64,000 nucleotides of DNA. Source: an uncultured Alphaproteobacteria bacterium (GTDB lineage: Bacteria > Pseudomonadota > Alphaproteobacteria > Rs-D84). Below are positions 1 to 64,000 of the stretch, one piece after another. Each line of letters begins with the position of its first letter. Position 1 is the stretch's first letter. The position numbers were made by a program, and so were the translations under genes. The notes under the pieces were generated by a model. The model was not told the origin of the DNA. It saw only the letters and a list, made by a program, of their open reading frames with translations, and ran no database searches. The stretch lies in assembly GCA_944393245.1 (NCBI GenBank), contig CALXZM010000003.1:14151-78150 (forward strand), read 5' to 3'.

Positions 1-111
1 CACTAAATTTTATATTGCGTGTGCAGTGAAATTTAGCGTTTATGTGCGGGTGATTTTTATACTCTGACGCATGTGGACACTCTTTGAGAAGGGAAGGAAA
101 GGAGAAACGAT

Positions 112-1407
112 ATGATGCAGGCAGCGGCGACAAAAACAATGACTAACTTGGACGATATCAAGGGGGCCATCGCCGCAAAAATGGATTCTGCTGCATTTAC
201 TTCCTGGATTGCACCGTTACAGTTTGATGTTTGTGGGGATGCGTTGGTGTTGACGGCGCAAAATCAATTTTCTGCTGATATTATTGGATCCGTTCATAAA
301 AATGTTTTGGCAAATGTTGCGGCTGGTTTTGGTTTGAATTTGAAAATCGTTGTTCGTGGGGCGGGCGTTGTGGATGCGCCAGTTGCAAATGACAACAATG
401 TTCAATCTTTTGCGCCGGTGGCACCGGTTGCAAACAATGCGCGCAATTTGTCATTGGCGGCATTTGATTCATTTGTATGTTGTGATGAAAATGCATTTGT
501 ATTGTCGGCATGCAAAAAAATGGCGGCGGGGACGGTATCTTTTTCCCCGCTGTTTATTTACGGTCCGGCAGGGTGTGGAAAATCATTATTGGCTGATTGT
601 ATTGAAAATGCATCTGCGGGGCGCACAATTAAAATGTCTGGCGGTCAGTTTGTTTCTGAATTTACACGCAGTCTGCATGACAGAACAGTGTTTGCGTTCA
701 AGGATTTTTGCCGTAATTGTGACACATTTATTTTAGATGATGTTCAGTCGTTGGCCGGTAAACGTGCGACATGTGAAGAATTTGCCCAATTAATTATTGA
801 TTTACGTGCGGCGGGTAAAAATGTTGTGTTAACTGCAAATGTCGCACCGGGTAACTTGAATGGATTTGATCGCAGAATGCAGTCACTGATGGCGTCTGGT
901 TTGGTTGCAGACGTTGTTGCACCAACAACAAATGTAAAGCGTGTTATGTTAATGCGTGCAGGCGTGGCGTCCGATGTGGCAGATGAAATTGCAACACGTA
1001 TTGCGGGTGATGGGCATTTGGTTGGCGGGGTTGCAATGAAAATTAAAACGTATGCTGAATTAATGGGCGCAAATGTAACAATGGATGTTGCCCAACATTT
1101 ATTGGCGGATACATTGCAAAAGGCAAAAACCCCAATCGCAATGGTAAAAATGATGTGTGAAAAATTGGGGGTTTCATATGACGTCGTTTGTGGCAAGGGC
1201 CGCAGTCGTGCAATTGTTTTGGCCCGTCAAATGATGATGGCGGTATTGAAAATTGCAACAAATATGTCATTGACAGAAATAGGGCGCGTTTGTGGTGACC
1301 GTGATCATGCCACAGTTGTATATGCGATTGCACAAATTGAAAAATTGAAAAAGTCTGATTTGGTTTTGGCCGCACAAATTAATCAATTGGTTGCCGATTG
1401 CAAATAA
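112..1407 (+). CDS. dnaA: Chromosomal replication initiator DnaA
   Basis: 431 aa. Walker A GPAGCGKSLL, AAA+ core, and C-terminal DnaA-box-binding HTH (VLARQMMMAVLKIATNMSLTEIGRVCG...DHATVVYA). TGTGGACA DnaA-box-like site upstream at ~80-88. Confidence 0.9.
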   Translation: MMQAAATKTMTNLDDIKGAIAAKMDSAAFTSWIAPLQFDVCGDALVLTAQNQFSADIIGSVHKNVLANVAAGFGLNLKIVVRGAGVVDAPVANDNNVQSFAPVAPVANNARNLSLAAFDSFVCCDENAFVLSACKKMAAGTVSFSPLFIYGPAGCGKSLLADCIENASAGRTIKMSGGQFVSEFTRSLHDRTVFAFKDFCRNCDTFILDDVQSLAGKRATCEEFAQLIIDLRAAGKNVVLTANVAPGNLNGFDRRMQSLMASGLVADVVAPTTNVKRVMLMRAGVASDVADEIATRIAGDGHLVGGVAMKIKTYAELMGANVTMDVAQHLLADTLQKAKTPIAMVKMMCEKLGVSYDVVCGKGRSRAIVLARQMMMAVLKIATNMSLTEIGRVCGDRDHATVVYAIAQIEKLKKSDLVLAAQINQLVADCK

Positions 1408-1550
1408 TTAAGCATGATAATTTTGTGGCGGTGGAATTTCGCTGTTGGAATTACGCAGAAAATATGATAAAATACACTTATAAATATAAGATTTCGTGCT
1501 GAATCTAAACCAACCTTTATTTTCGGCATCTGGGACGGAGTAGAGATATT

Positions 1551-2861
1551 ATGAAAAAAGTTTTACTGTTTACAACATTGCTATTTGTATTACATATAGA
1601 AACCGCATTTTCAGCCCGTGGCGGATGCACCCCCATCAGATGTGATGAATCTAAATTTAATACTAAAGAAATGTTGACTCAGGATGGTGTAACAGGCGGT
1701 GTAAATAATAATGATGATGGTCGTTTTTCAAGTAAATTGTGCTATATGTGTGATACTGGTGGCCAAAATTCCCAGTGCAATTACAATGATATAGTCGTTA
1801 TTGCAAATGAAGGTGGACAAGGTATAGCTTTTCAGTGTACAGATACACGTGGTGCAAATGATACATGGATAAAAGTCAATGAATCTAGTTTGGGGGTGTG
1901 CGGTGATTCACCACTAAGCAAAATGGATGGTTATATAGCAAATGCTCTTATCTCAGAGTTAAGAGCGGGGCAAACAACGTCTGGATCTGTGTCTGTTAAT
2001 ATAACACAAACAGGCACTTATGATTCCTTATGTCGATACAGAAGATGCCTGGATGGATACACTGCATTTTCTGGACAGTTTTGTGTTAAGGCTCAATCGA
2101 ACGATCAATCGACACCGCAGCCAACACCAACACAACCCAATCAACAGACAACACCAACCACCACATCTATTTGCGAGGCACGGTGTAAATCTTTGACGGG
2201 GCAACAGTATGTTGAATGTACGACCTGTTGCAAGGTTCCAGAGAGTATTGCTGATTGGGATGGGAAAAATTGTGTCTGTGCTGATAAAAGTACTATATGG
2301 GATACTAACACGCAAACATGTGTTCCCCCCACTGTTTCTGATGAAGAAGAACCAGAAGTCGGATACACGTGTCCAGAATCTATAATAAATACAGTCAACG
2401 AGTGGCGCAGCACTTATCCACAATGTGTGGTACAAATAGACAATTTAATTTCATACTGTAATGCCAGTAATCCGAACGCGTCCCAGGTTAATACGTTGTA
2501 TACCCAAATACAACAATGCATCAGTGGTGTTGATGCAGATGCTGCTGCGGCCGCTGCGGCGGAACTGGCGGCATCCCAGGCTGCATCCCTGCGTCGTATA
2601 GAAAGTGCGGCATCAAAGATGAATGATATAGCATCTGGGTTAAAGTTAACGGTATGGCGCAACGAAGAAGGTAAATTTAATACATCACGTCTGTTATCTG
2701 ATTCCATTGCTGGTGTAGTATTGGGGACAGCGGGTGGATTAATAACCAGTCATGTGGTAAAAAAGAATAATATAGAAAACGGATTTGAAGACATACAATG
2801 CACCATCGGTGGCCAAGTGGTTGCCGGATGGGGTGACGAGTTCCGCGTCGGTATCCAATAG
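1551..2861 (+). CDS. Secreted Cys-rich protein with Pro/Thr-rich linker and C-terminal hydrophobic anchor; function unknown
   Basis: N-terminal signal peptide (MKKVLLFTTLLFVLHIETAFSA). Many Cys in CxxC...GY...C spacing, e.g. CRYRRCLDGYTAFSGQFC. Linker QSTPQPTPTQPNQQTTPTTTS, poly-Ala stretch, and a C-terminal TM-like segment SIAGVVLGTAGGLITSHVV. RBS GGAG upstream. Confidence 0.55.
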   Translation: MKKVLLFTTLLFVLHIETAFSARGGCTPIRCDESKFNTKEMLTQDGVTGGVNNNDDGRFSSKLCYMCDTGGQNSQCNYNDIVVIANEGGQGIAFQCTDTRGANDTWIKVNESSLGVCGDSPLSKMDGYIANALISELRAGQTTSGSVSVNITQTGTYDSLCRYRRCLDGYTAFSGQFCVKAQSNDQSTPQPTPTQPNQQTTPTTTSICEARCKSLTGQQYVECTTCCKVPESIADWDGKNCVCADKSTIWDTNTQTCVPPTVSDEEEPEVGYTCPESIINTVNEWRSTYPQCVVQIDNLISYCNASNPNASQVNTLYTQIQQCISGVDADAAAAAAAELAASQAASLRRIESAASKMNDIASGLKLTVWRNEEGKFNTSRLLSDSIAGVVLGTAGGLITSHVVKKNNIENGFEDIQCTIGGQVVAGWGDEFRVGIQ

Positions 2862-2879
2862 TCAGATGGGGAAAACAAT

Positions 2880-2908
2880 ACACCGGACTTAACGTCCGGT
2901 GTGGTTTT
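2880..2908. terminator. Hairpin ACACCGGAC-TTAAC-GTCCGGTGT between convergent genes; putative bidirectional intrinsic terminator
   Basis: 9-bp perfect stem with T-rich tails on both strands. Lies between the + gene ending at 2861 and the - gene ending at 2919. Confidence 0.45.
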
Positions 2909-2918
2909 ATGTGGGGAA

Positions 2919-3377
2919 TTATTTTTGTAATTCGCGTAACTTATTCATATATTGTTTGCGAATGTTTATTTGCCATTGCAAATCGCGACGTGACGCATGG
3001 TTCAGTCGGTATATAAAATCAGGTCTGCGCCAATCATATACTATTTCACCGGTCGGAAACAGCAGTATTGCAGGTTCAAATGTATCTTTGTCCAAATATT
3101 CGATGATTGTGCTGGCCAACTTTTCGCCCATTGTCGTTTTCAATTGTGCAAATGACGTTACCATATTATGGGTGGCGGGGTTTGGAAAGGGGACGGCACG
3201 CGCCCATGTATCAGAATTTTCAACATTTTGCCCGTTTATTGATACTATTTGTAATGGTGTTGCACCGTATTCACCAAAATAACGCGCACTGCCAGAAAAA
3301 CGTACAGTGTATGTGTTTTTATTTTTTTTGCTGTCGCGTGTATGCGGCGGCGTATAATTTTGTGGTGTTTTGTTCAT
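2919..3377 (-). CDS. Hypothetical protein (152 aa), no recognisable family
   Basis: Clean ORF between a terminator hairpin and parE. No motif recognised. Confidence 0.4.
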   Translation of the reverse strand: MNKTPQNYTPPHTRDSKKNKNTYTVRFSGSARYFGEYGATPLQIVSINGQNVENSDTWARAVPFPNPATHNMVTSFAQLKTTMGEKLASTIIEYLDKDTFEPAILLFPTGEIVYDWRRPDFIYRLNHASRRDLQWQINIRKQYMNKLRELQK

Positions 3378-3399
3378 GAAATTATCCTTAATTGATTAA

Positions 3400-5379
3400 T
3401 TATACAAATAAATCCTTTACAAATTGGGCATGTTCAGTGATGAATTTAAAACGAAATTCAGGTTTTTTGCCCATTAATTCGGATACTATTGTACGGGTTT
3501 TTTCTGTATCTTCGGCACCGTCGTCCGTACGCGGCGGCAGGTCAACGCGTATCAGGCGACGCGTTTTGGGTGACATTGTTGTTTCCTTTAACTGATTCGG
3601 CATCATTTCACCCAAACCTTTGAACCGGGATATTTCGATTTTTTTATTTTTGTATTTCGTATTTTTAAGATTTTCTAGTTCTTCGTCCGTGTCGACATAT
3701 ATCGATTCGGTGCCACATGTTAATTTATACAGTGGTGGACAAGACAGGTACAAGTGCCCGCCGTAAATCAACTGGGGCATAACCTGATAGAAAAACGCCA
3801 TCAGCAATGATGCAATATGACTGCCGTCGACATCGGCATCGGTCATGACAATTATTTTTTCATAGCGCAGTTTGCTGTCGTCCCAATCGCGCACCGTGCC
3901 GGCACCGATAATATCGATTAATTCGTTTAATTCCTTGTTCGCACTGAAACGTTCGTCGGAATTTGAAACAACATTTAATACTTTCCCACGCAGCGGCATT
4001 ATTGCCTGGGTCGCGCGATCGCGTGCCTGTTTCGCAGTGCCACCGGCGGATTCGCCCTCTACTATAAACAACTCAGTTCCGCTGACGCCATGTTTGGAAC
4101 AATCGGCCAATTTTGCAGGCATACGAATTCGCTTCGTTGGGGTTTTGCGGGCGATTTCTTTGACCTGTTTTGTTTTGATGCGCGCGTTTGCCAGGTTTAT
4201 GACAAATTCCAGCAATGCGTTTGCTGTTTTGGGATCTGATGCCAAAAATATTTCCCATGGATCACGCAGGGCGTTTTCTGTAAAACGCGCAATTTCAGGA
4301 TTGGATAATTTTTCCTTGGTCTGGCCCAGAAATTGCGGTGTTTTATAAAATACAGATACAATCGCCGCAACAGAATCAAATACGTCATCACTGATTATTG
4401 ATGCCGCAGATTTATTATTGGTTTTTTCACCATATGCCTTTATCCCGCGGGTAATCGCAGATTTAAAGCCCGTTTCATGCGTTCCGCCGTCAATTGTTGC
4501 AATTGTGTTGCAATATGATGCAAAAAAGCCATCGTCTGATGCCGCACCGTTTTCATCCGTTAAAAATGTTAAAGCCCATTCCACACGACCCGAATCATCG
4601 GGAAAATCAACCGTGCCACTGAAAATTTTGGGTAAAATACGCGGTTTATCACGGGTTTTTTCATCCAGAAAATCTGCCACACCATTTGGATAGTAAAATT
4701 CCGTCTGGGCGGGAATATTCATGTCGTCTGTTAATAATTCTGGATTGCATATCCATTCAACGCGTACACCACGTGACAGAAATGATTTTGCGCGGGCCAT
4801 ACGATAAATCTTGACCGGTTTGAATACCGCGTTTGCGCCAAATATTTCATCGTCAATTGTGAATCTGATTTTTGTGCCATGATTTTTTGTGGCGTCGCCA
4901 CGTGTCATTTTACTGGTCGGTTTGCCACGTGAAAATGTTTGACGCCATTCGTATCCGTCACGGGAAATCGTCACAATCATTTCAGATGACAGGGCGTTGA
5001 CCACTGAACTGCCAACACCGTGCAGACCACCACTGGTTTTATACACATTATTATTGAATTTTCCGCCAGAATGCAGGGTGGTTAAAATAACCTCCAGCGC
5101 GGATTTGCCCGGGAATTTTGGGTGTTCGTCAACTGGAATTCCGCGGCCGTCGTCGGTTATTTCAATCGTTTTGGCGTCTATTAAATTTACAATAATTTTC
5201 TTGGCAAAGCCGGCGACAGCCTCGTCAATAGAGTTGTCCATAATTTCCACCGGCAGATGATGCCATGCCTTTTCATCTGTGCCACCAATATACATGCCGG
5301 GACGCAGGCGCACGGGTTCCAAACCCTCTAATACCTGAATATCCGATGCGTCATAAGAATGTGTGTTTTGTTCAGTCAT
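3400..5379 (-). CDS. parE: Type IIA topoisomerase ATPase subunit; length and N-terminus favour topoisomerase IV subunit B (ParE) over GyrB
   Basis: 659 aa. N-terminus YDASDIQVLEGLEPVRLRPGMY matches the ParE/GyrB GHKL ATPase. TOPRIM (EGESAGG, DxD) and C-terminal region present. Lacks the ~170-aa insertion typical of proteobacterial GyrB. Confidence 0.75.
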   Translation of the reverse strand: MTEQNTHSYDASDIQVLEGLEPVRLRPGMYIGGTDEKAWHHLPVEIMDNSIDEAVAGFAKKIIVNLIDAKTIEITDDGRGIPVDEHPKFPGKSALEVILTTLHSGGKFNNNVYKTSGGLHGVGSSVVNALSSEMIVTISRDGYEWRQTFSRGKPTSKMTRGDATKNHGTKIRFTIDDEIFGANAVFKPVKIYRMARAKSFLSRGVRVEWICNPELLTDDMNIPAQTEFYYPNGVADFLDEKTRDKPRILPKIFSGTVDFPDDSGRVEWALTFLTDENGAASDDGFFASYCNTIATIDGGTHETGFKSAITRGIKAYGEKTNNKSAASIISDDVFDSVAAIVSVFYKTPQFLGQTKEKLSNPEIARFTENALRDPWEIFLASDPKTANALLEFVINLANARIKTKQVKEIARKTPTKRIRMPAKLADCSKHGVSGTELFIVEGESAGGTAKQARDRATQAIMPLRGKVLNVVSNSDERFSANKELNELIDIIGAGTVRDWDDSKLRYEKIIVMTDADVDGSHIASLLMAFFYQVMPQLIYGGHLYLSCPPLYKLTCGTESIYVDTDEELENLKNTKYKNKKIEISRFKGLGEMMPNQLKETTMSPKTRRLIRVDLPPRTDDGAEDTEKTRTIVSELMGKKPEFRFKFITEHAQFVKDLFV

Positions 5380-5540
5380 AGCACAATAGTATTAGTACAT
5401 TTTGCCAAATCTTGCAAGTGAAAGAATTCTGGAACGTGCGTTGTATGGCCCATGAATACAAAGGAAAATATTTTTATAACCTTGATTTTTATATTATTAT
5501 ATCTATATATTTGTGGGCATAAGAATTATGGAATACAAAA

Positions 5541-6671
5541 ATGAATAAAAATCCGTATGAAGTTTTAGGTGTCGCACGTGATGCGTCGGATGCTGATATT
5601 AAAAAAGCATACCATAAATTGGTGATGAAATATCATCCTGACAGAAATCCAGGGGACAAGGCGGCCGAAGAAAAATTCAAGGAAGTCAATAACGCTTTTG
5701 ATATTTTGAAAGATCCGCAAAAGCGTGCTGCATATGACCGGTTTGGTGATGCGGCATTTGCGGGTGGAAATGCGTCTGGGGCAAATCCTTTTGGGGCGGG
5801 TGCCAATCCATTTGGTAATGGGGCGTTCCATTTTAACATGGGCGGTGGTGCCGGTATGGATGACATTTTGCGTGAAGCCATGCGTGGTTTTGGTTTTGAT
5901 ATGGGCGGTGGCGCACGTGGTGAAAATGCACAACGTCGTGGGCGCGATTTGCTGGACGATGTGTCAATTGATTTACGCGATGCGTATTTTGGTACAACGC
6001 ATACGGTAAAATTTACAACAAATGTCGAATGTGACAAGTGTCATGGTTTTGGTACCGCAGATGGGAAAGAGGCACCCACATGTTCGCGCTGTGGCGGGAC
6101 AGGCTATGTTCGTACGGCGCGTGGATTTTTTGCAATGGAAACACCGTGTCCTGACTGTAATGGGTTGGGGCATAAAATTGACAAGAAATGTCCACAATGT
6201 GATGGGGCAGGTATTGTACGCAAGACCAGAACACTGGATGTAAAAATACCCGCGGGGGTCGAAGATGGTGCGCGGTTGCGCTTGGCCGGTCAGGGTGAGG
6301 CCGGACAAAACGGTGCGCCGGCGGGGGATTTTTATCTGGATATACATATTCGTCCGGACAAGCGGTTTGTACGCAATGGGCCTGATTTGATTACACGTGC
6401 GGATATACCGTTTACCACATTGGCATTGGGCGGTGAAATAGAGGTTGACACCATTGATGATAAAAAATTATCTGTAAAGGTTCCGGCCGGTACCCAGGTG
6501 GGGGAAAAGTTGCGTGTACGCGGGCATGGAATGCCGGGGCGTCGTGCCGGGACGTTTGGTGATTTGTATATTGAAATAAATATGCCGGTGCCAACAAAAC
6601 TGACCGAAAAGCAAAAGAAAATTTTGACCGAATTTGCCGAAACAAAGGGCACCAGAAAGGGTTGGTTTTAA
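5541..6671 (+). CDS. dnaJ: Molecular chaperone DnaJ
   Basis: J-domain with HPD (KYHPDRNP), G/F-rich region, four CxxCxG zinc-finger repeats, and C-terminal domains. Confidence 0.9.
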   Translation: MNKNPYEVLGVARDASDADIKKAYHKLVMKYHPDRNPGDKAAEEKFKEVNNAFDILKDPQKRAAYDRFGDAAFAGGNASGANPFGAGANPFGNGAFHFNMGGGAGMDDILREAMRGFGFDMGGGARGENAQRRGRDLLDDVSIDLRDAYFGTTHTVKFTTNVECDKCHGFGTADGKEAPTCSRCGGTGYVRTARGFFAMETPCPDCNGLGHKIDKKCPQCDGAGIVRKTRTLDVKIPAGVEDGARLRLAGQGEAGQNGAPAGDFYLDIHIRPDKRFVRNGPDLITRADIPFTTLALGGEIEVDTIDDKKLSVKVPAGTQVGEKLRVRGHGMPGRRAGTFGDLYIEINMPVPTKLTEKQKKILTEFAETKGTRKGWF

Positions 6672-6682
6672 ACGTACAGAAA

Positions 6683-6724
6683 AACGCGCTGTGTGCATGA
6701 AATAGTGCATGCAGCGCGTTTTAT
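6683..6724 (+). terminator. Intrinsic terminator hairpin after dnaJ (AACGCGCTG...CAGCGCGTT + TTAT)
   Basis: 9-bp stem with an internal TGCATG/CATGCA sub-stem, followed by a T-rich run. Confidence 0.45.
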
Positions 6725-6737
6725 ATGCTTTTAAAAA

Positions 6738-6766
6738 ATCCCGTCATTTTTGACGGGATTTTTTAT
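6738..6766. terminator. Bidirectional intrinsic terminator (ATCCCGTCA-TTTTT-GACGGGAT + T6) between dnaJ and pgsA
   Basis: Perfect 8-9-bp stem flanked by A-run upstream and T-run downstream, so it works on both strands. Confidence 0.6.
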
Positions 6767-7365
6767 TATTTTTTTATTTGTTTTAATTTTTGGGCAAATG
6801 TAAATGTGTATTGTGTTGCCGACCACAATGATGCCAACAGTGCCAACCATGTGCCCCAAATACCGATATATGACAATATGTTCATTGTTGTTAACATTCC
6901 TTCGTTCATGGTGTCTGTGACCAATGTTGCCAATGCAAATAATAACAAGAATGCCGTAATCGCAATCATTTGCAGTGTTGTTTTTATTTTGCCCATTGAA
7001 AAACGCGCCTTTGGTACGGGCATTTCTATCTTTTGTGTACCCAGAAATTCACGCAGGCCACTGATGTATAATTCGCGCGCAATCATTAAAATTACTGGAA
7101 CAACGATAAACCATACCGGCATTAAAACAGTTAACATGATTAACGTATTAACAACCAACAATTTATCGCCAATGTGGTCCATTACGCCGCCCAATTTTGT
7201 GCATACATTATATTTGCGGGCCAAAAATCCATCAAACCAATCTGATATCGCAGCCAGCAAAAACAATATGAACGTTGTCCAATACATGCCGAACATAATT
7301 GTTGGTATAATCGCAAATGCCGCAGCAATGCGAAATGCCGATAAAAAGTTTACGAAAAATTTCAT
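6766..7365 (-). CDS. pgsA: CDP-diacylglycerol--glycerol-3-phosphate 3-phosphatidyltransferase (CDP-alcohol phosphatidyltransferase family)
   Basis: Motif DWFDGFLARK...GDKLLV in a multi-TM protein. Start placed at internal MKFFVNF (RBS AGGAG) to avoid overlap with uvrC. Confidence 0.8.
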   Translation of the reverse strand: MKFFVNFLSAFRIAAAFAIIPTIMFGMYWTTFILFLLAAISDWFDGFLARKYNVCTKLGGVMDHIGDKLLVVNTLIMLTVLMPVWFIVVPVILMIARELYISGLREFLGTQKIEMPVPKARFSMGKIKTTLQMIAITAFLLLFALATLVTDTMNEGMLTTMNILSYIGIWGTWLALLASLWSATQYTFTFAQKLKQIKK

Positions 7366-7402
7366 AATGCAACTCCTTGGGTTTTTTATATCAATGCAAT
7401 TA

Positions 7403-8827
7403 TTATACCACTTCTGAATGAAAATGGGCATATATTTTTTCGGCGGCCGATTTCCCCAGGCCCGGTACGTGCATTAATGCGTCCAGACTGGCATCAGTTA
7501 TTGCACGCACAGAACCAAAATGGTTAAGCAGTGCACGTTTTCTGGTTGGACCTATGCCGTCGATTTCGTCCAATACGGATGATGTCATTTGCTTTGCACG
7601 GGTTGTTCGGTGGTATGTGATTACAAATCGGTGCGCTTCGTCACGGACAGCACGCAGTAATAAAAACAGGCGTGAATCTTTTGGTATGTCGCGACATATT
7701 GTGCCGTCAGGCATTATAAAGTGTTCGTCGCCATCGCGAACAACACCCTTGGTAACACCCAGTATCGGGATGTTAGGGGCCGTTTTATGTGCGATATTCC
7801 ATTGGGCTGGTCCGCCGTCAACAATTATTAAATCTAGATTTGGGCCACGTTCAACCGCACGTGATACAAATTCCGCCATCATGGCAATATCATTGCCGGC
7901 ACGTGCCGCGTCACGCAGTTTGAAATGCCTGTATCCAGCCTTGATAAATCCGTCATGGCCAAATGTTATCATTGCGCCAACTGGATTTTTTCCAAACAGG
8001 TGTGAATTATCAAAAACACCGGCCATGTTTATTTTTAATCCCAACCATTGTTCTAAATCGGTTACAGAATCTGACCAATCAAAATTCGCGCTGTGTGCAT
8101 GATTCCGGCGTATACCGCGTGTTGATGTTTGTGTTAAAGTTGCAATTTTATCACGTATAACGGCAGCAGATTCAAAATCCATCGCGTCTGAATATTTTTT
8201 CATTTGATGGGTTAAATCTGTGATAATTGGTTCGCTGTCCCCGGTCAGAATTCGTCGCGCCAATGCAACATTTTCAGCATAATCTGTTTGGGGAATTGTA
8301 CATGGGGCACTGCATCGGCCAATTTGATACAGCAGGCATGGGCGGGTGCGGTTGCGCATGAACGTATCGGTACAGGTACGAATTTTGCATACCTTTTGAA
8401 TTGTTTTTATCGTTTCGTTTAACGCATTTACCGATGGGTATGGACCATATACGTCACGACGTTGGGATATTTTACCACGAAATTTTAACAGGCGTGGATA
8501 TTCCGATTGGGTTAATGCAATCATTGGATACATTTTCCCGTCGGTCAGCATGATGTTATATTTAGGCTTTTGCGTTTTTATCAGGTGCTGTTCCAACAAT
8601 AATGCGTCTGATTCTGTGGGGACAGTTTCCCAGTCAACACGGGCGACCAGGGTACGCATAACCTGTTTATGGGGTTCCAATTTTGATATATCTGTGTATT
8701 GCTTTAAACGATTGTACAGGTTTTTAGCCTTGCCCACGTACAGTAATGTCCCGTCTGAATCATACATTTTGTATACGCCGGGGGCGTTGGGACTGTTTTC
8801 AATTAAATCAGAAAATTGAATATTCAT
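7403..8827 (-). CDS. uvrC: Excinuclease ABC subunit C (compact 474-aa form)
   Basis: N-terminal GIY-YIG (GVYKMYDSDGTLLYVGKAKNLYNRLKQY), UVR domain (MDFESAAVIRDKI), RNase H-like endonuclease region and C-terminal HhH pair (LDEIDGIGPTRKRAL...VPGLGKSAAEKI). Start taken at MNIQFSD. Confidence 0.85.
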   Translation of the reverse strand: MNIQFSDLIENSPNAPGVYKMYDSDGTLLYVGKAKNLYNRLKQYTDISKLEPHKQVMRTLVARVDWETVPTESDALLLEQHLIKTQKPKYNIMLTDGKMYPMIALTQSEYPRLLKFRGKISQRRDVYGPYPSVNALNETIKTIQKVCKIRTCTDTFMRNRTRPCLLYQIGRCSAPCTIPQTDYAENVALARRILTGDSEPIITDLTHQMKKYSDAMDFESAAVIRDKIATLTQTSTRGIRRNHAHSANFDWSDSVTDLEQWLGLKINMAGVFDNSHLFGKNPVGAMITFGHDGFIKAGYRHFKLRDAARAGNDIAMMAEFVSRAVERGPNLDLIIVDGGPAQWNIAHKTAPNIPILGVTKGVVRDGDEHFIMPDGTICRDIPKDSRLFLLLRAVRDEAHRFVITYHRTTRAKQMTSSVLDEIDGIGPTRKRALLNHFGSVRAITDASLDALMHVPGLGKSAAEKIYAHFHSEVV

Positions 8828-8878
8828 ACCTTTTATGATAGAATATAAAAAACTAAATATCAAATAGAGGTTATATAC

Positions 8879-9343
8879 ATGAAACAAGAATCTGGACGTT
8901 CAATGATTGAAATGATGGGGGTGTTGGCCATTATGGGGGTTATTACCGTGGCGGCAATTGCGGCAATATCCAGTGCGATGAACATGCAAAAACATAACGA
9001 GGTTAATGACCAAGTATTGCAAATGGTGACACAGGTACGTCAAACTTTTACTGAATATGATGATTATTCAAATATCAATAATGCAACAATATTTGGGGCA
9101 ATTGGTATGTCAAATAAAAATCCGTATGGTGGTACATATGAAATCAATGTCAATCCATCAAATACGCGCCAGTTTGTAATATCAATTAATGGTTTGTCGC
9201 AGTCTGATTGTGAATATTTTATAACCAAGGGCTGGGATGGTTCCGTTGGGTATGAGGCATCCGGGCGCACGGAAAGTGGTGCCACAGGAACGTGTACCAA
9301 TCCAAATGGTGAAAATGTTGTCAGAATAACGTACGGCGAATAA
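8879..9343 (+). CDS. Type IV pilin/pseudopilin-like protein with prepilin-type N-terminal cleavage/methylation motif
   Basis: N-terminus MKQESGRSMIEMMGVLAIMGVITVAAIAAI has Gly at -1 and Glu at +5 followed by a hydrophobic helix (class III signal). 154 aa with two Cys near the C-terminus. RBS AGAGG. Confidence 0.55.
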   Translation: MKQESGRSMIEMMGVLAIMGVITVAAIAAISSAMNMQKHNEVNDQVLQMVTQVRQTFTEYDDYSNINNATIFGAIGMSNKNPYGGTYEINVNPSNTRQFVISINGLSQSDCEYFITKGWDGSVGYEASGRTESGATGTCTNPNGENVVRITYGE

Positions 9344-9361
9344 TGCCGTGGGCGGGGTAAA

Positions 9362-10333
9362 ATGGCGGAAATGGTTGAAATTTCCCAGGTCGAAGATGGT
9401 ACGCGGTTATTGCGCTGGTTTTTGCGTCGGTATCCATCAATGCCCCAACGTGAATTTTATAGACTGTGTCGTGGCGGACAAATTCGGGTAAATTCATCGC
9501 GTGCCCGTGGCCAGGAAATTTTACATGCCGGTGATGTGGTGCGTGTTCCACCAACAGTGGCCAGTTATGCCGCCAAACCAACAAAAAAAACAGAAACTGG
9601 GGCAAATTTTTCATTGTCTGATTTGGAAAAATTGCGTCAGTGTATCATTCATGATGATACTGATATTGTTGTGTTTAATAAACCGGCTGGGTTGGCGGTT
9701 CAGGGCGGAACGGGAATCCGAAAATCTGTGGATAAAATGGCGGCCGCATTATTTCCGTATGATAAAATTTCGTTGGTGCATCGTCTGGATCGTGAAACCA
9801 GTGGGATTTTGGTCGTGGCAAAAAATCAGCGTGCCGCCCAGGTGTTGGCCGATGAATTTCAAAATAAATCCGCACATAAAGAATATTTGGCATTGTTAAA
9901 TGGCGATGTTCGCCCGGCGCGTGGGGTTATTGATAATTATATGGTCAAAGGCCAGGTGTTTGACACACCCGCACGTTTGAATGGGGGAACGGGGCAACGG
10001 CCACAACGTGCAATTACTGAATATCAGGTTTTATCCCAGGCCGGTGGACATTTATCGTGGGTTCTGTTTTCACCAAAAACTGGGCGTACGCATCAATTGC
10101 GTGTGCACAGTGCTGTGTGTCTGAATGCGCCGATTGTCGGTGATATGTTGTATGGGGCGGATAAGCAACTGGATGCACCGTTGCGTTCAATGTTGTCAAC
10201 AAATAACTTGTTTTTGTTGGCGTATAAGTTAACATTTCAGCACCCAGGCACCGGAAAAACGATGACTTTGCGTGCACCGATACCTGATTTTATGCAACCG
10301 GTAATAAAATTCCTGGAATTCAAATTGCCGTAA
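9362..10333 (+). CDS. rluC: RluA-family 23S rRNA pseudouridine synthase (RluC/RluD-like)
   Basis: S4-like N-terminal domain. Catalytic motif HRLDRETSGILVVAKN and the conserved RTHQLRVH block. Confidence 0.8.
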   Translation: MAEMVEISQVEDGTRLLRWFLRRYPSMPQREFYRLCRGGQIRVNSSRARGQEILHAGDVVRVPPTVASYAAKPTKKTETGANFSLSDLEKLRQCIIHDDTDIVVFNKPAGLAVQGGTGIRKSVDKMAAALFPYDKISLVHRLDRETSGILVVAKNQRAAQVLADEFQNKSAHKEYLALLNGDVRPARGVIDNYMVKGQVFDTPARLNGGTGQRPQRAITEYQVLSQAGGHLSWVLFSPKTGRTHQLRVHSAVCLNAPIVGDMLYGADKQLDAPLRSMLSTNNLFLLAYKLTFQHPGTGKTMTLRAPIPDFMQPVIKFLEFKLP

Positions 10334-10342
10334 AAGATAGCT

Positions 10343-12442
10343 GTGGAAATGGTGAAAACGAAGAAAAAAAAAGGTACTTTTTTTAAAATTATGCGCGTGT
10401 TGGTCCTGTTTATAATGGGGCTGATTGTGGCGGTTGTAATTGCGTTGTCGCAAATAAATTTGGAAACACTGCGTGGCAGTGTGTTGGCTGTATTACAAGA
10501 TGCAACTGGTTTGCCGGTACAAATAGACGGGGCCGTGTCGTGGAAATTGTCTTTGCGGCCACAAATTGAATTGAATCAGGTGCGGGTACCAAACGCCCAA
10601 TGGGCCACGCATGACAATGCATTCAGTGCTGAAAAAATAGACGTAACGTTGGATTTAATTTCTTTGTTTCAGGACAGGCCCACAATTCAAAGTATCAAAA
10701 TATATGATGCTGATATTTGTATAGAGCAAAATGAAAATGGTGAATTTTCAGTTATGCCCGATGTAGGGGCGGACAATCAAAAATCTGTTGATGCCGGTGG
10801 TGATACTTTGAATGTTGGACCAGACGATTTTCCGTTTACTGATCCGGGACTGGGGGTGTTGGAAATTCAAAATTTAGATGTTGATTTTCTGGGGGCGATG
10901 TATTCGTTGCCAGGGTTTCAAATTCGGTATATTCCACATGGTGATACGCGCGAATACAGCGGATGGATAAAAAATGGCAGAAAGGTATTTCCGTTTATTT
11001 TGGCTTTTTCACAATACAATGCAGAAAGACGGGTGTATCCATTGCGAATCGCATTTGCCACAGGTGGCCAGGCACTGATTGCAAATATAGCACTGGAAGG
11101 TACCAGCAAGGCACCAATTGATTTTATAATCAAGGGCGATATTCCTGATATTGCAGAACTGGGCAAGATTTTTAATTTAAATCTGGAACCGATGCCAACG
11201 GTGAATGTTAATATTGCCGGGGGATATGATTGGCAAAAGTTAACACTGCGAAATTCATCGGTAACGGTACGTGGAAATACATTGGCTTTTTCTGGTAATG
11301 TTGACTGGTCTGGAAAGATGCCGGTGATAAGTGCGACATTGGAATCTGATTCGCTGAATTTGTTGGAATTATTCCCTGATTTATATGATGGGGTATGGGT
11401 GCGGCCAGACAGGGAATTAAATGTTTTTCATGATATTCCACTGTATGGTGCTGAATTTTTGAAATTTAATGCAAATTTGCATGTGATGCTGGATAATTTT
11501 ATAGTCTATCGTGATTTAAATTTACGTGATACAGATGTGACAATCAAATTGGAAAATGGACGGGTGCGTATTGATTCTGCAACGAATATAGCGGATGGTG
11601 ATGTTCGGGTGGCTGCAAATATAAATATTGATTCAGACGGGCGTATGTATGCGCGTGTTGGCGGTGTCGGGCGTAATATCGTAATTGGAAATTTATTGAA
11701 TCAAATTAATGTCAGGGATTTTATATCTGAATTACCAGTAAATTTTGATATGTATACAGAGGTCACCGGCAGTAATCTGTCTGAATGGATGCAGACAATA
11801 ACCGGGCCCGTGAAAATATATTCTGCTGCGCCGGGATATGCGCATTCGGCGTTGGTGTCCAATATATATGGTACGGACTTTTTGACAACTTTGCGTCACA
11901 GTATTCAGGATTTATTTAGTTCAGAAAAAAAGTATAATCAGATAAAAATTTCTTGTGCGACGGTAAATACAATTTTACGCGAAGGATTAATAGAAACACA
12001 AAATGGGGTGGCTGTTGAAACAAATGCGATAAATGTTCGCTTGGCAGGGCGGTTGGATTTGGGTGATGAAAAAATTCAATTGTCGTTAACAACTGTGCCA
12101 GTGCGCGGATTGAAATTGTCGTTAACAGGAAACGTCGTAAATTCAATAGAAATTACCGGCAATTTGGCTGAACCGACAATTCAAATTAGTGGGGCGGCTG
12201 TTGCGGGCAAAGTGGCGTCTGCAACTGGAATTGGATTATTGTTGGCACCGTTTACCGGGGGAATTGGTTTGGTTGCGGGTGCAGGTGTTGGTTTGTTGGC
12301 GGGCGATTTGTTGGAAAATTGGTTGGCTGATGACCATCCATGTGAAACCGCCATGGAACGTGGCGCGCCAGTACGACGTGATGATCCAGAATGGATGAAT
12401 ACGCCGGTTATTGATTTGGCAAATTCAATATTACAGAAATAG
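10343..12442 (+). CDS. asmA: AsmA-family outer-membrane assembly protein
   Basis: 699 aa. N-terminal TM anchor (FKIMRVLVLFIMGLIVAVVIAL) followed by a long beta-rich periplasmic region typical of AsmA/TamB-like proteins. Confidence 0.6.
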   Translation: MEMVKTKKKKGTFFKIMRVLVLFIMGLIVAVVIALSQINLETLRGSVLAVLQDATGLPVQIDGAVSWKLSLRPQIELNQVRVPNAQWATHDNAFSAEKIDVTLDLISLFQDRPTIQSIKIYDADICIEQNENGEFSVMPDVGADNQKSVDAGGDTLNVGPDDFPFTDPGLGVLEIQNLDVDFLGAMYSLPGFQIRYIPHGDTREYSGWIKNGRKVFPFILAFSQYNAERRVYPLRIAFATGGQALIANIALEGTSKAPIDFIIKGDIPDIAELGKIFNLNLEPMPTVNVNIAGGYDWQKLTLRNSSVTVRGNTLAFSGNVDWSGKMPVISATLESDSLNLLELFPDLYDGVWVRPDRELNVFHDIPLYGAEFLKFNANLHVMLDNFIVYRDLNLRDTDVTIKLENGRVRIDSATNIADGDVRVAANINIDSDGRMYARVGGVGRNIVIGNLLNQINVRDFISELPVNFDMYTEVTGSNLSEWMQTITGPVKIYSAAPGYAHSALVSNIYGTDFLTTLRHSIQDLFSSEKKYNQIKISCATVNTILREGLIETQNGVAVETNAINVRLAGRLDLGDEKIQLSLTTVPVRGLKLSLTGNVVNSIEITGNLAEPTIQISGAAVAGKVASATGIGLLLAPFTGGIGLVAGAGVGLLAGDLLENWLADDHPCETAMERGAPVRRDDPEWMNTPVIDLANSILQK

Positions 12443-12583
12443 ATATAAACTGGAATTCTTTTCATGATATGTGTGTTGGGGGTGGGGTATTTTGCCTGGA
12501 ATAACCCTTGCACCGAATCGGGGTTTTTTGATAAACTGATTTAGAAAGAATGTAGGACGAAAATATTTTAACAGGAGCACATT

Positions 12584-13702
12584 ATGGAATTTTCAGTATT
12601 TCGTCAGGTTTTAATTCGTGCGCTGGGGCATATGCAGTCCATTGTTGAAAAACGTGCGACTTTGCCAATATTGATGAATGTTAAAATCGATGTCGCGGAC
12701 GATTTGGTTTTATCTGCAACTAATGTTGATTTGGAATTGGTTGAACATGTGGCCGCAGATATTACATTGGGTGGTAAAACAACCGTTCCGGTTCAAATGT
12801 TGTATGATATTGTTCGTAAATTGCCCGATGATGCGGAAATATCTTTTAAGCAGTCTGGTGATCAATTGGTTGTGTCCAGTGGACGCGCTGTTTTTCATTT
12901 GCCAACGTTGCCGGCGGAAAATTTTCCGGCAATGGCGGGCAGTAATTTGACCACTAAATTCCAGATGACCACCGGGGATTTGGCACACCTGATAAATCAA
13001 ACAAAGTTCGCAATCCCAACTGATGATGTGCGGTATCATTTGGGCGGAATTTATTTCCATATATCAGATGACAGCAAAGAAAAAATGTTAACGGCGGTTG
13101 CAACTGATGCCCAGCGTATGGCATTGTGCGCCATGCCGGCACCTGCGGGCAGTGTGGAAATGCCAGCGGTAATTTTGCCGCGTCGTGTCATTGGCGAATT
13201 GTCCAAGTTATTAGAAGATGCCACCGTTGATGATGTTACGGTTGAATTATCAGATACCAAGGCACGCTTTACAGTTGGTGCGGCGACATTGACCAGCAAA
13301 TTGGTTGATGCGCAGTATCCAAATTATCGCGTCGTTATACCAAAGGGTAACGATAAAATCGCTGTGTTGGACAGAAAGCAGTTCTTGAACGCGGTTGATT
13401 TGGTGTCTGTTGCCAGTGTGGACAAGACTAAATCTGTGCAGTTGACATTTTCAATGAATAAATTGGTTGTTAATGCGTCCAGTCCAGATGCCGGTACCGC
13501 AACCCAGGAATTGGATATAGAATATAATGGCGACAGTTCGTTTACAATTGTATTTAATGTGAAATTCTTGATGGATGTGGCCAGCCAGGTAGAGGGCGAA
13601 AAATTCCAAATGGAAATGCAGGACCCATTATCACCGACTATTATTAAGTCTACGGATAAAAATACGGATGCATTGTTTGTTTTGATGCCAATGCGTATGT
13701 AG
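12584..13702 (+). CDS. dnaN: DNA polymerase III beta sliding clamp
   Basis: 372 aa with three-domain clamp architecture. Conserved N-terminal block LPILMNVKI...LVLSATN. Confidence 0.9.
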   Translation: MEFSVFRQVLIRALGHMQSIVEKRATLPILMNVKIDVADDLVLSATNVDLELVEHVAADITLGGKTTVPVQMLYDIVRKLPDDAEISFKQSGDQLVVSSGRAVFHLPTLPAENFPAMAGSNLTTKFQMTTGDLAHLINQTKFAIPTDDVRYHLGGIYFHISDDSKEKMLTAVATDAQRMALCAMPAPAGSVEMPAVILPRRVIGELSKLLEDATVDDVTVELSDTKARFTVGAATLTSKLVDAQYPNYRVVIPKGNDKIAVLDRKQFLNAVDLVSVASVDKTKSVQLTFSMNKLVVNASSPDAGTATQELDIEYNGDSSFTIVFNVKFLMDVASQVEGEKFQMEMQDPLSPTIIKSTDKNTDALFVLMPMRM

Positions 13703-13722
13703 TTTGGGGTTCGTTCATATTA

Positions 13723-13750
13723 ATCCCGCAAGTGCGGGATTTTTATTTTT
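13723..13750 (+). terminator. Intrinsic terminator after dnaN (ATCCCGCA-AG-TGCGGGAT + T-run)
   Basis: Perfect 8-bp stem followed by TTTTTATTTTT. Confidence 0.65.
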
Positions 13751-13813
13751 AGGCCGATTCGAAATTGCAAATTTGTTTTTTTATGATAACATGGCCCAGC
13801 AAAAAAAGAGTTT

Positions 13814-14362
13814 ATGATTATGAATATAGAAGAAATTATACCCGGCAAAGAACCGCCAAAAAATATGAATGCGATAATAGAGGTTCCAGAAAACGGATAT
13901 GTAAAGTATGAAATAGATAAATTAACCGGTCTGCCACGGGTGGACAGAATTTTACACACGCCGATGGCATATCCGGCAAACTATGGGTATTTCCCGGGAA
14001 CGTTGGGGGATGATGGTGACCCGTTGGATTGTGTGGTGGTGTGTAATGCACCGTTACGGCCCGGCGTATTGATAGAGGTTCGGCCCATTGGGGCATTGTT
14101 GATGGAGGATCAGTCCGGTGGCGATGAAAAAATAATTTGTGTTCCGCGTGATAACATAGATCCGTTTTATACCGCGACGGAATATATTGAACAATTGCCA
14201 GAAATTTTACGGTCCAAAATCGAATACTTTTTCCATCATTACAAAGATTTGCAACCAAATGCATGGTCCAAGGTCAAAGGGTGGGCTGACCGTGCAACGG
14301 CTGATAAATTGATTATGGACAGTATTGATCGTTATTGGGCAAATAAACGGGCGGCACAATAA
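13814..14362 (+). CDS. ppa: Inorganic pyrophosphatase
   Basis: Family I PPase motifs (IIEVPEN..KYE, DGDPLDCVVV, ED..GGDEKIICVP). Confidence 0.9.
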   Translation: MIMNIEEIIPGKEPPKNMNAIIEVPENGYVKYEIDKLTGLPRVDRILHTPMAYPANYGYFPGTLGDDGDPLDCVVVCNAPLRPGVLIEVRPIGALLMEDQSGGDEKIICVPRDNIDPFYTATEYIEQLPEILRSKIEYFFHHYKDLQPNAWSKVKGWADRATADKLIMDSIDRYWANKRAAQ

Positions 14363-14422
14363 ACACTTGCGTTGTGTTGTATTGATTTTATAATATTCAC
14401 AAAAATCAAGGGGGTATTTATT

Positions 14423-14992
14423 ATGGCATCATATATAGCAAATGATATGCGTGTGGGTTGGGTTATTTCACACAATGGTAAACGTTATTCTGTCATGTCT
14501 ATTACCAAGGTTAAACCGGGCAAGGGTGGCGCATTTGTTCAGGCTGACCTGCGCGATATTGATTCTGGGAACAAGGATAATAACCGTTGGCGTGCAGAAG
14601 ACAAGGTTGAAAAATTAATGGTCGAAGACACAGAATGCCAATATCTGTATTCTGATGGTTCAGATGCGTATTTTATGAATTTGTCCAATTATGAACAGTT
14701 TACCGTTTCGGTTGAATCACTGGGTGAACAGATGAAATTTTTGGCCCCAGAAATGATGGTAAAGGTAAACTTTGTCGAAGGACAGCCCGTATCCGTATCT
14801 TTGCCCAAAACAGTTATCGCAACAGTTGCAGAAACTGAACCCGCGTTAAAGGGCCAAACCGTTTCCAACAGCGGTGGTAAACCGGCTATTTTGGATAACG
14901 GTGTACGTGTTCAGGTTCCTTTGTTCATCGAACAGGGTGAAAAAATAGTGGTAAATACTGAAACGTTGGAATACGTTGAACGCGCAAAATAA
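14423..14992 (+). CDS. efp: Elongation factor P
   Basis: MASYIANDMRVGWVISHNGKRYSVMS...KPGKGGAFVQADLRDI includes the KPGKG loop. Start placed at ATG 14423 with RBS AAGGGGG. Confidence 0.9.
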   Translation: MASYIANDMRVGWVISHNGKRYSVMSITKVKPGKGGAFVQADLRDIDSGNKDNNRWRAEDKVEKLMVEDTECQYLYSDGSDAYFMNLSNYEQFTVSVESLGEQMKFLAPEMMVKVNFVEGQPVSVSLPKTVIATVAETEPALKGQTVSNSGGKPAILDNGVRVQVPLFIEQGEKIVVNTETLEYVERAK

Positions 14993-15056
14993 ATAAAAAT
15001 AAATTATAATAACACATCTGGCGACAAAAAATTTGCTTATGTATGTTCAATACACG

Positions 15057-15293
15057 ACGCAAATTTTTTGTCGTCATCTGTATTACTCTAATTCATTTTA
15101 TATAACACCACATCTGTGTGTGGTGACAACCAGCTCGTGTAACATTTGTACACTTCGTGGTTGTCACTGCACGCATCTGTGGCATTCTAATTTATTTTAC
15201 AGTGGCATTTTACGCAAATTTTTTGTCGTCATCTGTATTACTCTAATTCATTTTATATAACACCACATCTGTGTGTGGTGGCATTCTAATTTA
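15057..15293. repeat. Tandemly duplicated ~150-bp intergenic element containing a CACCACA-TCTGTG-TGTGGTG hairpin in each copy
   Basis: A ~70-bp block ACGCAAATTTTTTGTCGTCATCTGTATTACTCTAATTCATTTTATATAACACCACATCTGTGTGTGGTG occurs at 15057-15126 and again at 15211-15280. Each copy is followed by GGCATTCTAATTTATT. The element sits between convergent efp and fba. Confidence 0.7.
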
Positions 15294-15303
15294 TTCTTGT
15301 GGG

Positions 15304-16254
15304 TTACTGTTTTAATTTCCCGTCTGAACCCATAATATTTTTTATTTCGTCAATGCAATTATTGTAAATATTCTGGCGACCGGCGGTTAAATAATCGCGT
15401 GGATTAAAACTGGCCGGGTTTTGTGCCAATGTTTCCCGTACGCCCGCCGTAAATGCCAGGCGCGAATCACTGTCCACGTTGATTTTGCAAATGTTCATTT
15501 GAACAGCACGGCGCAGTTGGTCCGCTGCAATGCCCATCGCGTTTGACATTTTTCCGCCATATTCATTTATAGTTTTGATAAAATTTTGTGGAATACTGGA
15601 CGCGCCATGTAAAACCAATGGAAAATCTGGCAATTGTTTTGCAACCCTGTCCAGAATATCAAAGCGTAATTCTGTGTCGGCCAATTTGCGTTTGTATGCG
15701 CCGTGACTGGTACCGATTGCAATTGCCAATGAATCTATGTTTGTGGCGTTTACAAAATTTACGACGTCGTCGGGATTGGTATAATTTGATGTGGTACTGT
15801 GTGTATTTTCATCTTCGACCCCGGACAGAACGCCCAGTTCCGCTTCGACTGTTACATCATATTTATGTGCGTATTCTGTTACAGTTCGTGCCAAATCAAC
15901 GTTTGCATCAAATGGCAATTTTGACCCATCAATCATCACAGATGAAAAACCAATCTGGATTGCGTGAACGCATGATTCGAACGATGAACCATGATCCAGG
16001 TGCAGTGCGACCCCATTATGTTCGCGCAGGTTTAGTCCCCAAATCATTCCGCGCAATAAATCGTCGCCCATGTATTTTAAGGCTGATTCAGATACCGCCA
16101 AAATTACAGGACTGTGCGTATCGTGTGCTGCATTTATAATTGCGGTCAATGTTTCCATATTGTAAAAATTAAATGCGGGTACAGCATAATGGCGCGCCAA
16201 CGCGTCCATAAACATGTTTGTAGTATTAACCAATCCAAAATCTTTATAGTCCAT
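15304..16254 (-). CDS. fba: Class II fructose-1,6-bisphosphate aldolase
   Basis: 316 aa. Zn-dependent class II aldolase blocks (HLDHG, GTSHGAYK, VLHGASS). Confidence 0.85.
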   Translation of the reverse strand: MDYKDFGLVNTTNMFMDALARHYAVPAFNFYNMETLTAIINAAHDTHSPVILAVSESALKYMGDDLLRGMIWGLNLREHNGVALHLDHGSSFESCVHAIQIGFSSVMIDGSKLPFDANVDLARTVTEYAHKYDVTVEAELGVLSGVEDENTHSTTSNYTNPDDVVNFVNATNIDSLAIAIGTSHGAYKRKLADTELRFDILDRVAKQLPDFPLVLHGASSIPQNFIKTINEYGGKMSNAMGIAADQLRRAVQMNICKINVDSDSRLAFTAGVRETLAQNPASFNPRDYLTAGRQNIYNNCIDEIKNIMGSDGKLKQ

Positions 16255-16356
16255 GTAAATGTTCCTTTGGTTATCTGTTTGTTTTTAAATTATAACATAC
16301 AAAGGCCACTTGGTCCCGATATAATTTTTTTGGGAATTTTTTCCGAACAATAAAAC

Positions 16357-16385
16357 TTGACAATTAAATGATTTTGTCATATATT
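16357..16385 (+). promoter_or_regulatory. Near-consensus sigma70 promoter TTGACA-N17-TATATT overlapped by palindrome TGACAAT-N8-ATTGTCA (candidate operator)
   Basis: -35 TTGACA at 16357-16362, 17-nt spacer, -10 TATATT at 16380-16385. The inverted repeat TGACAATTAAATGATTTTGTCA spans 16358-16379. It lies ~290 nt upstream of the lipoprotein gene at 16677. Confidence 0.45.
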
Positions 16386-16676
16386 TATATGTGAATTAAG
16401 TCGGCACACATGTATATTATGTGGGGTTAACGTAAATGATAATGATGAACAATCTGTATCGTTTTTATTCTGGTGGTTCGCCCGATTGGCCGCCATGCGA
16501 CAAATGTCGTAATGGGGGGGAAACGGGGGATGAAAAATCATCGAAAACGTTGACCGCTGAATATGCTGTTGTGTCAAATGTGGGATAAAGTCTGGGAATT
16601 TTTTCCAGGCTTTTTTTGTATTTGTTAGGAAAAGTCCCAACAGATACATTGCCAAGAAAAAATAAAGGGGGCAACC

Positions 16677-17135
16677 ATGCAATTTAAAAAAACGGTACCG
16701 TATAAACTGAAACGCATAATCCCGATGTTGGGTATTGCGGGCGCATCATTGTTTATGGGCGGCTGCGAGAAAGAAGAACCATTGCGTGATGTAGAATTGC
16801 ATTTTAGTCCCGATAATTATTTTGAGATAAGCTATGAAGACCGTGGTGAATATGGCATTAGTGAATTATCAAAAGCATATGTAAATGAACCGACCGTTGG
16901 TACAATATATCTGGTGCCGGATGGGGATTGGGCAACCTGTAAAACAGATATAATAAATGAAGTACGCAGAAGATATTTAGAGCCATTATTTGACTATTCA
17001 CCAAAGTTTAAGGGCAAAGGCGATTTTAATTTTTATCCTGGTGCCGCATCCCAGGTATCCCAAGACAGTTTATGGTTTGTTAATAAGGGATTCACAATAA
17101 ACAAATATCGTCCATTAAGTGATTATCAACGTTAA
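16677..17135 (+). CDS. Lipoprotein, paralog 1 of a tandem pair (unknown family)
   Basis: Signal peptide with lipobox (ASLFMGG|C). 152 aa. About 65% identical to the next gene. RBS AAGGGGG. Confidence 0.65.
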   Translation: MQFKKTVPYKLKRIIPMLGIAGASLFMGGCEKEEPLRDVELHFSPDNYFEISYEDRGEYGISELSKAYVNEPTVGTIYLVPDGDWATCKTDIINEVRRRYLEPLFDYSPKFKGKGDFNFYPGAASQVSQDSLWFVNKGFTINKYRPLSDYQR

Positions 17136-17163
17136 AAAATCCATTAAGCATAAGGAGTAAAAC

Positions 17164-17622
17164 ATGAAATTCACAAAAACGGTACCGTACAAACTGAAAC
17201 GCATAATCCCGATGTTGGGTATTGCGGGCGCATCATTGTTTATGGGCGGATGTGAAAAGGAAAAGCCATTGCGCGATGTGGAATTGCATTTTAATCGTGA
17301 TGATTTTTCTACAATAGTATATCAAGACCGGGGGGAAATTTTCATTAGTGAATTAGCAAAAGCATATGCAAATGATCCGACGGTTGGTACCATATATCTG
17401 ATACCTGATGGCGAGTGGGGTACCTATGTTGCCATTAGTATAAGTGATATGCGTCAAACTTTTTTGGAGCCAATGTTTAATTATTCGCCAAAATTTAAGG
17501 GCAAAGGCGATTTTAATTTTTATCCTGGTGCCGCATCAAAAATACCACAGGATAGTTTGTGGTTTGTCAGCAAGGGTTTTACAATAAACAAATATCGCCC
17601 ATTAAGTGATTATCAACGTTAA
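17164..17622 (+). CDS. Lipoprotein, paralog 2 of a tandem pair (unknown family)
   Basis: Identical N-terminal 30 aa and lipobox, and conserved C-terminus SPKFKGKGDFNFYPGAAS...GFTINKYRPLSDYQR. RBS AAGGAG. Confidence 0.65.
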   Translation: MKFTKTVPYKLKRIIPMLGIAGASLFMGGCEKEKPLRDVELHFNRDDFSTIVYQDRGEIFISELAKAYANDPTVGTIYLIPDGEWGTYVAISISDMRQTFLEPMFNYSPKFKGKGDFNFYPGAASKIPQDSLWFVSKGFTINKYRPLSDYQR

Positions 17623-17625
17623 AAA

Positions 17626-17650
17626 ATCCGGCATAATGCCGGATTTTTTA
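17626..17650 (+). terminator. Intrinsic terminator after the lipoprotein pair (TCCGGC-ATAAT-GCCGGA + T6)
   Basis: GC-rich stem followed by TTTTTT. Confidence 0.6.
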
Positions 17651-17757
17651 TGCCGAAAACAACCCCCGGTTTGGATTTGGTGGTTTTATTATTTGACAGT
17701 ACGGCGGAAAACGTGCAAAAATTTAATTGTAAAAACGCTATACGGCGGGGGAAATGA

Positions 17758-18957
17758 ATGAGAAAGATTTTTTTCACACTATTATGTATATGTATCTTTA
17801 ACACCGGCGCAATCGCCGAGTTTGTGACCGATTGCACAATGGATGAAAATGGTAACTGTTCCGAGGGATGTGAACCCAATAATAAGGGTACCACCTGCTT
17901 GTTATGCCAACCCGGTTCTTATAAATCGGGTAATAATAAAAATGCGTGTACACAATGTGTTTTCCCAGCTGGTGCAATATACAAGGAAAATAATCAATCC
18001 GGATTGATCACAGCGTGTGAATGGACTGCAACATGTACAGAGGGGCAATATTGGGTTAACGGTAGTTCGGAATCCGGTTCGGATACATTTGGTTGTACCG
18101 CGTGTCCAGGCAATTATGGACCAATGGAGGGGAGTGGGGAATTAAGTGTAAGTGGCAGTGGATACACAGCATCATCTGATATAACAAGTGGTGATGTTAA
18201 TAACAGATGCGATGCCAATGTTATAACATTGCTGTTGCACAAAAATATTGACCTGAGTGACACTATGTATGCAGATCATGATGTGAAGGCCAAATATGGG
18301 GTGGGATTTAAAATCCACGACGATGATGATGATTGGGCTGAAACGATAAATGGGGCAATGCAACCAAATAAGAAAATTATTCAATTTAATGGGTATAACT
18401 CTGCAAGTGCGTGTAATGCTGATATGTATTTTGATACACGTGGGAAATTACAACAAACTTGGGATGCTTTGTTTGGTTTGGGAAATCCTGCAAATTTATA
18501 TGCGTGCTATACAACGTCAGAAGTTACAATAAATTATTTTGACCCAGGTGATGCAACAGAACCATGGCGTACGGATACGGTTGGGATTGATAATGGCTTT
18601 GTGTATAATGTGGTGGATTATGGTGGAACGTATGAAGCTTCTGGACAAGTGTTTTTATCATATACATGCAATACAGGGGATGGGGGATCGTGCGGGAGTG
18701 CGCAACCGGGCAATCCGTTGCGGATTTTAGTGATAGATGCGACAGAAATAAATTTGGTGGCGCAGTTTGGTGCCTGTCCAGCTGGGTCTTATTGTACAGG
18801 TGGTAATAAAAAACCGTGTCCCGCCGGAACAACCAGTGATGCTGGGTCCCAAACGGTTCGTGATTGTTATATGGTTGCTGGGGAAAATGGAACGCAGTTT
18901 TGTGATGTTAATGGATGTTTTACTTTACCGGGTACTGGTAATATTGCATACGAATAA
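17758..18957 (+). CDS. Secreted Cys-rich protein with ephrin-receptor/TNFR-like (GCC2/GCC3-type) CxxCxxGxY repeats
   Basis: Signal peptide MRKIFFTLLCICIFNTGAIA. Repeats CLLCQPGSYKSGNNKNACTQC, CTACPGNYGP and CPAGSYCTGGNKKPCPAGTTS fit the C-x2-C-x2-G-x-Y...C-x2-C pattern of eukaryotic ephrin-receptor-like Cys-rich domains. Also an Asp-rich stretch HDDDDDW. Confidence 0.55.
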   Translation: MRKIFFTLLCICIFNTGAIAEFVTDCTMDENGNCSEGCEPNNKGTTCLLCQPGSYKSGNNKNACTQCVFPAGAIYKENNQSGLITACEWTATCTEGQYWVNGSSESGSDTFGCTACPGNYGPMEGSGELSVSGSGYTASSDITSGDVNNRCDANVITLLLHKNIDLSDTMYADHDVKAKYGVGFKIHDDDDDWAETINGAMQPNKKIIQFNGYNSASACNADMYFDTRGKLQQTWDALFGLGNPANLYACYTTSEVTINYFDPGDATEPWRTDTVGIDNGFVYNVVDYGGTYEASGQVFLSYTCNTGDGGSCGSAQPGNPLRILVIDATEINLVAQFGACPAGSYCTGGNKKPCPAGTTSDAGSQTVRDCYMVAGENGTQFCDVNGCFTLPGTGNIAYE

Positions 18958-19061
18958 AAGCAAAAACCAAACTTGACAATCGTGAATTTTGTGCAACAAT
19001 TAAAGCACGAATCGGGGAGTGTGACAGAGGATAGCAGAATTTGAATCCAAGGATACGAAAT

Positions 19062-19442
19062 ATGAAAAAAGTTCTGGTTTCTGTAATCGCGTTGACATCC
19101 CTGGCGGGCTGTGGCGCATATTATGATTATTACAAGGGTGATATCAGATATACTCAGGATGGCCCAGATTGTATTTATTATGCCAATGAACATGGGCGCA
19201 ATTATTCCCAATATATCGGTGGTTTGGACACGGGTAAAAAAATTGTTTATCGCAATACTCGGTGTGAAGATTTGTATGCGTTGGACAATTTTGGCCAGGA
19301 ACCACGTCGTGATCGTAAAATCATAACACCCGCCGCACAAATTACACCGTGTTCAAAATGCAGTGAACAAGTGTCTTGTAATTCCTGTGCACAGGCACAA
19401 CCGGTTTTGAAGCGCAGATACATTATCGTTCCGGCGATGTAA
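19062..19442 (+). CDS. Small Cys-containing lipoprotein (unknown function)
   Basis: MKKVLVSVIALTSLAG|C lipobox, and a C-terminal CSKCSEQVSCNSC cluster. RBS AAGGA. Start at ATG 19062 rather than the ORF-track start. Confidence 0.5.
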   Translation: MKKVLVSVIALTSLAGCGAYYDYYKGDIRYTQDGPDCIYYANEHGRNYSQYIGGLDTGKKIVYRNTRCEDLYALDNFGQEPRRDRKIITPAAQITPCSKCSEQVSCNSCAQAQPVLKRRYIIVPAM

Positions 19443-19559
19443 TATGAATTGTTGCATAAATGCAGCGGCACATAAATTGTGCCGCTGTTTTTATGTGTTT
19501 ATGTCGTTGCACAGTCGTCAAAATTGTGATAAAATTGTATAAAAAGAAAGGGGTTTTAT

Positions 19560-19940
19560 ATGAAAAAACTGTTACAGAAATTCGGTGTCGCTGGTATCGT
19601 TGTTTTGGCGGGTGGGGCCGCTGCATTGGCGGCCGGTCCCGCTGGTGTTGGGGTAGATCAATCCGGATTATGCGCACTGATTGGACAAATGCAGGGTGTG
19701 TTTAAAATTTTGCGTACATTGGCGTTTGTTGGTGCGGCGTTCATTATCGCTGGATGGGCGTGGGGTTATATTTCCAGTGGCAAGTTTGAAATGGAAGATT
19801 TGCGTAAAAAGGGTACCGGTATGCTGGTCGGGTTCGTTTTGTTATTCGGTATCGGTATAGTGTTACAGTTCTTCCTGTCGTCGGCCGGTTTGGAATTGAT
19901 TGGCTGCCAGGATGTGATTTTGAACTGGGGCAATGTGTAA
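19560..19940 (+). CDS. VirB2/TrbC-like type IV secretion pilin candidate (orphan)
   Basis: 126 aa. Long signal peptide, then two hydrophobic helices separated by a short charged loop (GLCALIGQMQGVFKILRTLAFVGAAFIIAGWAWGY / GMLVGFVLLFGIGIVLQFFL). Size and topology match the VirB2/TrbC family. No other T4SS genes lie nearby. Confidence 0.45.
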   Translation: MKKLLQKFGVAGIVVLAGGAAALAAGPAGVGVDQSGLCALIGQMQGVFKILRTLAFVGAAFIIAGWAWGYISSGKFEMEDLRKKGTGMLVGFVLLFGIGIVLQFFLSSAGLELIGCQDVILNWGNV

Positions 19941-19952
19941 TATAAGATAAAA

Positions 19953-19989
19953 AACGGGGCGACCGTTTGGTCGCCCCGTTTATTTATTT
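19953..19989. terminator. Bidirectional intrinsic terminator (AACGGGGCGACC-GTTT-GGTCGCCCCGTT)
   Basis: 12-bp perfect stem flanked by A-run and T-run. Sits between the convergent genes ending at 19940 and 19996. Confidence 0.7.
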
Positions 19990-19995
19990 GAATTT

Positions 19996-20931
19996 TTATC
20001 TTAAACTTTGTTTTGCAAATTTATTTATAAATTTTCGTTCCATTTTCTTTAATTCACCAGTTAGTTGGGAAATTGACTTTTGGGATATGTCCTGTTCCGG
20101 GGGACGGTTTGTTTGCTGAATCATTTTTACGCGGTTGTTTATTAATTCTGTGTACAGGATTTCTGTGAATTTGTTGAAATTCATGTTCGGGTTTTCGTCC
20201 AGTTTGGATATGGCGCGATTTAACGCATTCCTGCGCGCCAGTAATGAATGAACGCCCATATAATCATATATTTTGCCACGAATGTTATAGTAATCTTTTA
20301 TTGTATTTATGTCCGATGTGTAAAAAAATGCGCGGTGTAACATGTTATTAAATTGGCGCATGTTTGCATTGTTTCTGTGTGCGATGCCGTTTATTATTTT
20401 GTTTGATTGTGTCAGGGCGTTGCGCTGATAAATTCGGGCGAATTTATATGACATGTTATATAATTCTGTGAATTTTATGCCGGGATTCATAAAGTATAAT
20501 TGGGCAAATATCATTCGGCCCCATGGTTGTAATATTTTCCAACATGCATATCTGGTCAATTTGGCGTCTGGGCCATTTTTACGCAATGTGTTGCCAAATA
20601 TGCTGTTGATTATGTAATCATGATTGATTTTTACAGCATGGTCGGTATAGAAAGATTCAAATGTTTTTGGTTGTGCAATGCCGTTTGGTGTTTGGGGATA
20701 AACTGATTTAAAATCTGTTGGATGAATGTTTTCTAAAACAGTATCCATTATATTGTCATGTTTGCCCACATATGATTCACCAAATAAATTATACAAATCC
20801 GAAAACAACCAATATTCTGTATCGTTTAATTCAGTATCGGTTGGAAATAATGTCGGTTGAATATTTTCGTTTACACGATGTTTTGTGCTTTGCAGGATTC
20901 TGTACGTTGATTCATATATTTTTGATGCCAT
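19996..20931 (-). CDS. DinD/Bro-N-like protein (DNA-damage-inducible protein D homolog; phage antirepressor-type N-terminal domain)
   Basis: 311 aa. EYWLFSDLYNLFGESYVG...LTRYACWKILQ resembles the Bro-N core of E. coli DinD (EFWSARDLAPLLDY...SRYACYLVVQ). The C-terminal IYDYMGVHSLLARRNALNRAISKL resembles DinD ILDHMGSTELAANLFRATQTEEKL. The 4-bp gap to the upstream RHH gene indicates an operon. Confidence 0.5.
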   Translation of the reverse strand: MASKIYESTYRILQSTKHRVNENIQPTLFPTDTELNDTEYWLFSDLYNLFGESYVGKHDNIMDTVLENIHPTDFKSVYPQTPNGIAQPKTFESFYTDHAVKINHDYIINSIFGNTLRKNGPDAKLTRYACWKILQPWGRMIFAQLYFMNPGIKFTELYNMSYKFARIYQRNALTQSNKIINGIAHRNNANMRQFNNMLHRAFFYTSDINTIKDYYNIRGKIYDYMGVHSLLARRNALNRAISKLDENPNMNFNKFTEILYTELINNRVKMIQQTNRPPEQDISQKSISQLTGELKKMERKFINKFAKQSLR

Positions 20932-20934
20932 TTT

Positions 20935-21189
20935 TTACACCAATGTTTGTTGTTGCGGGGCAGGTTGGGCGTCAGCACTGACCAATGAATACAGGACAGA
21001 TGATATTAGTAATTGGTATGGAACGTGTTGTTGTTCTGCCAGTTTTTTTATGCGTTCCAATATTTGATGGGGAATTCGCATGTTTATGACACTGTCTGAT
21101 TTGTTAAATGCGCGATATGCTGCGTATTCTTTTAACAGTGCTTCGATATTCATTATGAATAATTGCTGCATTACGTTTGGCATACACAA
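20935..21189 (-). CDS. Ribbon-helix-helix DNA-binding protein, BrnA-antitoxin-like
   Basis: The C-terminal half INMRIPHQILERIKKLAEQQHVPYQLLISSVLYSLV matches the BrnA/CopG-type motif (..itiRld.dvlewfk..a...g.gYQtlIN.vLreyv). TTG/ATG start. No BrnT-like toxin ORF is found upstream. Confidence 0.5.
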   Translation of the reverse strand: MCMPNVMQQLFIMNIEALLKEYAAYRAFNKSDSVINMRIPHQILERIKKLAEQQHVPYQLLISSVLYSLVSADAQPAPQQQTLV

Positions 21190-21459
21190 TCTCCTATACC
21201 GACGACAATACCACAGTACTTACAATTGACTATATCACTGTATTGACGCTTGTCAATACATTTGTAATTATGGGTGTCAACACGGCTGTAATTACGGTTG
21301 TGGGGGCGTTTGTGTTGTTTGGTGTGTTGTGGTACAAAAAACATTTATGTGTTGTAAATTTTTGTCTGGTTTTAGTGCTGTGGTGGGCGCGATTTCTTGC
21401 TTTTTTATGAACATGTGTATAAAATGGTTGTATTCTGATTATGGAAAGGATTTATTGTT

Positions 21460-22779
21460 ATGATTAAAAAGTTTTTTTATGTGTTTATGCTGTGTGCTGT
21501 ATTCAGCGTGCCTGCACGTGCAGAATTAAAGGTTGATATTGTTGCCGGGGCCACTGAACCAGTATCAATCGCGGTTCAAAAATTGGAAACAGTTGGTAAA
21601 GTTAATCCCGATGATGCAAAAATGATACGCGATGTGGTGGATGCTGATTTGAAATCTACGGGATTGTTCAGAATTGTTTCAAGGGATGCGTTGCCTGAAT
21701 TTGTTGAAATGGGAAAAATGCCTGATTTTCAATTATGGTCCGCGGTAAAGGCCCAGGTTTTGGTTCAGGCAAAATTGGCCGCTGAATCCGGGGGACGGTA
21801 TAATTTGGAATTCTATGTTTGGGACGTCAATGGCAAAGAGCAGATAGAGGCACAAAGTTTGGTCGCGTCAAAAAAATCTGCGCGCCGTTTGGCCCATATT
21901 ATGGCAGATGCAATTTATGAACGTTTAACCGGCGAAGTTGGCTATTTTGATACTCAAATTGTTTTTATTGCCGAAAGTGGGCCGGTACAAGATCGCGTAA
22001 AACGTATGGCTATTATGGACCAGGACGGACATGGAATGCGTTATTTGTCAGACGAAGATACTTTCGTTATGTCGCCACATTTTTCGCCGAATATGCAAAC
22101 TGTTGTCTTTCTGTCGTTCAGGGATGATGACCCAATGGTTTGGACGTTGGATTTAGAAACAGGGGAACAGCGTCGTTTGGGACAATTTGGGGGAATGAAC
22201 TTTGCGCCGCGCTTTTCACCAGATGGGACTAAAATCGCATTGTCGTTGGTTAAAAATGGAATTACGCATATATATGAATATGATATTGCGTCAAAAAAAC
22301 TGCGTCAATTGACGTTCGGATATTCTTTGAATACCAGTCCGTCTTATTCCCCAGATGGTAAAAAAATGGCATTTAATTCAGATCGCAGTGGTAATCAGCA
22401 GATTTATATACTGGATTTAGAATCTGGTGATGTTGAACGCATAACGTATGGGGCGGGGCGGTATGCAACACCTGCGTGGTCCCCAGACGGTAATTTTATC
22501 GCGTTTACAAAAATGGCGGATGATACATTCTATATCGGCATTATGGATCCGCGTGGCCGTAATGAAAAAATATTGGCCGGTGGCTGGTATATGGAGGCCC
22601 CATCTTGGGCACCAGGATCACGGCGGTTGGTGTATTATGAAACTGAAAAATCGTTGGACGGTATGGAACGTTTCAGTCATATTCGCAGTGTGGATATAAC
22701 CGGACAAAATATTTATGATATAGAATTGCCTGATGGCGTTTATGGGGTTGAACCGACATGGTCACCAAAATTGCCATAG
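21460..22779 (+). CDS. tolB: Tol-Pal system beta-propeller protein TolB
   Basis: Signal peptide, N-terminal TolB domain, and repeated S(P/W)SPDG beta-propeller blades (FSPDGTKIA, YSPDGKKMAF, WSPDGNFIAF). Confidence 0.85.
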   Translation: MIKKFFYVFMLCAVFSVPARAELKVDIVAGATEPVSIAVQKLETVGKVNPDDAKMIRDVVDADLKSTGLFRIVSRDALPEFVEMGKMPDFQLWSAVKAQVLVQAKLAAESGGRYNLEFYVWDVNGKEQIEAQSLVASKKSARRLAHIMADAIYERLTGEVGYFDTQIVFIAESGPVQDRVKRMAIMDQDGHGMRYLSDEDTFVMSPHFSPNMQTVVFLSFRDDDPMVWTLDLETGEQRRLGQFGGMNFAPRFSPDGTKIALSLVKNGITHIYEYDIASKKLRQLTFGYSLNTSPSYSPDGKKMAFNSDRSGNQQIYILDLESGDVERITYGAGRYATPAWSPDGNFIAFTKMADDTFYIGIMDPRGRNEKILAGGWYMEAPSWAPGSRRLVYYETEKSLDGMERFSHIRSVDITGQNIYDIELPDGVYGVEPTWSPKLP

Positions 22780-23192
22780 GGCGCGTGGTCAAAATACTTT
22801 GTTGGTCTGTGATGTTTGGGGCGGGCGGGGCATGTGCCACGCCCGCAATTGTTGATTATGTTATTGATGGTGATACTTTTGCAGCGCGACTGTTGTTTGA
22901 TGACGGCATAAAAATAAAGGTGCGTGTTCGTGTTGCTGATATAGATACGCCTGAAATAAATGGGATGTGTGAATCTGAAAAAGTTATGGCAAATCGGGCG
23001 CGGGACAGGTTGGTGGAATTAATGCCCGTGGGTACAGTGGTGGAACTGGTTGATATTACAGACGATAAGTATTTGGGACGTATTGATGCAGGCGTCATAT
23101 TGCCTGATGGGCGTAATTTGTCGCGTATAATCACAGACGAAGGACTGGGGCGGTCATATAACGGTGGTAAACGTATGTCGTGGTGTAAATAA
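22758..23192 (+). CDS. Secreted staphylococcal-nuclease (SNase/thermonuclease)-like protein
   Basis: Signal-like N-terminus, then VIDGDTF...VRVADIDTPE...GR motifs of the SNase fold. Overlaps the tolB stop by 22 nt. Start uncertain (alternative ATG at 22812). Confidence 0.6.
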   Translation: MVTKIAIGRVVKILCWSVMFGAGGACATPAIVDYVIDGDTFAARLLFDDGIKIKVRVRVADIDTPEINGMCESEKVMANRARDRLVELMPVGTVVELVDITDDKYLGRIDAGVILPDGRNLSRIITDEGLGRSYNGGKRMSWCK

Positions 23193-23194
23193 AA

Positions 23195-23225
23195 ATCCTG
23201 CACAGGTTGCAGGATTTTTATATTT
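23195..23225. terminator. Bidirectional intrinsic terminator (ATCCTGCA-CAGGT-TGCAGGAT + T-run)
   Basis: 8-bp perfect stem with A5 upstream and T5 downstream. Separates the SNase-like gene (+) from plsC (-). Confidence 0.6.
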
Positions 23226-23228
23226 TTA

Positions 23229-23936
23229 TTATGCGCTGTGGCGATTGATTGCCGCCCCAATTTCATCCAATGATGCGGTGCATGGTAACATTGGTTCAAA
23301 CCACAGGTGGGCCGTGCCAGAATGCATTTTACCATGCTTTGGCCAATATTTACCTGAATCAGTACCAACGGGCAATATCGGCAGTTTTAATTCATGTGCC
23401 AGAAATAATAATCCGCGCTTTATTTTTACCGGATGGCCGGGTTTTGTACGTGTACCTTCGGGAAATATTATCAGGTTTTGGCCGTCCATTATTTTTTTCG
23501 CAACTGCGTGGGTTAATTTTTTCATGTTGGTGGCACCACGTGCGCGATTTACCGGTTGCAGACCCATCCGCCAGAATGCCCAACCGTATACAGGAATCCA
23601 TAATAATTCGCGCTTTATTATGAAAAAGAAATTAGGTACATGAACGGTTAATATGGCAACTTCTAAGATAGACATGTGTTTTGCAGCAATTATGGATTTG
23701 CCGTCAAATCTGATGTTGCCGTTACGCGCAACTGGAATACCGTTTTCTTCGACCGGCGGATAGTGGATTTCATATTTTATGCCCGCTATGTAATGTGACA
23801 GACCCAATACGCCCATGGCACATACGCGAATTAAAAAACGTATTAAGCGTTTTGATATTAGTCCAATTAATAATATCGGCGACCATAAAATAAAATATGT
23901 GTATAATACTACCTTGAAAATAATAGTTCTTAACAT
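23229..23936 (-). CDS. plsC: 1-acyl-sn-glycerol-3-phosphate acyltransferase family protein
   Basis: N-terminal TM helix. Acyltransferase blocks AAKHMSILE (HX4E/D-type) and IFPEGTRT. Confidence 0.7.
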   Translation of the reverse strand: MLRTIIFKVVLYTYFILWSPILLIGLISKRLIRFLIRVCAMGVLGLSHYIAGIKYEIHYPPVEENGIPVARNGNIRFDGKSIIAAKHMSILEVAILTVHVPNFFFIIKRELLWIPVYGWAFWRMGLQPVNRARGATNMKKLTHAVAKKIMDGQNLIIFPEGTRTKPGHPVKIKRGLLFLAHELKLPILPVGTDSGKYWPKHGKMHSGTAHLWFEPMLPCTASLDEIGAAINRHSA

Positions 23937-23959
23937 GCTGTTTTTTTCCTTTTTTAAAA

Positions 23960-24469
23960 TTAACCTTCTTTGATTCCAAACAAAGTTGCGATGTATTTTA
24001 TATATTCAATGGTCCATCTTTCAAGTCTTTTCGTAACGGGCATGTCTGTTAGTGGTACGGGACAGGCAACAATTTCTGAATATGGTAATTCGTGTTCTAT
24101 TAGGTATTTTGCACGGTTCATGTGATCTTCGGTTGTGATGACGACAATTCTGTCCAGACCAGTGCGTTGTGCAATTTCCTTTATCGCCAATGCGTTTTGA
24201 TATGTGGATTTTGAATCTGATTCAATTGTAACGCGGCGGGCCATTTCGTATGAACCATTTGTACCAGCGCCAATTATATATAAATCTGTGCCGGGGTGTT
24301 TGCGCAATTGACGCATGGCAAATGGAATTCGGCGCATGTCACCTGTTAAAACAAATATGGTGTCGTCCGGCAAAATTGTTGCGCATTTACGCGGTGCCAT
24401 CGATTTAAATACCATTCCGCCAATTACAAAACACGTTATTATCAATAAAGATGGGGTTAATAATTTCAT
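23960..24469 (-). CDS. DUF218 (YdcF/SanA/ElyC-family) protein
   Basis: N-terminal TM. The VLTGD..R and IIGAGTNG..E..R pattern matches the YdcF/ElyC periplasmic domain. Confidence 0.55.
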   Translation of the reverse strand: MKLLTPSLLIITCFVIGGMVFKSMAPRKCATILPDDTIFVLTGDMRRIPFAMRQLRKHPGTDLYIIGAGTNGSYEMARRVTIESDSKSTYQNALAIKEIAQRTGLDRIVVITTEDHMNRAKYLIEHELPYSEIVACPVPLTDMPVTKRLERWTIEYIKYIATLFGIKEG

Positions 24470-25311
24470 TAATCATTCTTTAAAATACTGATTGTGGTAC
24501 GACGTGTAATCCATATTGCAAAAATTATTATTGCAATCGGCAATAAAAACAGCGCAAACCATCCCCAGCCAGATATTCCCAACATGGCCATTAATCCAAC
24601 GCGGGCACTGTGTGCCGCGCCCAATATCAGCATCAATACCGGGGCCGCAACCACGAATCCCGCACCGCCGGCAACAATACATATTTTGGCAATAATTATT
24701 TGCATTTGACGGGCAACGTATGCATCTGTTGCGCCGATTTGATTCAATATTTCCAGTTCACGTCTGTGCAGTAATGCGGTGTTGCGGGCAATGTATGAAA
24801 TACACAAACCAATCGCCCCCAGGGTCAGCAATAACACAAACGATGAAATTAAAATCATTTTCCACCCGGCGGATGTTGAACTTTTTAATGCCTGGGCATG
24901 GGTTAGAAAGCGTGCACTGGTCCCGATTTGCTGTTTTACGGATTCTAAATCATCGGTTGAATTAAATTGTAATTCATACATTTTTGGCAGATAGTTTTCC
25001 AATGCGTCACCACCGCCAGACAGCCATGGACGCAGCAAATCATGCATTTGTTCGGTTGTTATTTCCGTTACGGATTCCATTTTGTCTGAATTTTTATCGA
25101 TTATCTGTTTTACGGAATCGATGTTTTTAGGATTCATAACCTGTATCGTGGCAGTTAAATCCCATTGGGCATTCCAACGTACAACGCCGGTGCCAATTGC
25201 CAAAACTATGCCGAATGCCAACACCGCTAAAAATGTTAACAGTGCCATAATTGCCGTCATAAATACGGATTGATCGCGAACCAATGAAAATACAATCGGT
25301 TTTTTTGTCAT
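24469..25311 (-). CDS. ftsX: Cell-division ABC transporter permease FtsX-like
   Basis: 280 aa. TM1, a ~100-aa periplasmic loop, then three C-terminal TMs. Immediately downstream of an FtsE-like ATPase, start adjacent to its stop. Confidence 0.7.
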   Translation of the reverse strand: MTKKPIVFSLVRDQSVFMTAIMALLTFLAVLAFGIVLAIGTGVVRWNAQWDLTATIQVMNPKNIDSVKQIIDKNSDKMESVTEITTEQMHDLLRPWLSGGGDALENYLPKMYELQFNSTDDLESVKQQIGTSARFLTHAQALKSSTSAGWKMILISSFVLLLTLGAIGLCISYIARNTALLHRRELEILNQIGATDAYVARQMQIIIAKICIVAGGAGFVVAAPVLMLILGAAHSARVGLMAMLGISGWGWFALFLLPIAIIIFAIWITRRTTISILKND

Positions 25312-26109
25312 TTATGCATTTCCAATATCTTCGAATTGTTTGGATAATTCCGTGAAGTAGTTTTGTGGCTTGGGTCCCTTCCATATTTTTTTTGTTGCAT
25401 CGGATGGCGCAGTTTTTTGTGTTGTTGTGTTATTAATAAAACTTACCCGATGGTTTTCAACATGTATTACTGGGAATTTGTATGTTTCCATCAGTTTGGT
25501 ACTGTGTGTTGCCAAAATTATTGTTGTGCCGAATGTCTTATTCATTTGCACAAACAATTCCATCAGACGTGATGCGTTTTCATCGTCCAGATTACCCGTC
25601 GGTTCGTCGGCCAATAAAATTGCAGGCTGTATAATAATCGCGCGTGCGACGGATACACGCTGTTGTTGGCCGCCGGATAGTGTTTTTGGATTTGCGTCCG
25701 CATATTTGGCCAGACCAACCCATTCTAAAACCTTTATAACTAATTTTTTTATTTTTGATTCAGATAACCCGCGTACGCGCAGTGGCAACGCAACATTATC
25801 AAATACTGACATGTGCGATAGCAGGGAATATTCCTGAAACACGATGGCCATTTTATGGCGCAATTTTGCGATTTCGTCGCGGGTCATATCGTTTGTTATG
25901 CGTCCGAATAATTTTATTTGCCCGCGACATGGTTTATGTAATTGGTAAATTAATCGCAGTAATGTTGTTTTACCTGCGCCCGATGCACCGGACAGAAAAT
26001 AAAACGCGCCCGCACTGATGTTAAATGACACGTCGGACAGGACTTCGCGTGCATTATCGTCATAGCGCGCGCCAACGTTTGCAAAAGATATTGCGGTGTT
26101 GTCTGACAT
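25312..26109 (-). CDS. ftsE: Cell-division ABC transporter ATP-binding protein FtsE-like (with ~40-aa C-terminal extension)
   Basis: Walker [10 protein letters not shown], signature [15 protein letters not shown], Walker [14 protein letters not shown]-loop ATHS. Confidence 0.8.
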
Positions 26110-26196
26110 ATTAAAAATAATATTAAAAAAAGATTATACGGTCAAGGCATACATAAAAATAAAAATGCGCATACTGCACATTTTTATTTAAATTTA

Positions 26197-26604
26197 TTAT
26201 TCGTTCACTTCAACCGTTTTTGTTGTGGAATTACGGTTCAGTGCCCATACTTCTTCGCCCGTGCCAGGATATTGTGGGCGTTCTTTGCCGTATGATATTG
26301 TTTTTATTCTTTCTGGTTCAATGCCGTCGGCAATTAAAACATGTGCTGCATTACCCGCACGCAATGCCCCCAGTGCCAGATTGTATTCCGTGGAACCACG
26401 TTCGTCACAGTGACCTTCTAGTACGACATTAACATTTGGATTTGTTTTCATATATAATGATTGTTGTTCCAAATTTTCACGTGATTCATCCGTAATAACA
26501 GCAGAATCAAATGCAAAGAAAACTTTGTCGTCATTTATATCGGACGGCACACCACTGCACGCCGCCAACCCCAGCATAACAAAGCATAAAGAAACTTTTT
26601 TCAT
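26197..26604 (-). CDS. pal: Peptidoglycan-associated lipoprotein (OmpA-like domain)
   Basis: Lipobox MLGLAA|C, and OmpA-like C-terminal domain (NPNVNVVLEGHCDERGSTEYNLALGALRA). Confidence 0.8.
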   Translation of the reverse strand: MKKVSLCFVMLGLAACSGVPSDINDDKVFFAFDSAVITDESRENLEQQSLYMKTNPNVNVVLEGHCDERGSTEYNLALGALRAGNAAHVLIADGIEPERIKTISYGKERPQYPGTGEEVWALNRNSTTKTVEVNE

Positions 26605-26711
26605 TGTTTATTCCATCCTTGTTGCAACAGCAATTTTAATTACATATTAAGAATTTAGCAAATTTTATAAAAAGTTGTCAATATGTGATTTTCCACTTTT
26701 TTTACATGGGG

Positions 26712-26726
26712 CGTTTATGGTATAAT
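26712..26726 (+). promoter_or_regulatory. Extended -10 promoter element TGGTATAAT upstream of the outer-membrane protein gene
   Basis: TGnTATAAT at 26718-26726, 28 nt before the start codon. RBS AAGGAAGGA follows. Confidence 0.4.
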
Positions 26727-26753
26727 GGCATTAACATAAAAAGGAAGGAAAAT

Positions 26754-27470
26754 ATGAAAAGATTGGTTTCTTTGGCTGTTTTGTGCGGTTTGACTGTACC
26801 TGCATTTGCCGCGCCCAGTTATTTGACGCGTGATGGTAATGGCGGATACGTCGTTACATATGATTACACGGACAAGGCGAAAACCGGATGGTATGTTGGT
26901 GGGCGTGCCGAATTGGGATTCTGGAACTGGGAAAACAAGTACAGTGTGGACAGTGATTTGGCTGCGGACGAGGCGTTTAATAGCGATAAGTATTCGTTTG
27001 AACCCGCATTTGGTGGCAGTATATTTGGTGGAAAACGCTTTGCGTATTTCTGGCGCGCTGAATTGGAGGCCGGATATCTGGGCTATTTCAAGGATAAAGA
27101 TGCGGCCGCAGAATTTACTATGCAGATTCCGTATGTAATGCTGAACGGATATTATGATTTTACAAACGGTTTGTATCTGGGGGCAGGTGTTGGACTTGCG
27201 ATGCCAATAACGACAATAGATATGGTTTGGGCCGATGGTTCTGATCGTACTGAATACGGTGTTGCACCGATGGCCGGTGTAATGTTGGGATATTCATATA
27301 AATTGGATTATAATCTGGTGTTGGATATTCGTTATCGTTTGGCTGGCATGACCGGAATTGATCAACGTATAAATAATTTGACGACTGGGACAACCAATCA
27401 TTGGTTCCAAAATGACATTGATTTTATCCTGGATAATTCAATATCAATTGGTATCAGATATGAATTTTAA
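26754..27470 (+). CDS. Outer-membrane beta-barrel protein (OmpA-like/Omp25-type small porin family)
   Basis: Signal peptide MKRLVSLAVLCGLTVPAFA, alternating amphipathic beta strands, and a C-terminal aromatic residue (...GIRYEF). Confidence 0.7.
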   Translation: MKRLVSLAVLCGLTVPAFAAPSYLTRDGNGGYVVTYDYTDKAKTGWYVGGRAELGFWNWENKYSVDSDLAADEAFNSDKYSFEPAFGGSIFGGKRFAYFWRAELEAGYLGYFKDKDAAAEFTMQIPYVMLNGYYDFTNGLYLGAGVGLAMPITTIDMVWADGSDRTEYGVAPMAGVMLGYSYKLDYNLVLDIRYRLAGMTGIDQRINNLTTGTTNHWFQNDIDFILDNSISIGIRYEF

Positions 27471-27482
27471 CACAAAATGCTG

Positions 27483-27512
27483 TTGACCCGATTCGTGTAA
27501 TTGTGATATTAT
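27483..27512 (+). promoter_or_regulatory. Candidate sigma70 promoter (TTGACC-N18-TATTAT) for the repeat-protein gene array
   Basis: -35 TTGACC at 27483-27488, -10 TATTAT at 27507-27512, 20 nt upstream of the ATG at 27533. Confidence 0.35.
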
Positions 27513-27532
27513 TGTATAGGTAGAGAGAATTG

Positions 27533-30280
27533 ATGAAAAACGATCTGAAAATTTCGACACTGACAATTATTTGCGTCTTGTGTACGGCGGTATCTGGTGC
27601 ATATGGTGCATCGTCGGTTCGTTCGTTTGGTGGCAGTGGAACGTATGCCAGTGCATCTGACGCGGCGGCGGCCAATACCAGTTCGACAACTTCTGTTCGT
27701 GGTGGGTCTGTGCGTGTAAATCCGGGATCTGGTGTTTCGGGTTCAAGCACGACTATCGATGCCGGTACAACAACAAATGGCCGTGTTGCGACAACACCGC
27801 GTTTGTCAATTGGGCATTATCTGGGTGGCGGAACGTCAATTAGTGGTGGCAGTTCACTGCGTCCGCAAACGCCGGGATCTTCGTCTGGTGGTTCTTCGTC
27901 CGGTGGTGATGGTGGGTTGGATCCAGATGTTGCGGCGGGACTGCGTCAACAGGTTGATCAATTACAGCGTGATGTCGAAGATTTGCGTAATGCTGATGAT
28001 AATATAAATGACCAGTTGTTGGATAAACAGGATGCTTTAATTCCTGGTGATGATGGTTATATCATTATAGATGATGCTACGAACGAAATCTTTGTTGATG
28101 TCGATGCGTTGCAGGGTGCGTTGGAAACCGTTGCGGGCAAAGATGGGCGTGAAGTTGAATTGGGTTCCAATGATACGCATTTGTTGTGGCGTTATGTCGG
28201 TGAAAGTGGTTGGCATGATTTGATTGCGATTGCTGATATTACCGGTCCCCAGGGCCCCCAGGGTGAAAAGGGTGAAAAGGGTGATCCGGGTGATGCGGCC
28301 AATCTGGATGCTTATTCAACAACTGAACAAATGAATCAGGCGATTGGTAATGCGATTGCCGCGCTGGCGGATGTTTATGCGACCAAGGCAGAATTGGCCA
28401 ATTATGCAACGTCTGATGATTTATCGCGTGGTTTGGCGGCCAAGGCAAATGCAGCAGATGTTTACACCAAGGCAGAGGTTTATAACAAGACCGAAGTTGA
28501 TGACAAGGTTGCTGATATTGTTGCCGGTGATATGGACGGGGCATTGGCCAATAAAGCCGATAAAACGTATGTAGATACACAACTGGCGACCAAGGCCGAT
28601 AAAACAGAATTGGCAAATTATGCCACCACGGAATCTGTTACTGCGCTGGATTCCGAAATGGACGAAGTGAACGCCACTGCGACCGAGGCGGCATTAGGTG
28701 CCGCACAGGCGTTGAGTGGCCTGACCGGCAAAGAAGATACATCAAATAAGACACAAACGCTGACAAACAGTGCAACACAGTATCCGTCTGGTGCGGCGGT
28801 AACGACGGCGTTGGAACAAAAGGCTGATAAGTCTGAATTAGAAAATTACGTCACGTCAGATGAATTGGCAGGCAAGGCGGATCAAAGCGCGTTGGATAAT
28901 TTGACTGGACGTGTTTCCGCGAACGAAGCGGGTATATCTGAATTAAATACCACGATGGGGTCGGGTGAATTGACCACGTCTGACAAAACGGTTTTGGGCG
29001 CAATCAATGAATTGAAATCCAAAACGGACGGTATGGCGACCGACGGTAATTTTGAAGAAATGAATAGCAAGATTACCGAAATGGAAGGCAAACTGGATGG
29101 CAAGCAGGATGTTGCCAATATGGCCCAGACCGTGACCGACGATGAAACAAAATATCCGTCGTCTGCGGCGGTTTATGGCGAATTGGAAACCAAGGCAAAT
29201 GCGTCCGATTTGGCGAACTATGCAACCACTGAAACCGTGAACCAGATAACAGAAAATGTCACCAATGTTACGCAAACGGTAACGCAGTTGGGTGATACAA
29301 TTAATAATGCTGAAACGGGACTGAAAAAACAGGTCGAAGATGCCGTTACAGCTGCGAATACCGCCAAAGAGGCGGCCGATGCGGCGACATCTGCGGTTGC
29401 GGGCAAGCAAGATGCATTGGGATTCACCCCGGAAAATGTTGCGAACAAGAGTTCAACTGTTGTTGATGATGAATCAAAATATCCATCATCTGCGGCGGTT
29501 TATGGCGAATTGGAAACCAAGGCAAATGTTTCCGATTTGGCGAACTATGCAACAACTGAAACCGTGAACCAGATTGAACAAAATGTGACCAACGTCACGC
29601 AAAAGGTTAATGAAATCACTAATCCGGATACTGGATTGGCATCCCAGGTTACAAATATCACAAATGTAATTGGCGATGCGGATTCCGGTCTGGTCAAGGA
29701 TGTTGCCGATGCGGCGGCGGCGGCTGATGCGGCACAACAAACCGCAACAGAGGCTAAAAACACCGCTGATGCGGCGCAAACAACTGCTGACGAGGCAAAG
29801 GCCGGTCTGGATGCCAAGGAAGACAAGTCCAACAAGGCCACGTCTATTACGGGGGAAAACCAATCGTCTGCGACGGTGTATCCGTCGGTTGGGGCGATTA
29901 CCCAATGGACGAATGATCGCATAAATGAATTATCGACCGAGGGCCTGCCCGTGAATCCGGATAATATTGGTGCGGGTGCGATTACCACAGAAAAAATAGC
30001 AGATAATGCCGTTACAGAAGATAAATTGAGTGACGAATTAAATACTGAAATTGATGGCAAGGCAAATACGGCCGATTTGGGGGCGTTGGCGACCAAGGAT
30101 CAGATTACAAATGCGGATGTTGCGGATGACGCGGCAATCGCGAAATCAAAGCTGGCATCGGATGTTCAGGCGGCTTTGGACAAGGCTGCTGATGCTGTAA
30201 GTATGGCGGGTGCGTCTGAAAACAGCGTACTGGGTACCGACGACGAAGGTAATCCGGTCTGGTATGAAATAGCAATGTAA
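27533..30280 (+). CDS. Large secreted repetitive fibre-like protein (paralog 1) with collagen-like triplet segment and tail-fibre-like repeat modules
   Basis: Signal peptide, Ser/Gly/Thr-rich low-complexity N-terminal region, THLLWRYVGESGWHDLIAIADITGPQGPQGEKGEKGDPGD (collagen-like G-X-Y preceded by a W..Y.G...W..L motif), and many ELANYATTE / KYPSSAAVYGELETKA / AITTEKIADNAVTEDKL repeats. The C-terminal module YPSVGAITQWTN...LPVNPDNIG is shared with paralog 2. Confidence 0.7.
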   Translation: MKNDLKISTLTIICVLCTAVSGAYGASSVRSFGGSGTYASASDAAAANTSSTTSVRGGSVRVNPGSGVSGSSTTIDAGTTTNGRVATTPRLSIGHYLGGGTSISGGSSLRPQTPGSSSGGSSSGGDGGLDPDVAAGLRQQVDQLQRDVEDLRNADDNINDQLLDKQDALIPGDDGYIIIDDATNEIFVDVDALQGALETVAGKDGREVELGSNDTHLLWRYVGESGWHDLIAIADITGPQGPQGEKGEKGDPGDAANLDAYSTTEQMNQAIGNAIAALADVYATKAELANYATSDDLSRGLAAKANAADVYTKAEVYNKTEVDDKVADIVAGDMDGALANKADKTYVDTQLATKADKTELANYATTESVTALDSEMDEVNATATEAALGAAQALSGLTGKEDTSNKTQTLTNSATQYPSGAAVTTALEQKADKSELENYVTSDELAGKADQSALDNLTGRVSANEAGISELNTTMGSGELTTSDKTVLGAINELKSKTDGMATDGNFEEMNSKITEMEGKLDGKQDVANMAQTVTDDETKYPSSAAVYGELETKANASDLANYATTETVNQITENVTNVTQTVTQLGDTINNAETGLKKQVEDAVTAANTAKEAADAATSAVAGKQDALGFTPENVANKSSTVVDDESKYPSSAAVYGELETKANVSDLANYATTETVNQIEQNVTNVTQKVNEITNPDTGLASQVTNITNVIGDADSGLVKDVADAAAAADAAQQTATEAKNTADAAQTTADEAKAGLDAKEDKSNKATSITGENQSSATVYPSVGAITQWTNDRINELSTEGLPVNPDNIGAGAITTEKIADNAVTEDKLSDELNTEIDGKANTADLGALATKDQITNADVADDAAIAKSKLASDVQAALDKAADAVSMAGASENSVLGTDDEGNPVWYEIAM

Positions 30281-30294
30281 GGGGAATTTGAAAA

Positions 30295-32133
30295 ATGAAA
30301 AAACAAAATATTGTATTTTCTGGATTTATGGCGGCGATACTGTTCAGTGCCGGTGCGGCCAACGCTGCGACCCAAATTGCCAGCAAGCAGTACGTTGATA
30401 ATCGTGAAACGTCAATCCTGCAAACGGTCAGCAATACATATGAAACCAAGGAAAATGTTACAAACCTGACTGAACAGGTAACCCAGTTGGATGATACAAT
30501 CAATAATGAAGATACTGGTCTGGCGGCCAAGGTTGACGATGCTGTCGCTGCCGCGGCCGCAGCGAAACAAACGGCTGATACCGCCAAATCAACTGCAACC
30601 GGCGCACAAAGCGCGGTAGAGGCATTGGGGGCAACCGTTGGTAATGCTGAATCTGGTTTGGTCAAAGATGTAAATGATTTGCAAACAACTGTTGGTCAGT
30701 TGGATACAGAAATGGATTCTAAATTGGATTCTGCAACCGCTGCATCAACATATGAAGTTATATCAAACAAGGCGGCTGAAATCAACGAAGGTAATCAAAC
30801 ATCGCCAACAGCATATCCGTCAGTGGGCGCAATCGTTCAATGGACTAATAAAAAGATTGCGGACTTGTCAGATACTGGATTGCCAGTTAACCCCGGTAAT
30901 ATCAATGATGGAACTATTGCTGGCAGTAAATTGGAAAATGGCGCGGTCACAACTGATAAAATCGCCGATGATGCGGTGACATCTGACAAAATCGCCGATG
31001 ATGCCGTTGGTTCGGGCCAGATTGCAGACGGTGCGGTTGGTACTGATGATATTGCCGATGGTGCCGTGACATCCGATAAATTGGATGGAACATTGGCGGG
31101 ACAAATTGCCGATATTTCTGGCAAGCAGGACATTGCAATGGGTGTCGGTCACGAAAATCATATCGTGACAACTGATGCGTCCGGTAATATTACATCCGCC
31201 GCGACAATCGGCCAGGACAAGGTTACTGGTTTGACCACGGCATTGGCGGGCAAGGCCAGCACAGACGATATTCCGACCGCGGTTTCGGAACTGACAAACG
31301 ACAGCGGTTATTTGACAAATGCCGATATGACCGGCTATGCCAAAACAACTGATTTGGATGCCAAACAGAACAAAAATGTTGGCAGTGAAAATAATGGTAA
31401 AATTTTGACCGTGGGCGCGGATGGTAATATCACAACATCCGCCACAATTGCCCAGTCAAAGGTCGAAGGATTGGAAACCGCATTGGCGGGTAAATTGGAA
31501 TCTGATGATTTGACGGGCTATGTAACCAGTGAATCGTTAACAACCACGTTGGACGATTATGCCACAACAACGGATTTGGGCGCGAAACAAGATAAATTAA
31601 CCGCAACTGGTGCCGCAAATCAACCCGTATATGTTAATGAACAGGGCGTTGTAACGGCCGGTAACACAATTCCGACGGTAACAACAAATATTACCACGGG
31701 CATCACAGATGCGGCCCAGGCGGGCGCAGTGGCCGATAAATTGGCACAAAAGGAAGATGCCGCGAACAAGGTCAAGACGATTAGTGATGGCAATAAATCG
31801 TCTGAAACACTGTTCCCGACAATCGGTGCGATTACCACATGGACTGACCAACAAATTCAAAAATTGTCTGATACTGGTATACCCGTTAATCCGGACAATA
31901 TTGGCAATAGTGCGATAACGACTGATAAAATTGCCAATGGTGCTGTTACAACAGAAAAATTGGCGGACGATTCCGTGACAGAAGACAAACTGAGCAATGA
32001 TGTCGTTGCATCTATTGATGCAAAGTTACCGGCGCCGGATGCGGACTGTGTTGCGGATTCAAATCTGTGCGTATTATCTGTGACACCAGGGGGTGATTTG
32101 GCGTGGGTTGCGGTAACACAACCGGCGGAATAA
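30295..32133 (+). CDS. Secreted repetitive fibre-like protein (paralog 2)
   Basis: Signal peptide ending ANAATQIASKQYVD. Repeats (K/R)IADDAVTSDKIADDAVGSGQIADGAVGTDDIADGAVTSDKL. Two copies of the YPS(V/T)IGAI.(Q/T)WT...LSDTG(L/I)PVNP.NI module. Trp-containing C-terminus (LAWVAVTQPAE). 14-bp gap from paralog 1. Confidence 0.7.
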   Translation: MKKQNIVFSGFMAAILFSAGAANAATQIASKQYVDNRETSILQTVSNTYETKENVTNLTEQVTQLDDTINNEDTGLAAKVDDAVAAAAAAKQTADTAKSTATGAQSAVEALGATVGNAESGLVKDVNDLQTTVGQLDTEMDSKLDSATAASTYEVISNKAAEINEGNQTSPTAYPSVGAIVQWTNKKIADLSDTGLPVNPGNINDGTIAGSKLENGAVTTDKIADDAVTSDKIADDAVGSGQIADGAVGTDDIADGAVTSDKLDGTLAGQIADISGKQDIAMGVGHENHIVTTDASGNITSAATIGQDKVTGLTTALAGKASTDDIPTAVSELTNDSGYLTNADMTGYAKTTDLDAKQNKNVGSENNGKILTVGADGNITTSATIAQSKVEGLETALAGKLESDDLTGYVTSESLTTTLDDYATTTDLGAKQDKLTATGAANQPVYVNEQGVVTAGNTIPTVTTNITTGITDAAQAGAVADKLAQKEDAANKVKTISDGNKSSETLFPTIGAITTWTDQQIQKLSDTGIPVNPDNIGNSAITTDKIANGAVTTEKLADDSVTEDKLSNDVVASIDAKLPAPDADCVADSNLCVLSVTPGGDLAWVAVTQPAE

Positions 32134-32190
32134 CCGAAACAAAGGATTAAAAAAACAACAAATAAAAAAAGAAAGAAAGGAAAGAAAAAA

Positions 32191-33816
32191 ATGAAAAAAT
32201 TAACAGCAGGTATTTTTGCAACATTATTGGCCGTTGTTTCGGTCGATGGGGCATACGCCGCAATCGCATCCAAGGGATACGTTGATGAAAAGGTTGGAAC
32301 AGTTACAACTGCACTTGGAAATAAAGCTGATAAAACAGAATTGGGTAATTATGCAACAACAGCAGCCTTGACTTCCGGTTTGGCGGGTAAGTTAGATACT
32401 GAGGGTACGGCTGCAAAAGCTACAGCAGATGCTTCTGGCAATGTAATCACAACAACATATGCAACAAAAACAGAATTAAACGCAGCTGAAAAGATTGCCA
32501 ATCGTGTGACAACGGTTTCTGATGCTTCTGATGATACACATTATCCAACGGCAAAAGCGGTTTGGGACGTTGTTCAGGCCGAAACATCTGACATTGCGTC
32601 CAGTGGTGATTTGAGTGCGTTGACAACGCGTGTCGGTACATTGGAAAAAGCGTCTGCGACACATGCGACAAAGACAGAATTAACAGATGGTCTGGCCGAA
32701 AAATTGGATACTGCAACCGCGGCAACAACGTATGCAACCAAAACGGAATTGGCTGGAAAGCAAGATAAAATTGCCGGTGCACAGTTAGAGGCATTGAATT
32801 CAGGAATTACCGCGGACAAGGTAGAGGCATATGATGGTTATGCCGCACAGATTTCTGGCAAGTTAGACGCTGCGGGTACGGCTGCAAAAGCTACAGCAGA
32901 TGCTTCTGGCAATGTAATCACAACAACATATGCAACAAAAACAGAATTAGGTGCAAAAGCGAATACCGCTGATTTGGGTGCATTGGCAACAAAAGATACA
33001 GTAAGCGCAACTGAAATTGATGCAGATGCAGTTACAACAGAAAAAATCCTGGATGCTAATGTAACAAAAGCGAAATTGGCATCTGATATACAGACATCTT
33101 TGGGTAAAGCGGATTCTGCTTTACAGCAAGCTGATTTGGCGGATTATGCAAAGACTGCAGAGGTAGCAAGTACATATGAAACCAAAGAAAACGCAGCTTC
33201 AACATATGAAACAAAAGCAAATGCTTCTGCAACATATGAAACAAAAGCAAATGCTTCTGCAACATATGAAACAAAAGCAAATGCTTCTGCAACGTATGCA
33301 ACAAAAGAAGAAATTAAAGGTATGGCAACTGATGCAAACCTGGCACTGAAACAGGATAAAACAGATAATTCATTGGAAACAACAAGCAAGACAGTTGTTG
33401 GGGCTATCAATGAAGTAAAGACAACCGCTGACGGTGCAAGCACTGCTGCAAAAGCAGCACAAACTGCGGCTGATTCAAAATTGCCGACCGCCACATATAA
33501 CACCCAGGTTGGTACTGTTTCAGCAGAAAATATGGGAACAACGGCAAAAACGGTTGTGACCGCTATCAAGGAAGTAGCAGGTGAAGCGGAGGCTGCACAA
33601 TCTGCAGCGTCTGCGGCAGATTCTAAAGCTCAGGCAGCACAAAGTGCAGCAGAAGCCGCTGATTCTAAAGCTCAAGCAGCACAAACAACTGCTAATGCAG
33701 CTATCCCAAAAGTAAATGCGGAAGGTAGTGACGGTAAGTACGTTTTGACTGCAACGGCTGCAAATGGCGTTGCTACATACAAATGGGAACTTATCGAACG
33801 TGGGTCTGCTGAATAA
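32191..33816 (+). CDS. Secreted repetitive fibre-like protein (paralog 3)
   Basis: Signal peptide plus AAIASKGYVDEKV. Internal exact 75-bp duplication (DASGNVITTTYATKTEL module), 30-bp tandem repeats (TYETKANASA x4-5), C-terminus ...ATYKWELIERGSAE. Confidence 0.7.
   Translation: MKKLTAGIFATLLAVVSVDGAYAAIASKGYVDEKVGTVTTALGNKADKTELGNYATTAALTSGLAGKLDTEGTAAKATADASGNVITTTYATKTELNAAEKIANRVTTVSDASDDTHYPTAKAVWDVVQAETSDIASSGDLSALTTRVGTLEKASATHATKTELTDGLAEKLDTATAATTYATKTELAGKQDKIAGAQLEALNSGITADKVEAYDGYAAQISGKLDAAGTAAKATADASGNVITTTYATKTELGAKANTADLGALATKDTVSATEIDADAVTTEKILDANVTKAKLASDIQTSLGKADSALQQADLADYAKTAEVASTYETKENAASTYETKANASATYETKANASATYETKANASATYATKEEIKGMATDANLALKQDKTDNSLETTSKTVVGAINEVKTTADGASTAAKAAQTAADSKLPTATYNTQVGTVSAENMGTTAKTVVTAIKEVAGEAEAAQSAASAADSKAQAAQSAAEAADSKAQAAQTTANAAIPKVNAEGSDGKYVLTATAANGVATYKWELIERGSAE
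33172..33321 (+). repeat. 30-bp tandem repeat (about 5 units, 3 perfect) inside paralog 3, encoding TYETKANASA
   Basis: ACATATGAAACAAAAGCAAATGCTTCTGCA repeated head-to-tail. Flanking units are diverged by 3-6 substitutions. Confidence 0.85.
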
Positions 33817-33927
33817 TGATTTGTAAAAATGTGTGCGGTGTTAAATGTGCACCGCACACAGGTAAAAAAAACAGATTGCGATAAACGAACAGTGGAACGA
33901 AACAGATACTTTGGGTAGAATACGGAT

Positions 33928-34836
33928 ATGATAAAGTCAAAAGGCATTTTCGCAGTTTCATTTATAGCTATGATGGTGGCGGGTGGCGCATATGCAAATA
34001 TTGCGTCACAGGGCTATGTCGATCAGCAGATTGATACCAGACAGGTTGCCGGTGATTATGCGACGAACACCGCATTGGGGACTGTTCGTACAACCGCAAC
34101 AAATGCCCAATCCGCAGCCGCTGCGGCAAAAACCGCGGCAGATGACGCACAAGATGCGGCAGATGCCGCCGCCAGTGCTGCTGCCACTGCACAGCAAACC
34201 GCCAATGCCAAGGTTTCAACCGCACAGGGTAGTTCTGCCGCTAATAAGGCCGTAATTACAAATGCGTCTGGTAATATCACAACGGGGACAATTTCGTCGG
34301 CGATGATTACAGATGGCACGATAACCAACGCTGATATTTCGGCCAGTGCGGCGATTGCCCAATCAAAAATTTCTGGTTTAACGACTGCGTTGGCGGGCAA
34401 GGCAAATACTGCTGATGTTCCGACAAAAACAAGTGATTTAACAAACGACAGCGGGTTTATTACTGCCGAAGAATTGCCCGATGGATATACTTTGCCGGTG
34501 GCGACAGCAGACACTTTGGGTGGTGTGAAATCTGGTGGTGATATTACTGTGGCGACCAGTGGTGCCGTTACCGTGAACAGTGCAACCAAGGCCGACAGTG
34601 CAACAGCCGCCGCAAGTGCCACCAAGGCGACACAGGACGCGTCCGGGAATGTGATTACAACCACATATGCAACCAAGGCACAGTTGACTGCATTAGATAG
34701 TTCAACATCTGGTTCTGGTGCGGTTGTGACAGATGTTTCACAAACAGATGGCAAGGTTACTGTTACCAAGGGCAATGTTCAAATCCCTGTGGGCAGTGCA
34801 ACCGCAACAACATATGCGACCATTTGGGTTGAATAA
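33928..34836 (+). CDS. Secreted repetitive fibre-like protein (paralog 4, shortest)
   Basis: Signal peptide plus ANIASQGYVDQQI. Shares the DASGNVITTTYATKAQL module and the GLTTALAGKA(N/S)T.D(V/I)PT module with paralogs 2 and 3. Trp-containing C-terminus TYATIWVE. Confidence 0.7.
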   Translation: MIKSKGIFAVSFIAMMVAGGAYANIASQGYVDQQIDTRQVAGDYATNTALGTVRTTATNAQSAAAAAKTAADDAQDAADAAASAAATAQQTANAKVSTAQGSSAANKAVITNASGNITTGTISSAMITDGTITNADISASAAIAQSKISGLTTALAGKANTADVPTKTSDLTNDSGFITAEELPDGYTLPVATADTLGGVKSGGDITVATSGAVTVNSATKADSATAAASATKATQDASGNVITTTYATKAQLTALDSSTSGSGAVVTDVSQTDGKVTVTKGNVQIPVGSATATTYATIWVE

Positions 34837-34840
34837 TATT

Positions 34841-34866
34841 TCCCGCCATTGGCGGGATTTTTTGTT
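34841..34866 (+). terminator. Intrinsic terminator after the repeat-protein array (TCCCGCC-ATT-GGCGGGA + T7)
   Basis: Perfect 7-bp GC-rich stem followed by TTTTTTG. Confidence 0.7.
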
Positions 34867-35000
34867 TTTTACTAGTTTTTATAATCTTGATTTATCTATT
34901 ATTGCCAAACTGGGGCAGGTGTAGAAAATTTAATCTTGATTTATTCCAGTGTGTATTTTAGAATTTTTTGCGTGATTTGGCAATGCCGAATTACATTGAA

Positions 35001-35182
35001 CATCAGTGTTAGTAGACGGGTTTAGTCACCCGAATATAACGCAATAACTAACCGATATGTTCCCGACATAATCGTCGGGAAGTCGTTTGCTATACAACAG
35101 CCCACGTGGTAAAGGCAACGAATTCATCGTTATATTTGAATGACTAACTTCCCGACACCTGAACACTGATCAGGTGTTTTTT
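35001..35182 (+). other. Structured ~180-bp element: candidate cis-regulatory leader (attenuator/riboswitch-like) or MITE-like relic, ending in an intrinsic terminator 16 nt before the PAP2 gene
   Basis: 9-bp terminal inverted repeats ATCAGTGTT (35002-35010) and AACACTGAT (35162-35170). Internal hairpins (CGGGT..ACCCG, and TTCCCGAC-ATAATC-GTCGGGAA with a second TTCCCGAC copy at 35149). Terminator CACCTGA-ACACTGA-TCAGGTG + T6 at 35156-35182, partly overlapping the right inverted repeat so the two pairings are mutually exclusive. Confidence 0.3.
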
Positions 35183-35198
35183 AGTTTAGGGATGTGGG

Positions 35199-35759
35199 AT
35201 GTTGCGTTTTTTGTTTGTTGGGGTGCTGGGTATCACTATATCATTGTGCGCGGCGCCGTATGCGTGGGCCGGTGACGTTATTGCCAAAATAGGGGATTTT
35301 ATTTCTTTTAAGATTTTGCCGGTATATTCGTTTGGAACAACAATTTATAATTCTGATTGGGATACGTGGTACGATTATGATTGGAATGGATTAAAGCAGT
35401 TGATTGTTGTGAATATGGTCAAATCAACTGTTGTTGATGGTATAAAAGAAAATGTTTTTGAAATGCGCCCAAACGGCAGTGGGGGTGACAGTTTTCCGTC
35501 TGGGCATACTGCAAATGCGTTTGCTCAGGCAGCTTTTATTCATCGACGTTATGGTATAAAGCAAGCTATTGTGCCGTACGTGTTGGCCACTTTTGTCGGA
35601 TTTTCACGGGTGGAATCACGTATGCATTATACTCACGATGTTTTGGCAGGGGCGACAATCGGATTTTTATCGGCTTGGATTTTTGCAGACGAAAAAAAGT
35701 CCGTCGTTGTCAGTGCTGATACAAACAGTTTTGGGTTACGTTTTAATTTTGTGTTCTAG
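35199..35759 (+). CDS. PAP2-family (acid phosphatase / phosphatidylglycerophosphatase B-like) periplasmic phosphatase
   Basis: Signal peptide. PAP2 signature blocks KENVFEMRP (KX6RP), PSGHT, and SRVESRMHYTHD (SRX5HX3D). Confidence 0.75.
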   Translation: MLRFLFVGVLGITISLCAAPYAWAGDVIAKIGDFISFKILPVYSFGTTIYNSDWDTWYDYDWNGLKQLIVVNMVKSTVVDGIKENVFEMRPNGSGGDSFPSGHTANAFAQAAFIHRRYGIKQAIVPYVLATFVGFSRVESRMHYTHDVLAGATIGFLSAWIFADEKKSVVVSADTNSFGLRFNFVF

Positions 35760-35762
35760 TTA

Positions 35763-36338
35763 TTAAAACAGTGATATTAAGCAAACGCCCAGGCCTGCTG
35801 CAATTATTGCGCCAATTGTCAATGGCCAAAAATATTTTTTTACTATCGCGTTGGCGCGTTCCTGGAAAAAATACAGCAATGTTGCGATGATTGCAAAGCG
35901 ACCCGTGCGGAATATTGCCGATACAGCAATAAATATCCACAGTGGGTATCCGATAAATCCCAACCATATCGCCAGTAATTTATACGGTATCGGTGTTACC
36001 GCCGTCAGTACGATTATCAAAATTCCGTATTTGCTGAACATCGGCTTTATCGCCGTTTCTATTAATTCGGGGTTGGTAAATGTGTTTATTATCCACTGGC
36101 CCAATGAATCCCACAGCCATGCACCAATCAGATATGCAATTGCACCACCGACAATCGAACCCAATGATGCCGCGATTGTAATCGGAACAGCACGTTTTTT
36201 GTTCGCAATAATGGGGGGCGTCATGAATACCTCTGGCGGGACGAAAAGGAATATCGATTCGCATACTGTTAAAATAAATACTATCCATGCATAGGCGCGA
36301 CTTTCTGATTTGCTTAAAATATATTCTGCGAATTTCAT
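35763..36338 (-). CDS. DedA/YqaA-superfamily inner-membrane protein
   Basis: 191 aa, 4-5 TM helices. Motif FLFVPPEVFMTPPII resembles the YqaA/DedA re-entrant loop consensus. Confidence 0.45.
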   Translation of the reverse strand: MKFAEYILSKSESRAYAWIVFILTVCESIFLFVPPEVFMTPPIIANKKRAVPITIAASLGSIVGGAIAYLIGAWLWDSLGQWIINTFTNPELIETAIKPMFSKYGILIIVLTAVTPIPYKLLAIWLGFIGYPLWIFIAVSAIFRTGRFAIIATLLYFFQERANAIVKKYFWPLTIGAIIAAGLGVCLISLF

Positions 36339-36432
36339 AAGTATCCTTTACAATAGGCAAAAAAATTTACTTGATTGTAATTTATCATTTTATAATTTAC
36401 AATCAATATATAAGTTAGCATGGTAAGTAAAA

Positions 36433-36786
36433 ATGAACAGACAAAATAATAATTCTAATCGGGCACAACGTATCGCCAGCAAGGTGCAAACCTTGGTCGC
36501 AGAAATTCTGCGCGATGATTTTGGTGATGACAAGATTATTTCAGGTGTGTCCCTGGTCGGGGCGGTGGCACATGGTGGGTTGCAGTTTGTACGGCTGTTT
36601 TATTATTCGCATAATCCTGATATAAATGCAGTGCAGGACAGATTGAATAAAATTACGCGTACGGTGCGATATGAATTGGCGGCGCGTATGAATCAAAAGT
36701 ATGTGCCTGAAATCCGATTCGAATATGATGATACGTTGGATCGGGCGGAACGAATGGAAAAAATTTTTCAAAATCTGGATAAATAA
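36433..36786 (+). CDS. rbfA: Ribosome-binding factor A
   Basis: 117 aa. Pattern RAQRIASKVQTLVAEILRD...ISGVSLV...VPEIRFEYDDTLDRAERMEKIF typical of the RbfA KH-like fold. Directly upstream of lepA. Confidence 0.65.
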   Translation: MNRQNNNSNRAQRIASKVQTLVAEILRDDFGDDKIISGVSLVGAVAHGGLQFVRLFYYSHNPDINAVQDRLNKITRTVRYELAARMNQKYVPEIRFEYDDTLDRAERMEKIFQNLDK

Positions 36787-36884
36787 AAAATATCTGCTTT
36801 TAGGCGTATTTTATAGTTGCAGATGTTCTTATACTGGTGTATCATTGCCGCATAGATTTGTGATAATGTATCCCAGGATTTTTT

Positions 36885-38684
36885 ATGAAGCAGCAGAATA
36901 TCAGAAACTTTGCAATCGTTGCGCATATTGACCACGGAAAATCAACCCTGTCGGACAGGTTGATTGAATATACCGGCGGTTTGCAATCGCGCGAAATGAA
37001 GGCACAGGTTCTGGATTCTATGGATATTGAACGTGAACGCGGAATCACGATTAAGGCGCAAACCGTTCGTTTGAACTATACCGCCAAAGATGGCCAGGTT
37101 TATCAATTGAATTTAATGGATACGCCGGGGCACGTTGACTTTTCATATGAAGTGTCACGGTCGCTGGCCGCGTGCGAAGGTGCGCTGATTTTGGTTGATG
37201 CAACCCAGGGGGTTCAGGCACAGACATTGGCAAATGCTTATCTGGCGTTGGATAATGATTTGGAAATGTTGCCTGTGCTGAACAAAATTGATTTGCCGTC
37301 CAGTGATGTTGATGGAACGCGTGCACAAATTGCGGATGTTATCGGGCTGGATGCGGGGGATGCGTTGTGTGTGTCCGGCAAAACCGGTGCCGGTGTCCCA
37401 GAATTATTGGAAGAAATTGTTCAGCGTTTACCCGCACCGCGTGGAAATGAAAATGCGCCAGCGCGCGCGTTGTTGGTGGATTCTTGGTATGATTCGTATC
37501 TGGGGGTTGTGGTATTGGTGCGCGTGGTTGATGGACGATTGACGCGTGGCCAGAAAATCAGATTTATGGCAACTGGTGCAGAATATTTAATTGAAAAAAT
37601 TGGATATTTTACACCAAAAATGGTTGATGTCGATTCGTTGGAAACTGGTGAAATCGGATTTATTATCACAGGTATGAAAACCATTCATGATTGCAAGGTT
37701 GGTGATACAATCGTTGATGCGCGCAATGGTGTGAACTGTGAACCGTTACCGGGGTTTAAGCCGTCTGTGCCGGTGGTGTTTGCGTCTTTTTTCCCAGTAG
37801 AGTCTGATGATTATCCAGCGTTACGTGACGGGGCTGAAAAGTTGGCGTTGAATGATGCGTCATTTGTGTTTACGGTGGAAAAATCGTCGGCGTTGGGATT
37901 TGGATTGCGATGCGGTTTTTTGGGACTGCTGCATATGGAAATTATCAGTGAACGGTTGCGTCGCGAATTCAATTTAAATCTGATAAATACTGTACCCAGC
38001 GTATTGTACAAAGTGTATTTGCGTGACGGTTCTGTGATTGATTTGGAAAATCCGGCTGATATGCCCGATCCAACACGAATTGCATCGATAGAAGAACCAT
38101 GGGTTCGGGCGACAATTATGATGCCTGATAAATACATGGGGGGCATTATGTCGCTGTGTTCGGAACGGCGCGGGGTTCAGGAAAATATTTCATATGTCGG
38201 AAATCGTGCGGTACTGGTGTATCAATTGCCGTTGGCGGAAATAGTGTTTGATTTTTATGATCGTGTAAAATCGCTGTCGTCGGGGTATGCGTCGTTTGAC
38301 TATGTGGTGCAGGGATATCGTCCGTCTGATTTGGTAAAGGTTTCCATATTGGTGAACGATGAAAATGTGGAACCGTTGTCGTTTATGTGTCATCGCAGTT
38401 TTGCTGAAAAACGTGGACGTCAGATTGTTGAACGGTTAAAGGATTTAATCCCACGACATCAATTTAAAATTCCATTACAGGCCGCAATCGGGGGCAAAAT
38501 TATCGCGCGTGAAACAATTGCTGCATATCGCAAGGATGTTACCGCAAAATGCTATGGCGGGGACATTACACGTAAAAGAAAGTTATTAGAAAAGCAAAAA
38601 GAAGGAAAGAAAAGAATGCGTACCTTTGGCAATGTAGAAATTCCGCAATCGGCATTTATCAATGCGTTAAAGGTTGGAAATTAA
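36885..38684 (+). CDS. lepA: Translation elongation factor 4 (LepA)
   Basis: N-terminal G domain [29 protein letters not shown]. LepA-specific C-terminal domain. 599 aa. Confidence 0.9.
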
Positions 38685-38728
38685 TACAGATATGGTATGT
38701 ATACAATGATTAAACAAAAGGAAAACAA

Positions 38729-39106
38729 ATGTCAGTATGGACATATATAACCAAAACACCAAAGCATATAATTCGTGCCGATTGGGATGAATATAAGTAT
38801 TTGGGTAAATGTGTGAATAGTGCAAGAAAGAAATGCGATATTGCACGCGCTGGTTTAAACCAGGGGAATAATGGATGCGTGTATGTGCGCTTTTATGATG
38901 TACCGGATTTTGGACGCGATACTGATGGTGGCAGACGGGCTGAACGTGAAACATGCGATAATTTTCAATACTCGGTTCCGTGCCGGAATAAAGATTGCCC
39001 TTACTATGAAAAAAATGTTGAATATTTCAGTGCAATGCATTTGCACAGGGCATTGGCAAAACAACGCAAAATATTCTGGGTACAGAAATTTGCAAATTGC
39101 AGATAA
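38729..39106 (+). CDS. Small Cys-rich protein, paralog A (unknown; mobile-element-associated)
   Basis: 125 aa with 7 Cys including CRNKDC. Basic C-terminus. Shares motifs (W.DE.K...C....R..L; C-x4-C; YF.A....K....FW) with the next ORF. Confidence 0.45.
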   Translation: MSVWTYITKTPKHIIRADWDEYKYLGKCVNSARKKCDIARAGLNQGNNGCVYVRFYDVPDFGRDTDGGRRAERETCDNFQYSVPCRNKDCPYYEKNVEYFSAMHLHRALAKQRKIFWVQKFANCR

Positions 39107-39118
39107 ACGGGGGCCATT

Positions 39119-39493
39119 ATGGTGTGTGCTGTAAAAGAGTGGCGCGATTTAAAACAAAAATGTGATGAAGCGTATAAAAAAGTCGATGCGTGTCGTGATG
39201 CGTTAAAGGGCAGATTTGACAAGCGTTTGTTTTCACCAGAAGCATGTTTTGCATGTATAAAAGTGGCTGTGGATGTTACAGAAACCAAAGATAAAAATTG
39301 GTTCGTTGTTAATTCTGATGTTTCGTTTTGCCCCAAATTTGTTCCTGAAAATTATGACGCAAAATGCACAAATAACGAATGTATGTTTCAACAACGCAAT
39401 CATGCTTATTTTGATGCGCTGAAAAAATATAACAATTTAATTAAGCAGAAAAATACTTTTTGGCGCGATAAATTACGTGTCAGAAAAAAATAA
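39119..39493 (+). CDS. Small Cys-rich protein, paralog B (unknown; mobile-element-associated)
   Basis: 124 aa with 8 Cys (CFAC, CTNNEC). Basic C-terminal tail RDKLRVRKK. 12-bp gap after paralog A. Confidence 0.45.
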   Translation: MVCAVKEWRDLKQKCDEAYKKVDACRDALKGRFDKRLFSPEACFACIKVAVDVTETKDKNWFVVNSDVSFCPKFVPENYDAKCTNNECMFQQRNHAYFDALKKYNNLIKQKNTFWRDKLRVRKK

Positions 39494-39513
39494 AATACAA
39501 TGGGGGACGGGAT

Positions 39514-40512
39514 ATGGCGCATCAATTTTTCTTTAATCCGTTCATATTGGATAATCTGCCTGCGCCGTCCGCCGGGTTTGATGTTGTCCAGGATTTGTCT
39601 GAACCGCGTTTGCGCATGTATGTTACCAGTCGCGGGGTAAAAACTTTTTTCGTGCGCAAACGTGTTCATGGACGTGATAAAAGAATAATTATTGGTAATT
39701 ATCCAGATGTGGATATAGAACAGGCGCGTGGTGCCGTCCCAGGTGTGTTGGCAACCGCCATGGAAAAACCACATGTCCACAGAAAAAAAATAACACTGAA
39801 AAAATTCATGGATTTATATCTGGAAAAACGGGTGCGTCGCAACAGTTATTCGCGATATAAATTGGAACGTGCGATAAAACATCATTTGGGGCCGTTAATG
39901 GATAAAAATATTTCTGATATAACGACCGATGATGTCGCAAATGTAATTGATAATATTGGTGGACGTGCGATTGCTGCGCGTATGCAGGAATTTTTGCAAA
40001 GTGTTTTTAAGTATGCGATTGATTCTGGATATGCAAAACAAAATCCAGTTGCGGTATTACCAAAAATCCAACAAACACGTCGTGTGCGACCACTGAACCG
40101 TGCCGGTTTTCACAGATTGTTGGATGCGATTAATCGTGAACCTGATTTAAATTTGCGTGCGGCGTTTTTAATGTTGGTTTATGCGTTTGCACCAAAAAGC
40201 CAGGTTTTTTCCATGCAGTGGTCTGATTTGGATTTTAATCATGATACATGGGGCGACAGACCCTTGTCTGATATGGCAATTGTTTTGTTACAGGATTTGC
40301 CCCAGGATGGAATATGGGTTTTCCCGGGGCGGGGACGTGGGCATTTGACTGATCCGCGTGTGGCATGGCGACGCGTGGCGAAAAATGCAGGAATTCCAAA
40401 TTTGACCATGGATGATGTGCATAAATTCTTGGTACGACAATTGACTTGGACGTCTGATCGTGAAGATTTTAGGGCCAATATGAATGCGTTGTTGGCTGAT
40501 GTTATGGCGTAA
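39514..40512 (+). pseudogene. Degenerate tyrosine-recombinase (P4-type integrase-like) gene; catalytic residues apparently lost
   Basis: The N-terminal arm-binding-like region (RLRMYVTSRGVKTFFVRKRV) and the integrase SAM-like/core blocks (FMDLYLEKRV...; MQWSDLDF) are recognisable. The box I Arg is replaced (APKSQVF instead of LRRGEL), the box II HxxR is degenerate, and there is no C-terminal Tyr. No downstream continuation in other frames. Confidence 0.5.
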
Positions 40513-40648
40513 GTGCGGTGTTAAACCAACAATATCAATTTTTGTTATCATTTGTTATAATTCCTTGACACCAGGGTTAGAAAATGATAGTTTTAAGTAA
40601 TGACGCCCGAAAGTGGGCCACAAATTTAACTGAAACAAAGGATAAAAA

Positions 40649-40885
40649 ATGACAACTTTTGAAAAAGTAAAAAAAATCGTGTGCGAAAAATTGGGCGTAC
40701 CAGAAGCCAAGGTTAAAGAAGATGCTTCATTTGTAAATGATTTGGGCGCTGATTCTTTGGACGTTGTTGAATTCGTTATGGCTGTTGAACAGGAATTCGG
40801 CATCGAAATCCCAGATGACCAGGCGACAAAATTGTCGACCGTTGGTGAAGCCGTCAAATATATTGACGAACACACTAAAAAATAA
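40649..40885 (+). CDS. acpP: Acyl carrier protein
   Basis: 78 aa with LGADSLD phosphopantetheine-attachment motif. Confidence 0.92.
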
Positions 40886-41022
40886 TCTGGGGTGTTTGCC
40901 AGATTAACAGTTAAATCCGTTGACGAATTTTTTGTCGTTGACGGATTTTTTTCTGTACGTATGACTGGAAACGGGTTATTATATCGGTGTGTTTATACAA
41001 AAACTTATAAAGGATAAAAAGC

Positions 41023-42276
41023 ATGAAAAGAGTTGTTATTACCGGTATGGGGATTGTTTCACCGGTTGGAACAGGAATTGAATACGCATGGAAAAATATT
41101 TTAAATGGCGTTTCCGGTGTGCGTAAAATCGATACGTTCGATGCATCTGATTTGACTTCACAGATTGCAGGGTTGCCAATTATTGGGACTGAACCAGGGC
41201 AATATAATCCTGATTCTGTTGTTGATGCACGTGAACAACGCAAAATGGATAAATCTATTGTATATGGCGTTGTTGCCGCGGATGAAGCAATTCGTGATGC
41301 CGGGCTGATTGAATATGACGGTGATAAAACACGTATCGGTGTTTCAATTGGCGCAGGTATTGGCGGATTGAATACCATTTATGATAACTGTGTGGAATTG
41401 TATGCAAATGGGCCACGCCATATCAGTCCGTTTTTTATTCCAAAGGTTATTATTAACATGACTGCGGGACATGTTTCAATCAGATATGGATTAAAAGGAC
41501 CGAATTTGTCCGTCGTTACAGCGTGCGCGTCGGCGGCACATTCAATTGGCGAAGCGGTACGTTTGATTCAGCATGGTGATGCAGATATTATGGTTGCCGG
41601 CGGGGCCGAGGGCGCAGTCGGTAAAATTGGTGTTGCAGGATTCTGTGCGATGAAGGCTTTGTCCACACGCAATGACGCGCCTGAAAAAGCATCACGCCCA
41701 TGGGACAAGGAACGTGATGGATTTGTCATGGCCGAAGGTGCCGGTATTTTGGTACTGGAAGAATATGAACACGCCGTTGCACGTGGTGCAAAAATTTATG
41801 CAGAGGTTGCAGGATATGGTCTGTCGGGTGATGCGTATCATATTACCGCCCCAGCCCCAGGTGGCGAAGGTGGCATGCGTGCAATGCAGGCCGCGTTAAA
41901 TGATGCCGGTATGCAACCGGGTGATGTTGATTATATTAATGCGCATGGTACATCAACGGGATTGGGTGATTTGGGCGAATTAAATGCCGTTAAAACCCTG
42001 TTCGCGGGTACAGATGTTTGCATGTCTTCGACCAAATCCATGACGGGACATTTGTTGGGTGCCGCGGGTGCCGTTGAATCAATATTCTGTGTTTTGGCGA
42101 TTCGTGACGGTATTGTTCCGCCAACCATCAATTTGGAAAATCCAGAAGATGAAGTCGGTGATTTCAATTTGGTTCCAAATGTTGCACAACAGCGTCCAGT
42201 TAATGTCGCGTTGAGTAACTCTTTTGGATTCGGTGGCACAAATGCCAGTTTGGTAATCAAACGATTCGAAAAGTAA
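41023..42276 (+). CDS. fabF: 3-oxoacyl-[ACP] synthase II
   Basis: 417 aa. Active-site Cys in VVTACASAAHSIGEA, catalytic His blocks (INAHGTST, GHLLGAAG), C-terminal NSFGFGGTNASLV. Confidence 0.9.
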   Translation: MKRVVITGMGIVSPVGTGIEYAWKNILNGVSGVRKIDTFDASDLTSQIAGLPIIGTEPGQYNPDSVVDAREQRKMDKSIVYGVVAADEAIRDAGLIEYDGDKTRIGVSIGAGIGGLNTIYDNCVELYANGPRHISPFFIPKVIINMTAGHVSIRYGLKGPNLSVVTACASAAHSIGEAVRLIQHGDADIMVAGGAEGAVGKIGVAGFCAMKALSTRNDAPEKASRPWDKERDGFVMAEGAGILVLEEYEHAVARGAKIYAEVAGYGLSGDAYHITAPAPGGEGGMRAMQAALNDAGMQPGDVDYINAHGTSTGLGDLGELNAVKTLFAGTDVCMSSTKSMTGHLLGAAGAVESIFCVLAIRDGIVPPTINLENPEDEVGDFNLVPNVAQQRPVNVALSNSFGFGGTNASLVIKRFEK

Positions 42277-42282
42277 TAAAAA

Positions 42283-42310
42283 AACGGGGCGTTGCCCCGT
42301 TTTTTATTTT
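42283..42310. terminator. Bidirectional intrinsic terminator (AACGGGGC-GTT-GCCCCGTT) between fabF and the acyl-CoA synthetase gene
   Basis: A6 upstream and T6 downstream of a GC-rich stem. The same stem motif recurs at 19953 and 46362. Confidence 0.7.
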
Positions 42311-43992
42311 TGTTTTTCTTCGTCTTTGCCCAATCCAATAACGTTTTTGACGGGGTCTATGATAGTATCCTTGGCACTGTCCAGTGTGCGGATTAATGCG
42401 CGACGGATTTTGCCAGATATTGTCATCGGCAGACTGTCGACGAATTCAATTACGCGCGGGTATTTATATGATGCCGTGCGTGCGCGAACGTGGTCCTGTA
42501 ATTGACGGATTAAAACGTCGGTGCCCTGAAAGTATTTGTTCAGAACAATTGTTGCCTTGACCGCCATGCCACGTGTCGGGTCTGGAATTCCAGTGACGGC
42601 AACTTCACGTACAGCGGGATGTTCCAACAGGACGCTTTCAACCTCAAACGGGCTGACGCGATATCCTGATGTTTTTATTAAATCGTCATTGCGGCCGACA
42701 AACCAATAATATCCATCGGCATCACGGTATGCCACGTCACCAGTATGATAATAACCATCGCGGAATACCTTGGACGTTAATTTGTCGTTTTTATGATAAC
42801 CCTGGAACAGGCCAACCGGATGACCGTTTTTTAACGAAACGCATATTTCACCAACTGTGCCGGTCGGAACAGGGCGACCACCTTCGTCCAGTAACTGAAC
42901 ATCCCAACCGGCCGCAGGCATGCCCATGCTGCCTGGTTTGGGTTCTATCCATTGGTTGGTAAACATCATCAGGCATGTTTCTGTTTGGCCGAAACCTTCG
43001 TGTAATTTTATGCCTGTCGATTTTTGAAAACGTTCAAAAACCTCTGGATTTAATGCTTCGCCGGCAACGTCGGCCTTGGCCAGGGCTGATAAATCATATT
43101 TGCTGAAATCGGCATGTATTAACATTTTGTAAACTGTTGGGGGCGCGCAAAATGATGTTATGTGATGTGTTGCCATGGCACTTAACAAATCGTGGGCAGT
43201 GGCGATGCCGGAAAAATCAAATACGAAAACCGTTGCGCCAGCCAACCATTGGCCATACATTTTTCCCCATGAACATTTTGCCCAGCCAGATTCAGATAAT
43301 GTAAAGTGTATATCACCATCGTGCAGACGTTGCCAAAAGACGGCTGTATTTATATGCCCCAATGGATATGTAAAATTATGCGCAACCATTTTTGGCATGG
43401 CGGTTGTGCCACTGGTGAAATATATTACCATCGTATCTGTGTTTTCATTTGGAACGCGTTCCAATGTTGTTGGCATTGTGTTAATGGATTCAGCAATTGC
43501 GTCATTGAATATTAACGGAATGTCCTTGTTTGTGATTGCCTTTTTAATTTCATCAATTATGTGACCGTCATCAAATGCAATAACGGCCTTGGATTCTGCC
43601 TGTTCAATGCGGTATTCGATATCTTCGGCCTTTAATTGATTAGTTGACGGAATGGGAATCACACCGATTTTATGCATTGCCAACATTAAAATCCAATATT
43701 CCCAACGACGGCGCATAAACAGTAATACCGTGTCACCACGTGTCAAGCCGCGCGATAACAAAAAGTTTGCAACTGCATTTGACATACGTGATAAGTCCCG
43801 GAATGTAAATTTCTTTGTTTCGCCCGAATCGTTTGTCCACAGCAATGCAATTGCGTCGGGGGTTTCCTGGGCCAATACATCAATTACATCATATGCAAAA
43901 TTAAAGTGGTCCGGAACAATCGGTGCACCATTTTTAATATAATCATCATAATTTTCAAATTTTTCCTGTTTCAAAAATTTAAGTGCAAACAT
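42304..43992 (-). CDS. AMP-dependent synthetase/ligase (acyl-CoA synthetase family)
   Basis: AMP-binding signature YFTSGTTAMPKMV, and the TGD...GR..D..K C-terminal motif (YHTGDVAYRDADGYYWFVGRNDDLIKTSGYRVSP). 562 aa. Confidence 0.75.
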   Translation of the reverse strand: MFALKFLKQEKFENYDDYIKNGAPIVPDHFNFAYDVIDVLAQETPDAIALLWTNDSGETKKFTFRDLSRMSNAVANFLLSRGLTRGDTVLLFMRRRWEYWILMLAMHKIGVIPIPSTNQLKAEDIEYRIEQAESKAVIAFDDGHIIDEIKKAITNKDIPLIFNDAIAESINTMPTTLERVPNENTDTMVIYFTSGTTAMPKMVAHNFTYPLGHINTAVFWQRLHDGDIHFTLSESGWAKCSWGKMYGQWLAGATVFVFDFSGIATAHDLLSAMATHHITSFCAPPTVYKMLIHADFSKYDLSALAKADVAGEALNPEVFERFQKSTGIKLHEGFGQTETCLMMFTNQWIEPKPGSMGMPAAGWDVQLLDEGGRPVPTGTVGEICVSLKNGHPVGLFQGYHKNDKLTSKVFRDGYYHTGDVAYRDADGYYWFVGRNDDLIKTSGYRVSPFEVESVLLEHPAVREVAVTGIPDPTRGMAVKATIVLNKYFQGTDVLIRQLQDHVRARTASYKYPRVIEFVDSLPMTISGKIRRALIRTLDSAKDTIIDPVKNVIGLGKDEEKQK

Positions 43993-44081
43993 TTTTACTT
44001 TTTCCTTTATGTATGTTTAGTACCTGGAAAGTATTGCAGATATTTTTCACATAGTAAAAGAAAAATAGCAAATAAAAACAG

Positions 44082-44110
44082 TTGATTTTTTATGTGGATG
44101 GGTGCATAAT
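44082..44110 (+). promoter_or_regulatory. Candidate sigma70 promoter TTGATT-N17-CATAAT for tRNA-Pro
   Basis: -35 at 44082-44087, -10 at 44105-44110, ~30 nt upstream of the tRNA 5' end. Confidence 0.4.
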
Positions 44111-44141
44111 CGGCCTGCTTGACTAAATGGATTAGAAGTAG

Positions 44142-44218
<77 letters not shown>

Positions 44219-44287
44219 GGAATTAAAACCACCATTGGTGGTTTTTATTTTTGCAAGTTGGATTTTTATCTGTATAATTGATTAGCA

Positions 44288-45304
44288 ATGAAAATGAAAA
44301 AAATTATTCAATCCAATAAATATGTAACTGTTATATGTATCGCAATAATAATTATTGTTATTGCGCTGGTTTGGGTGTTCGGAATTCATTCAACAGTACG
44401 TCAGGATGCTGTTTTTAATGTGACGCGCGGGGCCAGTGTTTCACATGTTGCCGCGCAATTAGATGCGCGGGGGTTAATCGATTCGCAATTTTTATTTAAG
44501 TTGGCCGTGCGTGGTAATGGCGGGGCCGTACAGTCGGGGCAGTATGATATTCCGCGTGGGGCCAGTGTTTGGCGTATTGCCGGCATGTTTGCGCATGGTG
44601 ATGTTGCCGCCACAACCGTTGTCGTACCCGAAGGATTGACCGTAAAACAAATAAAAGAATTATTAATGAATGATACCACGTTGACTGGCGGGGTTGAATG
44701 TGGCGCAGGTACAGATTTGCCGGTTTGTAATTTGCATGATGGTGATTTGTTCCCGGATACATACCGGGTTGCGCGTGGAACATCGCGTTTGGCATTGTTG
44801 GATTTAATGCGTAAAAAAATGCTGGAAATAGAAAGCAAGTGGGACAGGGCGGGGCGTATCGTGCCAAAGCCACTAAAAACATGGAACGATGTTATTACAT
44901 TGGCATCCATTGTTCAGAAAGAAACACCAAAAAAGTCAGAAATGCCAATTGTGGCCAGTGTTTATTTGAATCGATTGCGTGATGGAATGCGTTTGCAGGC
45001 GGATCCGACGGTTGTGTATGCTTTGACCGATGGGTTGGGGGATATGCGCGGGCGGCCACTGCTGCGTGGGGCACTGAAAATAAACAGTCCATATAATACA
45101 TATACAAATTATGGATTGCCACCCGCGCCAATTGCTAATGTGGGGTTGGATGCGATACGTGCGGTGCTGCAACCGGCCGATACAAATTATTTGTATTTTG
45201 TGGCAGATGGGCGGGGTGGGCATAGGTTTGCCCGTACATATGCCGAACATATGAAAAATCATGCCGACTGGCGTATGATAAAAAAAATTCAAAATGAAAA
45301 TTAA
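44288..45304 (+). CDS. mltG: Endolytic murein transglycosylase MltG (YceG-like)
   Basis: N-terminal TM anchor, then YceG-like domain (SGQYDIPRGASV...; LQADPTVVYAL; catalytic Glu in IVQKETPK). Confidence 0.75.
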   Translation: MKMKKIIQSNKYVTVICIAIIIIVIALVWVFGIHSTVRQDAVFNVTRGASVSHVAAQLDARGLIDSQFLFKLAVRGNGGAVQSGQYDIPRGASVWRIAGMFAHGDVAATTVVVPEGLTVKQIKELLMNDTTLTGGVECGAGTDLPVCNLHDGDLFPDTYRVARGTSRLALLDLMRKKMLEIESKWDRAGRIVPKPLKTWNDVITLASIVQKETPKKSEMPIVASVYLNRLRDGMRLQADPTVVYALTDGLGDMRGRPLLRGALKINSPYNTYTNYGLPPAPIANVGLDAIRAVLQPADTNYLYFVADGRGGHRFARTYAEHMKNHADWRMIKKIQNEN

Positions 45305-45564
45305 AAATCTGCAATTCATTAAAAAGTTTAATAATTTATTTACTGAATAAATTTTGATTAAAAAAATTAAAACGCCCAGGATTTAGGGCGTTTTAATTGA
45401 TTGCTTGTGAATAAAATCCGATTCGCGCACCCGCGTAATATATCATATTTTTGCATAAAATGCAAAAATCTTTAAACTTGCAAAGGGTTTGATTCACAAT
45501 ATACAATTATATTATAACTAGACGTAAAAATCTGGTTCCCGAGAACATAACGAAAGGATACATT

Positions 45565-46341
45565 ATGAAAAAATTAGTTTTAACATCTTTATTGGCAGTT
45601 TTTGCGGCAACTGGTGCAAACGCGGCAATCAACGATAATCCGTTGTATCGTCCGGACCAGGGACGCTTTTACAGTGTGACGGCGTTGGAATCATCGTCAC
45701 GGTCAACCAATACATATACTTTGGGCGAAGCATTTGGTTATGGTATTACAGACAGATTGGCAGTTGGTTTGGAAACAACCGCGTCAACAGCGAATTGGTT
45801 TGACCAAAATTCTTGGGATACATTTGGTGTTGGTTTGAATTACCGCGTATTTGACGGCGCAAATTGGAAGGCTGATGTATTTGGCTCTTATGGGTTCGGC
45901 GGTGTTTGGCCATATGGCGAAACATTCCTGGGCGAAGGAAATACATTGTATGCATGGACGGTTGGCGCCAGTGTTGGTTATGAAACAGCAGAATGGACAG
46001 TTGCGGGGCACATCGCATATGATTATTTAAATTCAGAATCATTCAACTGGGGTGATGATGGCGTTCATTCTTTGCGCGTTGGTGCCGATGCATTATTTGC
46101 AATGAATACGCAATGGTCATTGGTATTGGGTGCTGAATACCAGATTGATGACATGGGTGATTTGACGAACGAAGACAACCGTGGCACATGGTTGGGTAAA
46201 TTGGGTGTAAACTATAACATTGATGACGCCAAATTCATTGGTGCATATGTTGGTAAAGAAATGAGCCATACACCTAATGCTGGTGAATGGAAAATTGAAG
46301 ACGGCTTTGCATATGGTGTAAAGTTTGGTATTGAATTTTAA
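45565..46341 (+). CDS. Outer-membrane beta-barrel protein (porin-like, unknown family)
   Basis: Signal peptide MKKLVLTSLLAVFAATGANA. Alternating amphipathic strands rich in G/Y/W. C-terminal ...GVKFGIEF. Confidence 0.6.
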   Translation: MKKLVLTSLLAVFAATGANAAINDNPLYRPDQGRFYSVTALESSSRSTNTYTLGEAFGYGITDRLAVGLETTASTANWFDQNSWDTFGVGLNYRVFDGANWKADVFGSYGFGGVWPYGETFLGEGNTLYAWTVGASVGYETAEWTVAGHIAYDYLNSESFNWGDDGVHSLRVGADALFAMNTQWSLVLGAEYQIDDMGDLTNEDNRGTWLGKLGVNYNIDDAKFIGAYVGKEMSHTPNAGEWKIEDGFAYGVKFGIEF

Positions 46342-46361
46342 TACCCAACAGACTGAACAAA

Positions 46362-46386
46362 AACGGGGCGTTTGCCCCGTTTTTAT
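46362..46386 (+). terminator. Intrinsic terminator after the OMP gene (ACGGGGC-GTTT-GCCCCGT + T-run)
   Basis: GC-rich 7-bp stem followed by TTTTTATT. Confidence 0.7.
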
Positions 46387-46390
46387 TAGA

Positions 46391-46466
46391 TAACAGAGTA
46401 CAGATAACAGAGAACAGATAACAGAGAACAGATAACAGAGAACAGAGAACAGAGAACAGAGAGCAG
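46391..46466. repeat. Heptanucleotide microsatellite (AACAGAG/AACAGAT, about 11 units)
   Basis: TAACAGAGTACAGATAACAGAGAACAGATAACAGAGAACAGATAACAGAGAACAGAGAACAGAGAACAGAGAGCAG. Lies between the OMP terminator and the str-operon promoter. Confidence 0.85.
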
Positions 46467-46614
46467 GGGGGGATAATTTGTTGTTTAACTTAAAAATTCA
46501 GGCAAAACGCAAACATTGGTACTAATAAAAAAATCGTCATGTTGCGATAAGACAAAGTTCCCAGTTTTTTGGGAATTTCTACCTGTTTTTTTGGTAAAAA
46601 TCCCCAGATTTTCC

Positions 46615-46643
46615 TTGACAATTTACGGGTTCGTGGTTATAGT
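46615..46643 (+). promoter_or_regulatory. Strong sigma70 promoter TTGACA-N17-TATAGT for the str operon (rpsL-rpsG-fusA-tuf)
   Basis: -35 TTGACA at 46615-46620, -10 TATAGT at 46638-46643, followed by a ~145-nt leader containing an imperfect long inverted repeat (CTGCATGTTCTGACAG...CTGTGCAG). Confidence 0.55.
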
Positions 46644-46791
46644 GTATTCACTTTCCGTGTAAACAAGGAAAGAAAAAACACAGAATTCTGCATGTTCTGA
46701 CAGATTTATAATCGCGGGTGTCCCGTTGAAATAAGTCTGAACAGATGTTCTGTGCAGATAAAAAAGAGTACTAATAACAAAGAGATTTTGA

Positions 46792-47163
46792 ATGCCAACA
46801 GTAAATCAACTGATTCGGAAGCCGCGTAAAAAGGTTGTTGTTAAATCAACAGCGCCGGATATGATGGCGGCACCGCAAAAACGTGGTGTTTGTACACGTG
46901 TGTACACAACCACGCCGAAAAAACCTAATTCGGCCCAGCGTAAGGTGGCCCGTGTAAAACTGGCCAATGGTCGTGAAGTTACGGCATATATCCCTGGCGA
47001 AGGGCACAATCTGCAGGAACACAGTGTTGTTATGATTCGTGGCGGCCGTGTAAAGGACTTGCCGGGTGTTAAATATCACATTATCCGCGGTGTTTTGGAT
47101 ACCAAGGGTGTGGAAAGCAGAAAGCAGGGGCGTTCTTTGTATGGTGCAAAGGTCGCTAAATAA
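46792..47163 (+). CDS. rpsL: 30S ribosomal protein S12
   Basis: [12 protein letters not shown]...[11 protein letters not shown] highly conserved. Confidence 0.95.
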
Positions 47164-47234
47164 TTAATACACGCGGGCTGTCCCGTGTGAGTAATTCGGG
47201 GTGGCCCGGATGAAGCAATAAAAGGAAATTTATT

Positions 47235-47708
47235 ATGTCAAGACGTAAAGGTGCAGCAAAGCGTGAAATTTTGCCGGATTCAAAATATAATAATCTGGTT
47301 GTTGCAAAATGTATTAATGTTGTTATGTGGGACGGCAAAAAAGAAGTTGCTGAAAATGTCGTTTATGGTGCGTTGGATAAACTGAAAAAAATTGCAAAAG
47401 ACGGCGATGAATTGACTGCGTTCTTAGAAGCAGTTGATGCATTAAAACCATCAGTTGAGGTTAAGGGTCGTCGTGTTGGCGGTGCAACTTATCAGGTTCC
47501 AGTCGACGTTCGCCCAGCACGTCAGCAGACATTGGCATTACGTTGGTTGGTTACGTTTGCACGCAAGCGTGGTGAACGTTCCATGGAAGACAGATTGTTC
47601 GGTGAATTGCGTGATGCATTAAATGGTCAGGGTGGGGCGTTCAAAAAGAAAATTGATACCCATAAAATGGCCGAAGCGAACAAAGCGTTTGCGCATTTCC
47701 GCTGGTAA
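47235..47708 (+). CDS. rpsG: 30S ribosomal protein S7
   Basis: [15 protein letters not shown]...conserved S7 blocks. Confidence 0.95.
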
Positions 47709-47769
47709 TACTGGGGTTTTATTGGTGGAAAAATAACAGTAACTGACAACAATAAGGGAAAGAATCATT

Positions 47770-49851
47770 ATGTCTATTGGAAAAAAAGCACCTTTGGATA
47801 TGTACCGCAATATCGGTATTATGGCGCATATTGACGCGGGTAAAACCACAACATCAGAACGCATTCTTTTCTATACAGGAAAAACATATAAAATTGGCGA
47901 AGTGCATGATGGCGGCGCCACTATGGACTGGATGGAACAGGAACAGGAACGTGGTATTACAATTACGTCCGCGGCAACAACTTGCTTTTGGCGCGATCAT
48001 CGTATTAATTTGATTGATACTCCGGGGCACGTGGATTTTACCATGGAAGTGGAACGTTCTTTGCGTGTGTTGGACGGTGCGGTCGCGGTGTTTGAATCGG
48101 TTTCCGGTGTTCAGCCACAGACTGAAACTGTTTGGCGTCAGGCTGACCGTTATAATGTGCCACGTATTTGCTTTGTTAATAAAATGGATCGTATCGGTGG
48201 TAATTTCTTTCGCTGTGTTGATATGATTCGTGAACGTTTGGGGGCCAATCCGCTGGTGGTGAATTTCCCAATTGGCGCAGAATCTGATTTCCGTGGCGTT
48301 GTTGACGTTGTCGAAATGCGCGGTATTGTTTGGGAAGATGACCTGGGCAAAGATCCGCATATCATTGACATCCCAGATGATTTAAAGGAAAAAGCCGAAG
48401 AATTACACAACAAATTAATTGAAGAAGTTGTAACACTGGATGATGAAATTATGGAAGCCTATATGGAAGGCAAAGAGCCAGATGTTGCAACAATTAAAAA
48501 ATTAATTCGCAAGGGAACAATCGCACAGAACTTTAACCCTGTGTTGTGTGGTACCGCATTTAAGAACAAGGGTGTTCAGCCATTGTTGGATGCGATTGTT
48601 GATTATTTGCCCAGCCCGTTGGATATTCCGGCCATCAAGGGTACGGCGATGGATAAAAAGACGGTTATTGAACGTCATGCCAATCCGAATGAACCGTTCA
48701 GCGCGTTGGCGTTTAAGGTCGCAAATGATCCATTCGTTGGAAATTTGATGTTTATACGTATTTATTCAGGTAAATTGGTATCTGGGTCATATATTTACAA
48801 TTCCAACCGTGATAAACGTGAACGTGTTGGACGTATGTTATTAATGCATGCCAATCAGCGTGAAGAAATCAAGGAAGCATCCGCAGGTGATATTGTTACA
48901 TTGGTTGGTATGAAGGAAACAATTACCGGTGATACATTGTGCGATGAATCCAATCCAATTATTCTGGAAAACATTCATGTTCCAGACCCGGTTATGAGCA
49001 TCGCAGTTGAACCCAAGACCAAGGCTGATATCGAAAAAATGTCGTTGGGGTTACAGGCATTGGCCAAAGAAGATCCGTCGTTCCATGTGTCTGTGGACGA
49101 AGAATCGGGCCAGACGATTTTGGCGGGTGTTGGTGAATTGCACCTGGAAATTTTGGTTGACCGTTTGTCACGCGAATTCAAGGTTGATGTTAATGTCGGT
49201 GAGCCGCGCATTGCGTATCGCGAAACATTTGGTAAACCAGTAACCGAAGAATACACACATAAGAAACAGTCTGGTGGTTCGGGTCAATATGCCCAGGTTA
49301 AAATTGAATTTGAACCGTTGGAACCTGGTTCTGGATATGAATTCGAAAACAAGATTGTTGGTGGTGCTATTCCAAAAGAATACATCCCCGGTGTCGAAAA
49401 GGGTTTAAAGATAGCGCAACAGACAGGTGTTCTGATTGGCTATCCCACTGTGGATTTCAAAGCTACATTGGTTGATGGTAAATATCACGAAGTCGATTCC
49501 AATGTATTGTGCTTTGAAATTGCGGCGCGTGCATGTTTCCGCGAAGCGATGAAAAAGGCTGCGCCAAAGTTGTTGGAACCGATTATGAAACTTTCGGTCA
49601 CCACACCGGAAGAATACGTCGGTGACATCATCGGGGACCTGAACAGTCGTCGTGGACAAATCAATGGTATCGAAACACAGTTCGGTAATCAGATGATTTC
49701 GGCATACGTTCCATTGGCTAACTTGTTCGGATATGTCAAGACATTGCGTTCTTTGTCACAGGGGCGTGCAAATCCGTATATGGAATTGTCCCACTATGCC
49801 GAAGTGCCGAAAAATGTCGCAGACGAGGTTATAAAAAAGCTGACAAAATAA
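47770..49851 (+). CDS. fusA: Elongation factor G
   Basis: 693 aa. G-domain [25 protein letters not shown] domains III-V. Confidence 0.95.
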
Positions 49852-49960
49852 AAAAAATAAAAAAAGATTGTGATTTTTGATTTCTGGTTTATGATTTATT
49901 CTAATGAATCGGAAATCAGATTTCAGAAATCAAACTTAACAAAGCCCTAAGGAGAAAACT

Positions 49961-51148
49961 ATGGCAAAAGAAAAATATGTAAGAACCAAGCCACACGTTA
50001 ATATTGGTACAATTGGTCACGTTGACCATGGTAAAACAACATTGACGGCTGCTATTGTTCATTATTATGGTGTTGGTGCTGACCAGGCCAAGGGTGTTGA
50101 TCAAATCGATAACGCACCAGAAGAACGCGCACGTGGTATTACAATTAATACAGCACACGTTGAATACGAAACAGAAAATCGTCATTATGCGCACGTTGAC
50201 TGCCCGGGACACGCGGACTATGTTAAAAACATGATTACTGGTGCGGCCCAGATGGACGGTGCTATCTTGGTGGTTGCTGCAACAGACGGTCCGATGCCAC
50301 AGACACGCGAACACATTCTGTTGGCACGCCAGGTTGGTATTCCAAAAATCGTTGTTTATTTGAACAAATGCGATTTGGCAAATGACCCAGAATTGTTGGA
50401 ATTGGTCGAAATGGAAATTCGTGAACTGTTGTCTGCGAACGATTTCGATGGTGAAAATGTGCCAATTATTCGCGGTTCTGCCGTTTCCGCATTGGAAGGT
50501 AAAAACGATGGTTTGGGCAAAGAATCAATTGATGCATTGTTAAAAGCATGTGATGAATACATCCCATTGCCAGAACGTCCAGTTGATAAACCATTCTTGA
50601 TGCCGATTGAAGACGTATTCTCTATTACTGGCCGTGGTACAGTGGTTACAGGTCGTATCGAAGCTGGTACCGTCAAGGTTGGTGATGAATGCGAAATCGT
50701 TGGTTTGCGTCCAACACAGAAAACAACTGTTACCGGTGTTGAAATGTTCCGCAAATTGTTGGATCAGGGTGAAGCCGGTGATAACGTAGGTTTGCTGTTG
50801 CGTGGTACCAAGAAAGAAGATGTTGAACGTGGTCAGATTATCTGCAAACCGGGTTCCATCACACCACATACAGAATTTGAAGCAGAAGTTTATATTCTGA
50901 CCAAAGAAGAAGGTGGACGTCACACTGCATTTTTCAGCAACTATCGTCCGCAGTTCTATTTCAGCACAACAGACGTAACCGGTACAATTACACTGCCGGC
51001 GGATAAAGAAATGGTTCTGCCGGGTGATAACGTTCGTATCACGGTGCAACTGATTGCCCCGATTGCTATGGACGAAGGCCGTCGCTTTGCTATCCGTGAA
51101 GGCGGACGCACAGTTGGCGCGGGCGTTGTATCGAAAATTATTAAATAA
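49961..51148 (+). CDS. tuf: Elongation factor Tu
   Basis: 395 aa. [22 protein letters not shown]. Confidence 0.95.
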
Positions 51149-51232
51149 TAAATAAATGTCGCGGGTCGGTGTAACTGGATAAATAAACGCCAGTGATTAC
51201 CGGCCCGGAATAACGATAAGGAAAACGAGCAA

Positions 51233-51544
51233 ATGGTACCAACATCTAAAATTCGCATCAAATTGACAGCGTTTGACCACAGAGTCTTGATGGAATCTGT
51301 GGATGAAATAGTCAAAACTGCAAAGCGCACTGGCGCGGATGTAGTCGGACCCGTTCGCTTGCCGACATTGATTAAGAAATTTACTGTTAACCGTTCGCCA
51401 CACGTTCATAAAAAGTCGCGCGAACAATTTGAAATTCGCAATCACAAGGCGGTTGTTGATATTGTTAATCCAACCCCGCAAACAGTAGATGCATTGATGA
51501 AGTTGGATTTGGCGTCAGGTGTTGATGTTAAAATTAAATTATAA
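51233..51544 (+). CDS. rpsJ: 30S ribosomal protein S10
   Basis: [21 protein letters not shown]...[16 protein letters not shown]. Confidence 0.95.
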
Positions 51545-51617
51545 AATGTTTGTGTTGGGCGGACGTAATTATGGTGTGTACAACCGGCCAACCTACTAAC
51601 AAATAAAGGCAAAAGAA

Positions 51618-52346
51618 ATGAAACGTAGCGGTTTAATAACAACAAAAATTGGTATGACACGTTTGTATGATGACGGTGGCGTGGCACATCCTGTAACAGT
51701 TTTATCCGTCGGTGATTGCACGGTTATCGGCAATCGTACAGTGGAAAAGAATGGGTATGTCGCAAACATACTGGGCGTGCGTGAAGCCAAGGCAAAGCAT
51801 GTTGCTAAACCGCAGGCTGTGGCAGCGGAAAAAGCCGGTGTAAAACCGTATCGCAAGGTTGTCGAATTCCGTGTGTCTGATGATTGCATTATCCCAGCGG
51901 GAACACAATTGGTGGCTTCGCACTTTATCGCTGGCCAGTTTGTTGATGTTCAGGCAACCAGCAAAGGTAAGGGTTTCCAAGGGGCCATGAAACGTCATAA
52001 CTTTGGCGGTAAAGAGGCATCCCATGGTGTTTTAAAGGCACATCGTTCAATTGGTGGTACAGGTATGCGTGAATGGCCAGGTCGTGTTTTAAAGGGTAAA
52101 AAAATGGCCGGTCAGATGGGAAATGAAATCGTTACTGTCCAGAATTTGAAAGTGTTTGGCGTTGATGATGCGGAAAATTTAATCTTTGTCGAAGGCGCAG
52201 TTCCAGGGGCAAATGGCACATTCGTTTTAATCAGTGATGCCGTTAAAAAGGAACAGAAAGATTTGCCGGTTCCGACAAAAATGAAAGTTGCTGAATCTAA
52301 TGAACAGCAGGCAGCAGAAACCGAAACAGAACCTGTTGCGGAATAA
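51618..52346 (+). CDS. rplC: 50S ribosomal protein L3
   Basis: GLITTKIGMTRLYDDGGVAHPVTVL, FQGAMKRHNFGG. Confidence 0.93.
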   Translation: MKRSGLITTKIGMTRLYDDGGVAHPVTVLSVGDCTVIGNRTVEKNGYVANILGVREAKAKHVAKPQAVAAEKAGVKPYRKVVEFRVSDDCIIPAGTQLVASHFIAGQFVDVQATSKGKGFQGAMKRHNFGGKEASHGVLKAHRSIGGTGMREWPGRVLKGKKMAGQMGNEIVTVQNLKVFGVDDAENLIFVEGAVPGANGTFVLISDAVKKEQKDLPVPTKMKVAESNEQQAAETETEPVAE

Positions 52347-52380
52347 TTAAATGGCAACAGATTAGAGTAAGGTGGAAAAA

Positions 52381-53001
52381 ATGCAAATAGATGTTATAAA
52401 TTTTGATGGCAAAGCGGTCGGCAAAGTTGATTTGGCAGACCAGATTTTTGGTGTTGAACCACGCGCAGATATTCTGCATCGTGTTGTTACATGGCAACGG
52501 GCGAAATCGCGCGCTGGCACACATGCGGTAAAAACTGTTTCTGATGTTGCGGGCAGTGGTAAAAAGGCCTTTAAACAAAAGAAAACAGGTAATGCACGCC
52601 AGGGTGAAAGATACAATGTTCACATGCGTGGCGGTGGCGTTGTTCATGGGCCAGTTGTTCGTGATCATTCAATTGATCTGCCGAAAAAGATTCGTGCATT
52701 GGGACTGAAAATGGCTTTGTCGTCCAAGGTTCGTGATGGAAATCTGGTGGTGATTGATTCAGAAAAATTGGCGGCGGTTAAAACAGGGGCATTGGCAAAG
52801 CAATTGAAAAAGTTGGATTTAAATTCTGCTTTGTTTGTTGGTGCTGCTGATTTGGATGCTAATTTCCAGAAATCCATGGCAAATATTCCGAATATCGATG
52901 CACTGCCGACCATTGGGTTGAATGTGTTGGATATTTTGAATCATGACAAATTGGTTTTGACGGCTGATGCAGTCAAAGCGGTTGAGGCGCGCTTGGCATA
53001 A
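52381..53001 (+). CDS. rplD: 50S ribosomal protein L4
   Basis: Conserved L4 core (QRAKSRAGTHAVKT..GSGKKAFKQKKTGNARQG). Start at ATG 52381 after RBS AAGGTGG; the ORF-track start 52372 is GTG. Confidence 0.9.
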   Translation: MQIDVINFDGKAVGKVDLADQIFGVEPRADILHRVVTWQRAKSRAGTHAVKTVSDVAGSGKKAFKQKKTGNARQGERYNVHMRGGGVVHGPVVRDHSIDLPKKIRALGLKMALSSKVRDGNLVVIDSEKLAAVKTGALAKQLKKLDLNSALFVGAADLDANFQKSMANIPNIDALPTIGLNVLDILNHDKLVLTADAVKAVEARLA

Positions 53002-53039
53002 TTGGTTGCCAATGACGCAAGACGAAAAGGTATAACAAA

Positions 53040-53375
53040 ATGGCAGAAAAAAAAGTTAATTCAGAGAAAAAAGTCGTGCGCACCGCTGGTATTTATGATA
53101 TACTGCGTCGCCCGATAATCTCGGAAAAGACGGCAAAATTGTCTGAAAGCAATGGTGTTGCGTTCGAAGTTGCAGCAGATGCGACCAAGGAAGACGTGGC
53201 ACGCGCTGTTCAGGCGATATACAATGTAAAACCGACCAAGGTTAACATTGTTGTCGTCAAAGGCAAAGAAAAATCATTTCGCGGACGTGGCGTGGGTATG
53301 AAACGGTCTGTTAAAAAGGCGTACGTTTCATTGCCGGCGGATGCGAAGTTGGATTTATCTGCAAACGTACAATAA
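53040..53375 (+). CDS. rplW: 50S ribosomal protein L23
   Basis: DILRRPIISEKT...; conserved operon position. Confidence 0.9.
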   Translation: MAEKKVNSEKKVVRTAGIYDILRRPIISEKTAKLSESNGVAFEVAADATKEDVARAVQAIYNVKPTKVNIVVVKGKEKSFRGRGVGMKRSVKKAYVSLPADAKLDLSANVQ

Positions 53376-53450
53376 TATAAACAGCGCGCCGGCAGAGAAC
53401 CCGATATATAATGGGTGTTAGTGTCGTCGCAAAAACAAAGGTAAGAAAAA

Positions 53451-54284
<834 letters not shown>

Positions 54285-54306
54285 TAAATAAAAAACGGAG
54301 TAATTG

Positions 54307-54588
54307 ATGTCTCGTTCAGTATGGAAAGGTCCGTATGTTCATCCGTCCATCTTGAAAAAGGTTGCGGCGGCAAATGAAAAAAATGACCACAAGCCGATTA
54401 AGACTTGGTCGCGCAGCAGCACTATCATTCCGACGATGGTTGGTTTGACATTCGAAGTGCACAATGGTAACAAATTTATTCCTGTGTCCATTGTCGAAGA
54501 TATGATTGGTCACAAATTGGGTGAATTTGCACCAACACGTACTTTCAAAGGGCATGCGGCCAATAAAAAAGCGGCGGCGGCAAAGTAA
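54307..54588 (+). CDS. rpsS: 30S ribosomal protein S19
   Basis: [11 protein letters not shown]... Start at ATG 54307 (the ORF-track start is TTG at 54304). Confidence 0.93.
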
Positions 54589-54633
54589 TAATTTCTGGCG
54601 ACCGACAGGAATATAAATAATAGGGTAACAGTT

Positions 54634-55047
54634 ATGACAACGACAAGATATGGAATAAAAGATAATCAAGTGCGTGCGTTTAACAGAATGATCCGCATCA
54701 GTCACCAGAAATTAAATCTGGTTTGTGATTTGGTGCGTGGTTTGCCAGTTGAACGTGCAATCGATGTCTTGAAATTTTCTAAGAAGCGTGTTGCCGGTGA
54801 AGTTTTAAAAACTTTGTTGTCGGCCATCGCAAATGCAGAACACAACAAAAAATTACCAGCAGAAAGCCTGTATGTTAAAGAAATTTGGTGTGGTAAAGCG
54901 TTGACGATGAAACGTATATTTCCGGGACCACGTGGCAGTGCACGTCCGATTTTGAAACCTTTTTCTAATTTGACAATCGTTTTGGAATCTGGTGTGGCAC
55001 CAACAAAGAAAACAGCCAAGGCAAAGGCAGACAAAAAAGCTAAATAA
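54634..55047 (+). CDS. rplV: 50S ribosomal protein L22
   Basis: Conserved L22 fold blocks; operon position. Confidence 0.9.
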   Translation: MTTTRYGIKDNQVRAFNRMIRISHQKLNLVCDLVRGLPVERAIDVLKFSKKRVAGEVLKTLLSAIANAEHNKKLPAESLYVKEIWCGKALTMKRIFPGPRGSARPILKPFSNLTIVLESGVAPTKKTAKAKADKKAK

Positions 55048-55141
55048 TTAATCTGGCCGGTGGTATGGAATTTTATTCCTGAATAAAGATTGTTGCCAAA
55101 TCTTCAAGAACACCGGTCAAAAACAGTAAGGAAAAAGTAAA

Positions 55142-55843
55142 ATGGGACAGAAAGTATCACCTATCTCGTTGCGTGAATTTATAAACAAGGTAACAGATTC
55201 GCGCTGGATTGCGGGTAAAAAAGACTATGCAAATTTGCTGGCCGAAGATATTAAAATCCGCAAGTTTATTGAAAAAAAATTGAAAAAGGCTGGTTTGGCC
55301 AAGGTTGTTATTGAACGCTTTGCCAAAAAAGTCGTGGTTACAGTGCACACATCGCGTCCGGGTATGATTATCGGTAAAAACGGTGCCGATATCGAAGCGT
55401 TACGCAACGATATTAAAAAATTGGTTAAAAATGACCAGGTCGTTGTTAATATTTATGAAGTGCGTCGCCCGGATTTGAACGCACAATTGGTCGCGCAGAA
55501 TATTGCGCAACAAATCGAAGGACGTGTGTCCTTTAAACGTGCAATGAAAAAGGCTGTTCAGAATGCGGTAAAGGCTGGGGCCCAGGGGATCAAGGTTATG
55601 TGTTCGGGGCGTCTGAACGGTGCGGAAATCGCCCGCAGTGAACAAATCCGCGAAGGACGTATTCCATTGCACACCTTGCGTGCTGATATTGATTATGCAT
55701 CAATTCAGGCGAAAACAACGTACGGCGTTATCGGGGTAAAGGTTTGGATTTACACTGGCGATGTCGTAAATAAAGAAAAGCTGGCGTCTGAAATGGCGCG
55801 TCCAACAGAATATGCCGGCAGCAGCGAAAGAAAAAGCAAGTAA
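55142..55843 (+). CDS. rpsC: 30S ribosomal protein S3
   Basis: [11 protein letters not shown]..., KH domain, and [12 protein letters not shown] block. Confidence 0.95.
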
Positions 55844-55910
55844 TTTTTGACGGTCATCTATATGGTGCCGGTAAATCAAAAATTAAATAAATAAACAAAG
55901 GGTCGTTATT

Positions 55911-56324
55911 ATGTTAATGCCAAATAAAACAAAGTTTCGCAAGCAGCACAAAGGGCGTATTCACGGTGTTGCCAAAGGTGGCAGTGAATTAGCGTTCGGT
56001 TCTTTTGGGCTGAAGGCGATGACGCCGGAACGTGTTACCGCGCGTCAAATAGAGGCGGCGCGTCGTGCCATTACACGTCATATGCGTCGTATGGGTAAAC
56101 TGTGGATTCGTGTGTTTCCAGATGTGCCTGTTACCAAAAAACCAGCAGAAGTTCGTATGGGTAAAGGTAAGGGGGCCGTTGAATACTGGATTTGTCGCGT
56201 AAAACCAGGACGTATTTTGTTTGAAATTGATGGTGTGAAACCTGAAATTGCATATGAAGCGTTCGCGTTGGCGGCGGCAAAACTGCCGGTCAAAACAAAA
56301 GTTGTTGAACGCAAGGTCAACTAG
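55911..56324 (+). CDS. rplP: 50S ribosomal protein L16
   Basis: [16 protein letters not shown]... Confidence 0.95.
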
Positions 56325-56376
56325 TTACACGTGGGCATGCGATTTTATCGGTGCCTGGCAAAAAAGGTAAGAAAAA

Positions 56377-56571
56377 ATGGCAGAAAAGAAAGTGGAAAAA
56401 GAATCTTTGACGGCAGAGGCGTTGCAAAGCAAATTGGAAAATCTGAAAAAAGATCAGATGAACCAACGTTTTCAGCATGCTGCTGGTCAGATGCCGAAAA
56501 CACATGTTATGCGTCAAACCCGTCGTGAAATCGCACGTGTTAAAACAAAAATAAACGCAGCGAAAAAATAA
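56377..56571 (+). CDS. rpmC: 50S ribosomal protein L29
   Basis: 64 aa; conserved position between L16 and S17. Confidence 0.85.
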   Translation: MAEKKVEKESLTAEALQSKLENLKKDQMNQRFQHAAGQMPKTHVMRQTRREIARVKTKINAAKK

Positions 56572-56696
56572 TAAATAATTGCCGATTTTTGTTGAGATTT
56601 CTAAATTTTTAGTTATCATTATGCGAAATCGGGTAAAAAAAGTGGTTAATTTATGCGGATTTTGCGCATAAATAAAAATGATAAGGGACAAAAGTT

Positions 56697-56966
56697 ATGC
56701 CAAGACGTATACTGCAAGGAACAGTTAAAAGTACAGCAAATGACAAAACAGTCGTTGTAGAAGTTGAACGTCGTTTCCGTCATCCGTTGTATGGCAAGTT
56801 CGTAAAGCAGAATAAAAAGTACAAGGCGCACGATGAAAACAACGAATACAAGGTTGGTGATATCGTCGCAATAGAAGAGCATCGTCCGATTTCCAAGACT
56901 AAATCTTGGGTCGTAAAGGGACGCGTTGGCGTTTCCAAGGATGAATCGGTGGACGTTGCTGAATAG
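56697..56966 (+). CDS. rpsQ: 30S ribosomal protein S17
   Basis: [31 protein letters not shown]. Confidence 0.93.
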
Positions 56967-57065
56967 TAATCACACACAGGTTCTTTGAGGTCGAAAGGCA
57001 GTCGGAACCTGATGAAACAAAGCGCTGGGGGATTGCCCTGGACGCAGGACAAAAGGTGAAGTGGT

Positions 57066-57440
57066 ATGATACAAAATGAAACAGTTATGACGGTCGCCGA
57101 TAATTCTGGTGCACGCAAGGCTATGTGCATCAAGGTTTTGGGTGGTTCACATCGTCGTTATGCAACGGTTGGTGACAAAATTGTTGTTGCCATTAAAGAG
57201 GCTATACCGCGTGGTAAAGTACAAAAGGGTACTGTACAGCGTGCAATAATCGTGCGTACAAAATTTCCGGTAAAACGTCCGGATGGTTCAATTATCCGTT
57301 TTGATGACAATGCGGTTGTGTTGATAAATAAAAACAACTTTGAACCAATTGGTACACGTATTTTTGGACCCATTGCGCGTGAAGTTCGTCGCAAATACGA
57401 TGTTCAGAAAATTGTATCTTTGGCACCAGAAGTTATATAG
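57066..57440 (+). CDS. rplN: 50S ribosomal protein L14
   Basis: [27 protein letters not shown]. Confidence 0.95.
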
Positions 57441-57474
57441 TACCGGGGTAATGTAACAGACAAAAGGTTTTGAA

Positions 57475-57777
57475 ATGAAAATTAAAAAAGGCGATGAAGT
57501 CGTAGTTATTTCGGGAAAGTACAAGGGCGTCAAAGGTAAAGTACTGGAAGCACGTCCGACTGAATCCCGTGTGGTTGTAGAAGGTGTTAACCGCCATAAG
57601 TGGCATGTTAAACCGACACAGGAACAGCCAGGTCACATCGTTGACCGCGAGGCCCCAATCCATGTTTCCAATGTTGCATTGGTTGATCCGAAAACTAAAA
57701 AAGCAACACGTGTTGGATATAAAATGGATGGTGATAAAAAAGTTCGCATTGCAAAAAAATCTGGTGCGGAATTATAA
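57475..57777 (+). CDS. rplX: 50S ribosomal protein L24
   Basis: [20 protein letters not shown] motif. Confidence 0.93.
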
Positions 57778-57824
57778 ATAACTGGTTCCCGCTGTTACGG
57801 GGACGAAACGTTAAGGAATAGAAA

Positions 57825-58370
57825 ATGCAAAGCAGATTGCGTGAAATTTATGAAAAGCAGATTGTTCCTGAATTGATTAAAGAATTCGGGTACAAAAATT
57901 CATTGGAAGTGCCCAAATTAACAAAAATTGTTTTGAATATGGGCGTTGGCGAAGCGGTATCTGATAAAAAGAAATTGGATGCTGCTGTTACGGATTTGAC
58001 GGCAATTGCCGCACAAAAGCCTGTTGTTACATGTGCAAAAAAATCCATCGCAACATACCGTTTACGTGAAGGTCAACCCATCGGATGTAAAGTTACTTTG
58101 CGTGGCAAAAGAATGTATGATTTCCTGGATAAATTGATTACTGTTGCGTTGCCACGTGTAAAAGATTTTCGCGGTTTGTCAAAATCAAAATTTGATGGAC
58201 GTGGAAATTATGCTTTTGGTATCAAAGAACATTTGATTTTCCCTGAAATTTCCGTTGATAAAATTGATGCGATACGTGGGATGGATATTGTCATCGCAAC
58301 AACGGCCAAAACAGATGACGAGGCACGCGCACTGCTGACTAAAATCGGCCTGCCGCTGGTTCTGAAATAA
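57825..58370 (+). CDS. rplE: 50S ribosomal protein L5
   Basis: Conserved L5 blocks ([15 protein letters not shown]...). Confidence 0.95.
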
Positions 58371-58385
58371 TAAAAGGTATATAAT

Positions 58386-58688
58386 ATGGCAAAATTAGCG
58401 TTAATCAATAAACAAAAAAAACGTGAAAAATTGGTCGCCAAATACGCCAAAAAACGCGCCGCGGAAAAGGCAAAAATGTCTGTGAACGCGTCGCCAGATG
58501 AACGTATAGAGGCAATGAAAACATTGGCAAAACTGCCACGTAATGCAAACCCAACGCGTTTACATAATCGCTGTGCAGTGACAGGACGTTCACGCGGTTA
58601 TTTCCGTATGTTCGGTCTGTGCCGCCAACAGTTCCGTACACTGGCATCCGAAGGAAAACTGCCGGGCGTGCGCAAGTCTAGTTGGTAA
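58386..58688 (+). CDS. rpsN: 30S ribosomal protein S14 (long form)
   Basis: 100 aa ending ...[39 protein letters not shown]. Confidence 0.93.
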
Positions 58689-58763
58689 TTTTTAATCCCC
58701 AGTTGTGGACAATGCAGCTGGGTTCCGCGGGGAAACCCAAAGAGTAACAAGGAGTTATACAAG

Positions 58764-59162
58764 ATGTCATTATCACACCCAATCGGAGATATGCTGACCC
58801 GTATTCGTAATGGGCAGAATGCCGGTAAAGAATTTGTAACCGTTCCATGCAGCAAATTGCGCGCGGCGGTTTTGTCCGTCTTGAAAGACGAAGGTTTTAT
58901 TACTGATTTCCGCAAAGAACAAATTGACGAACATCGTGCCAATTTGGTTATTGAATTAAAGTATGTCGGCGGAAATGGTGCTATCCAAGAAATAACAGTT
59001 GTTTCAAAGCCAGGACGCCGTGTATATTCCGGCAGTGCAAAAATGCCAAAGGTTTTGAATGGTTTGGGCATCGCGATTGTTTCTACACCAAACGGGGTTA
59101 TGACCGATCACAAAGCGCGTCTGATGAACGTCGGCGGTGAAGTATTGTGCAAGGTTATTTAA
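58764..59162 (+). CDS. rpsH: 30S ribosomal protein S8
   Basis: MSLSHPIGDMLTRIRNGQ... Confidence 0.95.
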   Translation: MSLSHPIGDMLTRIRNGQNAGKEFVTVPCSKLRAAVLSVLKDEGFITDFRKEQIDEHRANLVIELKYVGGNGAIQEITVVSKPGRRVYSGSAKMPKVLNGLGIAIVSTPNGVMTDHKARLMNVGGEVLCKVI

Positions 59163-59182
59163 TATATAGTGAGGATTGAATT

Positions 59183-59734
59183 ATGTCTCGTGCAGGAAAA
59201 CATCCAGTTAAATTGAAAGAGGGCGTAACGGCGGCAATTGCAGACGACGTCCTGACTGTCAAAGGCCCAAAGGGTGAAATTAAATTGTCTTTGGATACAA
59301 AGCATTCTGGTTTGGTTGATGTCGTTGTAGAAGCGGACCAGGTTGTCGTTACCCCAAAAGATGCAGAGGATAAAACATCACGTGCAATGTGGGGAACAAT
59401 GACACGTAATGTGCGCGCCGCTGTCGAAGGCGTTACCGATGGGTTTAGCAAGGCCATGTATATGAAGGGCGTTGGTTACAAGGCGTCTGTTAGTGGAAAT
59501 AAATTGGTCCTGGTTGCAGGGTATTCACATGATGTTATTATGGAAATACCAGCCGGATTGACCGTTCAAATGGGTGAAACGCCAACAGAATTTATCATTA
59601 ATGGTATTGATAAATGCTTGGTTGGACAGTTCGCTGACAAGGTTCACAAAGTTCGCAAAGCTGACCCGTACAAAGGCAAAGGTATATTCTATAAGGGTGA
59701 AAGAATACGCCGCAAAGAAGGTAAAAAGAAATAA
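59183..59734 (+). CDS. rplF: 50S ribosomal protein L6
   Basis: MSRAGKHPVKLKEGVT...; two-domain L6. Confidence 0.93.
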   Translation: MSRAGKHPVKLKEGVTAAIADDVLTVKGPKGEIKLSLDTKHSGLVDVVVEADQVVVTPKDAEDKTSRAMWGTMTRNVRAAVEGVTDGFSKAMYMKGVGYKASVSGNKLVLVAGYSHDVIMEIPAGLTVQMGETPTEFIINGIDKCLVGQFADKVHKVRKADPYKGKGIFYKGERIRRKEGKKK

Positions 59735-59785
59735 TAGTTAATTAAGAATTCCCGCTGTTACGGGGATTGGAAAAAAGGAAACAAA

Positions 59786-60142
59786 ATGTTGAAACATTTG
59801 TCTACAGAAGAAAGACGCACGTTGGCAAATCGCAGTGCGTTGAAAAGAAAAAATCCGGGAAAAATTCGCCTGTCGGTTTTTCGTTCGGGACGTCATATTG
59901 AAATCCAGGCCATTGATGATGTAAAGGGACATACGGTTTGCGCCGCATCGTCCAAGGAAAAAGGTTTCAAGGGCAAGGGATGGAACGTTGCCGGTGCTGA
60001 ATTGGTTGGCAAGGCATTCGCTGAACGCGCAGTAAAGGCAAATATTGCAGATAACTGCTATTTTGATCGTGGTGGATATCGTTATCACGGCCGTGTAAAG
60101 GCACTGTGTGAGGCAATCCGCGCGGGTGGCGTCAGAATTTAA
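59786..60142 (+). CDS. rplR: 50S ribosomal protein L18
   Basis: Conserved L18 blocks; operon position. Confidence 0.9.
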
Positions 60143-60164
60143 TCGGTAATATACGGAGTTTATA

Positions 60165-60725
60165 ATGGCACGTTTTGATGATAAAAAATTGCAAACGGAT
60201 AATTTGGTAGACAAACTGGTTTCTATCAACCGTGTTTCTAAAACTGTAAAAGGCGGACGCAATATGTCATTCGCGGCACTGGTTGTTGTCGGTGACAAGG
60301 CTGGACGCGTTGGTTTCGGCAAGGGTAAAGCGTTGGAAGTACAAAGCGCAGTTCAAAAAGCAACCAAGGCAGCCAAGGCAAAAATGATTCGTGTACCGTT
60401 AAAAGAAGGGCGCACTTTACATCATGACAGTTCTGCAAAATATGGTGCAAGTAAATTGGTCGTGCGCAGTGCTGTTCCGGGTACTGGAATTATTGCAGGT
60501 GGTGCGTTGCGCGCAGTGTTTGAATGTCTGGGGGTTCAGGACGTTGTTGTTAAGTCCCAGGGGTCAAATAATCCAAATAATATGATTCGTGCGGCTTTTC
60601 TGGCGTTTGCTAAAATGAATTCGCCGAAAACTGTTGCGGCACGTCGTGGTAAAAGCGTTGCTGAAATTATTGCCGGTCGTGACGGTAAAAAATTGGAAAA
60701 CAACGATGCTGCGGAAGCTAAATAA
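60165..60725 (+). CDS. rpsE: 30S ribosomal protein S5
   Basis: [18 protein letters not shown]...; dsRBD plus S5 C-terminal domain. Confidence 0.95.
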
Positions 60726-60756
60726 TTATAAGTATCGATAAAAACGGAGACTAGTT

Positions 60757-60936
60757 ATGGCAAAAATAGTTGTAAAGCAGGTTAGAAGTGTTATCGGTCG
60801 TCCAGCCGCGCAGCGCAAAGTTGTGGCAGCGTTGGGTTTGGGACGTATTGGTAAAATGCACGAGGTCGAAGATACACCGGCTGTTCGTGGTATGGTGGCC
60901 AAAGTTTCACATCTGGTAGAGATTGTTGAAAAATAA
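60757..60936 (+). CDS. rpmD: 50S ribosomal protein L30
   Basis: 59 aa, [59 protein letters not shown]. Below the ORF-track length cutoff; found by reading the gap between rpsE and rplO. Confidence 0.85.
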
Positions 60937-61018
60937 TTTTGATAAACCGAGTACACCAGTGGTGTGCGACAAAGAATCATGATACAATATGGTTCGCAGG
61001 ATAAAAGGAAACAAAAAA

Positions 61019-61476
61019 TGAAATTAAATGCTTTGATGGATAATTTCGGTGCACGCAGTAATGCTAAACGCGTTGGTCGTGGTATCGGTTCTGGGATGGG
61101 TAAAACCGCCGGTCGTGGTAACAAAGGGCAAAAGGCACGCAGTGGTTCACGCAAGCAGGCGACGTTCCAGGGTGGACAAATGCCAATTTTGCGTCGTTTC
61201 CCGAAATTCGGATTTAACAATCCATTTGCCAAAGAATACGTTACTATCAATTTGGGTGATATTGAAAAATTCATTGCGTCGGGCAAAATTGATGCTAAAT
61301 CACCAATCACAATTGATACGTTAATGAATGCCAAAATTATTAATCGCACAAAAGATGGATTAAAGATTTTGGCCAAGGGTGAAATCAAAACATCTGTAAA
61401 CATTGTTGCAGATAAATGGTCCAAGGCGGCCGAAGCTGCAATTGTTAAAGCAGGTGGTTCCATTACAAACAAATAA
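61019..61476 (+). CDS. rplO: 50S ribosomal protein L15
   Basis: MKLNALMDNFGARSNAKRVGRGIGSGMGKTAGRGNKGQ. Start at ATG 61019 after RBS AAAAGGAAA. Confidence 0.93.
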
Positions 61477-61534
61477 CAATAATGTATTGCATCCGGAAAC
61501 CCGGATGCAATACTGATTAATAAAGTTCGTTCGC

Positions 61535-62851
61535 ATGAAATTTTTGAGAGAATTTTTTGGAAGTATGTCCGATTTACAAAAGCGCATATTGTTTACAATA
61601 GGTGCGCTGATTGTATATCGTATCGGTTCGTTTATTCCATTGCCGGGGGTTAATGCGTCCGCGGTATTGCATCTGTTTACGGGTGAAGGCAGCGGAATGA
61701 TGGGAATGTTCGATATGTTTTCAGGCGGATCGTTATCGCGTATGTCTGTGTTGGCATTGAATATTTTCCCGTATATTTCGGCATCAATTGTATTGCAATT
61801 ATTAACCGCCACCAGCAAATCGTTGAACGAACTGCGCAAAGAGGGCGAATCGGGACGTATTAAAATTAATCAGTACACACGTTATTTGGCCGTGTTTTTG
61901 GCCGTTGTCCAGGGATGGGCCGTTGTGCGTGGATTGGAATCCATGGCGCCAGTTAATGGTGTTGCGGCGGTTGTTAATCCTGGATTTGCATTTGAATTAT
62001 CGGCCATTATCGCGTTGGTGGGTGGAACTGTTTTTGTTATGTGGTTGGCCGAACAAATTACTGCGCGTGGTATAGGCCAGGGGGCATCCCTGTTGATTTT
62101 CGCCGGTATTATCGCAGAGGTTCCAGGTGGTATCGCACAGTTGATGTCGTTGGGATCAGTTGGGCAAATTTCACCGGCCATGATTGCACTGATTGTTGTA
62201 TTCGTCGTTGGTATCGTTGCGCTGATTGCTTTCTTTGAACAGGCACAACGTCGTATTCAAATTCTGTATCCGCGCCAGGTTATGTCCAACGGCATTATGA
62301 ATACTAATGCATCTTATTTGCCAATCAAGGTTAACATGTCCGGGGTTATGGGGCCTGTGTTCGCAGCCAGTATTATGATGCTGCCGGCATTTATTCAGCG
62401 TTTCGTTCAAAGTGAAAATCCGATTGTGCAGTCTGTTATGGGATTTTTCACATATGGTACGTGGTCGTATATAATAACGTATACTATATTGATTGCGTTT
62501 TTTGCATATTTCCAGACGGCGGTTATTTTCAATTCAGAAGAAACTGCAAATAATCTGAAAAATGCAGGTGGGTATATTCCGGGGGTACGTCCGGGTGAAC
62601 AGACAATGCATTATTTGGATTCTGTTGTGTCGCGTACAACAGCCATCGGTGTATTGTATTTGATTGTTGTGTGCGTCGTACCTATTATTTTGAATACTCA
62701 TGCGGGTATGCCATTGGCAATCGGTGGAACAAGTGTATTGATTGTGGCCGGTGTGGTTTTGGATACTGTTAATCAGGCGCAGTCATATCTGGTGGCAAAG
62801 CAATATCGCAGTGTTATTAAAAAGGCACAAAAGAAGGGGCGGTTCCGTTAA
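61535..62851 (+). CDS. secY: Preprotein translocase subunit SecY
   Basis: 438 aa, 10 TM helices, conserved GSFIPLPGV and GNGISL-type blocks. Confidence 0.95.
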   Translation: MKFLREFFGSMSDLQKRILFTIGALIVYRIGSFIPLPGVNASAVLHLFTGEGSGMMGMFDMFSGGSLSRMSVLALNIFPYISASIVLQLLTATSKSLNELRKEGESGRIKINQYTRYLAVFLAVVQGWAVVRGLESMAPVNGVAAVVNPGFAFELSAIIALVGGTVFVMWLAEQITARGIGQGASLLIFAGIIAEVPGGIAQLMSLGSVGQISPAMIALIVVFVVGIVALIAFFEQAQRRIQILYPRQVMSNGIMNTNASYLPIKVNMSGVMGPVFAASIMMLPAFIQRFVQSENPIVQSVMGFFTYGTWSYIITYTILIAFFAYFQTAVIFNSEETANNLKNAGGYIPGVRPGEQTMHYLDSVVSRTTAIGVLYLIVVCVVPIILNTHAGMPLAIGGTSVLIVAGVVLDTVNQAQSYLVAKQYRSVIKKAQKKGRFR

Positions 62852-63005
62852 TTGAATTGGCGGAATTGTAATAAAATTTGACTTTTGCGGCATTTTATAT
62901 AAAATAATGCGGCAAAATAAAATACGCGTGTAATTGTTTTTGATTGCATGTGGTTGTATCGGGGCGCGAAAACGCGCACCACAGTAAATAAAAGGAAAAT
63001 GAAAA

Positions 63006-63383
63006 ATGGCACGTATAGCAGGTGTTAACATTCCGACAGACAAGCGCATTGAAATTGCGTTGCAATACATTCATGGTATTGGCCCAGCCAAGGCAGCGCA
63101 AATTTGCAAGGCCCTGAAATTAAAAGACGGGTTGCGCGCCAAAGATTTGACTGATGCGGATATTGTTAAAATTTCTAGTTACATTGAACAAAACTTTAAG
63201 GTCGAAGGTGACGTTCGTCGCGAAGTTGCAATGAACATCAAACGTTTACAGGATTTGAAAACATATCGCGGTATTCGTCATCGTAATCGTTTGCCGGTTC
63301 GCGGCCAGCGTACACGTACAAACGCACGTACCCGCAAGGGCAAGCGTGTCGTTGTCGCAGGGTCTGCGGTCAAGGGTAAATAA
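63006..63383 (+). CDS. rpsM: 30S ribosomal protein S13
   Basis: [26 protein letters not shown]... Follows secY directly, with no adk or rpmJ in between. Confidence 0.95.
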
Positions 63384-63446
63384 TATTAACAGGTAGAGAT
63401 TAACACGATAGTTAATTGAAGACATCTAAATCAAAGGTAAAAAATA

Positions 63447-63830
63447 ATGGCAGTAACAAAAGCTAAAAAGAAAGTCGTAAAAAAGGTATCACATGGCATC
63501 GCCCACGTGGTCGCGACAAATAACAATACACGTATCACAATCACAGATCAATCTGGGGCTGTGTTGGCATGGGCAACCGCGGGTGCAAATAATTTCAAGG
63601 GTGCAAAAAAATCAACACCATATGCCGCAACGGTTGTTGCTGATGCAGTTGGCAAGAAAGTTGCTGAAATGGGTATGAAAACGGTTGACGTTTTGATGCG
63701 TGGTATTGGCCAGGGTCGTGAATCTGCTGTCCGTGGGTTGGCGAATGCGGGATTGATTGTTCAATCCATTACCGATACGACACGTATTCCGCATAATGGT
63801 TGCCGCCCGAAAAAAGTACGTCGCGTCTAA
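63447..63830 (+). CDS. rpsK: 30S ribosomal protein S11
   Basis: GIAHVVATNNNTRITITD..., and the C-terminal PHNGCRPKKVRRV. Confidence 0.95.
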   Translation: MAVTKAKKKVVKKVSHGIAHVVATNNNTRITITDQSGAVLAWATAGANNFKGAKKSTPYAATVVADAVGKKVAEMGMKTVDVLMRGIGQGRESAVRGLANAGLIVQSITDTTRIPHNGCRPKKVRRV

Positions 63831-63835
63831 TTCAA

Positions 63836-63861
63836 AATCCCGCAAAAGCGGGATTTTTTAT
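63836..63861 (+). terminator. Intrinsic terminator after rpsK (ATCCCGC-AAAA-GCGGGAT + T6)
   Basis: Perfect 7-bp stem followed by TTTTTTATT. Confidence 0.7.
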
Positions 63862-64000
63862 TATTATAATTTTTTGTTATTTATTTTAATAAATATTAGT
63901 ATATTATTGTATAAATAATCGTGAGCTATTATGAAAACAGGTATGGAAATACTGAAAGTTTGTCCAAAATATTGTGATATGCTTTACCGTGTTCATTCTA

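Follow-up and report, generated by a model that had tools for sequence, protein, structure and literature searches.

The four genes described here, F1 to F4, lie one after the other at positions 27533–34836 of a 64,000-nucleotide stretch of DNA from an uncultured alphaproteobacterium (the window). In the reading that we favour with moderate confidence, they belong to a conserved chromosomal operon of gut bacteria of the order Rs-D84 (Candidatus Enterousia) that makes several Sec-exported, homotrimeric, rod-like fibres; these would stand on the cell surface and act as a variable coat or an organ of attachment. The F proteins probably constitute a new, uncharacterised family. As the original prediction held, they correspond to no characterised system: no Pfam or NCBIfam family scored above cut-off, the 120 homologues listed (of more than 1000 in total) carry no Pfam domain and the source annotation reads just 'hypothetical protein'.

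The open reading frames bear out the predicted run of same-strand genes of 916, 612, 541 and 302 aa, and the gene calls of the source contig are identical. F1 (27533–30280, + strand) encodes 915 aa from an ATG or 916 aa from a TTG at 27530, and is followed on the same strand by F2 (30295–32133, 612 aa), F3 (32191–33816, 541 aa) and F4 (33928–34836, 302 aa), the predicted short gaps measuring 14, 57 and 111 bp. Both expected neighbours were found. The first gene of the unit, which is conserved, encodes an outer-membrane β-barrel (OMP; 26754–27470, + strand, 238 aa, signal peptide, C-terminal ...GIRYEF) matching Pfam OMP_b-brl with E=2.2e-6 and 28.4 bits versus a cut-off of 28.7. Downstream lies a PAP2 phosphatase gene (35199–35759, + strand; Pfam PAP2 E=5.7e-17), weakly LpxE-like (NCBIfam LpxE E=5.8e-11, below cut-off); it is a variably present accessory and not a fibre gene, detected in only three species loci; in L037, a contig from the same species, other genes take its place. 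Co-transcription of F1–F4 from 27483, as proposed, is plausible given the short gaps, a promoter-like site between the OMP gene and F1 (TTGACC-18-TATTAT with TG, 27483–27512, + strand) and a single strong, intrinsic-terminator-like hairpin at the end of the unit (TCCCGCCATTGGCGGGA plus a T-run, 34841–34867, + strand; hairpin 34841–34857, 5 bp past the F4 stop). The promoter itself is a consensus match only (10/12), from a scan that gave 29 promoter-like sites in the region, where shuffled sequence averaged 22.5.

The window belongs to the core chromosome of Candidatus Enterousia, close to the replication origin, and includes dnaA, dnaN, gyrB, secY and ribosomal protein genes. An exact protein match is encoded on a metagenome scaffold of 380 kb in ENA. 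We compared it with 35 species-level loci, named Ca. Enterousia, uncultured Alphaproteobacteria or Rickettsiales, and with two more distant relatives. The order PlsC-DUF218-FtsX-FtsE-Pal, OMP barrel, F1, F2, F3..., VTT-RbfA-LepA-recombinase is kept, the array sitting between ftsEX/pal and lepA with two to eight visible fibre genes per locus, all on the same strand and always with the F1-type gene first. In 31 of 32 species loci the OMP gene immediately precedes the F1-type gene, and the pair is also kept in distant relatives where the downstream context differs.

This setting bears on whether the F genes could be the tail fibres of a degraded prophage, a tailocin or a gene-transfer agent, an explanation that is largely refuted and to which we attach very little probability. 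It draws on PHROG tail-fibre families matching parts of F2, F1 and F4 (PHROG 892, E=2e-14), on tblastn matches to annotated tail-fibre and minor-tail proteins, and on a phage-type tyrosine recombinase gene 4.7 kb downstream. However, the recombinase gene too keeps its place across the order, the tblastn matches cover just 11–17% of F2, and a search of IMG/VR returned one weak locus. No capsid, tail, baseplate or terminase gene was recognised at the 35 species-level loci, with their shared housekeeping context, or in further contigs and relatives; the array is therefore not a prophage, as had been predicted from the absence of other phage genes around it. Moreover, virion tail fibres are encoded together with structural genes and have no secretion signal, whereas all four F proteins begin with signal peptides, and N-termini of this kind are not found in the phage-like matches.

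The further suggestion that the family was domesticated from a tail-fibre gene holds as far as short shared modules go; beyond these, the best phage matches span only the small part of F2 given above. The modules are common to phage tail-fibre, minor-tail and head-fibre proteins. The tail fibre HylP1, whose neck sequence is HAATKAYVDKAI (PMC4786415), has an ATKAYVD-type neck motif in common with the F proteins, and orf16 of the Legionella phage LME-1, like many annotated tail fibres, shares the decapeptide/YP..A(V/I) module. [quoted passage not shown] The C-terminal hairpin pattern P..G.Y.L...G...W..I resembles the T4 fibritin foldon. Neither a profile search of the PDB, where many foldon fusion constructs are to be expected, nor an hhalign comparison with the C-terminus of fibritin detected a relation between the two.

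The predicted signal peptides can be read in all four sequences: a positively charged n-region gives way to a hydrophobic core and then to an A-x-A/G site, at which the F proteins would be cleaved (AYG|A, ANA|A, AYA|A and AYA|N for F1 to F4, respectively). The motif IAS(K/Q)xYVD had been proposed to follow the signal peptide in every protein. This is true of F2 (IASKQYVD, 30376–30399), F3 (IASKGYVD, 32263–32286) and F4 (IASQGYVD, 34000–34023), at whose N-termini lie the only three occurrences of [IVL][ATV]S..[YF]V[DNT] in the six-frame translation of the window, but not of F1, which has ASSVRSFGG...VRGGSVRV...PRLSIGHYLGG instead. The Trp-containing C-terminal motifs are all present as predicted (PVWYEI, LAWVAV, YKWELI and TIWVE). 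Across the order, signal peptide and C-terminal motif are specific to, and conserved at, each array position, and two Cys conserved in the C-termini of F2 and F3 are consistent with an extracytoplasmic location.

The signal peptides are unusually conserved as protein, but not at third codon positions, which could mean that they are retained as membrane anchors and not cleaved. In that case the F proteins might be envelope-internal coiled coils that are never exposed, held by uncleaved inner-membrane signal-anchor helices or acting as Lpp-like outer-membrane tethers. We regard this as unlikely, even though the locus has tolB, pal and ftsEX around it, only a Sec signal and no known outer-membrane export device was found, and F1 gives a weak Alanine_zipper (Lpp) match. 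The canonical A-x-A sites are conserved across loci. A periplasm-spanning ruler should be constrained in length, whereas the proteins of a single array position vary between about 220 and 990 aa, and coiled coils of 300–900 aa are far longer than a normal periplasm. The modules shared with extracellular phage fibres, together with mosaic replacement and inter-species allele exchange (see below), which are typical of exposed molecules, also argue against an envelope-internal location.

The fibre-like nature of the proteins, as predicted, finds support in β-layer motifs, in a collagen-like stretch of F1 and in weak sequence matches that all lead to trimeric rods: reovirus sigma-1, NadA, a trimeric autotransporter fragment, GCN4-Tcar0761 β-layer constructs (including the Tcar0761 construct 7oaa) and the head fibres of crAss-like phages and phi29. 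[quoted passage not shown] The published β-layer consensus is [aliphatic]-A-T-K-[polar]-[DE], and N-capping β-layers can occupy chain N-termini (PMC4786415). IASKGYVDEKV and many YATK/LATK/KADK motifs fit this consensus. In α/β coiled coils, such motifs or KADKAD-type stretches are hexad or nonad insertions into a trimeric heptad coiled coil (Hartmann et al. 2016), and by their motifs F1 and F3 would qualify, with eight [ILVMFY]A[ST][KQRTE]-type motifs each (in F3 including IASK, four YATK and LATK) and six KAD-type motifs in F1. Trimeric state and β-layers thus probably follow from motif identity with solved structures. In F2–F4, the first mature residues, IAS(K/Q)xYVD, would form an N-capping β-layer at the start of a parallel, three-stranded coiled coil; an α/β coiled coil would make up the stalk, in which YATKxEL, LATKxD and KADKxEL β-layers break up heptad segments, scattered with short phage-fibre-type β modules (YPSxGAI..W, IxDxAVTxDK decapeptides, DASGNIT hairpins, LTNDSGF), and the chain would end in a short Trp-containing β-hairpin that probably registers or caps the trimer. 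Two AlphaFold2 monomer models reach a mean pLDDT of only 54 and 57, which is low confidence, and structure searches with them gave no matches; the model of F2 predicts long helices at residues 25–152 (pLDDT 70–92) and a C-terminal hairpin (591–596/602–607).

The repeat modules said to be shuffled through the cores (YATK/ELANYATTE, DASGNVITTTYATK, IxDxAVTxDK decapeptides and YPSVGAI..W) are present and repeated. In F2, the signal peptide and cap lead into a helical stalk, two YP(S/T)xGAI..W modules, hairpin+helix modules, decapeptide repeats (30931–31083, + strand) and a C-terminal Cys-loop hairpin (CVADSNLCVLSVTPGGDLAWVAVT, 32047–32118, + strand). F3 has an Ala/Thr/Lys-rich stalk and ends in GKYVLTATAANGVATYKWELI; within it, a 30-nt in-frame tandem repeat of 4.5 copies codes for ATYETKANAS units (33172–33307, + strand; Tandem Repeats Finder, 92% matches, score 216). 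F4 carries a TSDLTNDSGFIT module (34429–34464, + strand) and ends in VQIPVGSATATTYATIWVE. F1 departs from this plan. Its signal peptide is followed by a conserved low-complexity region of Gly/Ser/Arg motifs (residues 27–130; 27608–27919, + strand), a coiled coil, a small β domain (LLWRYVGESGWHDLIAI, 28181–28231, + strand), a short run of about five uninterrupted collagen-like Gly-X-Y triplets (GPQGPQGEKGEKGDPGD, residues 239–255; 28244–28294, + strand), a long stalk that is probably α/β coiled coil, and a C-terminal NSVLGTDDEGNPVWYEIAM. PHROG 19976 matches F1 residues 205–252. The collagen-like runs are longer in F1 orthologues than in the window, and several proteins that align to the F1 N-terminal query, most of them along a short portion of that query, carry a precomputed Pfam Collagen (PF01391) annotation. 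The low-complexity region is kept in 32 species with order-wide invariant motifs (A-SSVR-LGG, VRGGSxRV, PRLSIGxYLGG); V30, R31, G34, R57, R91, L92, S93, G95 and Y97 are invariant across 40 homologues, although residues 1–130 are predicted to be disordered (AlphaFold2 pLDDT <50).

Comparing the locus across related genomes uncovered the anticipated variation in copy number and a mosaic structure. Flanking genes are 74–91% identical to those of other species over their full length. The median amino acid identity of F1–F3 to other species is 45–54%, with only 31–54% of the length alignable, and that of F4 is 75% over 42% of the length. A contig of the same species is 98.5–98.9% identical on both sides, yet F3, F4 and the PAP2 gene are replaced. 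Against the locus L038, the backbone is 74–84% identical, whereas 26824–31000 and 34024–36100 are mostly 93–100% identical (86–100% per 300-nt bin), and the middle of F2 and the body of F3 are 50–70% identical. The 93–100% identical blocks, recently exchanged, take in the PAP2 gene and part of the OMP gene. dS is 0.11 for F1, 0.16 for F2, 0.14 for F4 and 0.02 for PAP2, against 1.2–1.7 in the left flank. In L007, with flanks 76–79% identical, 593 nt of F3 are nevertheless shared at 96%. The locus is thus a recombination mosaic: each gene retains its ends, and homologous recombination with alleles of other strains and other species replaces, lengthens or shortens its middle. In the alignable parts dN/dS is 0.08–0.26, which gives no showing of point-mutational positive selection.

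The expectation of a recombining, variable array is supported: the locus recombines strongly, but the exchange detected is allelic, between orthologous positions of different strains and species, and not a shuffling among the paralogs of one genome. The near-identical DNA repeats reported earlier all lie within genes (a 143-nt repeat at 90% in F1, one of 93 nt at 96% in F3 and the 30-nt tandem of F3), while paralogs are only 74–84% identical over 38–71 nt. This low identity, together with the absence of silent donor cassettes from the window and of meaningful inverted repeats from 26000–41000, does not support shuffling between paralogs. Phase-variable shufflons and invertible promoters have inverted repeats on either side of invertible segments, close to a recombinase; here no meaningful repeats of this kind were found in that region, and the fibre genes are all on one strand in every locus.

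Streptococcal M proteins, Anaplasma Msp2 and Wolbachia wsp are surface proteins that recombine, their ends staying conserved while their middles vary. The F proteins resemble them in conserved signal peptides and termini, a mosaic centre and cross-lineage allele exchange, and differ in fold, in anchoring and in the lack of silent donor cassettes in the window. Another likeness is offered by the mosaic adhesive trimer (MAT) fibres of Bdellovibrio bacteriovorus, which are chromosomal, signal-peptide-bearing, trimeric, phage-tail-fibre-like and mosaic, with many paralogs in a bacterium living off other cells and with an unknown outer-membrane anchoring partner, as for the F fibres (PMC10769870). 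All MAT fibres, however, share a conserved β-rich domain of ~130 aa immediately behind the signal peptide, and they end in globular tips that vary, the S74 chaperone-protease among them (PMC10769870). F2–F4 instead pass from the A-x-A site directly into IAS..YVD and helix, F1 is predicted to be disordered in this part, and the F C-termini are short hairpins conserved per array position, with no Peptidase_S74 or other domain in Pfam or NCBIfam. Moreover, the F genes together make up one operon that follows an OMP gene, and MAT structures in the PDB gave no sequence match to them. Trimeric autotransporter adhesins (type Vc; YadA, NadA, SadA, UspA) are Sec-exported, modular, repetitive and recombining, as the F proteins are, and have trimeric coiled-coil stalks with β-layer and neck motifs. 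The F motifs fit the β-layer consensus derived from these adhesins and suggest a stalk of the same type, the matches to NadA and an adhesin fragment being weak. The autotransporters end in a YadA-type four-strand anchor that forms a 12-strand barrel and carry head domains. The F proteins have neither and are linked to a separate small OMP gene; F1–F4 gave no YadA_anchor match in Pfam or NCBIfam, the 120 homologues listed carry no precomputed annotation of this kind, and the chains end in hairpin motifs of 20–25 residues.

No outer-membrane translocator was recognised in Pfam/NCBIfam scans (no YadA-type anchor, usher, TpsB or type I signal). The likeliest anchoring parts would be the co-conserved upstream barrel and the N-terminal region of F1 (residues 27–130). 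F2–F4 have no recognisable anchor, their mature chains open with a coiled-coil cap and their C-terminal motifs are short hairpins, all of which would suit proteins released into an extracellular matrix or acting on other cells. We consider release improbable. No enzymatic or toxin domain occurs in the more than 1000 homologues, with Pfam empty for the 120 listed, the linkage to the OMP gene is conserved, and the position-specific ends, conserved across the order, suggest docking to conserved cell components. Those same ends could be junctions if the products joined end to end, or onto F1, as one composite fibre like T4 gp34–gp37, with F1 as base and the others distal. The fixed gene order, F1 always first, and a candidate anchor region in F1 alone would be compatible with such a fibre, to which we give a low probability: copy number varies among species, the F2–F4 N-termini are near-identical cap motifs and not distinct junction domains, and no monomeric hinge protein like gp35 was recognised.

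We retain the reading of several surface fibres, which may be anchored, adhere and vary antigenically. The F proteins have no globular tip domain of the kind usual in receptor-binding fibres and their C-termini are conserved, not variable, which makes specific adhesion less certain than a coat function. Rs-D84 genomes are below 1 Mb, without respiration, the usual transporters or flagella, and the bacteria are thought to depend on a partner (PMC12306168). Because these genes pass from strain to strain and from species to species, the fibres would probably serve such a partner-dependent bacterium as a variable surface coat or attachment organ.

The four fibre genes, designated F1 to F4 in array order, lie in tandem on the plus strand, directly downstream of a gene for a small outer-membrane β-barrel (the OMP gene, 26754-27470, +). 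F1 occupies 27530/27533-30280 (an ORF of 916/915 aa), F2 30295-32133 (612 aa), F3 32191-33816 (541 aa) and F4 33928-34836 (302 aa), in agreement with the gene calls of the public contig containing the window, with 14, 57 and 111 bp between successive genes. A TG-extended sigma-70-like promoter site (TTGACC-18-TATTAT, 27483-27512, +) and a terminator-like site (34841-34857; a T-run preceded by a 7-bp stem, 6 of whose pairs are G-C) are assigned as consensus matches only; the latter is the clearest in the scanned region and is found 5 bases past the F4 stop codon. The 111-bp gap between F3 and F4 also contains an imperfect 24-nt inverted repeat forming a hairpin (33817-33873). It precedes an A-run on the plus strand and is therefore no typical terminator, but possibly serves in processing or attenuation.

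As read from the sequence, each protein has at its start a basic n-region, then a hydrophobic core and an A-x-A/G site; Ala, Thr, Asp and Lys are abundant in all four. The repeat modules and C-terminal Trp motifs of the original prediction are all present. The motif IAS(K/Q)xYVD, which had been attributed to all four proteins, opens three of them, 0-3 residues past the predicted cleavage site (IASKQYVDNRE in F2, IASKGYVDEKV in F3 and IASQGYVDQQI in F4), while F1 has a different N-terminus; a six-frame translation of the whole window contains these 3 occurrences only. Similarity among the proteins is confined to repeated modules, long alignments driven by the repeats being at 22-36% identity. 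Near-identical DNA repeats do exist, but each lies within a single gene (F1: 143 nt at 90%; F3: 93 nt at 96%, plus 4.5 tandem copies of a 30-nt unit), and DNA similarity between paralogs of the array is low.

The window is part of the core chromosome, beside dnaA. The presence of dnaA (112-1407), gyrB (3400-5379) and dnaN (12584-13702) makes it origin-proximal, and it also encodes uvrC, tolB, ftsEX, pal, lepA, fusA, tuf, ribosomal proteins and secY. GC skew is positive across the entire window, with the fibre operon on the positive-skew strand ~26 kb from dnaA. An identical F4 is encoded on a 380-kb scaffold of an ENA metagenome assembly. When one genome per species was scanned for the pattern, 35 loci emerged, nearly all labelled Candidatus Enterousia, uncultured Alphaproteobacteria or Rickettsiales. 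One contig (L026, CAVGNU010000018.1) was deposited as Bacteroides fragilis, yet has full Rs-D84 synteny and the fibre array, and is probably mis-binned. Where a locus extends far enough, the minus-strand genes PlsC-DUF218-FtsX-FtsE-Pal are followed on the plus strand by the small OMP barrel gene, an F1-type gene and then more fibre genes (2 to 8 fibre genes in total), with VTT/DedA, RbfA, LepA and a tyrosine recombinase downstream. Two more distant relatives have another downstream context; the OMP and F1-type genes are still together by ftsEX, and two ORFs, both without a Pfam match, come after the F1-type gene. Capsid, tail or terminase genes were not recognised in any of these loci. That the array is what is left of a prophage, a tailocin or a GTA is largely refuted by this synteny together with the signal peptides, and we consider such an origin highly improbable. 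Compared across related genomes, as had been proposed, the locus proves to lie outside any prophage and to be unstable.

Several other genes of the window deserve mention. Between lepA and the conserved phage-type tyrosine recombinase (39514-40512) are two tandem small paralogous ORFs (38729-39106 and 39119-39493), Cys-rich in the window, whose counterparts occur in two relatives' contigs (L022, ~18506-20133; L024, ~19057-21059); they encode ~115-260 aa, vary from 1 to ~4 copies between species, and the first copy has no Pfam match. Two Cys-rich proteins with signal peptides and no Pfam family (1551-2861 and 17758-18957, 436 and 399 aa) are possible additional secreted or surface proteins encoded by this reduced genome. 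A predicted lipoprotein gene (152 aa, lipobox ...MGGC) is duplicated in tandem at 16677-17135 and 17164-17622, the copies being highly similar. A second small outer-membrane-type protein (45565-46341, 258 aa) has a signal peptide and the end ...KFGIEF, with no Pfam or NCBIfam match.

No Pfam, NCBIfam or PHROG family scored above its curated cut-off in F1-F4. 'Hypothetical protein' is the sole name given to >1000 F2 homologues and to 146 homologues of the F1 N-terminus, and the literature searched holds no account of this fibre family. We read the four proteins as parallel homotrimeric α/β coiled-coil fibres, the trimeric state resting on motif identity and a collagen run. In trimeric coiled coils, hexad or nonad insertions with the consensus [aliphatic]-A-T-K-[polar]-[DE] or KADKAD give rise to β-layers, and the neck of the streptococcal prophage fibre HylP1, HAATKAYVDKAI, makes a β-to-coiled-coil transition (PMC4786415); β-layers are also able to cap the extreme N-terminus of a coiled coil (PMC4786415, Hartmann et al.). 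Motifs of the YATK/LATK type occur eight times in F1 and eight times in F3, those of the KADKxEL type six times and twice, respectively. The collagen-like run of F1, GPQGPQGEKGEKGDPGD, is longer in orthologues, and Pfam Collagen was found on some of the proteins matching an F1 N-terminal query.

Weak matches in the PDB are nearly all to trimeric rods, among them reovirus sigma-1, NadA, a trimeric-autotransporter fragment, GCN4-Tcar0761 β-layer constructs, and the head fibres of crAss-like phages and phi29. A family profile matched the trimeric head decoration protein of Legionella phage LME-1 (E=2e-6). An AlphaFold2 model of F2 built with 72 homologues has confident helices at residues 25-152 (pLDDT 70-92), hairpin-plus-helix modules and a C-terminal hairpin (591-596/602-607). 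The decapeptide repeats of F2 were poorly modelled, as is expected when an intertwined trimer is predicted as a monomer. Mean confidence of the monomer models was low for F1 1-270 and for full F2 (53.7 and 56.6), and Foldseek found no PDB entry with E below 0.9 for either.

Each array position has its own signal peptide and its own C-terminal motif, both conserved across the order. The C-termini read ...NSVLGTDGEGNPVWYEIAM at position 1, C...S.LCVLSVT..GDLAWV.VT.P at position 2, C...NKCVL....G.Y.WEVI.R at position 3, DGTYTLTMKVVN..TYAWE.IGR at position 4 and VTKGNVQIPVGSATATTYATIWVE at the last position. Their shared pattern P..G.Y.L...G...W..I resembles the T4 fibritin foldon. Neither a PDB search with a profile built from 20 C-termini nor an hhalign comparison with the C-terminus of T4 fibritin gave a match, however, and the likeness is one of pattern, not of membership. 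The signal peptides (coding stretches 27533-27607, 30295-30369, 32191-32259 and 33928-33996) show order-wide, position-specific amino-acid conservation, e.g. NI(A/V)FSGFMAAIL and MKKLTAGIF. A role of these 5′ ends as nucleotide-level recombination anchors was rejected: their third-position identity (0.49-0.57) is not above that of ftsE (0.51), and conservation is therefore at the protein level. Such order-wide conservation of amino acids without that of third positions is unusual for signal peptides.

Residues 27-130 of F1 are Gly/Ser/Thr-rich and predicted to be disordered, and contain the motifs SVR.LGG, VRGGSxRV and PRLSIGxYLGG, invariant in 32 species and in 40 homologues. Short conserved motifs in a disordered segment suggest a docking function, and their combination with the constant linkage to the OMP gene makes this segment our candidate for an anchor. 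Release of F1-F4 as matrix proteins is unlikely, since the conserved ends and the OMP linkage suggest docking to the cell. A tentative and less likely possibility is a novel mode of trimeric-fibre display on a diderm cell, split and inverse relative to that of a trimeric autotransporter, through a separate OMP barrel. In this configuration the small barrel would hold or thread the disordered N-terminus of F1 with its Arg/Gly motifs, would perhaps dock the remaining fibres too, and the exchangeable fibre coat would serve for attachment to needed partner cells.

The fibre operon is the most variable and most often exchanged stretch of its neighbourhood. In comparisons with at least 30 species, identity is 74-91% for flanking proteins across their whole length, 45-54% for F1-F3, with only 31-54% of their length alignable, and 75% for F4, across 42% of its length. 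Protein length at a single array position ranges from ~220 to ~990 aa, and in alignments entire modules are gained or lost between conserved ends. A contig of the same species (L037) matches the window at 98.5% identity across 21000-32300 and at 98.9% across 35758-40491, with a replacement from ~110 nt into F3 through the end of the region of PAP2, a phosphatase gene downstream of F4 (35199-35759, +). Its F3 and F4 are merely 70-89% identical, in patches, and PAP2 is exchanged for a GIY-YIG gene and two unknown ORFs (L037 15792-17090). PAP2 itself is weakly LpxE-like (lipid A 1-phosphatase), below cut-off, was detected in just 3 species loci, and lies inside a recently exchanged block.

In L038, a relative from another lineage, the backbone is 74-84% identical to the window. 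A stretch that starts within the OMP gene and covers F1 plus the first half of F2 is mostly 93-100% identical (86-100% per 300-nt bin); identity is 55-66% in the middle of F2, 96% at the F2/F3 junction, 50-71% in the body of F3, and 93-100% from F4 through PAP2 and the VTT gene. The dS values against this relative are 0.11 for F1, 0.16 for F2, 0.14 for F4 and 0.02 for PAP2, with 1.2-1.7 for ftsE, ftsX, pal and DUF218 and an intermediate 0.52 for the OMP gene. Another relative (L007) has flanks at 76-79%, yet 593 nt of F3 at 96%, and a breakpoint at ~32300 is seen again in four comparisons. In the alignable fibre parts dN/dS is 0.08-0.26, above most flanking genes but still indicative of purifying selection.

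Variation thus arises mainly by homologous exchange of whole segments among strains and species, together with repeat gain and loss. The mosaic identity blocks, the low dS and the replacement in L037 bear out the predicted recombining, variable locus, but the module shuffling envisaged among paralogs of one genome gives way to exchange between strains and species. Conversion between intragenomic paralogs or cassettes was rejected for this window, given the low DNA identity between paralogs; further family members, fragments or silent cassettes were not found in the window outside 27400-34900. A shufflon or invertible element, suggested by the nearby recombinase, was likewise rejected: meaningful inverted repeats are lacking in 26000-41000 and the recombinase is syntenic in all species. 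Tethers internal to the envelope, or fibres held in the inner membrane by their signal sequences, seem improbable, as length variation and allele exchange both speak against them.

A tblastn search with F2 of 50,697 phage records gave matches confined to residues ~174-300, i.e. the YP..GAI..W module and decapeptide repeats (identity 41-53%, coverage 11-17%). The proteins matched come from widely differing phages and are annotated as tail-fibre, minor-tail or head proteins; IMG/VR contributed a single weak locus. An exhaustive HMMER search with F4 matched 2490 cluster representatives. About 55 of the best 150 are members of this family, with a signal peptide, IAS..YVD and a terminal ...IWVE; the others among these 150 are mostly without such an N-terminus and have the LTNDSGF module in common, often in many copies. 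A Pfam scan of the phage-like matches was uninformative. On these matches, the fibre family has building blocks in common with phage fibres. Of the proposed domestication from a tail-fibre gene, the common modules stand; descent of a whole gene from one is not shown by an F2 coverage of 11-17%.

The closest analogues are the mosaic adhesive trimer (MAT) fibres of Bdellovibrio bacteriovorus (PMC10769870) and the trimeric autotransporter adhesins. F1-F4 differ from the former by the absence of an N-terminal β-rich domain and of variable tips, and from the latter by the absence of a C-terminal YadA anchor. They fit among trimeric fibre families made from phage-like modules, but their genomic organisation is unusual.

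Candidatus Enterousia / Rs-D84 bacteria are widespread and uncultured, inhabiting the gut of humans, poultry and livestock. Candidatus Enterousia, of the order Rs-D84, has genomes of <1 Mb that lack flagella, respiration, the TCA cycle and the usual transporters; its members are considered partner-dependent (PMC12306168). The fibre operon takes up ~0.8% of such a genome and is present in every related locus recovered. We consider it probable, and the most likely reading, that F1-F4 form a cell-surface, exchangeable fibre coat or attachment organ, because they are exported, long and variable in length, their modules are ones used outside cells, their variation and exchange are like those of exposed molecules, and a lineage that shed most of its metabolism has kept them in all related loci recovered. 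Within this surface-coat reading, a composite fibre joined end to end like T4 gp34-37 is a sub-variant to which we give little weight. Two points count against a specific adhesin: a globular tip is lacking and the C-termini are conserved.

Being present in all related loci recovered, near the origin and locally the most variable and exchanged stretch, the fibre operon is the best current candidate for a contact or coat organ of Candidatus Enterousia / Rs-D84. It offers a handle for strain typing, for the study of IgA or phage pressure, and for antibody-based enrichment or visualisation. This would be the second bacterial lineage, after Bdellovibrio, with chromosomal fibre families from phage-fibre modules.

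Follow-up and report, generated by a model that had tools for sequence, protein, structure and literature searches.

AlphaFold2 models of the Tal extensions found in Streptococcus thermophilus phages contain '3-beta domains' together with collagen-like linkers, and these have been compared with the junction module of Tuc2009 BppA (PMC9437275). For stalks of the beta-layer type, five insert constructs were tested and every one was trimeric in its crystals; their motifs are also present in HylP1, the tail-fibre hyaluronidase of a S. pyogenes prophage (PDB code: 2C3F; PMC4786415). Chromosomally encoded fibres are known from Bdellovibrio bacteriovorus, where the mosaic adhesive trimer (MAT) proteins, a multi-gene family, form phage-fibre-like trimers in which a signal peptide leads directly into a conserved region; they have a β-rich N-terminal domain of ~130 aa and end in elaborate tips or in S74 domains, and collagen is unmentioned in that account (PMC10769870). 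The dependence of Bdellovibrio on other cells has a lifestyle parallel in the reduced-genome Enterousia (PMC12306168). Candidatus Enterousia is a gut alphaproteobacterium with a genome of <1 Mb that is devoid of standard nutrient transporters; it has never been cultured and is believed to rely on other cells.

The window, by which we mean the whole 64-kb stretch of DNA analysed, contains four tandem fibre genes on its plus strand, the first of which (paralog 1, p1; 27533–30280 in the list of open reading frames) encodes a 915-aa protein. The exact p1 product is on record (ENA ERZ28614751, scaffold_3) with the ATG at 27533 as its start, as in the public gene call; a TTG start at 27530 was considered and set aside, there being no record of its exact product. 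In frame with this ORF are six unbroken Gly-X-Y triplets, GPQGPQGEKGEKGDPGDA (GPQ GPQ GEK GEK GDP GDA; aa 238–255), at 28244–28297 on the plus strand, and the in-frame translation of 28181–28300 reads LLWRYVGESGWHDLIAIADITGPQGPQGEKGEKGDPGDAA. The initial annotation had described a collagen-like segment following a Trp/Tyr motif, and the segment is real: the peptide given there starts two codons upstream of 28181, at 28175, and the run itself spans 28244–28297. The underlying DNA consists of three successive tandem pairs of 9-nt repeats (GGTCCCCAG/GGCCCCCAG, GGTGAAAAG/GGTGAAAAG and GGTGATCCG/GGTGATGCG). This is the only run of at least six triplets in the six frames of the window, in which the W..G..W..L motif also has a single occurrence. 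The p1 gene is highly repetitive, with 19 direct-repeat families, and Gly accounts for 8.5% of its residues, so that a chance low-complexity stretch, devoid of structural meaning, might be envisaged; yet when the window was shuffled 200 times with its dinucleotides preserved, six triplets never arose, and they did so in only 2 of 20,000 residue-shuffled p1 sequences. Six triplets are short for an autonomous triple helix. Recognition of the segment by a collagen profile, which had been suggested as a check, holds for longer orthologs and not for this copy: the isolated 70-aa segment of p1 scores 18.1 bits (E = 0.0023) with Pfam Collagen (PF01391), below the curated gathering threshold of 27.2 bits, and full-length p1 gives no match at E ≤ 1, whereas orthologs with 9–13 triplets carry a precomputed PF01391 annotation.

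Relatives of p1 were retrieved with a longer N-terminal query, a 112-aa query having missed the full-length orthologs. Among the matches listed, 86 of 119 p1 relatives possess the Trp-containing unit described below followed by an unbroken run of 2–13 triplets, and, with a single exception, the 16 genome orthologs keep both elements. The downstream sequence is the same across the relatives, and the insertions and deletions therefore comprise whole triplets; given that triplet number varies between species in this manner, the collagen part has the character of a length-variable spacer. It would seem, from these alignments, that the triplet frame is under selection. Some ortholog groups have 2–3 triplets or none: one (P0071/73/74) keeps the unit and lacks the Gly-X-Y run, and another (P0108) has a degenerate unit without Trp. 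The existence of groups with few or no triplets indicates that the collagen part is dispensable in some lineages. With the run placed identically in 16 species as well as in these database relatives, and adjoining a unit whose copies are bordered by Gly-X-Y throughout the family, a chance origin is already contradicted by the conservation data and is extremely improbable; the run is real.

Directly upstream of the run lies a 36-residue unit, GKDGREVELGSNDTHLLWRYVGESGWHDLIAIADIT (28136–28243, plus strand; aa 202–237), which itself opens with two Gly-X-Y triplets, GKD and GRE. The conserved positions, G-x-D-G-x-E-x-E-L ... W-R ... G ... W-x-x-L ... L-x-G, all fall within GKDGREVELGSNDTHLLWRYVGESGWHDLIAIADITG (~36 residues; alignments A1 and A2), and two of the four Trp residues of p1 are located here. 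AlphaFold2 places strands at aa 208–212, 216–221 and 228–232 and a helix at 233–237, and the predicted fold is a three-stranded antiparallel β-sheet plus a short helix. For a 64-residue segment modelled from a 75-sequence alignment, the mean pLDDT was 87.7, with values of 92–97 over residues 11–40, which contain the three strands and are followed by the short helix; an independent 356-residue model gave the same strands and helix in the unit (pLDDT 82–83), and BFVD models of phage tail fibres superpose locally on the unit at 0.8–3.1 Å over 32–36 residues. Pfam and NCBIfam hold no model for the unit, and the PDB no structure: a PDB sequence search with the unit profile gave nothing meaningful (best E = 0.26), BppA also being without a match, and a literature search with the core sequence strings or the PDB codes 7OAA, 7OAC and 7OAD found nothing relevant.

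A profile of five sequences, seeded with the window copy, was used for an exhaustive profile search of protein clusters at 50% identity, in preference to a word-indexed protein search, which had returned three matches from 128 candidates. The unit was found in 3,961 clusters at E ≤ 1e-3 (2,402 at E ≤ 1e-10), in up to 16 copies per protein, and also within annotated phage tail and tail-fibre proteins. It matches the PHROG tail families 19976, 819, 13286 and 15437; phrog_19976 aligns with aa 205–252 of p1 (numbered from the TTG at 27530) at E = 3e-7, and with the 64-aa segment at E = 1.2e-8. Additionally, tblastn locates the unit in tail proteins of Erwinia, Xanthomonas, Xylella, Pseudomonas and Clostridium phages. 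In the best 150 proteins, which contain 856 unit copies, the short inter-unit spacers are pure Gly-X-Y in 595 of 686 cases and have a length divisible by 3 in 621, and the consensus length is kept exactly in 590 of the 742 complete units. Pfam Collagen co-occurs with the unit in these proteins, a score of 137 bits is reached in one family member (P0135), and multi-copy relatives give weak matches to NCBIfam Scl models via their Gly-X-Y parts. These data bear out the proposal of the initial annotation that the Trp/Tyr motif is tied to collagen repeats in phage fibres, and they amend another: the motif does adjoin Gly-X-Y, but rather than simply preceding it, the unit is flanked by runs on both sides, not upstream or downstream alone, and in p1 it is likewise bounded, by GKD-GRE at the start and the six triplets after. 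Because the unit has the length of 12 triplets, with Gly at both ends, it fits into an uninterrupted Gly-X-Y frame, and unit and run are best explained as one composite building block common to p1 and phage tail fibres. The further link that had been drawn to BclA-like proteins falls away: BTB_c12600, a BclA-type exosporium protein (PMC10987987), is without Trp and without a match to the unit profile, and p1 is without C1q.

The same observations bear on a different reading of the run, as a flexible Gly/Pro-rich hinge that joins two folded trimeric parts instead of winding into a collagen triple helix, with the β unit an ordinary small domain that has no registration role. Such a hinge would be in keeping with the mere six triplets and their Pfam score (18.1 bits, against the cut-off of 27.2), with the existence of orthologs that have 0–3 triplets, and with the run appearing as coil (pLDDT ~48–50) in the 356-residue monomer model. 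However, a hinge needs no Gly at every third residue, and the frame is unbroken in all 86 matched relatives, with indels of whole triplets; with Pro in X and Lys-Gly-Glu/Asp pairs, the run is composed like the bacterial collagens that lack hydroxyproline; and, family-wide, the unit is embedded in Gly-X-Y runs that pass Pfam Collagen, as in the 137-bit example. We regard the hinge as a doubtful, albeit credible, alternative to a collagen-like spacer.

The N-terminus of p1, MKNDLKISTLTIICVLCTAVSGAYG (27533–27607, plus strand), combines a charged start with a hydrophobic core and a site of the small-x-small type, and is predicted to be a Sec signal peptide with likely cleavage between AYG and A; residues A23 and A26 are invariant or almost so among 55 orthologs. 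The ortholog alignment then delineates a conserved Gly/Ser/Thr-rich region (aa 26–129; 27608–27919, plus strand) that holds most of the invariant columns (V29, R30, G33, T37, Y38, R56, S59, R90, L91, S92, G94 and L97) and is predicted to be disordered (pLDDT <50 in the monomer model); it is a candidate cell-surface anchor. At 27923–28126 on the same strand, AlphaFold2 places a helix (aa 131–168), likely to be a coiled coil, a β-hairpin (177–188) and a short helix (190–198), with pLDDT values of 51–75. Beyond the run, a long Ala/Thr/Asp-rich stalk and a short C-terminal tail, ending ...SVLGTDDEGNPVWYEIAM, occupy 28298–30277 (plus strand), as judged by PDB matches and motifs. The stalk contains the beta-layer motifs YATKAEL, KANAADVYTKAEVYNKTEVD and KADKTE..., has segments in common with paralog 2, and in a PDB sequence search matches NadA (PDB code: 4cjd; E = 0.0026, with an i-E of 0.0027 for the best segment); the matches to the GCN4-fusion chains 7oaa and 7oac (E = 0.086 and 0.43) and to the TAA fragment 2wpr (E = 0.71) are not significant. 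The stalk matches run through KANxADVYTKxEVY-type motifs, and a trimeric stalk would fit all of the evidence. Searches with Pfam and NCBIfam of the full-length products of all four genes yielded only sub-threshold matches of coiled-coil type and none to Collagen, and Pfam gave no match for their last 60 residues, where a foldon or Fibritin_C domain was considered; in p1, C1q (PF00386), a YadA-type anchor, Peptidase_S74 or another tip domain were absent by Pfam from both the full-length sequence and the last 60 aa. Moreover, no autotransporter barrel, lipobox or sortase-type signal was identified in p1, and, no means of export to, or of anchoring at, the cell surface having emerged, the fibres could be periplasmic or released.

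The three genes that follow p1, all on the plus strand, encode paralogs 2 (612 aa; 30295–32133), 3 (541 aa; 32191–33816) and 4 (302 aa; 33928–34836), the predicted mature ends of which start with IASKQYVD, IASKGYVD and IASQGYVD, respectively; a signal-peptide-like start is thus common to all four genes. Paralog 3 has nine (Y/L)(A/E)TK-type motifs, paralog 2 matches the PHROG tail-fibre families 892 (E = 2.3e-14) and 28766 (E = 1.1e-12), and paralog 4 matches PHROG 2012, a minor tail protein (E = 3.1e-5). Neither the β unit with its W motif nor a Gly-X-Y run is present in paralogs 2, 3 or 4: the restriction of both to the first paralog, as originally claimed, was upheld on checking these paralogs and 16 related genomes, and the modular acquisition suggested at the same time fits the observation that the N-terminal ~260 residues of p1 have no counterpart in paralog 2. 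Directly upstream of the cluster, on the same strand, lies a gene for a 238-aa outer-membrane β-barrel protein (26754–27470; Pfam OMP_b-brl, E = 2.2e-6, 28.4 bits, just below the cut-off of 28.7), which adjoins p1 in 16 of 16 related genomes and in a further locus (L022); this barrel may be the anchoring partner of the fibres.

The gene order FtsX-FtsE-Pal/OMP-p1-p2-p3-p4/DedA-LepA recurs unchanged in the genomes of 16 species related to Candidatus Enterousia, across which the flanking genes are mostly 75–96% identical, the fibre genes 32–92% and the p1 orthologs 39–92%. The matches of p1, paralog 2 and paralog 4 to PHROG tail families, a unit typical of phage tail proteins, and an integrase-like ORF (39514–40512) and a tRNA (44142–44215) 5–9 kb downstream of the cluster might suggest that it is a part or remnant of a prophage, tailocin or contractile injection system, with p1 a true tail fibre. 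Against this, all four genes have signal-peptide-like starts, for which phage tail fibres have no need; the immediate neighbours of the cluster are housekeeping genes (TolB, FtsEX, Pal, OMP, PAP2, DedA/VTT and LepA), with no phage structural gene between them; and an order that is constant in 16 genomes of different species would be unusual for a mobile element. A prophage origin was judged distinctly unlikely on these grounds, and the cluster is best explained as cellular.

We conclude that p1 is probably a Sec-exported homotrimeric fibre of Enterousia, in which the β unit and the run would serve as registration node and collagen spacer, respectively. Residues 202–255 would form a two-part junction between the N-terminal coiled coil and the long α/β coiled-coil stalk: the conserved Trp, Trp, Leu and Ile of each β unit would pack about the threefold axis against the corresponding units of its two partner chains, thereby locking the chains in register, and the six triplets would form a short collagen-like triple helix of ~5 nm. 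Pro in X and Lys-Gly-Glu/Asp pairs stabilise collagen helices, as is known from work with host–guest peptides. Here, the triple helix could be stabilized without hydroxyproline by Pro in X (GPQ) and by Lys-Gly-Glu/Asp ion pairs (GEKGEKGD). Triplet number would most likely shift through slippage or recombination of the 9-nt repeats, and the four genes most likely give rise to fibres on the cell surface that make contact with other cells or with gut surfaces.

More tentatively, we put forward a linked pair of proposals that is possible rather than probable: the unit would be an uncharacterised and very widespread partner of prokaryotic and phage collagen triple helices, and the Enterousia fibres a surface organ built from phage-fibre blocks. 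The unit may be an in-register trimer node that lets short or interrupted hydroxyproline-free collagen segments fold, and the four-fibre organ may be Sec-exported, fast-evolving, anchored via the p1 N-terminus and the OMP barrel, and used for attachment to partner cells. A 915-aa ORF with no recorded Pfam domain now has an interpretable layout, from signal peptide through to α/β coiled-coil stalk, and a variable four-gene fibre locus is marked as a likely surface-contact system. A curated model of the unit would improve the annotation of phage tail fibres and of bacterial collagen-like proteins; and, should the unit indeed hold the chains in register, recombinant bacterial collagens could be equipped with it as a small natural tag for trimerisation.

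Phage proteins that combine the unit with collagen repeats include Xylella phage Sano gp47 (PHROG 19976, 'tail assembly protein'), Xanthomonas phage RiverRider gp60 ('L-shaped tail fiber protein'), Erwinia phage Fifi011 gp33, gp19 of Pseudomonas phage Skulduggery, the fibre protein of Pseudomonas phage Epa19, and Clostridium phage phiCp-D gp25. They have the unit G.DG.E.EL......IQWR..G...W..L...L..L.G in common with p1, with 33–49% identity over the tblastn matches; Gly-X-Y triplets lie directly after their units and often before them, and their BFVD models have the same predicted fold. They differ in having no signal peptide, often 2–4 or more unit copies, and recognisable tip domains (C1q in RiverRider and a deacetylase-like part in phiCp-D), whereas p1 has one copy, a predicted signal peptide, a unique conserved Gly/Ser-rich N-terminus, an α/β coiled-coil stalk and a housekeeping chromosomal context. 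The Tal '3-beta domains' resemble the p1 junction in that, within a trimeric adhesion fibre, small domains of three antiparallel strands alternate with collagen-like triple-helix linkers that vary in length, but they are ~60 residues long and unrelated in sequence. Membership of the same family was rejected, as DT1 Orf18 ('DGKTPYVHFAYA...' after a collagen run) has no match to the unit, its only match being to the Gly-X-Y tail columns of the unit profile (A5); the '3-beta domain' is an analogue, not a family member.

With NadA and HylP1, the p1 stalk and paralogs 2–4 have in common the motifs (Y/L)ATKxE(L) and KA(D/N)xxDVYTKxE and the mature N-terminal ASKxYVD; unlike trimeric autotransporters and HylP1, p1 has neither a YadA-type anchor nor a hyaluronidase or other catalytic domain, and the likeness concerns the stalk, not the collagen junction. 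Scl1 and Scl2 of Streptococcus pyogenes and BclA of the Bacillus cereus group, place hydroxyproline-free Gly-X-Y beside a non-collagen trimerising domain in a surface fibre, an arrangement that is proposed for p1 too, but p1 has only six triplets, and no LPXTG anchor, exosporium-targeting motif (LVGPTLPPIPP) or C1q-like C-terminus. The solved MAT tips gave no PDB match from p1, which also departs from the MAT proteins in that its Gly/Ser-rich N-terminal region is predicted to be disordered rather than β-rich and in that it ends in only a short C-terminal tail; by description, however, both have a signal peptide (predicted in p1) followed by a conserved region (of 104 aa in p1), and Enterousia, like Bdellovibrio, is believed to rely on other cells. 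Overall, the p1 junction is a further example of a known fibre building block, here in a bacterial protein that is predicted to be secreted.

Paralog 1 (p1; 27533-30280) heads a plus-strand tandem array of four fibre-like genes (followed by p2, 30295-32133; p3, 32191-33816; p4, 33928-34836) and presents a phage-type collagen-like fibre module within a cellular protein bearing a predicted signal peptide. Its 915-aa ORF, from the ATG at 27533, has an exact match on record in a 380-kb ENA metagenome scaffold. The in-frame translation of 28181-28300 is LLWRYVGESGWHDLIAIADITGPQGPQGEKGEKGDPGDAA; the peptide quoted in the initial annotation begins two codons further upstream, at 28175. Nucleotides 28244-28297 specify six Gly-X-Y triplets (residues 238-255) in frame with the long ORF, and their DNA comprises three consecutive tandem 9-nt pairs. 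This is the only run of at least six triplets in all six frames of the window, and the W..G..W..L motif likewise occurs once in a six-frame search; shuffling the window 200 times with dinucleotides preserved never gave six triplets, and shuffling the residues of the p1 protein did so in only 2 of 20,000 trials. The Gly-X-Y segment of the initial annotation is, therefore, real. When compared with the Pfam Collagen profile, p1 shows the expected pattern, albeit with a score below the Pfam threshold.

The run is immediately preceded by a 36-residue unit (residues 202-237; 28136-28243). Counted from the TTG at 27530, residues 205-252 show similarity to PHROG 19976 ('tail assembly protein'; E=3e-7), and in tblastn searches of annotated phages the unit stretch recurs in tail and tail-fibre proteins, frequently in several copies per protein: Erwinia phage Fifi011, Xanthomonas phage RiverRider, Xylella phages Sano and Salvo, Pseudomonas phages Skulduggery and Epa19, and Clostridium phage phiCp-D. 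Both searches bear out the proposal that the Trp/Tyr motif accompanies collagen repeats in phage fibre proteins; moreover, the unit is present in many PHROG 'tail' families. Aligning the copies yielded the consensus GxDGRExELxxxxTxIQWRxVGDxxWxxLIxLxDLxG. When a five-copy profile was searched against 1.84 billion representative proteins, 3,961 matched at E<=1e-3, of which 2,402 reached E<=1e-10, and a single protein contained as many as 16 copies; these counts are of cluster representatives, which carry neither taxonomy nor names (the word-indexed protein search overlooked long proteins). When ten multi-copy proteins were scanned with Pfam, six matched Collagen (four above threshold), Phage_tail_C, LRR_5 and trypsin/PDZ domains each appeared in single proteins, and no model covered the unit itself; no NCBIfam model for it was found. 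The wider interest of the unit is that it is abundant yet uncurated, and has no solved structure.

The best 150 proteins from the profile search contain 856 copies, and the short spacers between neighbouring units are pure Gly-X-Y in 595 of 686 cases. Spacer length is a multiple of three in 621 of these 686 (mostly 0, 3, 6, 9, 12, 15, 18 or 21 residues), and the consensus length of the unit, 36 residues from Gly to Gly, equals twelve triplet lengths, a value found exactly in 590 of the 742 complete copies. Gly-X-Y triplets also open the unit (GKD GRE in p1). Because of this opening, and of the spacer and length data, the unit looks like a structured interruption of a continuous collagen frame, more than a motif preceding collagen. 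The latter description is correct for p1, where the unit does precede the run, but does not do justice to a defined 36-residue unit, which flanks runs on both sides.

A scan of species-representative genomes found p1 relatives in 18 loci, the closest being that of Candidatus Enterousia intestinigallinarum (92% identity). Enterousia belongs to the uncultured alphaproteobacterial order Rs-D84 and comprises farm-animal gut bacteria whose genomes do not exceed about 1 Mb and which lack the TCA cycle, the respiratory chain and standard sugar or amino-acid transporters (PMC12306168). The position of the unit is constant in all but one of 16 genome orthologs and in 86 of the 119 database relatives listed for the p1 N-terminus; in each of these, an unbroken Gly-X-Y run comes next, leading into a common downstream sequence (A[AD]L.xY[SP]T...). 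Triplet counts are 2, 4, 5, 6, 7, 8, 9, 11, 12 and 13, and relatives having 9-13 triplets carry Pfam Collagen. Since the indels are of whole triplets, leaving Gly at every third residue, the alignments point to selection on the collagen frame. The exceptional ortholog (locus L011) has just three triplets and then a different downstream sequence. Among the database relatives, the P0071 group (P0071/P0073/P0074) retains the unit and passes directly into the stalk with no Gly-X-Y, whereas the P0108 group (P0108-P0132) lacks the collagen run and has a degenerate unit, in which Cys takes the place of both Trp (CDFIVEGGNIVRDCNGDKTTIIAVDDIVGDGY). With the run lost in some lineages, the collagen part behaves like a spacer that varies in length and can be dispensed with, for which both groups could serve as natural controls. 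As first supposed, the combination is confined to p1: neither the unit, nor a run following such a unit, occurs in any other paralog at any of the loci examined.

For p1 residues 1-356, AlphaFold2 run as a monomer with 54 orthologs gave a model of poor overall quality (mean pLDDT 51.6). It predicts a helix (131-168), a hairpin (177-188) and a second helix (190-198), followed within the unit by three strands (208-212, 216-221 and 228-232; pLDDT 82-83) and a helix (233-237). A lone 36-residue sheet cannot bury the conserved Trp, Trp, Leu and Ile residues, and, therefore, these would be expected to pack against units of partner chains. Beyond the run, p1 is rich in Ala, Thr and Asp and contains motifs such as YATKAEL and KANAADVYTKAEVYNKTEVD; in the PDB, the stalk motifs match NadA (4cjd, E=0.0026) and, weakly, GCN4-fusion chains (E=0.086). 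β-Layer motifs of this kind are on record from autotransporter stalks built as trimeric coiled coils, and from the prophage tail fibre 2C3F of S. pyogenes (PMC4786415). The N-termini of all four paralogs are signal-peptide-like, as judged by eye, and the mature N-termini of p2 (30370-30393), p3 (32263-32286) and p4 (34000-34023), IASK(Q/G)YVD or IASQGYVD, resemble the 'ATKAYVD' β-layer that caps the trimeric coiled coil of 2C3F (PMC4786415). By analogy, the stalk and N-terminal likenesses indirectly favour trimeric fibres.

Similarity between p1 and p2 is limited to segments of the C-terminal halves; p1 has a unique N-terminal stretch of ~260 residues. Residues 26-129 (27608-27919) are Gly/Ser/Thr-rich and predicted to be disordered (pLDDT<50). 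Even so, no other part of p1 is so well conserved among 55 orthologs; the motifs are ASSVRSLGGSGTY, VRGGSVRV and GRVATxPRLSIGxYLGGGTSVSGGSSxRPQ. This region may anchor the fibre, perhaps to the outer-membrane barrel protein encoded at 26754-27470, whose gene adjoins p1 in every related genome. At the opposite end, short tails with a conserved Trp (p1, 30220-30277; p2, 32068-32130; p3, 33736-33813; p4, 34807-34833) follow the pattern V/Y-L ... G ... W..(I/V/L) in p1-p3 (SVLGTDDEGNPVWYEIAM, CVLSVTPGGDLAWVAVTQPAE and KYVLTATAANGVATYKWELIERGSAE, respectively), and p4 ends in TTYATIWVE; in sequence they recall a foldon-type trimerisation hairpin. No large receptor-binding tip domain was found at the p1-p4 C-termini, where Pfam gave no match. 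In p3, the 10-residue repeat TYETKANASA, with (Y)ETK β-layer-type motifs, is encoded by an array of roughly five or six 30-nt units in tandem (33142-33321; 70-100% identical, the first 63%), which is likely to vary in length. Tandem 30-nt units in p2 (30907-31097 and 31876-32006) encode 10-residue repeats, (A/G)xI(T/A)(T/S)DKIADDAV; they lie in a part of p2 with similarity to PHROG tail-fibre family 28766 (E=1.1e-12), and the whole protein is also similar to family 892 (E=2.3e-14).

The order FtsX-FtsE-Pal/outer-membrane barrel-p1-p2-p3-p4/(PAP2)-DedA-LepA is conserved in 16 genomes, across which identities are mostly 75-96% for the flanking genes and 32-92% for the fibre genes: the locus is chromosomal and fast-evolving. 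Given this constancy, a prophage identity is unlikely. An integrase-like ORF (39514-40512; Phage_int_M, Arm-DNA-bind_3 and SAM-like domains) and a tRNA gene (44142-44215) lie 5-9 kb downstream of the cluster, with the PAP2, DedA/VTT and LepA genes in between, and may represent a small integrated element that has no connection with the fibres. Elsewhere, just upstream of tolB, an 82-aa CopG-type antitoxin gene (476-724 of locus L002; about 20935-21183 of the window, minus strand) adjoins a 311-aa ORF with no Pfam match; these may form a toxin-antitoxin pair in a genome of <1 Mb.

The analysis shows sequence features, conservation, family statistics, a predicted fold and gene order; beyond these, we infer that p1 would be exported by Sec and form a parallel homotrimer, in which the β unit would act as a node keeping the three chains in register. 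The six triplets would wind into a short triple helix, about 5 nm in length, stabilized by Pro in the X position and by Lys-Gly-Glu/Asp pairs, with triplet number drifting via the 9-nt repeats. The stalk would point away from the cell, and the cluster would function in surface contact and adhesion; a contact organ is a plausible role for the Enterousia fibre locus.

The closest family is the PHROG 19976-type phage tail-fibre unit, with which p1 shares all four features compared: the profile match, the conserved residues, the Gly-X-Y bounds and the predicted fold. Modules of this phage type are already known; here, the host is an uncultured gut bacterium with a reduced genome. The initial annotation was largely right, the Gly-X-Y run being genuine, although its link to BclA was mistaken: the BclA-type protein BTB_c12600 contains no Trp and does not match the unit profile, and p1 has no C1q domain. 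p1 lacks the membrane anchor of the trimeric autotransporters. The parallel with the MAT fibres of Bdellovibrio (PMC10769870) is functional, drawn from their description and not from sequence. With the '3-beta domain plus collagen-like linker' of streptococcal phages (PMC9437275), p1 shares architecture, but not sequence.

Follow-up and report, generated by a model that had tools for sequence, protein, structure and literature searches.

A covarying leader RNA related to sRNA-Xcc1 as a candidate transcription attenuator upstream of a PAP2 phosphatase gene in an uncultured alphaproteobacterium

The window analyzed here, a 64,000-nt stretch of a contig from an uncultured alphaproteobacterium, contains a gene for a 186-aa protein of the PAP2 phosphatase type (Pfam PAP2, E = 5.7e-17), for which the best NCBIfam match is the lipid A 1-phosphatase LpxE, at 42 bits and thus under the cut-off of 177 (Table 1). 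The initial annotation had placed a structured element at 35001-35198, directly ahead of this gene. The element is indeed present there, but its promoter and 5' hairpin (34936-34994) were left outside that span. The flagged stretch is the 3' two-thirds of a predicted ~210-nt structured leader RNA, which has a promoter and a terminator to itself. The whole unit occupies 34936-35183 and leads from a sigma-70-like promoter through a 5' hairpin and a structured body to an intrinsic terminator; the covariance-model match to the element stops at 35183. The terminator of the upstream surface-protein gene forms the 5' boundary of the unit and lies outside the RNA. Besides this true extent, the long-range helices S2 and S3 and the kinship with sRNA-Xcc1 described below are features that the initial annotation did not contain.

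Transcription of the leader would begin near 34971, as predicted from the promoter. Most of 27 relatives carry a TTGnnn-N16-18-TAnnnT box 26-55 nt upstream of helix S1, the flanking sequence being unconserved, and every relative has a hairpin at the position of H1, with a different sequence in each. Compared with 200 dinucleotide shuffles, the fold of 34990-35185 has a z-score of -5.6. At its 3' end, the terminator (CACCTGA...T6) was found where it had been claimed; at the DNA level it consists of ACACCTGA (35155-62) and TCAGGTGT (35170-77) around the loop ACACTGA, followed by T6 (35177-82), and a scan gave a stem of 9 pairs that includes 4 G-C, a loop of 7 nt and U6, as expected of an intrinsic (Rho-independent) terminator. 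The ATG of the PAP2 gene, at 35199, follows the U tract by 16 nt, as had been noted, which leaves no space for a PAP2 promoter; the gene would therefore be expressed solely by read-through. A leader peptide was considered and rejected, the sole short ORF (ATG at 34984, 9 codons) having no ribosome-binding site and not being conserved. 6S RNA, tmRNA, SRP RNA and RNase P, weighed on size and shape, found no support in Rfam or in the context, and for a retron msr/msd, weighed on the same grounds, there was neither Rfam support nor a reverse-transcriptase gene nearby.

Table 1. Features of the leader unit and its surroundings, numbered as in the 64,000-nt window
Feature	Position	Strand	Details
Terminator of upstream surface-protein gene	34841-34866	+	7-bp stem with 6 G-C pairs, then T run
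Sigma-70-like promoter	34936-34964	+	TTGATT (34936-41), 17-nt spacer, TAGAAT (34959-64); 9 of 12 matches in promoter scan
H1, 5'-terminal hairpin	34972-34994	+	10 bp, 3-nt loop; from folds
5' linker (antiterminator 5' strand)	34995-35016	+	Pairs with 35157-35177 in full-length minimum-energy fold
H2 hairpin	35017-35032	+	Stem S1: CGGGU (35017-21) with ACCCG (35028-32); loop UUAGUCA (35022-28) is strand S2a
S3a, 5' strand of long-range helix S3	35033-35041	+	AAUAUAACG; partner 35128-35136
H5 hairpin	35060-35081	+	UUCCCGAC (35060-67), loop AUAAUC, GUCGGGAA (35074-81)
Three-way-junction domain, sRNA-Xcc1-like	35074-35156	+	P1, P2, P3; Rfam RF02221 match and covariation
P1	35074-82 with 35148-56	+	GUCGGGAAG with CUUCCCGAC
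P2	35083-35121	+	Conserved AUACAAC internal loop
P3	35122-26 with 35137-41	+	AUUCA with UGAAU; loop holds S3b (35128-36)
S2b	35141-47	+	UGACUAA; 3' of P3; pairs with H2 loop (S2a)
Intrinsic terminator	35155-35182	+	ACACCUGA, loop ACACUGA, UCAGGUGU, U6 (35177-82)
Shine-Dalgarno-like motif	35188-92	+	AGGGA
PAP2 ORF	35199-35759	+	186 aa; LpxE-like phosphatase motif, signal peptide

An Rfam scan of the whole 64-kb window at gathering thresholds returned nothing at the element, and the Rfam riboswitch classes gave no match to it, in line with the initial annotation, in which no riboswitch class had been recognized. Under the threshold, the sRNA-Xcc1 model (RF02221) matched 35074-35164 over its full length (model positions 1-87 of 87). 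The match has a 9-bp P1, a P2 with the AUACAA internal loop and a P3 hairpin; its score when 501 nt were searched, 35.7 bits (E = 1.2e-4), falls short of the gathering cut-off of 53 bits. The RF02221 scores form an unbroken series between 34 and 74 bits, in which intermediates attain the cut-off: the window is followed by the orthologues L007 (36.4) and L089 (38.6) and the relatives L134 (47.9) and L119 (56.6), with bona fide members in E. coli, Pantoea and Pasteurella at 59-74 bits, and R1, one of the covariance models built in this work, finds both extremes of this range. The window RNA and sRNA-Xcc1 share P1 (GUCGGGnnG/CnnCCCGAC), P2, P3, a CUAAC junction and a 3' ACC. Bona fide sRNA-Xcc1 loci (L144-L146) also carry the 5' module that is absent from the Rfam model, including the pairing of the H2 loop with the junction, S3 and H5, and have a downstream ORF ~45 nt away. 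Judged by this chain of intermediates and by the features shared beyond the model, the leader is a distant, unrecognized relative of sRNA-Xcc1.

There are also differences. The Rfam model describes the 3' domain only, so that the 5' module, H5 and the terminator lie outside the family as described, and sRNA-Xcc1 is annotated as trans-acting, whereas the anatomy of the window RNA suggests control in cis. The gammaproteobacterial loci have no clear U tract, while the window RNA ends in a canonical terminator. Furthermore, sRNA-Xcc1 precedes symE, Bro-N, Rha and ORF6N genes, in contrast to the LpxE-like PAP2 and glycan-enzyme genes of the window family. A literature search for a cis-regulatory account of sRNA-Xcc1 found just passing mentions of its position upstream of symE or ORF6N genes. 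Relatives of sRNA-Xcc1 are located on integron cassettes, phages or prophages and plasmids; BLAST against a plasmid collection gave matches with the Xcc1-like relative L119 as query only.

The feature that had drawn attention to the locus, a 9-nt inverted repeat, was verified: ATCAGTGTT (35002-10) and AACACTGAT (35162-70) are exact reverse complements. The left arm is part of the 5' linker, as is the conserved GUUAGUAGA (35008-16), and the right copy overlaps the terminator as described, covering the last base of its 5' arm, the entire loop and the first base of its 3' arm. By our estimate, an exact 9-nt inverted repeat within ~200 nt would be expected by chance ~0.07 times, and taken alone it is merely suggestive. 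The repeat goes beyond chance because of the fold z-score, the compensatory changes in orthologues and the cognate pairing of linker and terminator. For example, the pairing is preserved as CACAGTT/AACTGTG in L007, L103, L105 and L129, and over 27 members, duplexes between 5' linker and terminator region have -13.06 kcal/mol when both come from one member and -9.51 kcal/mol when they come from different members, the cognate value being equalled or undercut in 0 of 5000 permutations. The terminator/antiterminator logic proposed for the repeat is therefore borne out as a lineage-specific, covarying complementarity of the 5' arm and its flanks to the terminator region.

The repeat had alternatively been ascribed to a miniature inverted-repeat transposable element (MITE) relic, in which the terminal repeats would be features of the DNA and the hairpins incidental. 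An exact 9-bp inverted repeat around ~150 bp is what such an element would show, and the RNA-plus-gene module does occur in differing neighbourhoods, with Xcc1 relatives on the mobile carriers named above. However, the element is present as a single copy in the 64 kb (covariance search with filters off; BLAST), and only the + strand scores (177.9 bits vs 14.4 for the - strand), with frequent G-U pairs. The copies on other contigs are diverged and always lie ahead of an ORF, with which their promoter and terminator are always co-oriented; divergence follows that of the hosts, with no near-identical dispersed copies among them. The repeat is also internal to a conserved block, which continues on its 5' side for ~30 nt, past H1 to the promoter, and on its 3' side for another 13 nt; the repeat sequences vary by lineage yet remain complementary. 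No target-site duplication or flanking direct repeat was found at the element, and BLAST of the element against a phage collection gave no match. A MITE origin is thus almost certainly wrong.

At the RNA level, alignment of the leader family points to eight helices supported by covariation, among which are three mutually exclusive sets: H5 vs P1, P3 vs S3, and the terminator vs the 5'-linker pairing. Some members carry 50-90-nt inserts between S3 and H5, and model R1 mis-aligns the 5' module of these; S1, S2 and S3 were therefore tested on 18 well-aligned rows (alignment A8) and by alignment-free duplex permutations. In A8, pairing holds in 95.4% of cells and both sides are changed in 33 of 50 pairs, a result reached by none of 500 shuffles, and pairing falls to 30-46% when the partners are slid. 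The S1 stem covaries through CGGG/CCCG, GGGA/UCCC, GGAG/CUCU, GGGC/GCCC, GAGG/CCUC and AAGG/CCUU. S2 is 99.2% paired in A8, with three pairs changed on both sides. For S3, all 9 pairs are changed on both sides in A8, the sequences being wholly different between lineages, and the duplex permutation gave -9.39 kcal/mol for cognate and -4.55 kcal/mol for non-cognate strands (0 of 5000 as low).

For P1, P2 and P3, 37 sequences (alignment A7) have 95.8% of cells paired, a level that 0 of 500 shuffles attained. Alignment A7 also supports the terminator, of which all six modelled stem pairs covary (37 sequences), and both sides are changed in 20 of its 31 pairs. H5 has six invariant pairs, and its column 74/97 covaries (UA in 23 sequences, CG in 9). 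Covariance-model alignments are biased towards the modelled structure. In addition, most metagenomic members were found by a pattern requiring CCCGAC...GUCGGG...CCCGRC, so that ascertainment bias accounts for part of their invariance in these bases. A further candidate helix, S0, would pair S1a (CGGG) with the CCCG of P1b; it fits every sequence, with bases that barely vary and a register that shifts between subfamilies. In several lineages the H2-loop motif recurs close to the start codon or within the 3' hairpin loop, a recurrence that is weakly significant (42 of 5000) and phylogenetically clustered. The H2 loop (G/U-UAG) also bears a weak likeness to the ops element.

The exclusive sets follow from shared strands. 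The internal hairpin pointed out initially, TTCCCGAC (35060-67) with GTCGGGAA (35074-81), is present and corresponds to H5, and the second copy of TTCCCGAC lies at 35149-56. H5 excludes P1 because both use 35074-81. The suspected competition between the two copies is supported, since the 35074-82 strand can pair with the upstream copy, giving H5, or with the downstream copy, giving P1, and one position covaries in all three strands; H5 and P1 both keep their pairing at it. Likewise, S3 takes up 9 of the 10 nt in the loop of P3, and covariation is seen in both helices.

In the window, the full-length minimum-energy fold is the antiterminator rod, at -70.1 kcal/mol, and the best terminator-containing fold, in which rod and terminator are combined, has -69.7 kcal/mol. 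The rod alone does not prevent termination, because rod and terminator can coexist in the energy model. An Xcc1-type fold with the terminator reaches -61.7 kcal/mol, 8 kcal/mol worse than the rod with the terminator, in nearest-neighbour energies that cannot score the S2 pseudoknot. Throughout the window's subfamily, the gap between terminator and antiterminator folds is -6.1 to +2.8 kcal/mol, near-isoenergetic in 15 of 15 members; with a shuffled 5' segment it is ~+2 to +9 in 14 of these and -0.4 in L123. In a distant, 'general' subfamily the gap is +0.5 to +9, with 6 of 10 sequences no better than shuffled controls, and by these calculations the antiterminator would not be thermodynamically competitive there. 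Over all 25 sequences the test gave a Wilcoxon p of 1.6e-4. A terminator accompanied by a conserved, exclusive antiterminator is therefore clear in the window's subfamily (15 of 15) and doubtful in the distant one.

These features, namely the covarying structured domain, the exclusive antiterminator and the position as a 5' leader on the same strand as the gene, with a predicted transcription start and no intervening promoter, incline us to read the leader as a cis-acting, riboswitch-like transcription attenuator, which probably decides read-through into the lipid-A-phosphatase-like gene. In such a mechanism, the leader, some 212 nt in length, would be transcribed from its own promoter up to the terminator. 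In a local fold, H1, H2, the three-way junction of P1, P2 and P3 (the sRNA-Xcc1 equivalent) and the terminator hairpin would form, and transcription would stop. In a rod fold, ~50 nt at the 5' end and ~55 nt at the 3' end would form collinear pairs, joining the linker to the terminator region, the H2 loop to S2b and S3a to the P3 loop. H5 would replace P1, the terminator would be blocked, and RNA polymerase would continue into PAP2. Expression of PAP2 would then be set by whichever fold is present while the terminator is transcribed. The balance might be shifted by a signal, such as a ligand, an ion, a protein or the speed of transcription, and the three-way junction, with its invariant junction bases, may be the sensing part. 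Transcription start, termination and read-through in this organism are predictions.

An attenuator of this kind would resemble known riboswitches and attenuators, such as the M-box, T-box and PyrR-type leaders, in its 5'-leader position, in a structured domain with invariant junction bases, in an intrinsic terminator just before the ribosome-binding site with a conserved alternative helix that excludes it, and in downstream genes that are diverse but thematically coherent. It differs in that the 5' strand of the window antiterminator is at the extreme 5' end, ~150 nt from the terminator and within a collinear 5'-3' rod, whereas theirs is a local helix beside the aptamer P1. In hok-type type I toxin mRNAs (fbi, metastable structures), long-range 5'-3' pairing is set against co-transcriptional local hairpins, as is proposed for the leader. 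Xcc1 relatives precede the type I toxin gene symE, which adds to this likeness; however, the pairing in the leader is limited to a non-coding leader that ends in a terminator and does not involve the whole mRNA, and there is no antisense RNA or toxin gene in the window.

The link between leader and gene is consistent. At least six distinct neighbourhoods (beside a surface-protein array; after thyA; near LysR; after RNase E; after a PQQ-repeat gene; after ybaB and a tRNA) contain a PAP2 orthologue with the leader RNA immediately before it, a check for conservation that the initial annotation had called for. The element is 82-91% identical where the PAP2 protein is 66-87% identical, and the U-tract/ATG arrangement is the same at all element-bearing PAP2 orthologues. 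A protein-alignment scan of a genome collection with PAP2 gave, among the matches listed, mostly distant PAP2 genes of other phyla, L007 alone being useful. In 25 of 27 metagenomic relatives, a same-strand ORF begins 20-71 nt after P1. In gut and termite metagenomes, the genes that follow the relatives encode glycosyltransferases, a fucosyltransferase, an acetyltransferase and secreted Cys-rich proteins. In all, the downstream genes form a coherent envelope set: besides LpxE-like PAP2 there are three GT2 glycosyltransferases, a GT10 fucosyltransferase, a GT92-like enzyme, a TupA-type ATP-grasp protein, a hexapeptide acetyltransferase and the Cys-rich proteins.

This linkage bears on whether the locus could instead be a stand-alone sRNA gene, whose product would act in trans by base-pairing or protein titration and fold as it does for maturation or processing, with PAP2 receiving leaky read-through. 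The promoter and strong terminator of its own would suit such a gene. The sRNA-Xcc1 of Xanthomonas campestris was seen as an 88-nt RNA by Northern blot and RACE (PMC2996969), and its homologue in EHEC had 40,293 RNA-seq reads with a ribosome coverage of 0.02, much as for CsrB (PMC5331693). The abundant, untranslated ~88-nt homologues in both organisms (PMC2996969, PMC5331693) suit a trans-acting or stable RNA no less than a leader that ends at its terminator. Family members are also found several times per genome region (L102, L103 and L136), and Xylella has seven sRNA-Xcc1 copies (PMC12189769). Against this, every member examined is co-oriented with an ORF starting within tens of nt, leaving no space for a separate promoter, RNA and PAP2 travel jointly between neighbourhoods, and the conserved linker-terminator complementarity would be useless to a plain sRNA gene. 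We therefore think a purely stand-alone sRNA rather unlikely, although the two readings are compatible, as a terminated leader can act in trans too.

The nature of the downstream genes suggests another alternative, in which the element would be a processive antiterminator of the put or EAR kind, modifying RNA polymerase or blocking Rho, or else an mRNA stabilizer, and would secure expression of horizontally acquired envelope genes with no response to a signal. The gene set, with LPS and surface-glycan enzymes, surface proteins and phage antirepressor-like genes, is like that of an RfaH-type regulon, and the element stands at the head of transcription units. EAR is associated with polysaccharide operons, which also speaks for this reading. 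HK022 put and Bacillus EAR are likewise cis-acting structured RNAs that head surface-polysaccharide or phage-gene operons; unlike the leader, they are not known to have a terminator or competing helix of their own, and the leader resembles none of the put, EAR and LoaP leader families in Rfam, either in sequence or in fold. An intrinsic terminator built into the element, next to a competing helix that is conserved, is how an attenuator is made and differs from the known processive antiterminators, and we consider a processive antiterminator or stabilizer improbable.

If the attenuator reading is correct, an RNA switch would control a lipid-A-phosphatase-like gene in a small-genome gut alphaproteobacterium (Candidatus Enterousia), and its relatives would govern fucosyl- and glycosyltransferases and surface proteins likewise, which offers a testable route to envelope remodelling in the host. 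The RNA annotated in many genomes as the trans-acting, virulence-linked sRNA-Xcc1 would then be the 3' domain of a larger cis-acting leader; its phage, integron and plasmid hits would need to be reread, and its constant position just upstream of a gene would be explained. More speculatively, and with considerable doubt on our part, sRNA-Xcc1 might be no more than the sensor domain of a widespread and hitherto unrecognized class of ~200-nt bistable leaders, an orphan riboswitch or RNA sensor that gates mobile promoter-leader-gene modules. In host-associated Alphaproteobacteria these would carry LPS and surface-glycan genes (LpxE-like lipid A phosphatase, fucosyl- and glycosyltransferases, surface proteins), and in gammaproteobacterial phages, plasmids and integrons antirepressor-like or toxin genes. 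The compact pseudoknotted junction would be stabilized against the rod by a general physiological cue, for instance an ion such as Mg2+, a nucleotide second messenger or temperature. A family with eight covarying helices and three exclusive sets would be an orphan structure well suited to ligand screens and to an extension of the Rfam model.

The PAP2 gene of the window is preceded by a predicted structured RNA of ~212 nt, the parts of which are collected in the table. The initial annotation had confined this element to 35001-35198; the stretch is real, but the unit is larger, with a promoter (34936-64) and the hairpin H1 (34972-94) preceding it. Its other details were accurate: the inverted repeat in which ATCAGTGTT (35002-10) is the exact reverse complement of AACACTGAT (35162-70), the terminator of ACACCTGA (35155-62), loop ACACTGA, TCAGGTGT (35170-77) and T6 (35177-82), the internal hairpin pairing TTCCCGAC (35060-67) with GTCGGGAA (35074-81), the second TTCCCGAC copy (35149-56) and the PAP2 start at 35199 were all found at these positions, and the 34990-35185 segment folded much more stably than its shuffles (z = -5.6). 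Transcription is predicted from the promoter to start near 34971. Since the U tract and the PAP2 ATG are separated by only 16 nt, with a Shine-Dalgarno-like AGGGA, PAP2 has no promoter of its own. An exact 14-nt direct repeat, TAATCTTGATTTAT, lies at 34882-34895 and 34931-34944, 49 nt apart, and its second copy includes the -35 box of the leader promoter.

Features of the PAP2 leader in the window, with internal terminator-like hairpins of related loci in the last row
Feature	Position	Strand	Remark
End of upstream surface-protein gene	34836	+	
Terminator of that gene	34841-66	+	
Sigma-70-like promoter	TTGATT 34936-41, TAGAAT 34959-64	+	17 nt spacer; promoter scan
H1	34972-94		5' hairpin
Linker	34995-35016		holds the left repeat arm and conserved GUUAGUAGA
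H2 stem (S1)	35017-21 / 35028-32		
H2 loop (S2a)	35022-28		
S3a	35033-41		
H5	35060-67 / 35074-81		
P1	35074-82 / 35148-56		
P2	35083-35121		
P3	35122-26 / 35137-41		
S3b	35128-36		within P3 loop
S2b	35141-47		
Leader terminator	35155-82		
Internal terminator-like hairpins	L097 5795-5830; L119 ~6260-6300; L144 ~825-860; L146 ~855-885		

A MAG of Candidatus Enterousia intestinigallinarum, an alphaproteobacterium from animal guts, encodes a protein 100% identical to the PAP2 protein of the window. The latter is closest to the lipid A 1-phosphatase LpxE, below the LpxE family cut-off. Its best named relative is a Helicobacter-type LpxE, at a score far under that cut-off; the protein (35199-35759) is unusually short at 186 aa, with an N-terminal signal peptide and an outer-membrane-protein-like C-terminal strand (...GLRFNFVF). 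Across six contigs of the same species the 362-nt intergenic region is near-identical, none of its four variable positions falling between the -10 box and the ATG, and the upstream gene ranges from 302 to 820 aa. That gene is the last of a tandem + strand array (27530-34836) encoding repeat-rich, Ala/Thr-rich proteins with signal peptides (916, 612, 541 and 302 aa) and no Pfam or NCBIfam match; it varies between same-species contigs with the intergenic region after it identical, and the array looks like a hypervariable surface-protein locus.

When PAP2 orthologues (62-90% identity) were traced to their source contigs, the element was found directly upstream of the gene in several unrelated neighbourhoods: beside the surface-protein array (window, L087, L089, L100), after thyA (L102), near LysR (L103), after RNase E (L105) and, as distant variants, after a PQQ-repeat gene (L097) and after ybaB and a tRNA (L095). 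It was absent upstream of one orthologue (L092). The initial annotation had named a lack of conservation before orthologous PAP2 genes as grounds for refutation, and these loci show such conservation. Element identity was 82-91% where PAP2 protein identity was 66-87%. In some strains of a sister species, the leader is separated from the upstream gene by an inserted GIY-YIG endonuclease gene on the opposite strand (102 aa; L090 5196-5504, L091 3089-3397); in L103 such a gene immediately follows PAP2. Further downstream (38729-40512; also L001-L006, L087, L089), lepA is followed by a pair of small ORFs that are paralogues (125 and 124 aa), and these by a gene for a tyrosine-recombinase-like protein of 332 aa with matches to Phage_int_M and Arm-DNA-binding. 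The number of small ORFs differs between strains, with four in L006, and a recombinase may be driving variation at this locus.

Rfam gave no match at gathering thresholds; in E-value mode, 35074-35164 aligned to the entire sRNA-Xcc1 model (RF02221) with a score of 35.7 bits, the cut-off being 53. Orthologous elements scored 36-39 bits and two relatives 47.9 (L134) and 56.6 (L119, over the cut-off); bona fide sRNA-Xcc1 loci in E. coli, Pantoea and Pasteurella phage-plasmids score 59-74. Like the window element, these bona fide loci have a promoter, the H2 loop-junction pairing, S3 and H5, all outside the Rfam model, and an ORF ~45 nt downstream, which in Pantoea is annotated as a Rha regulator and in Pasteurella as a Bro-N protein. 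That they share the unmodelled parts suggests that the Rfam family covers just the 3' domain of a longer leader. On the E. coli phage-plasmid pNJS001-2 (L144) the locus adjoins ninE, and isrK and C4 antisense RNA genes (179-377) lie ~530 nt upstream of it; the region is of a phage immunity or antirepressor type.

A metagenome scan with the three-part motif CCCGAC..GUCGGG..CUAACnnCCCGRC returned 38 loci, of which ~30 are genuine relatives whose parts follow the same order; a large share of the family was gathered with a pattern that fixes some bases. R1, a covariance model we built from 14 sequences, collected 37 members at E <= 1e-4, including second copies in L102, L103 and L136. With filters off, the 64-kb window contained exactly one copy, at 177.9 bits on the + strand; the - strand reached 14.4 bits and the next best match 12.8. 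This copy number in the 64 kb and the strand asymmetry, together with the G-U pairs and the position of the inverted repeat, speak strongly against the other proposal of the initial annotation, a MITE bounded by that repeat, to which we give practically no chance. The second copies of the family are diverged and sit a few kb or less from the first (L102 5151-5325; L103 3459-3614, - strand; L136 285-444, - strand). The one in L102, 25 nt upstream of a 149-aa ORF and just after PAP2 and a Rick_17kDa-like gene, has the otherwise invariant S2 pairing UAG/CUA changed to UCG/CGA on both strands.

Support for the helices comes from covariation. Among 18 well-aligned sequences, 95.4% of cells were paired and 33 of 50 pairs had changed on both sides, which 0 of 500 shuffles matched, and sliding the partner by 1-3 columns left 30-46% paired, although these shuffles ignore phylogeny and covariance-model alignments are biased towards the modelled structure. 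P1, P2, P3 and the terminator were likewise supported (37 sequences, 95.8% of cells paired). All nine pairs of S3 had changed on both sides, the sequence being wholly different among lineages (AAUAUAACG/CGUUAUAUU, AUAAGAAAG/CUUUCUUAU, AAUCAUCG/CGAUGAUU, GUACAAGG/CCUUGUAC), and S2 covariation reached the most conserved bases (UUAGUCA/UGACUAA, UUAGCCA/UGGCUAA, UCAGAAC/GUUCUGA, UUAGAAAA/UUUUCUAA, UUCGAAAA/UUUUCGAA). H5 has six invariant pairs and one more position that co-changes in H5a, P1a and P1b. In an alignment-free test, cognate duplexes were more stable than non-cognate ones for S3 (-9.39 vs -4.55 kcal/mol) and for the 5' linker with the terminator region (-13.06 vs -9.51 kcal/mol), with 0 of 5000 permutations as low in either case.

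These helices cannot all coexist. H5 and P1 share nucleotides 35074-81 and are mutually exclusive; S3 takes up nine of the ten nucleotides of the P3 loop, such that on steric grounds the two probably cannot both form fully; and the linker pairing engages the loop and arms of the terminator, bearing out the mutual exclusion of terminator and long-range pairing claimed initially. The conservation of all the competing helices suggests that the RNA has been selected for at least two folds. For the predicted leader 34971-35184, nearest-neighbour energies, which leave out pseudoknots and tertiary contacts, put the unconstrained minimum at -70.1 kcal/mol (H1 and a collinear rod of linker:terminator, S0, S2 and S3 around H5 and P2), the rod with terminator at -69.7 and the Xcc1-type junction with terminator at -61.7, pseudoknot S2 not counted. 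For each of the 15 members of the window's subfamily, the best terminator-free fold, in which 12-18 terminator nucleotides pair with the 5' segment, differed from the best terminator-containing one by -6.1 to +2.8 kcal/mol. With that segment shuffled, 14 of the 15 had gaps of roughly +2 to +9 (the exception, L123, gave -0.4), and real and shuffled gaps differed over all 25 sequences tested (Wilcoxon p = 1.6e-4). The 5' segment of the more distant subfamily forms a stable hairpin beside H2, and there the antiterminator was not competitive in the nearest-neighbour model.

The best-supported reading, held with moderate confidence, is that the leader acts in cis as a transcription attenuator. Were the 5' and 3' modules already joined as a rod by the time the terminator region is transcribed, the linker would zip onto that region, such that polymerase continues into PAP2; were the local fold (H2 and the P1/P2/P3 junction) dominant, the terminator would form. 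The likeliest contact site for a cue would be the invariant junction bases AUACAAC, AAAGG and CUAAC. The main rival, that the RNA serves mainly as a stable or trans-acting sRNA, is compatible with attenuation and seems to us rather unlikely. Xcc1 has been treated as an 88-nt trans-acting sRNA (PMC2996969), EHEC Xcc1 is an abundant untranslated RNA (PMC5331693), and its position upstream of symE or an ORF6N gene has drawn passing remarks in two papers.

A same-strand ORF begins 20-71 nt past P1 in 25 of 27 relatives. The products include PAP2, three GT2 glycosyltransferases, a GT10 fucosyltransferase, a GT92-like enzyme, a TupA-type ATP-grasp protein, a hexapeptide acetyltransferase, a Bro-N protein and secreted Cys-rich proteins, and the cell envelope is their common theme. 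Processive antitermination or mRNA stabilisation would agree with this gene set but not with the built-in terminator, and we consider it improbable. In several members the stretch from the 5' module to H5 contains a terminator-like hairpin with a U run, and transcription of these leaders may therefore stop at either of two successive points.

Several RNAs have a second copy of their own H2-loop motif at a site past P1. Among the PAP2 leaders of one clade (L007, L102, L103, L105, L129) this second copy, UUUAGUCA, lies in the SD-to-AUG region and overlaps the start codon (AGGAAUUUAGUCAUG); elsewhere it occupies the loop of a post-P1 hairpin (L119 6410-6440, L144 ~985-1005, L146 ~985-1010). With the copy so placed, S2b could pair with the translation start region, which could add translational control. 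The cognate versus non-cognate comparison was weakly significant (42 of 5000), its cases being phylogenetically clustered.

We found no description of the extended architecture or of a two-state model in the literature on Xcc1. To a known RNA family the window adds a variant that scores below the threshold, belongs to a new lineage and precedes a gene of a new class, and the comparative set yields both an extended leader architecture and a two-state model.
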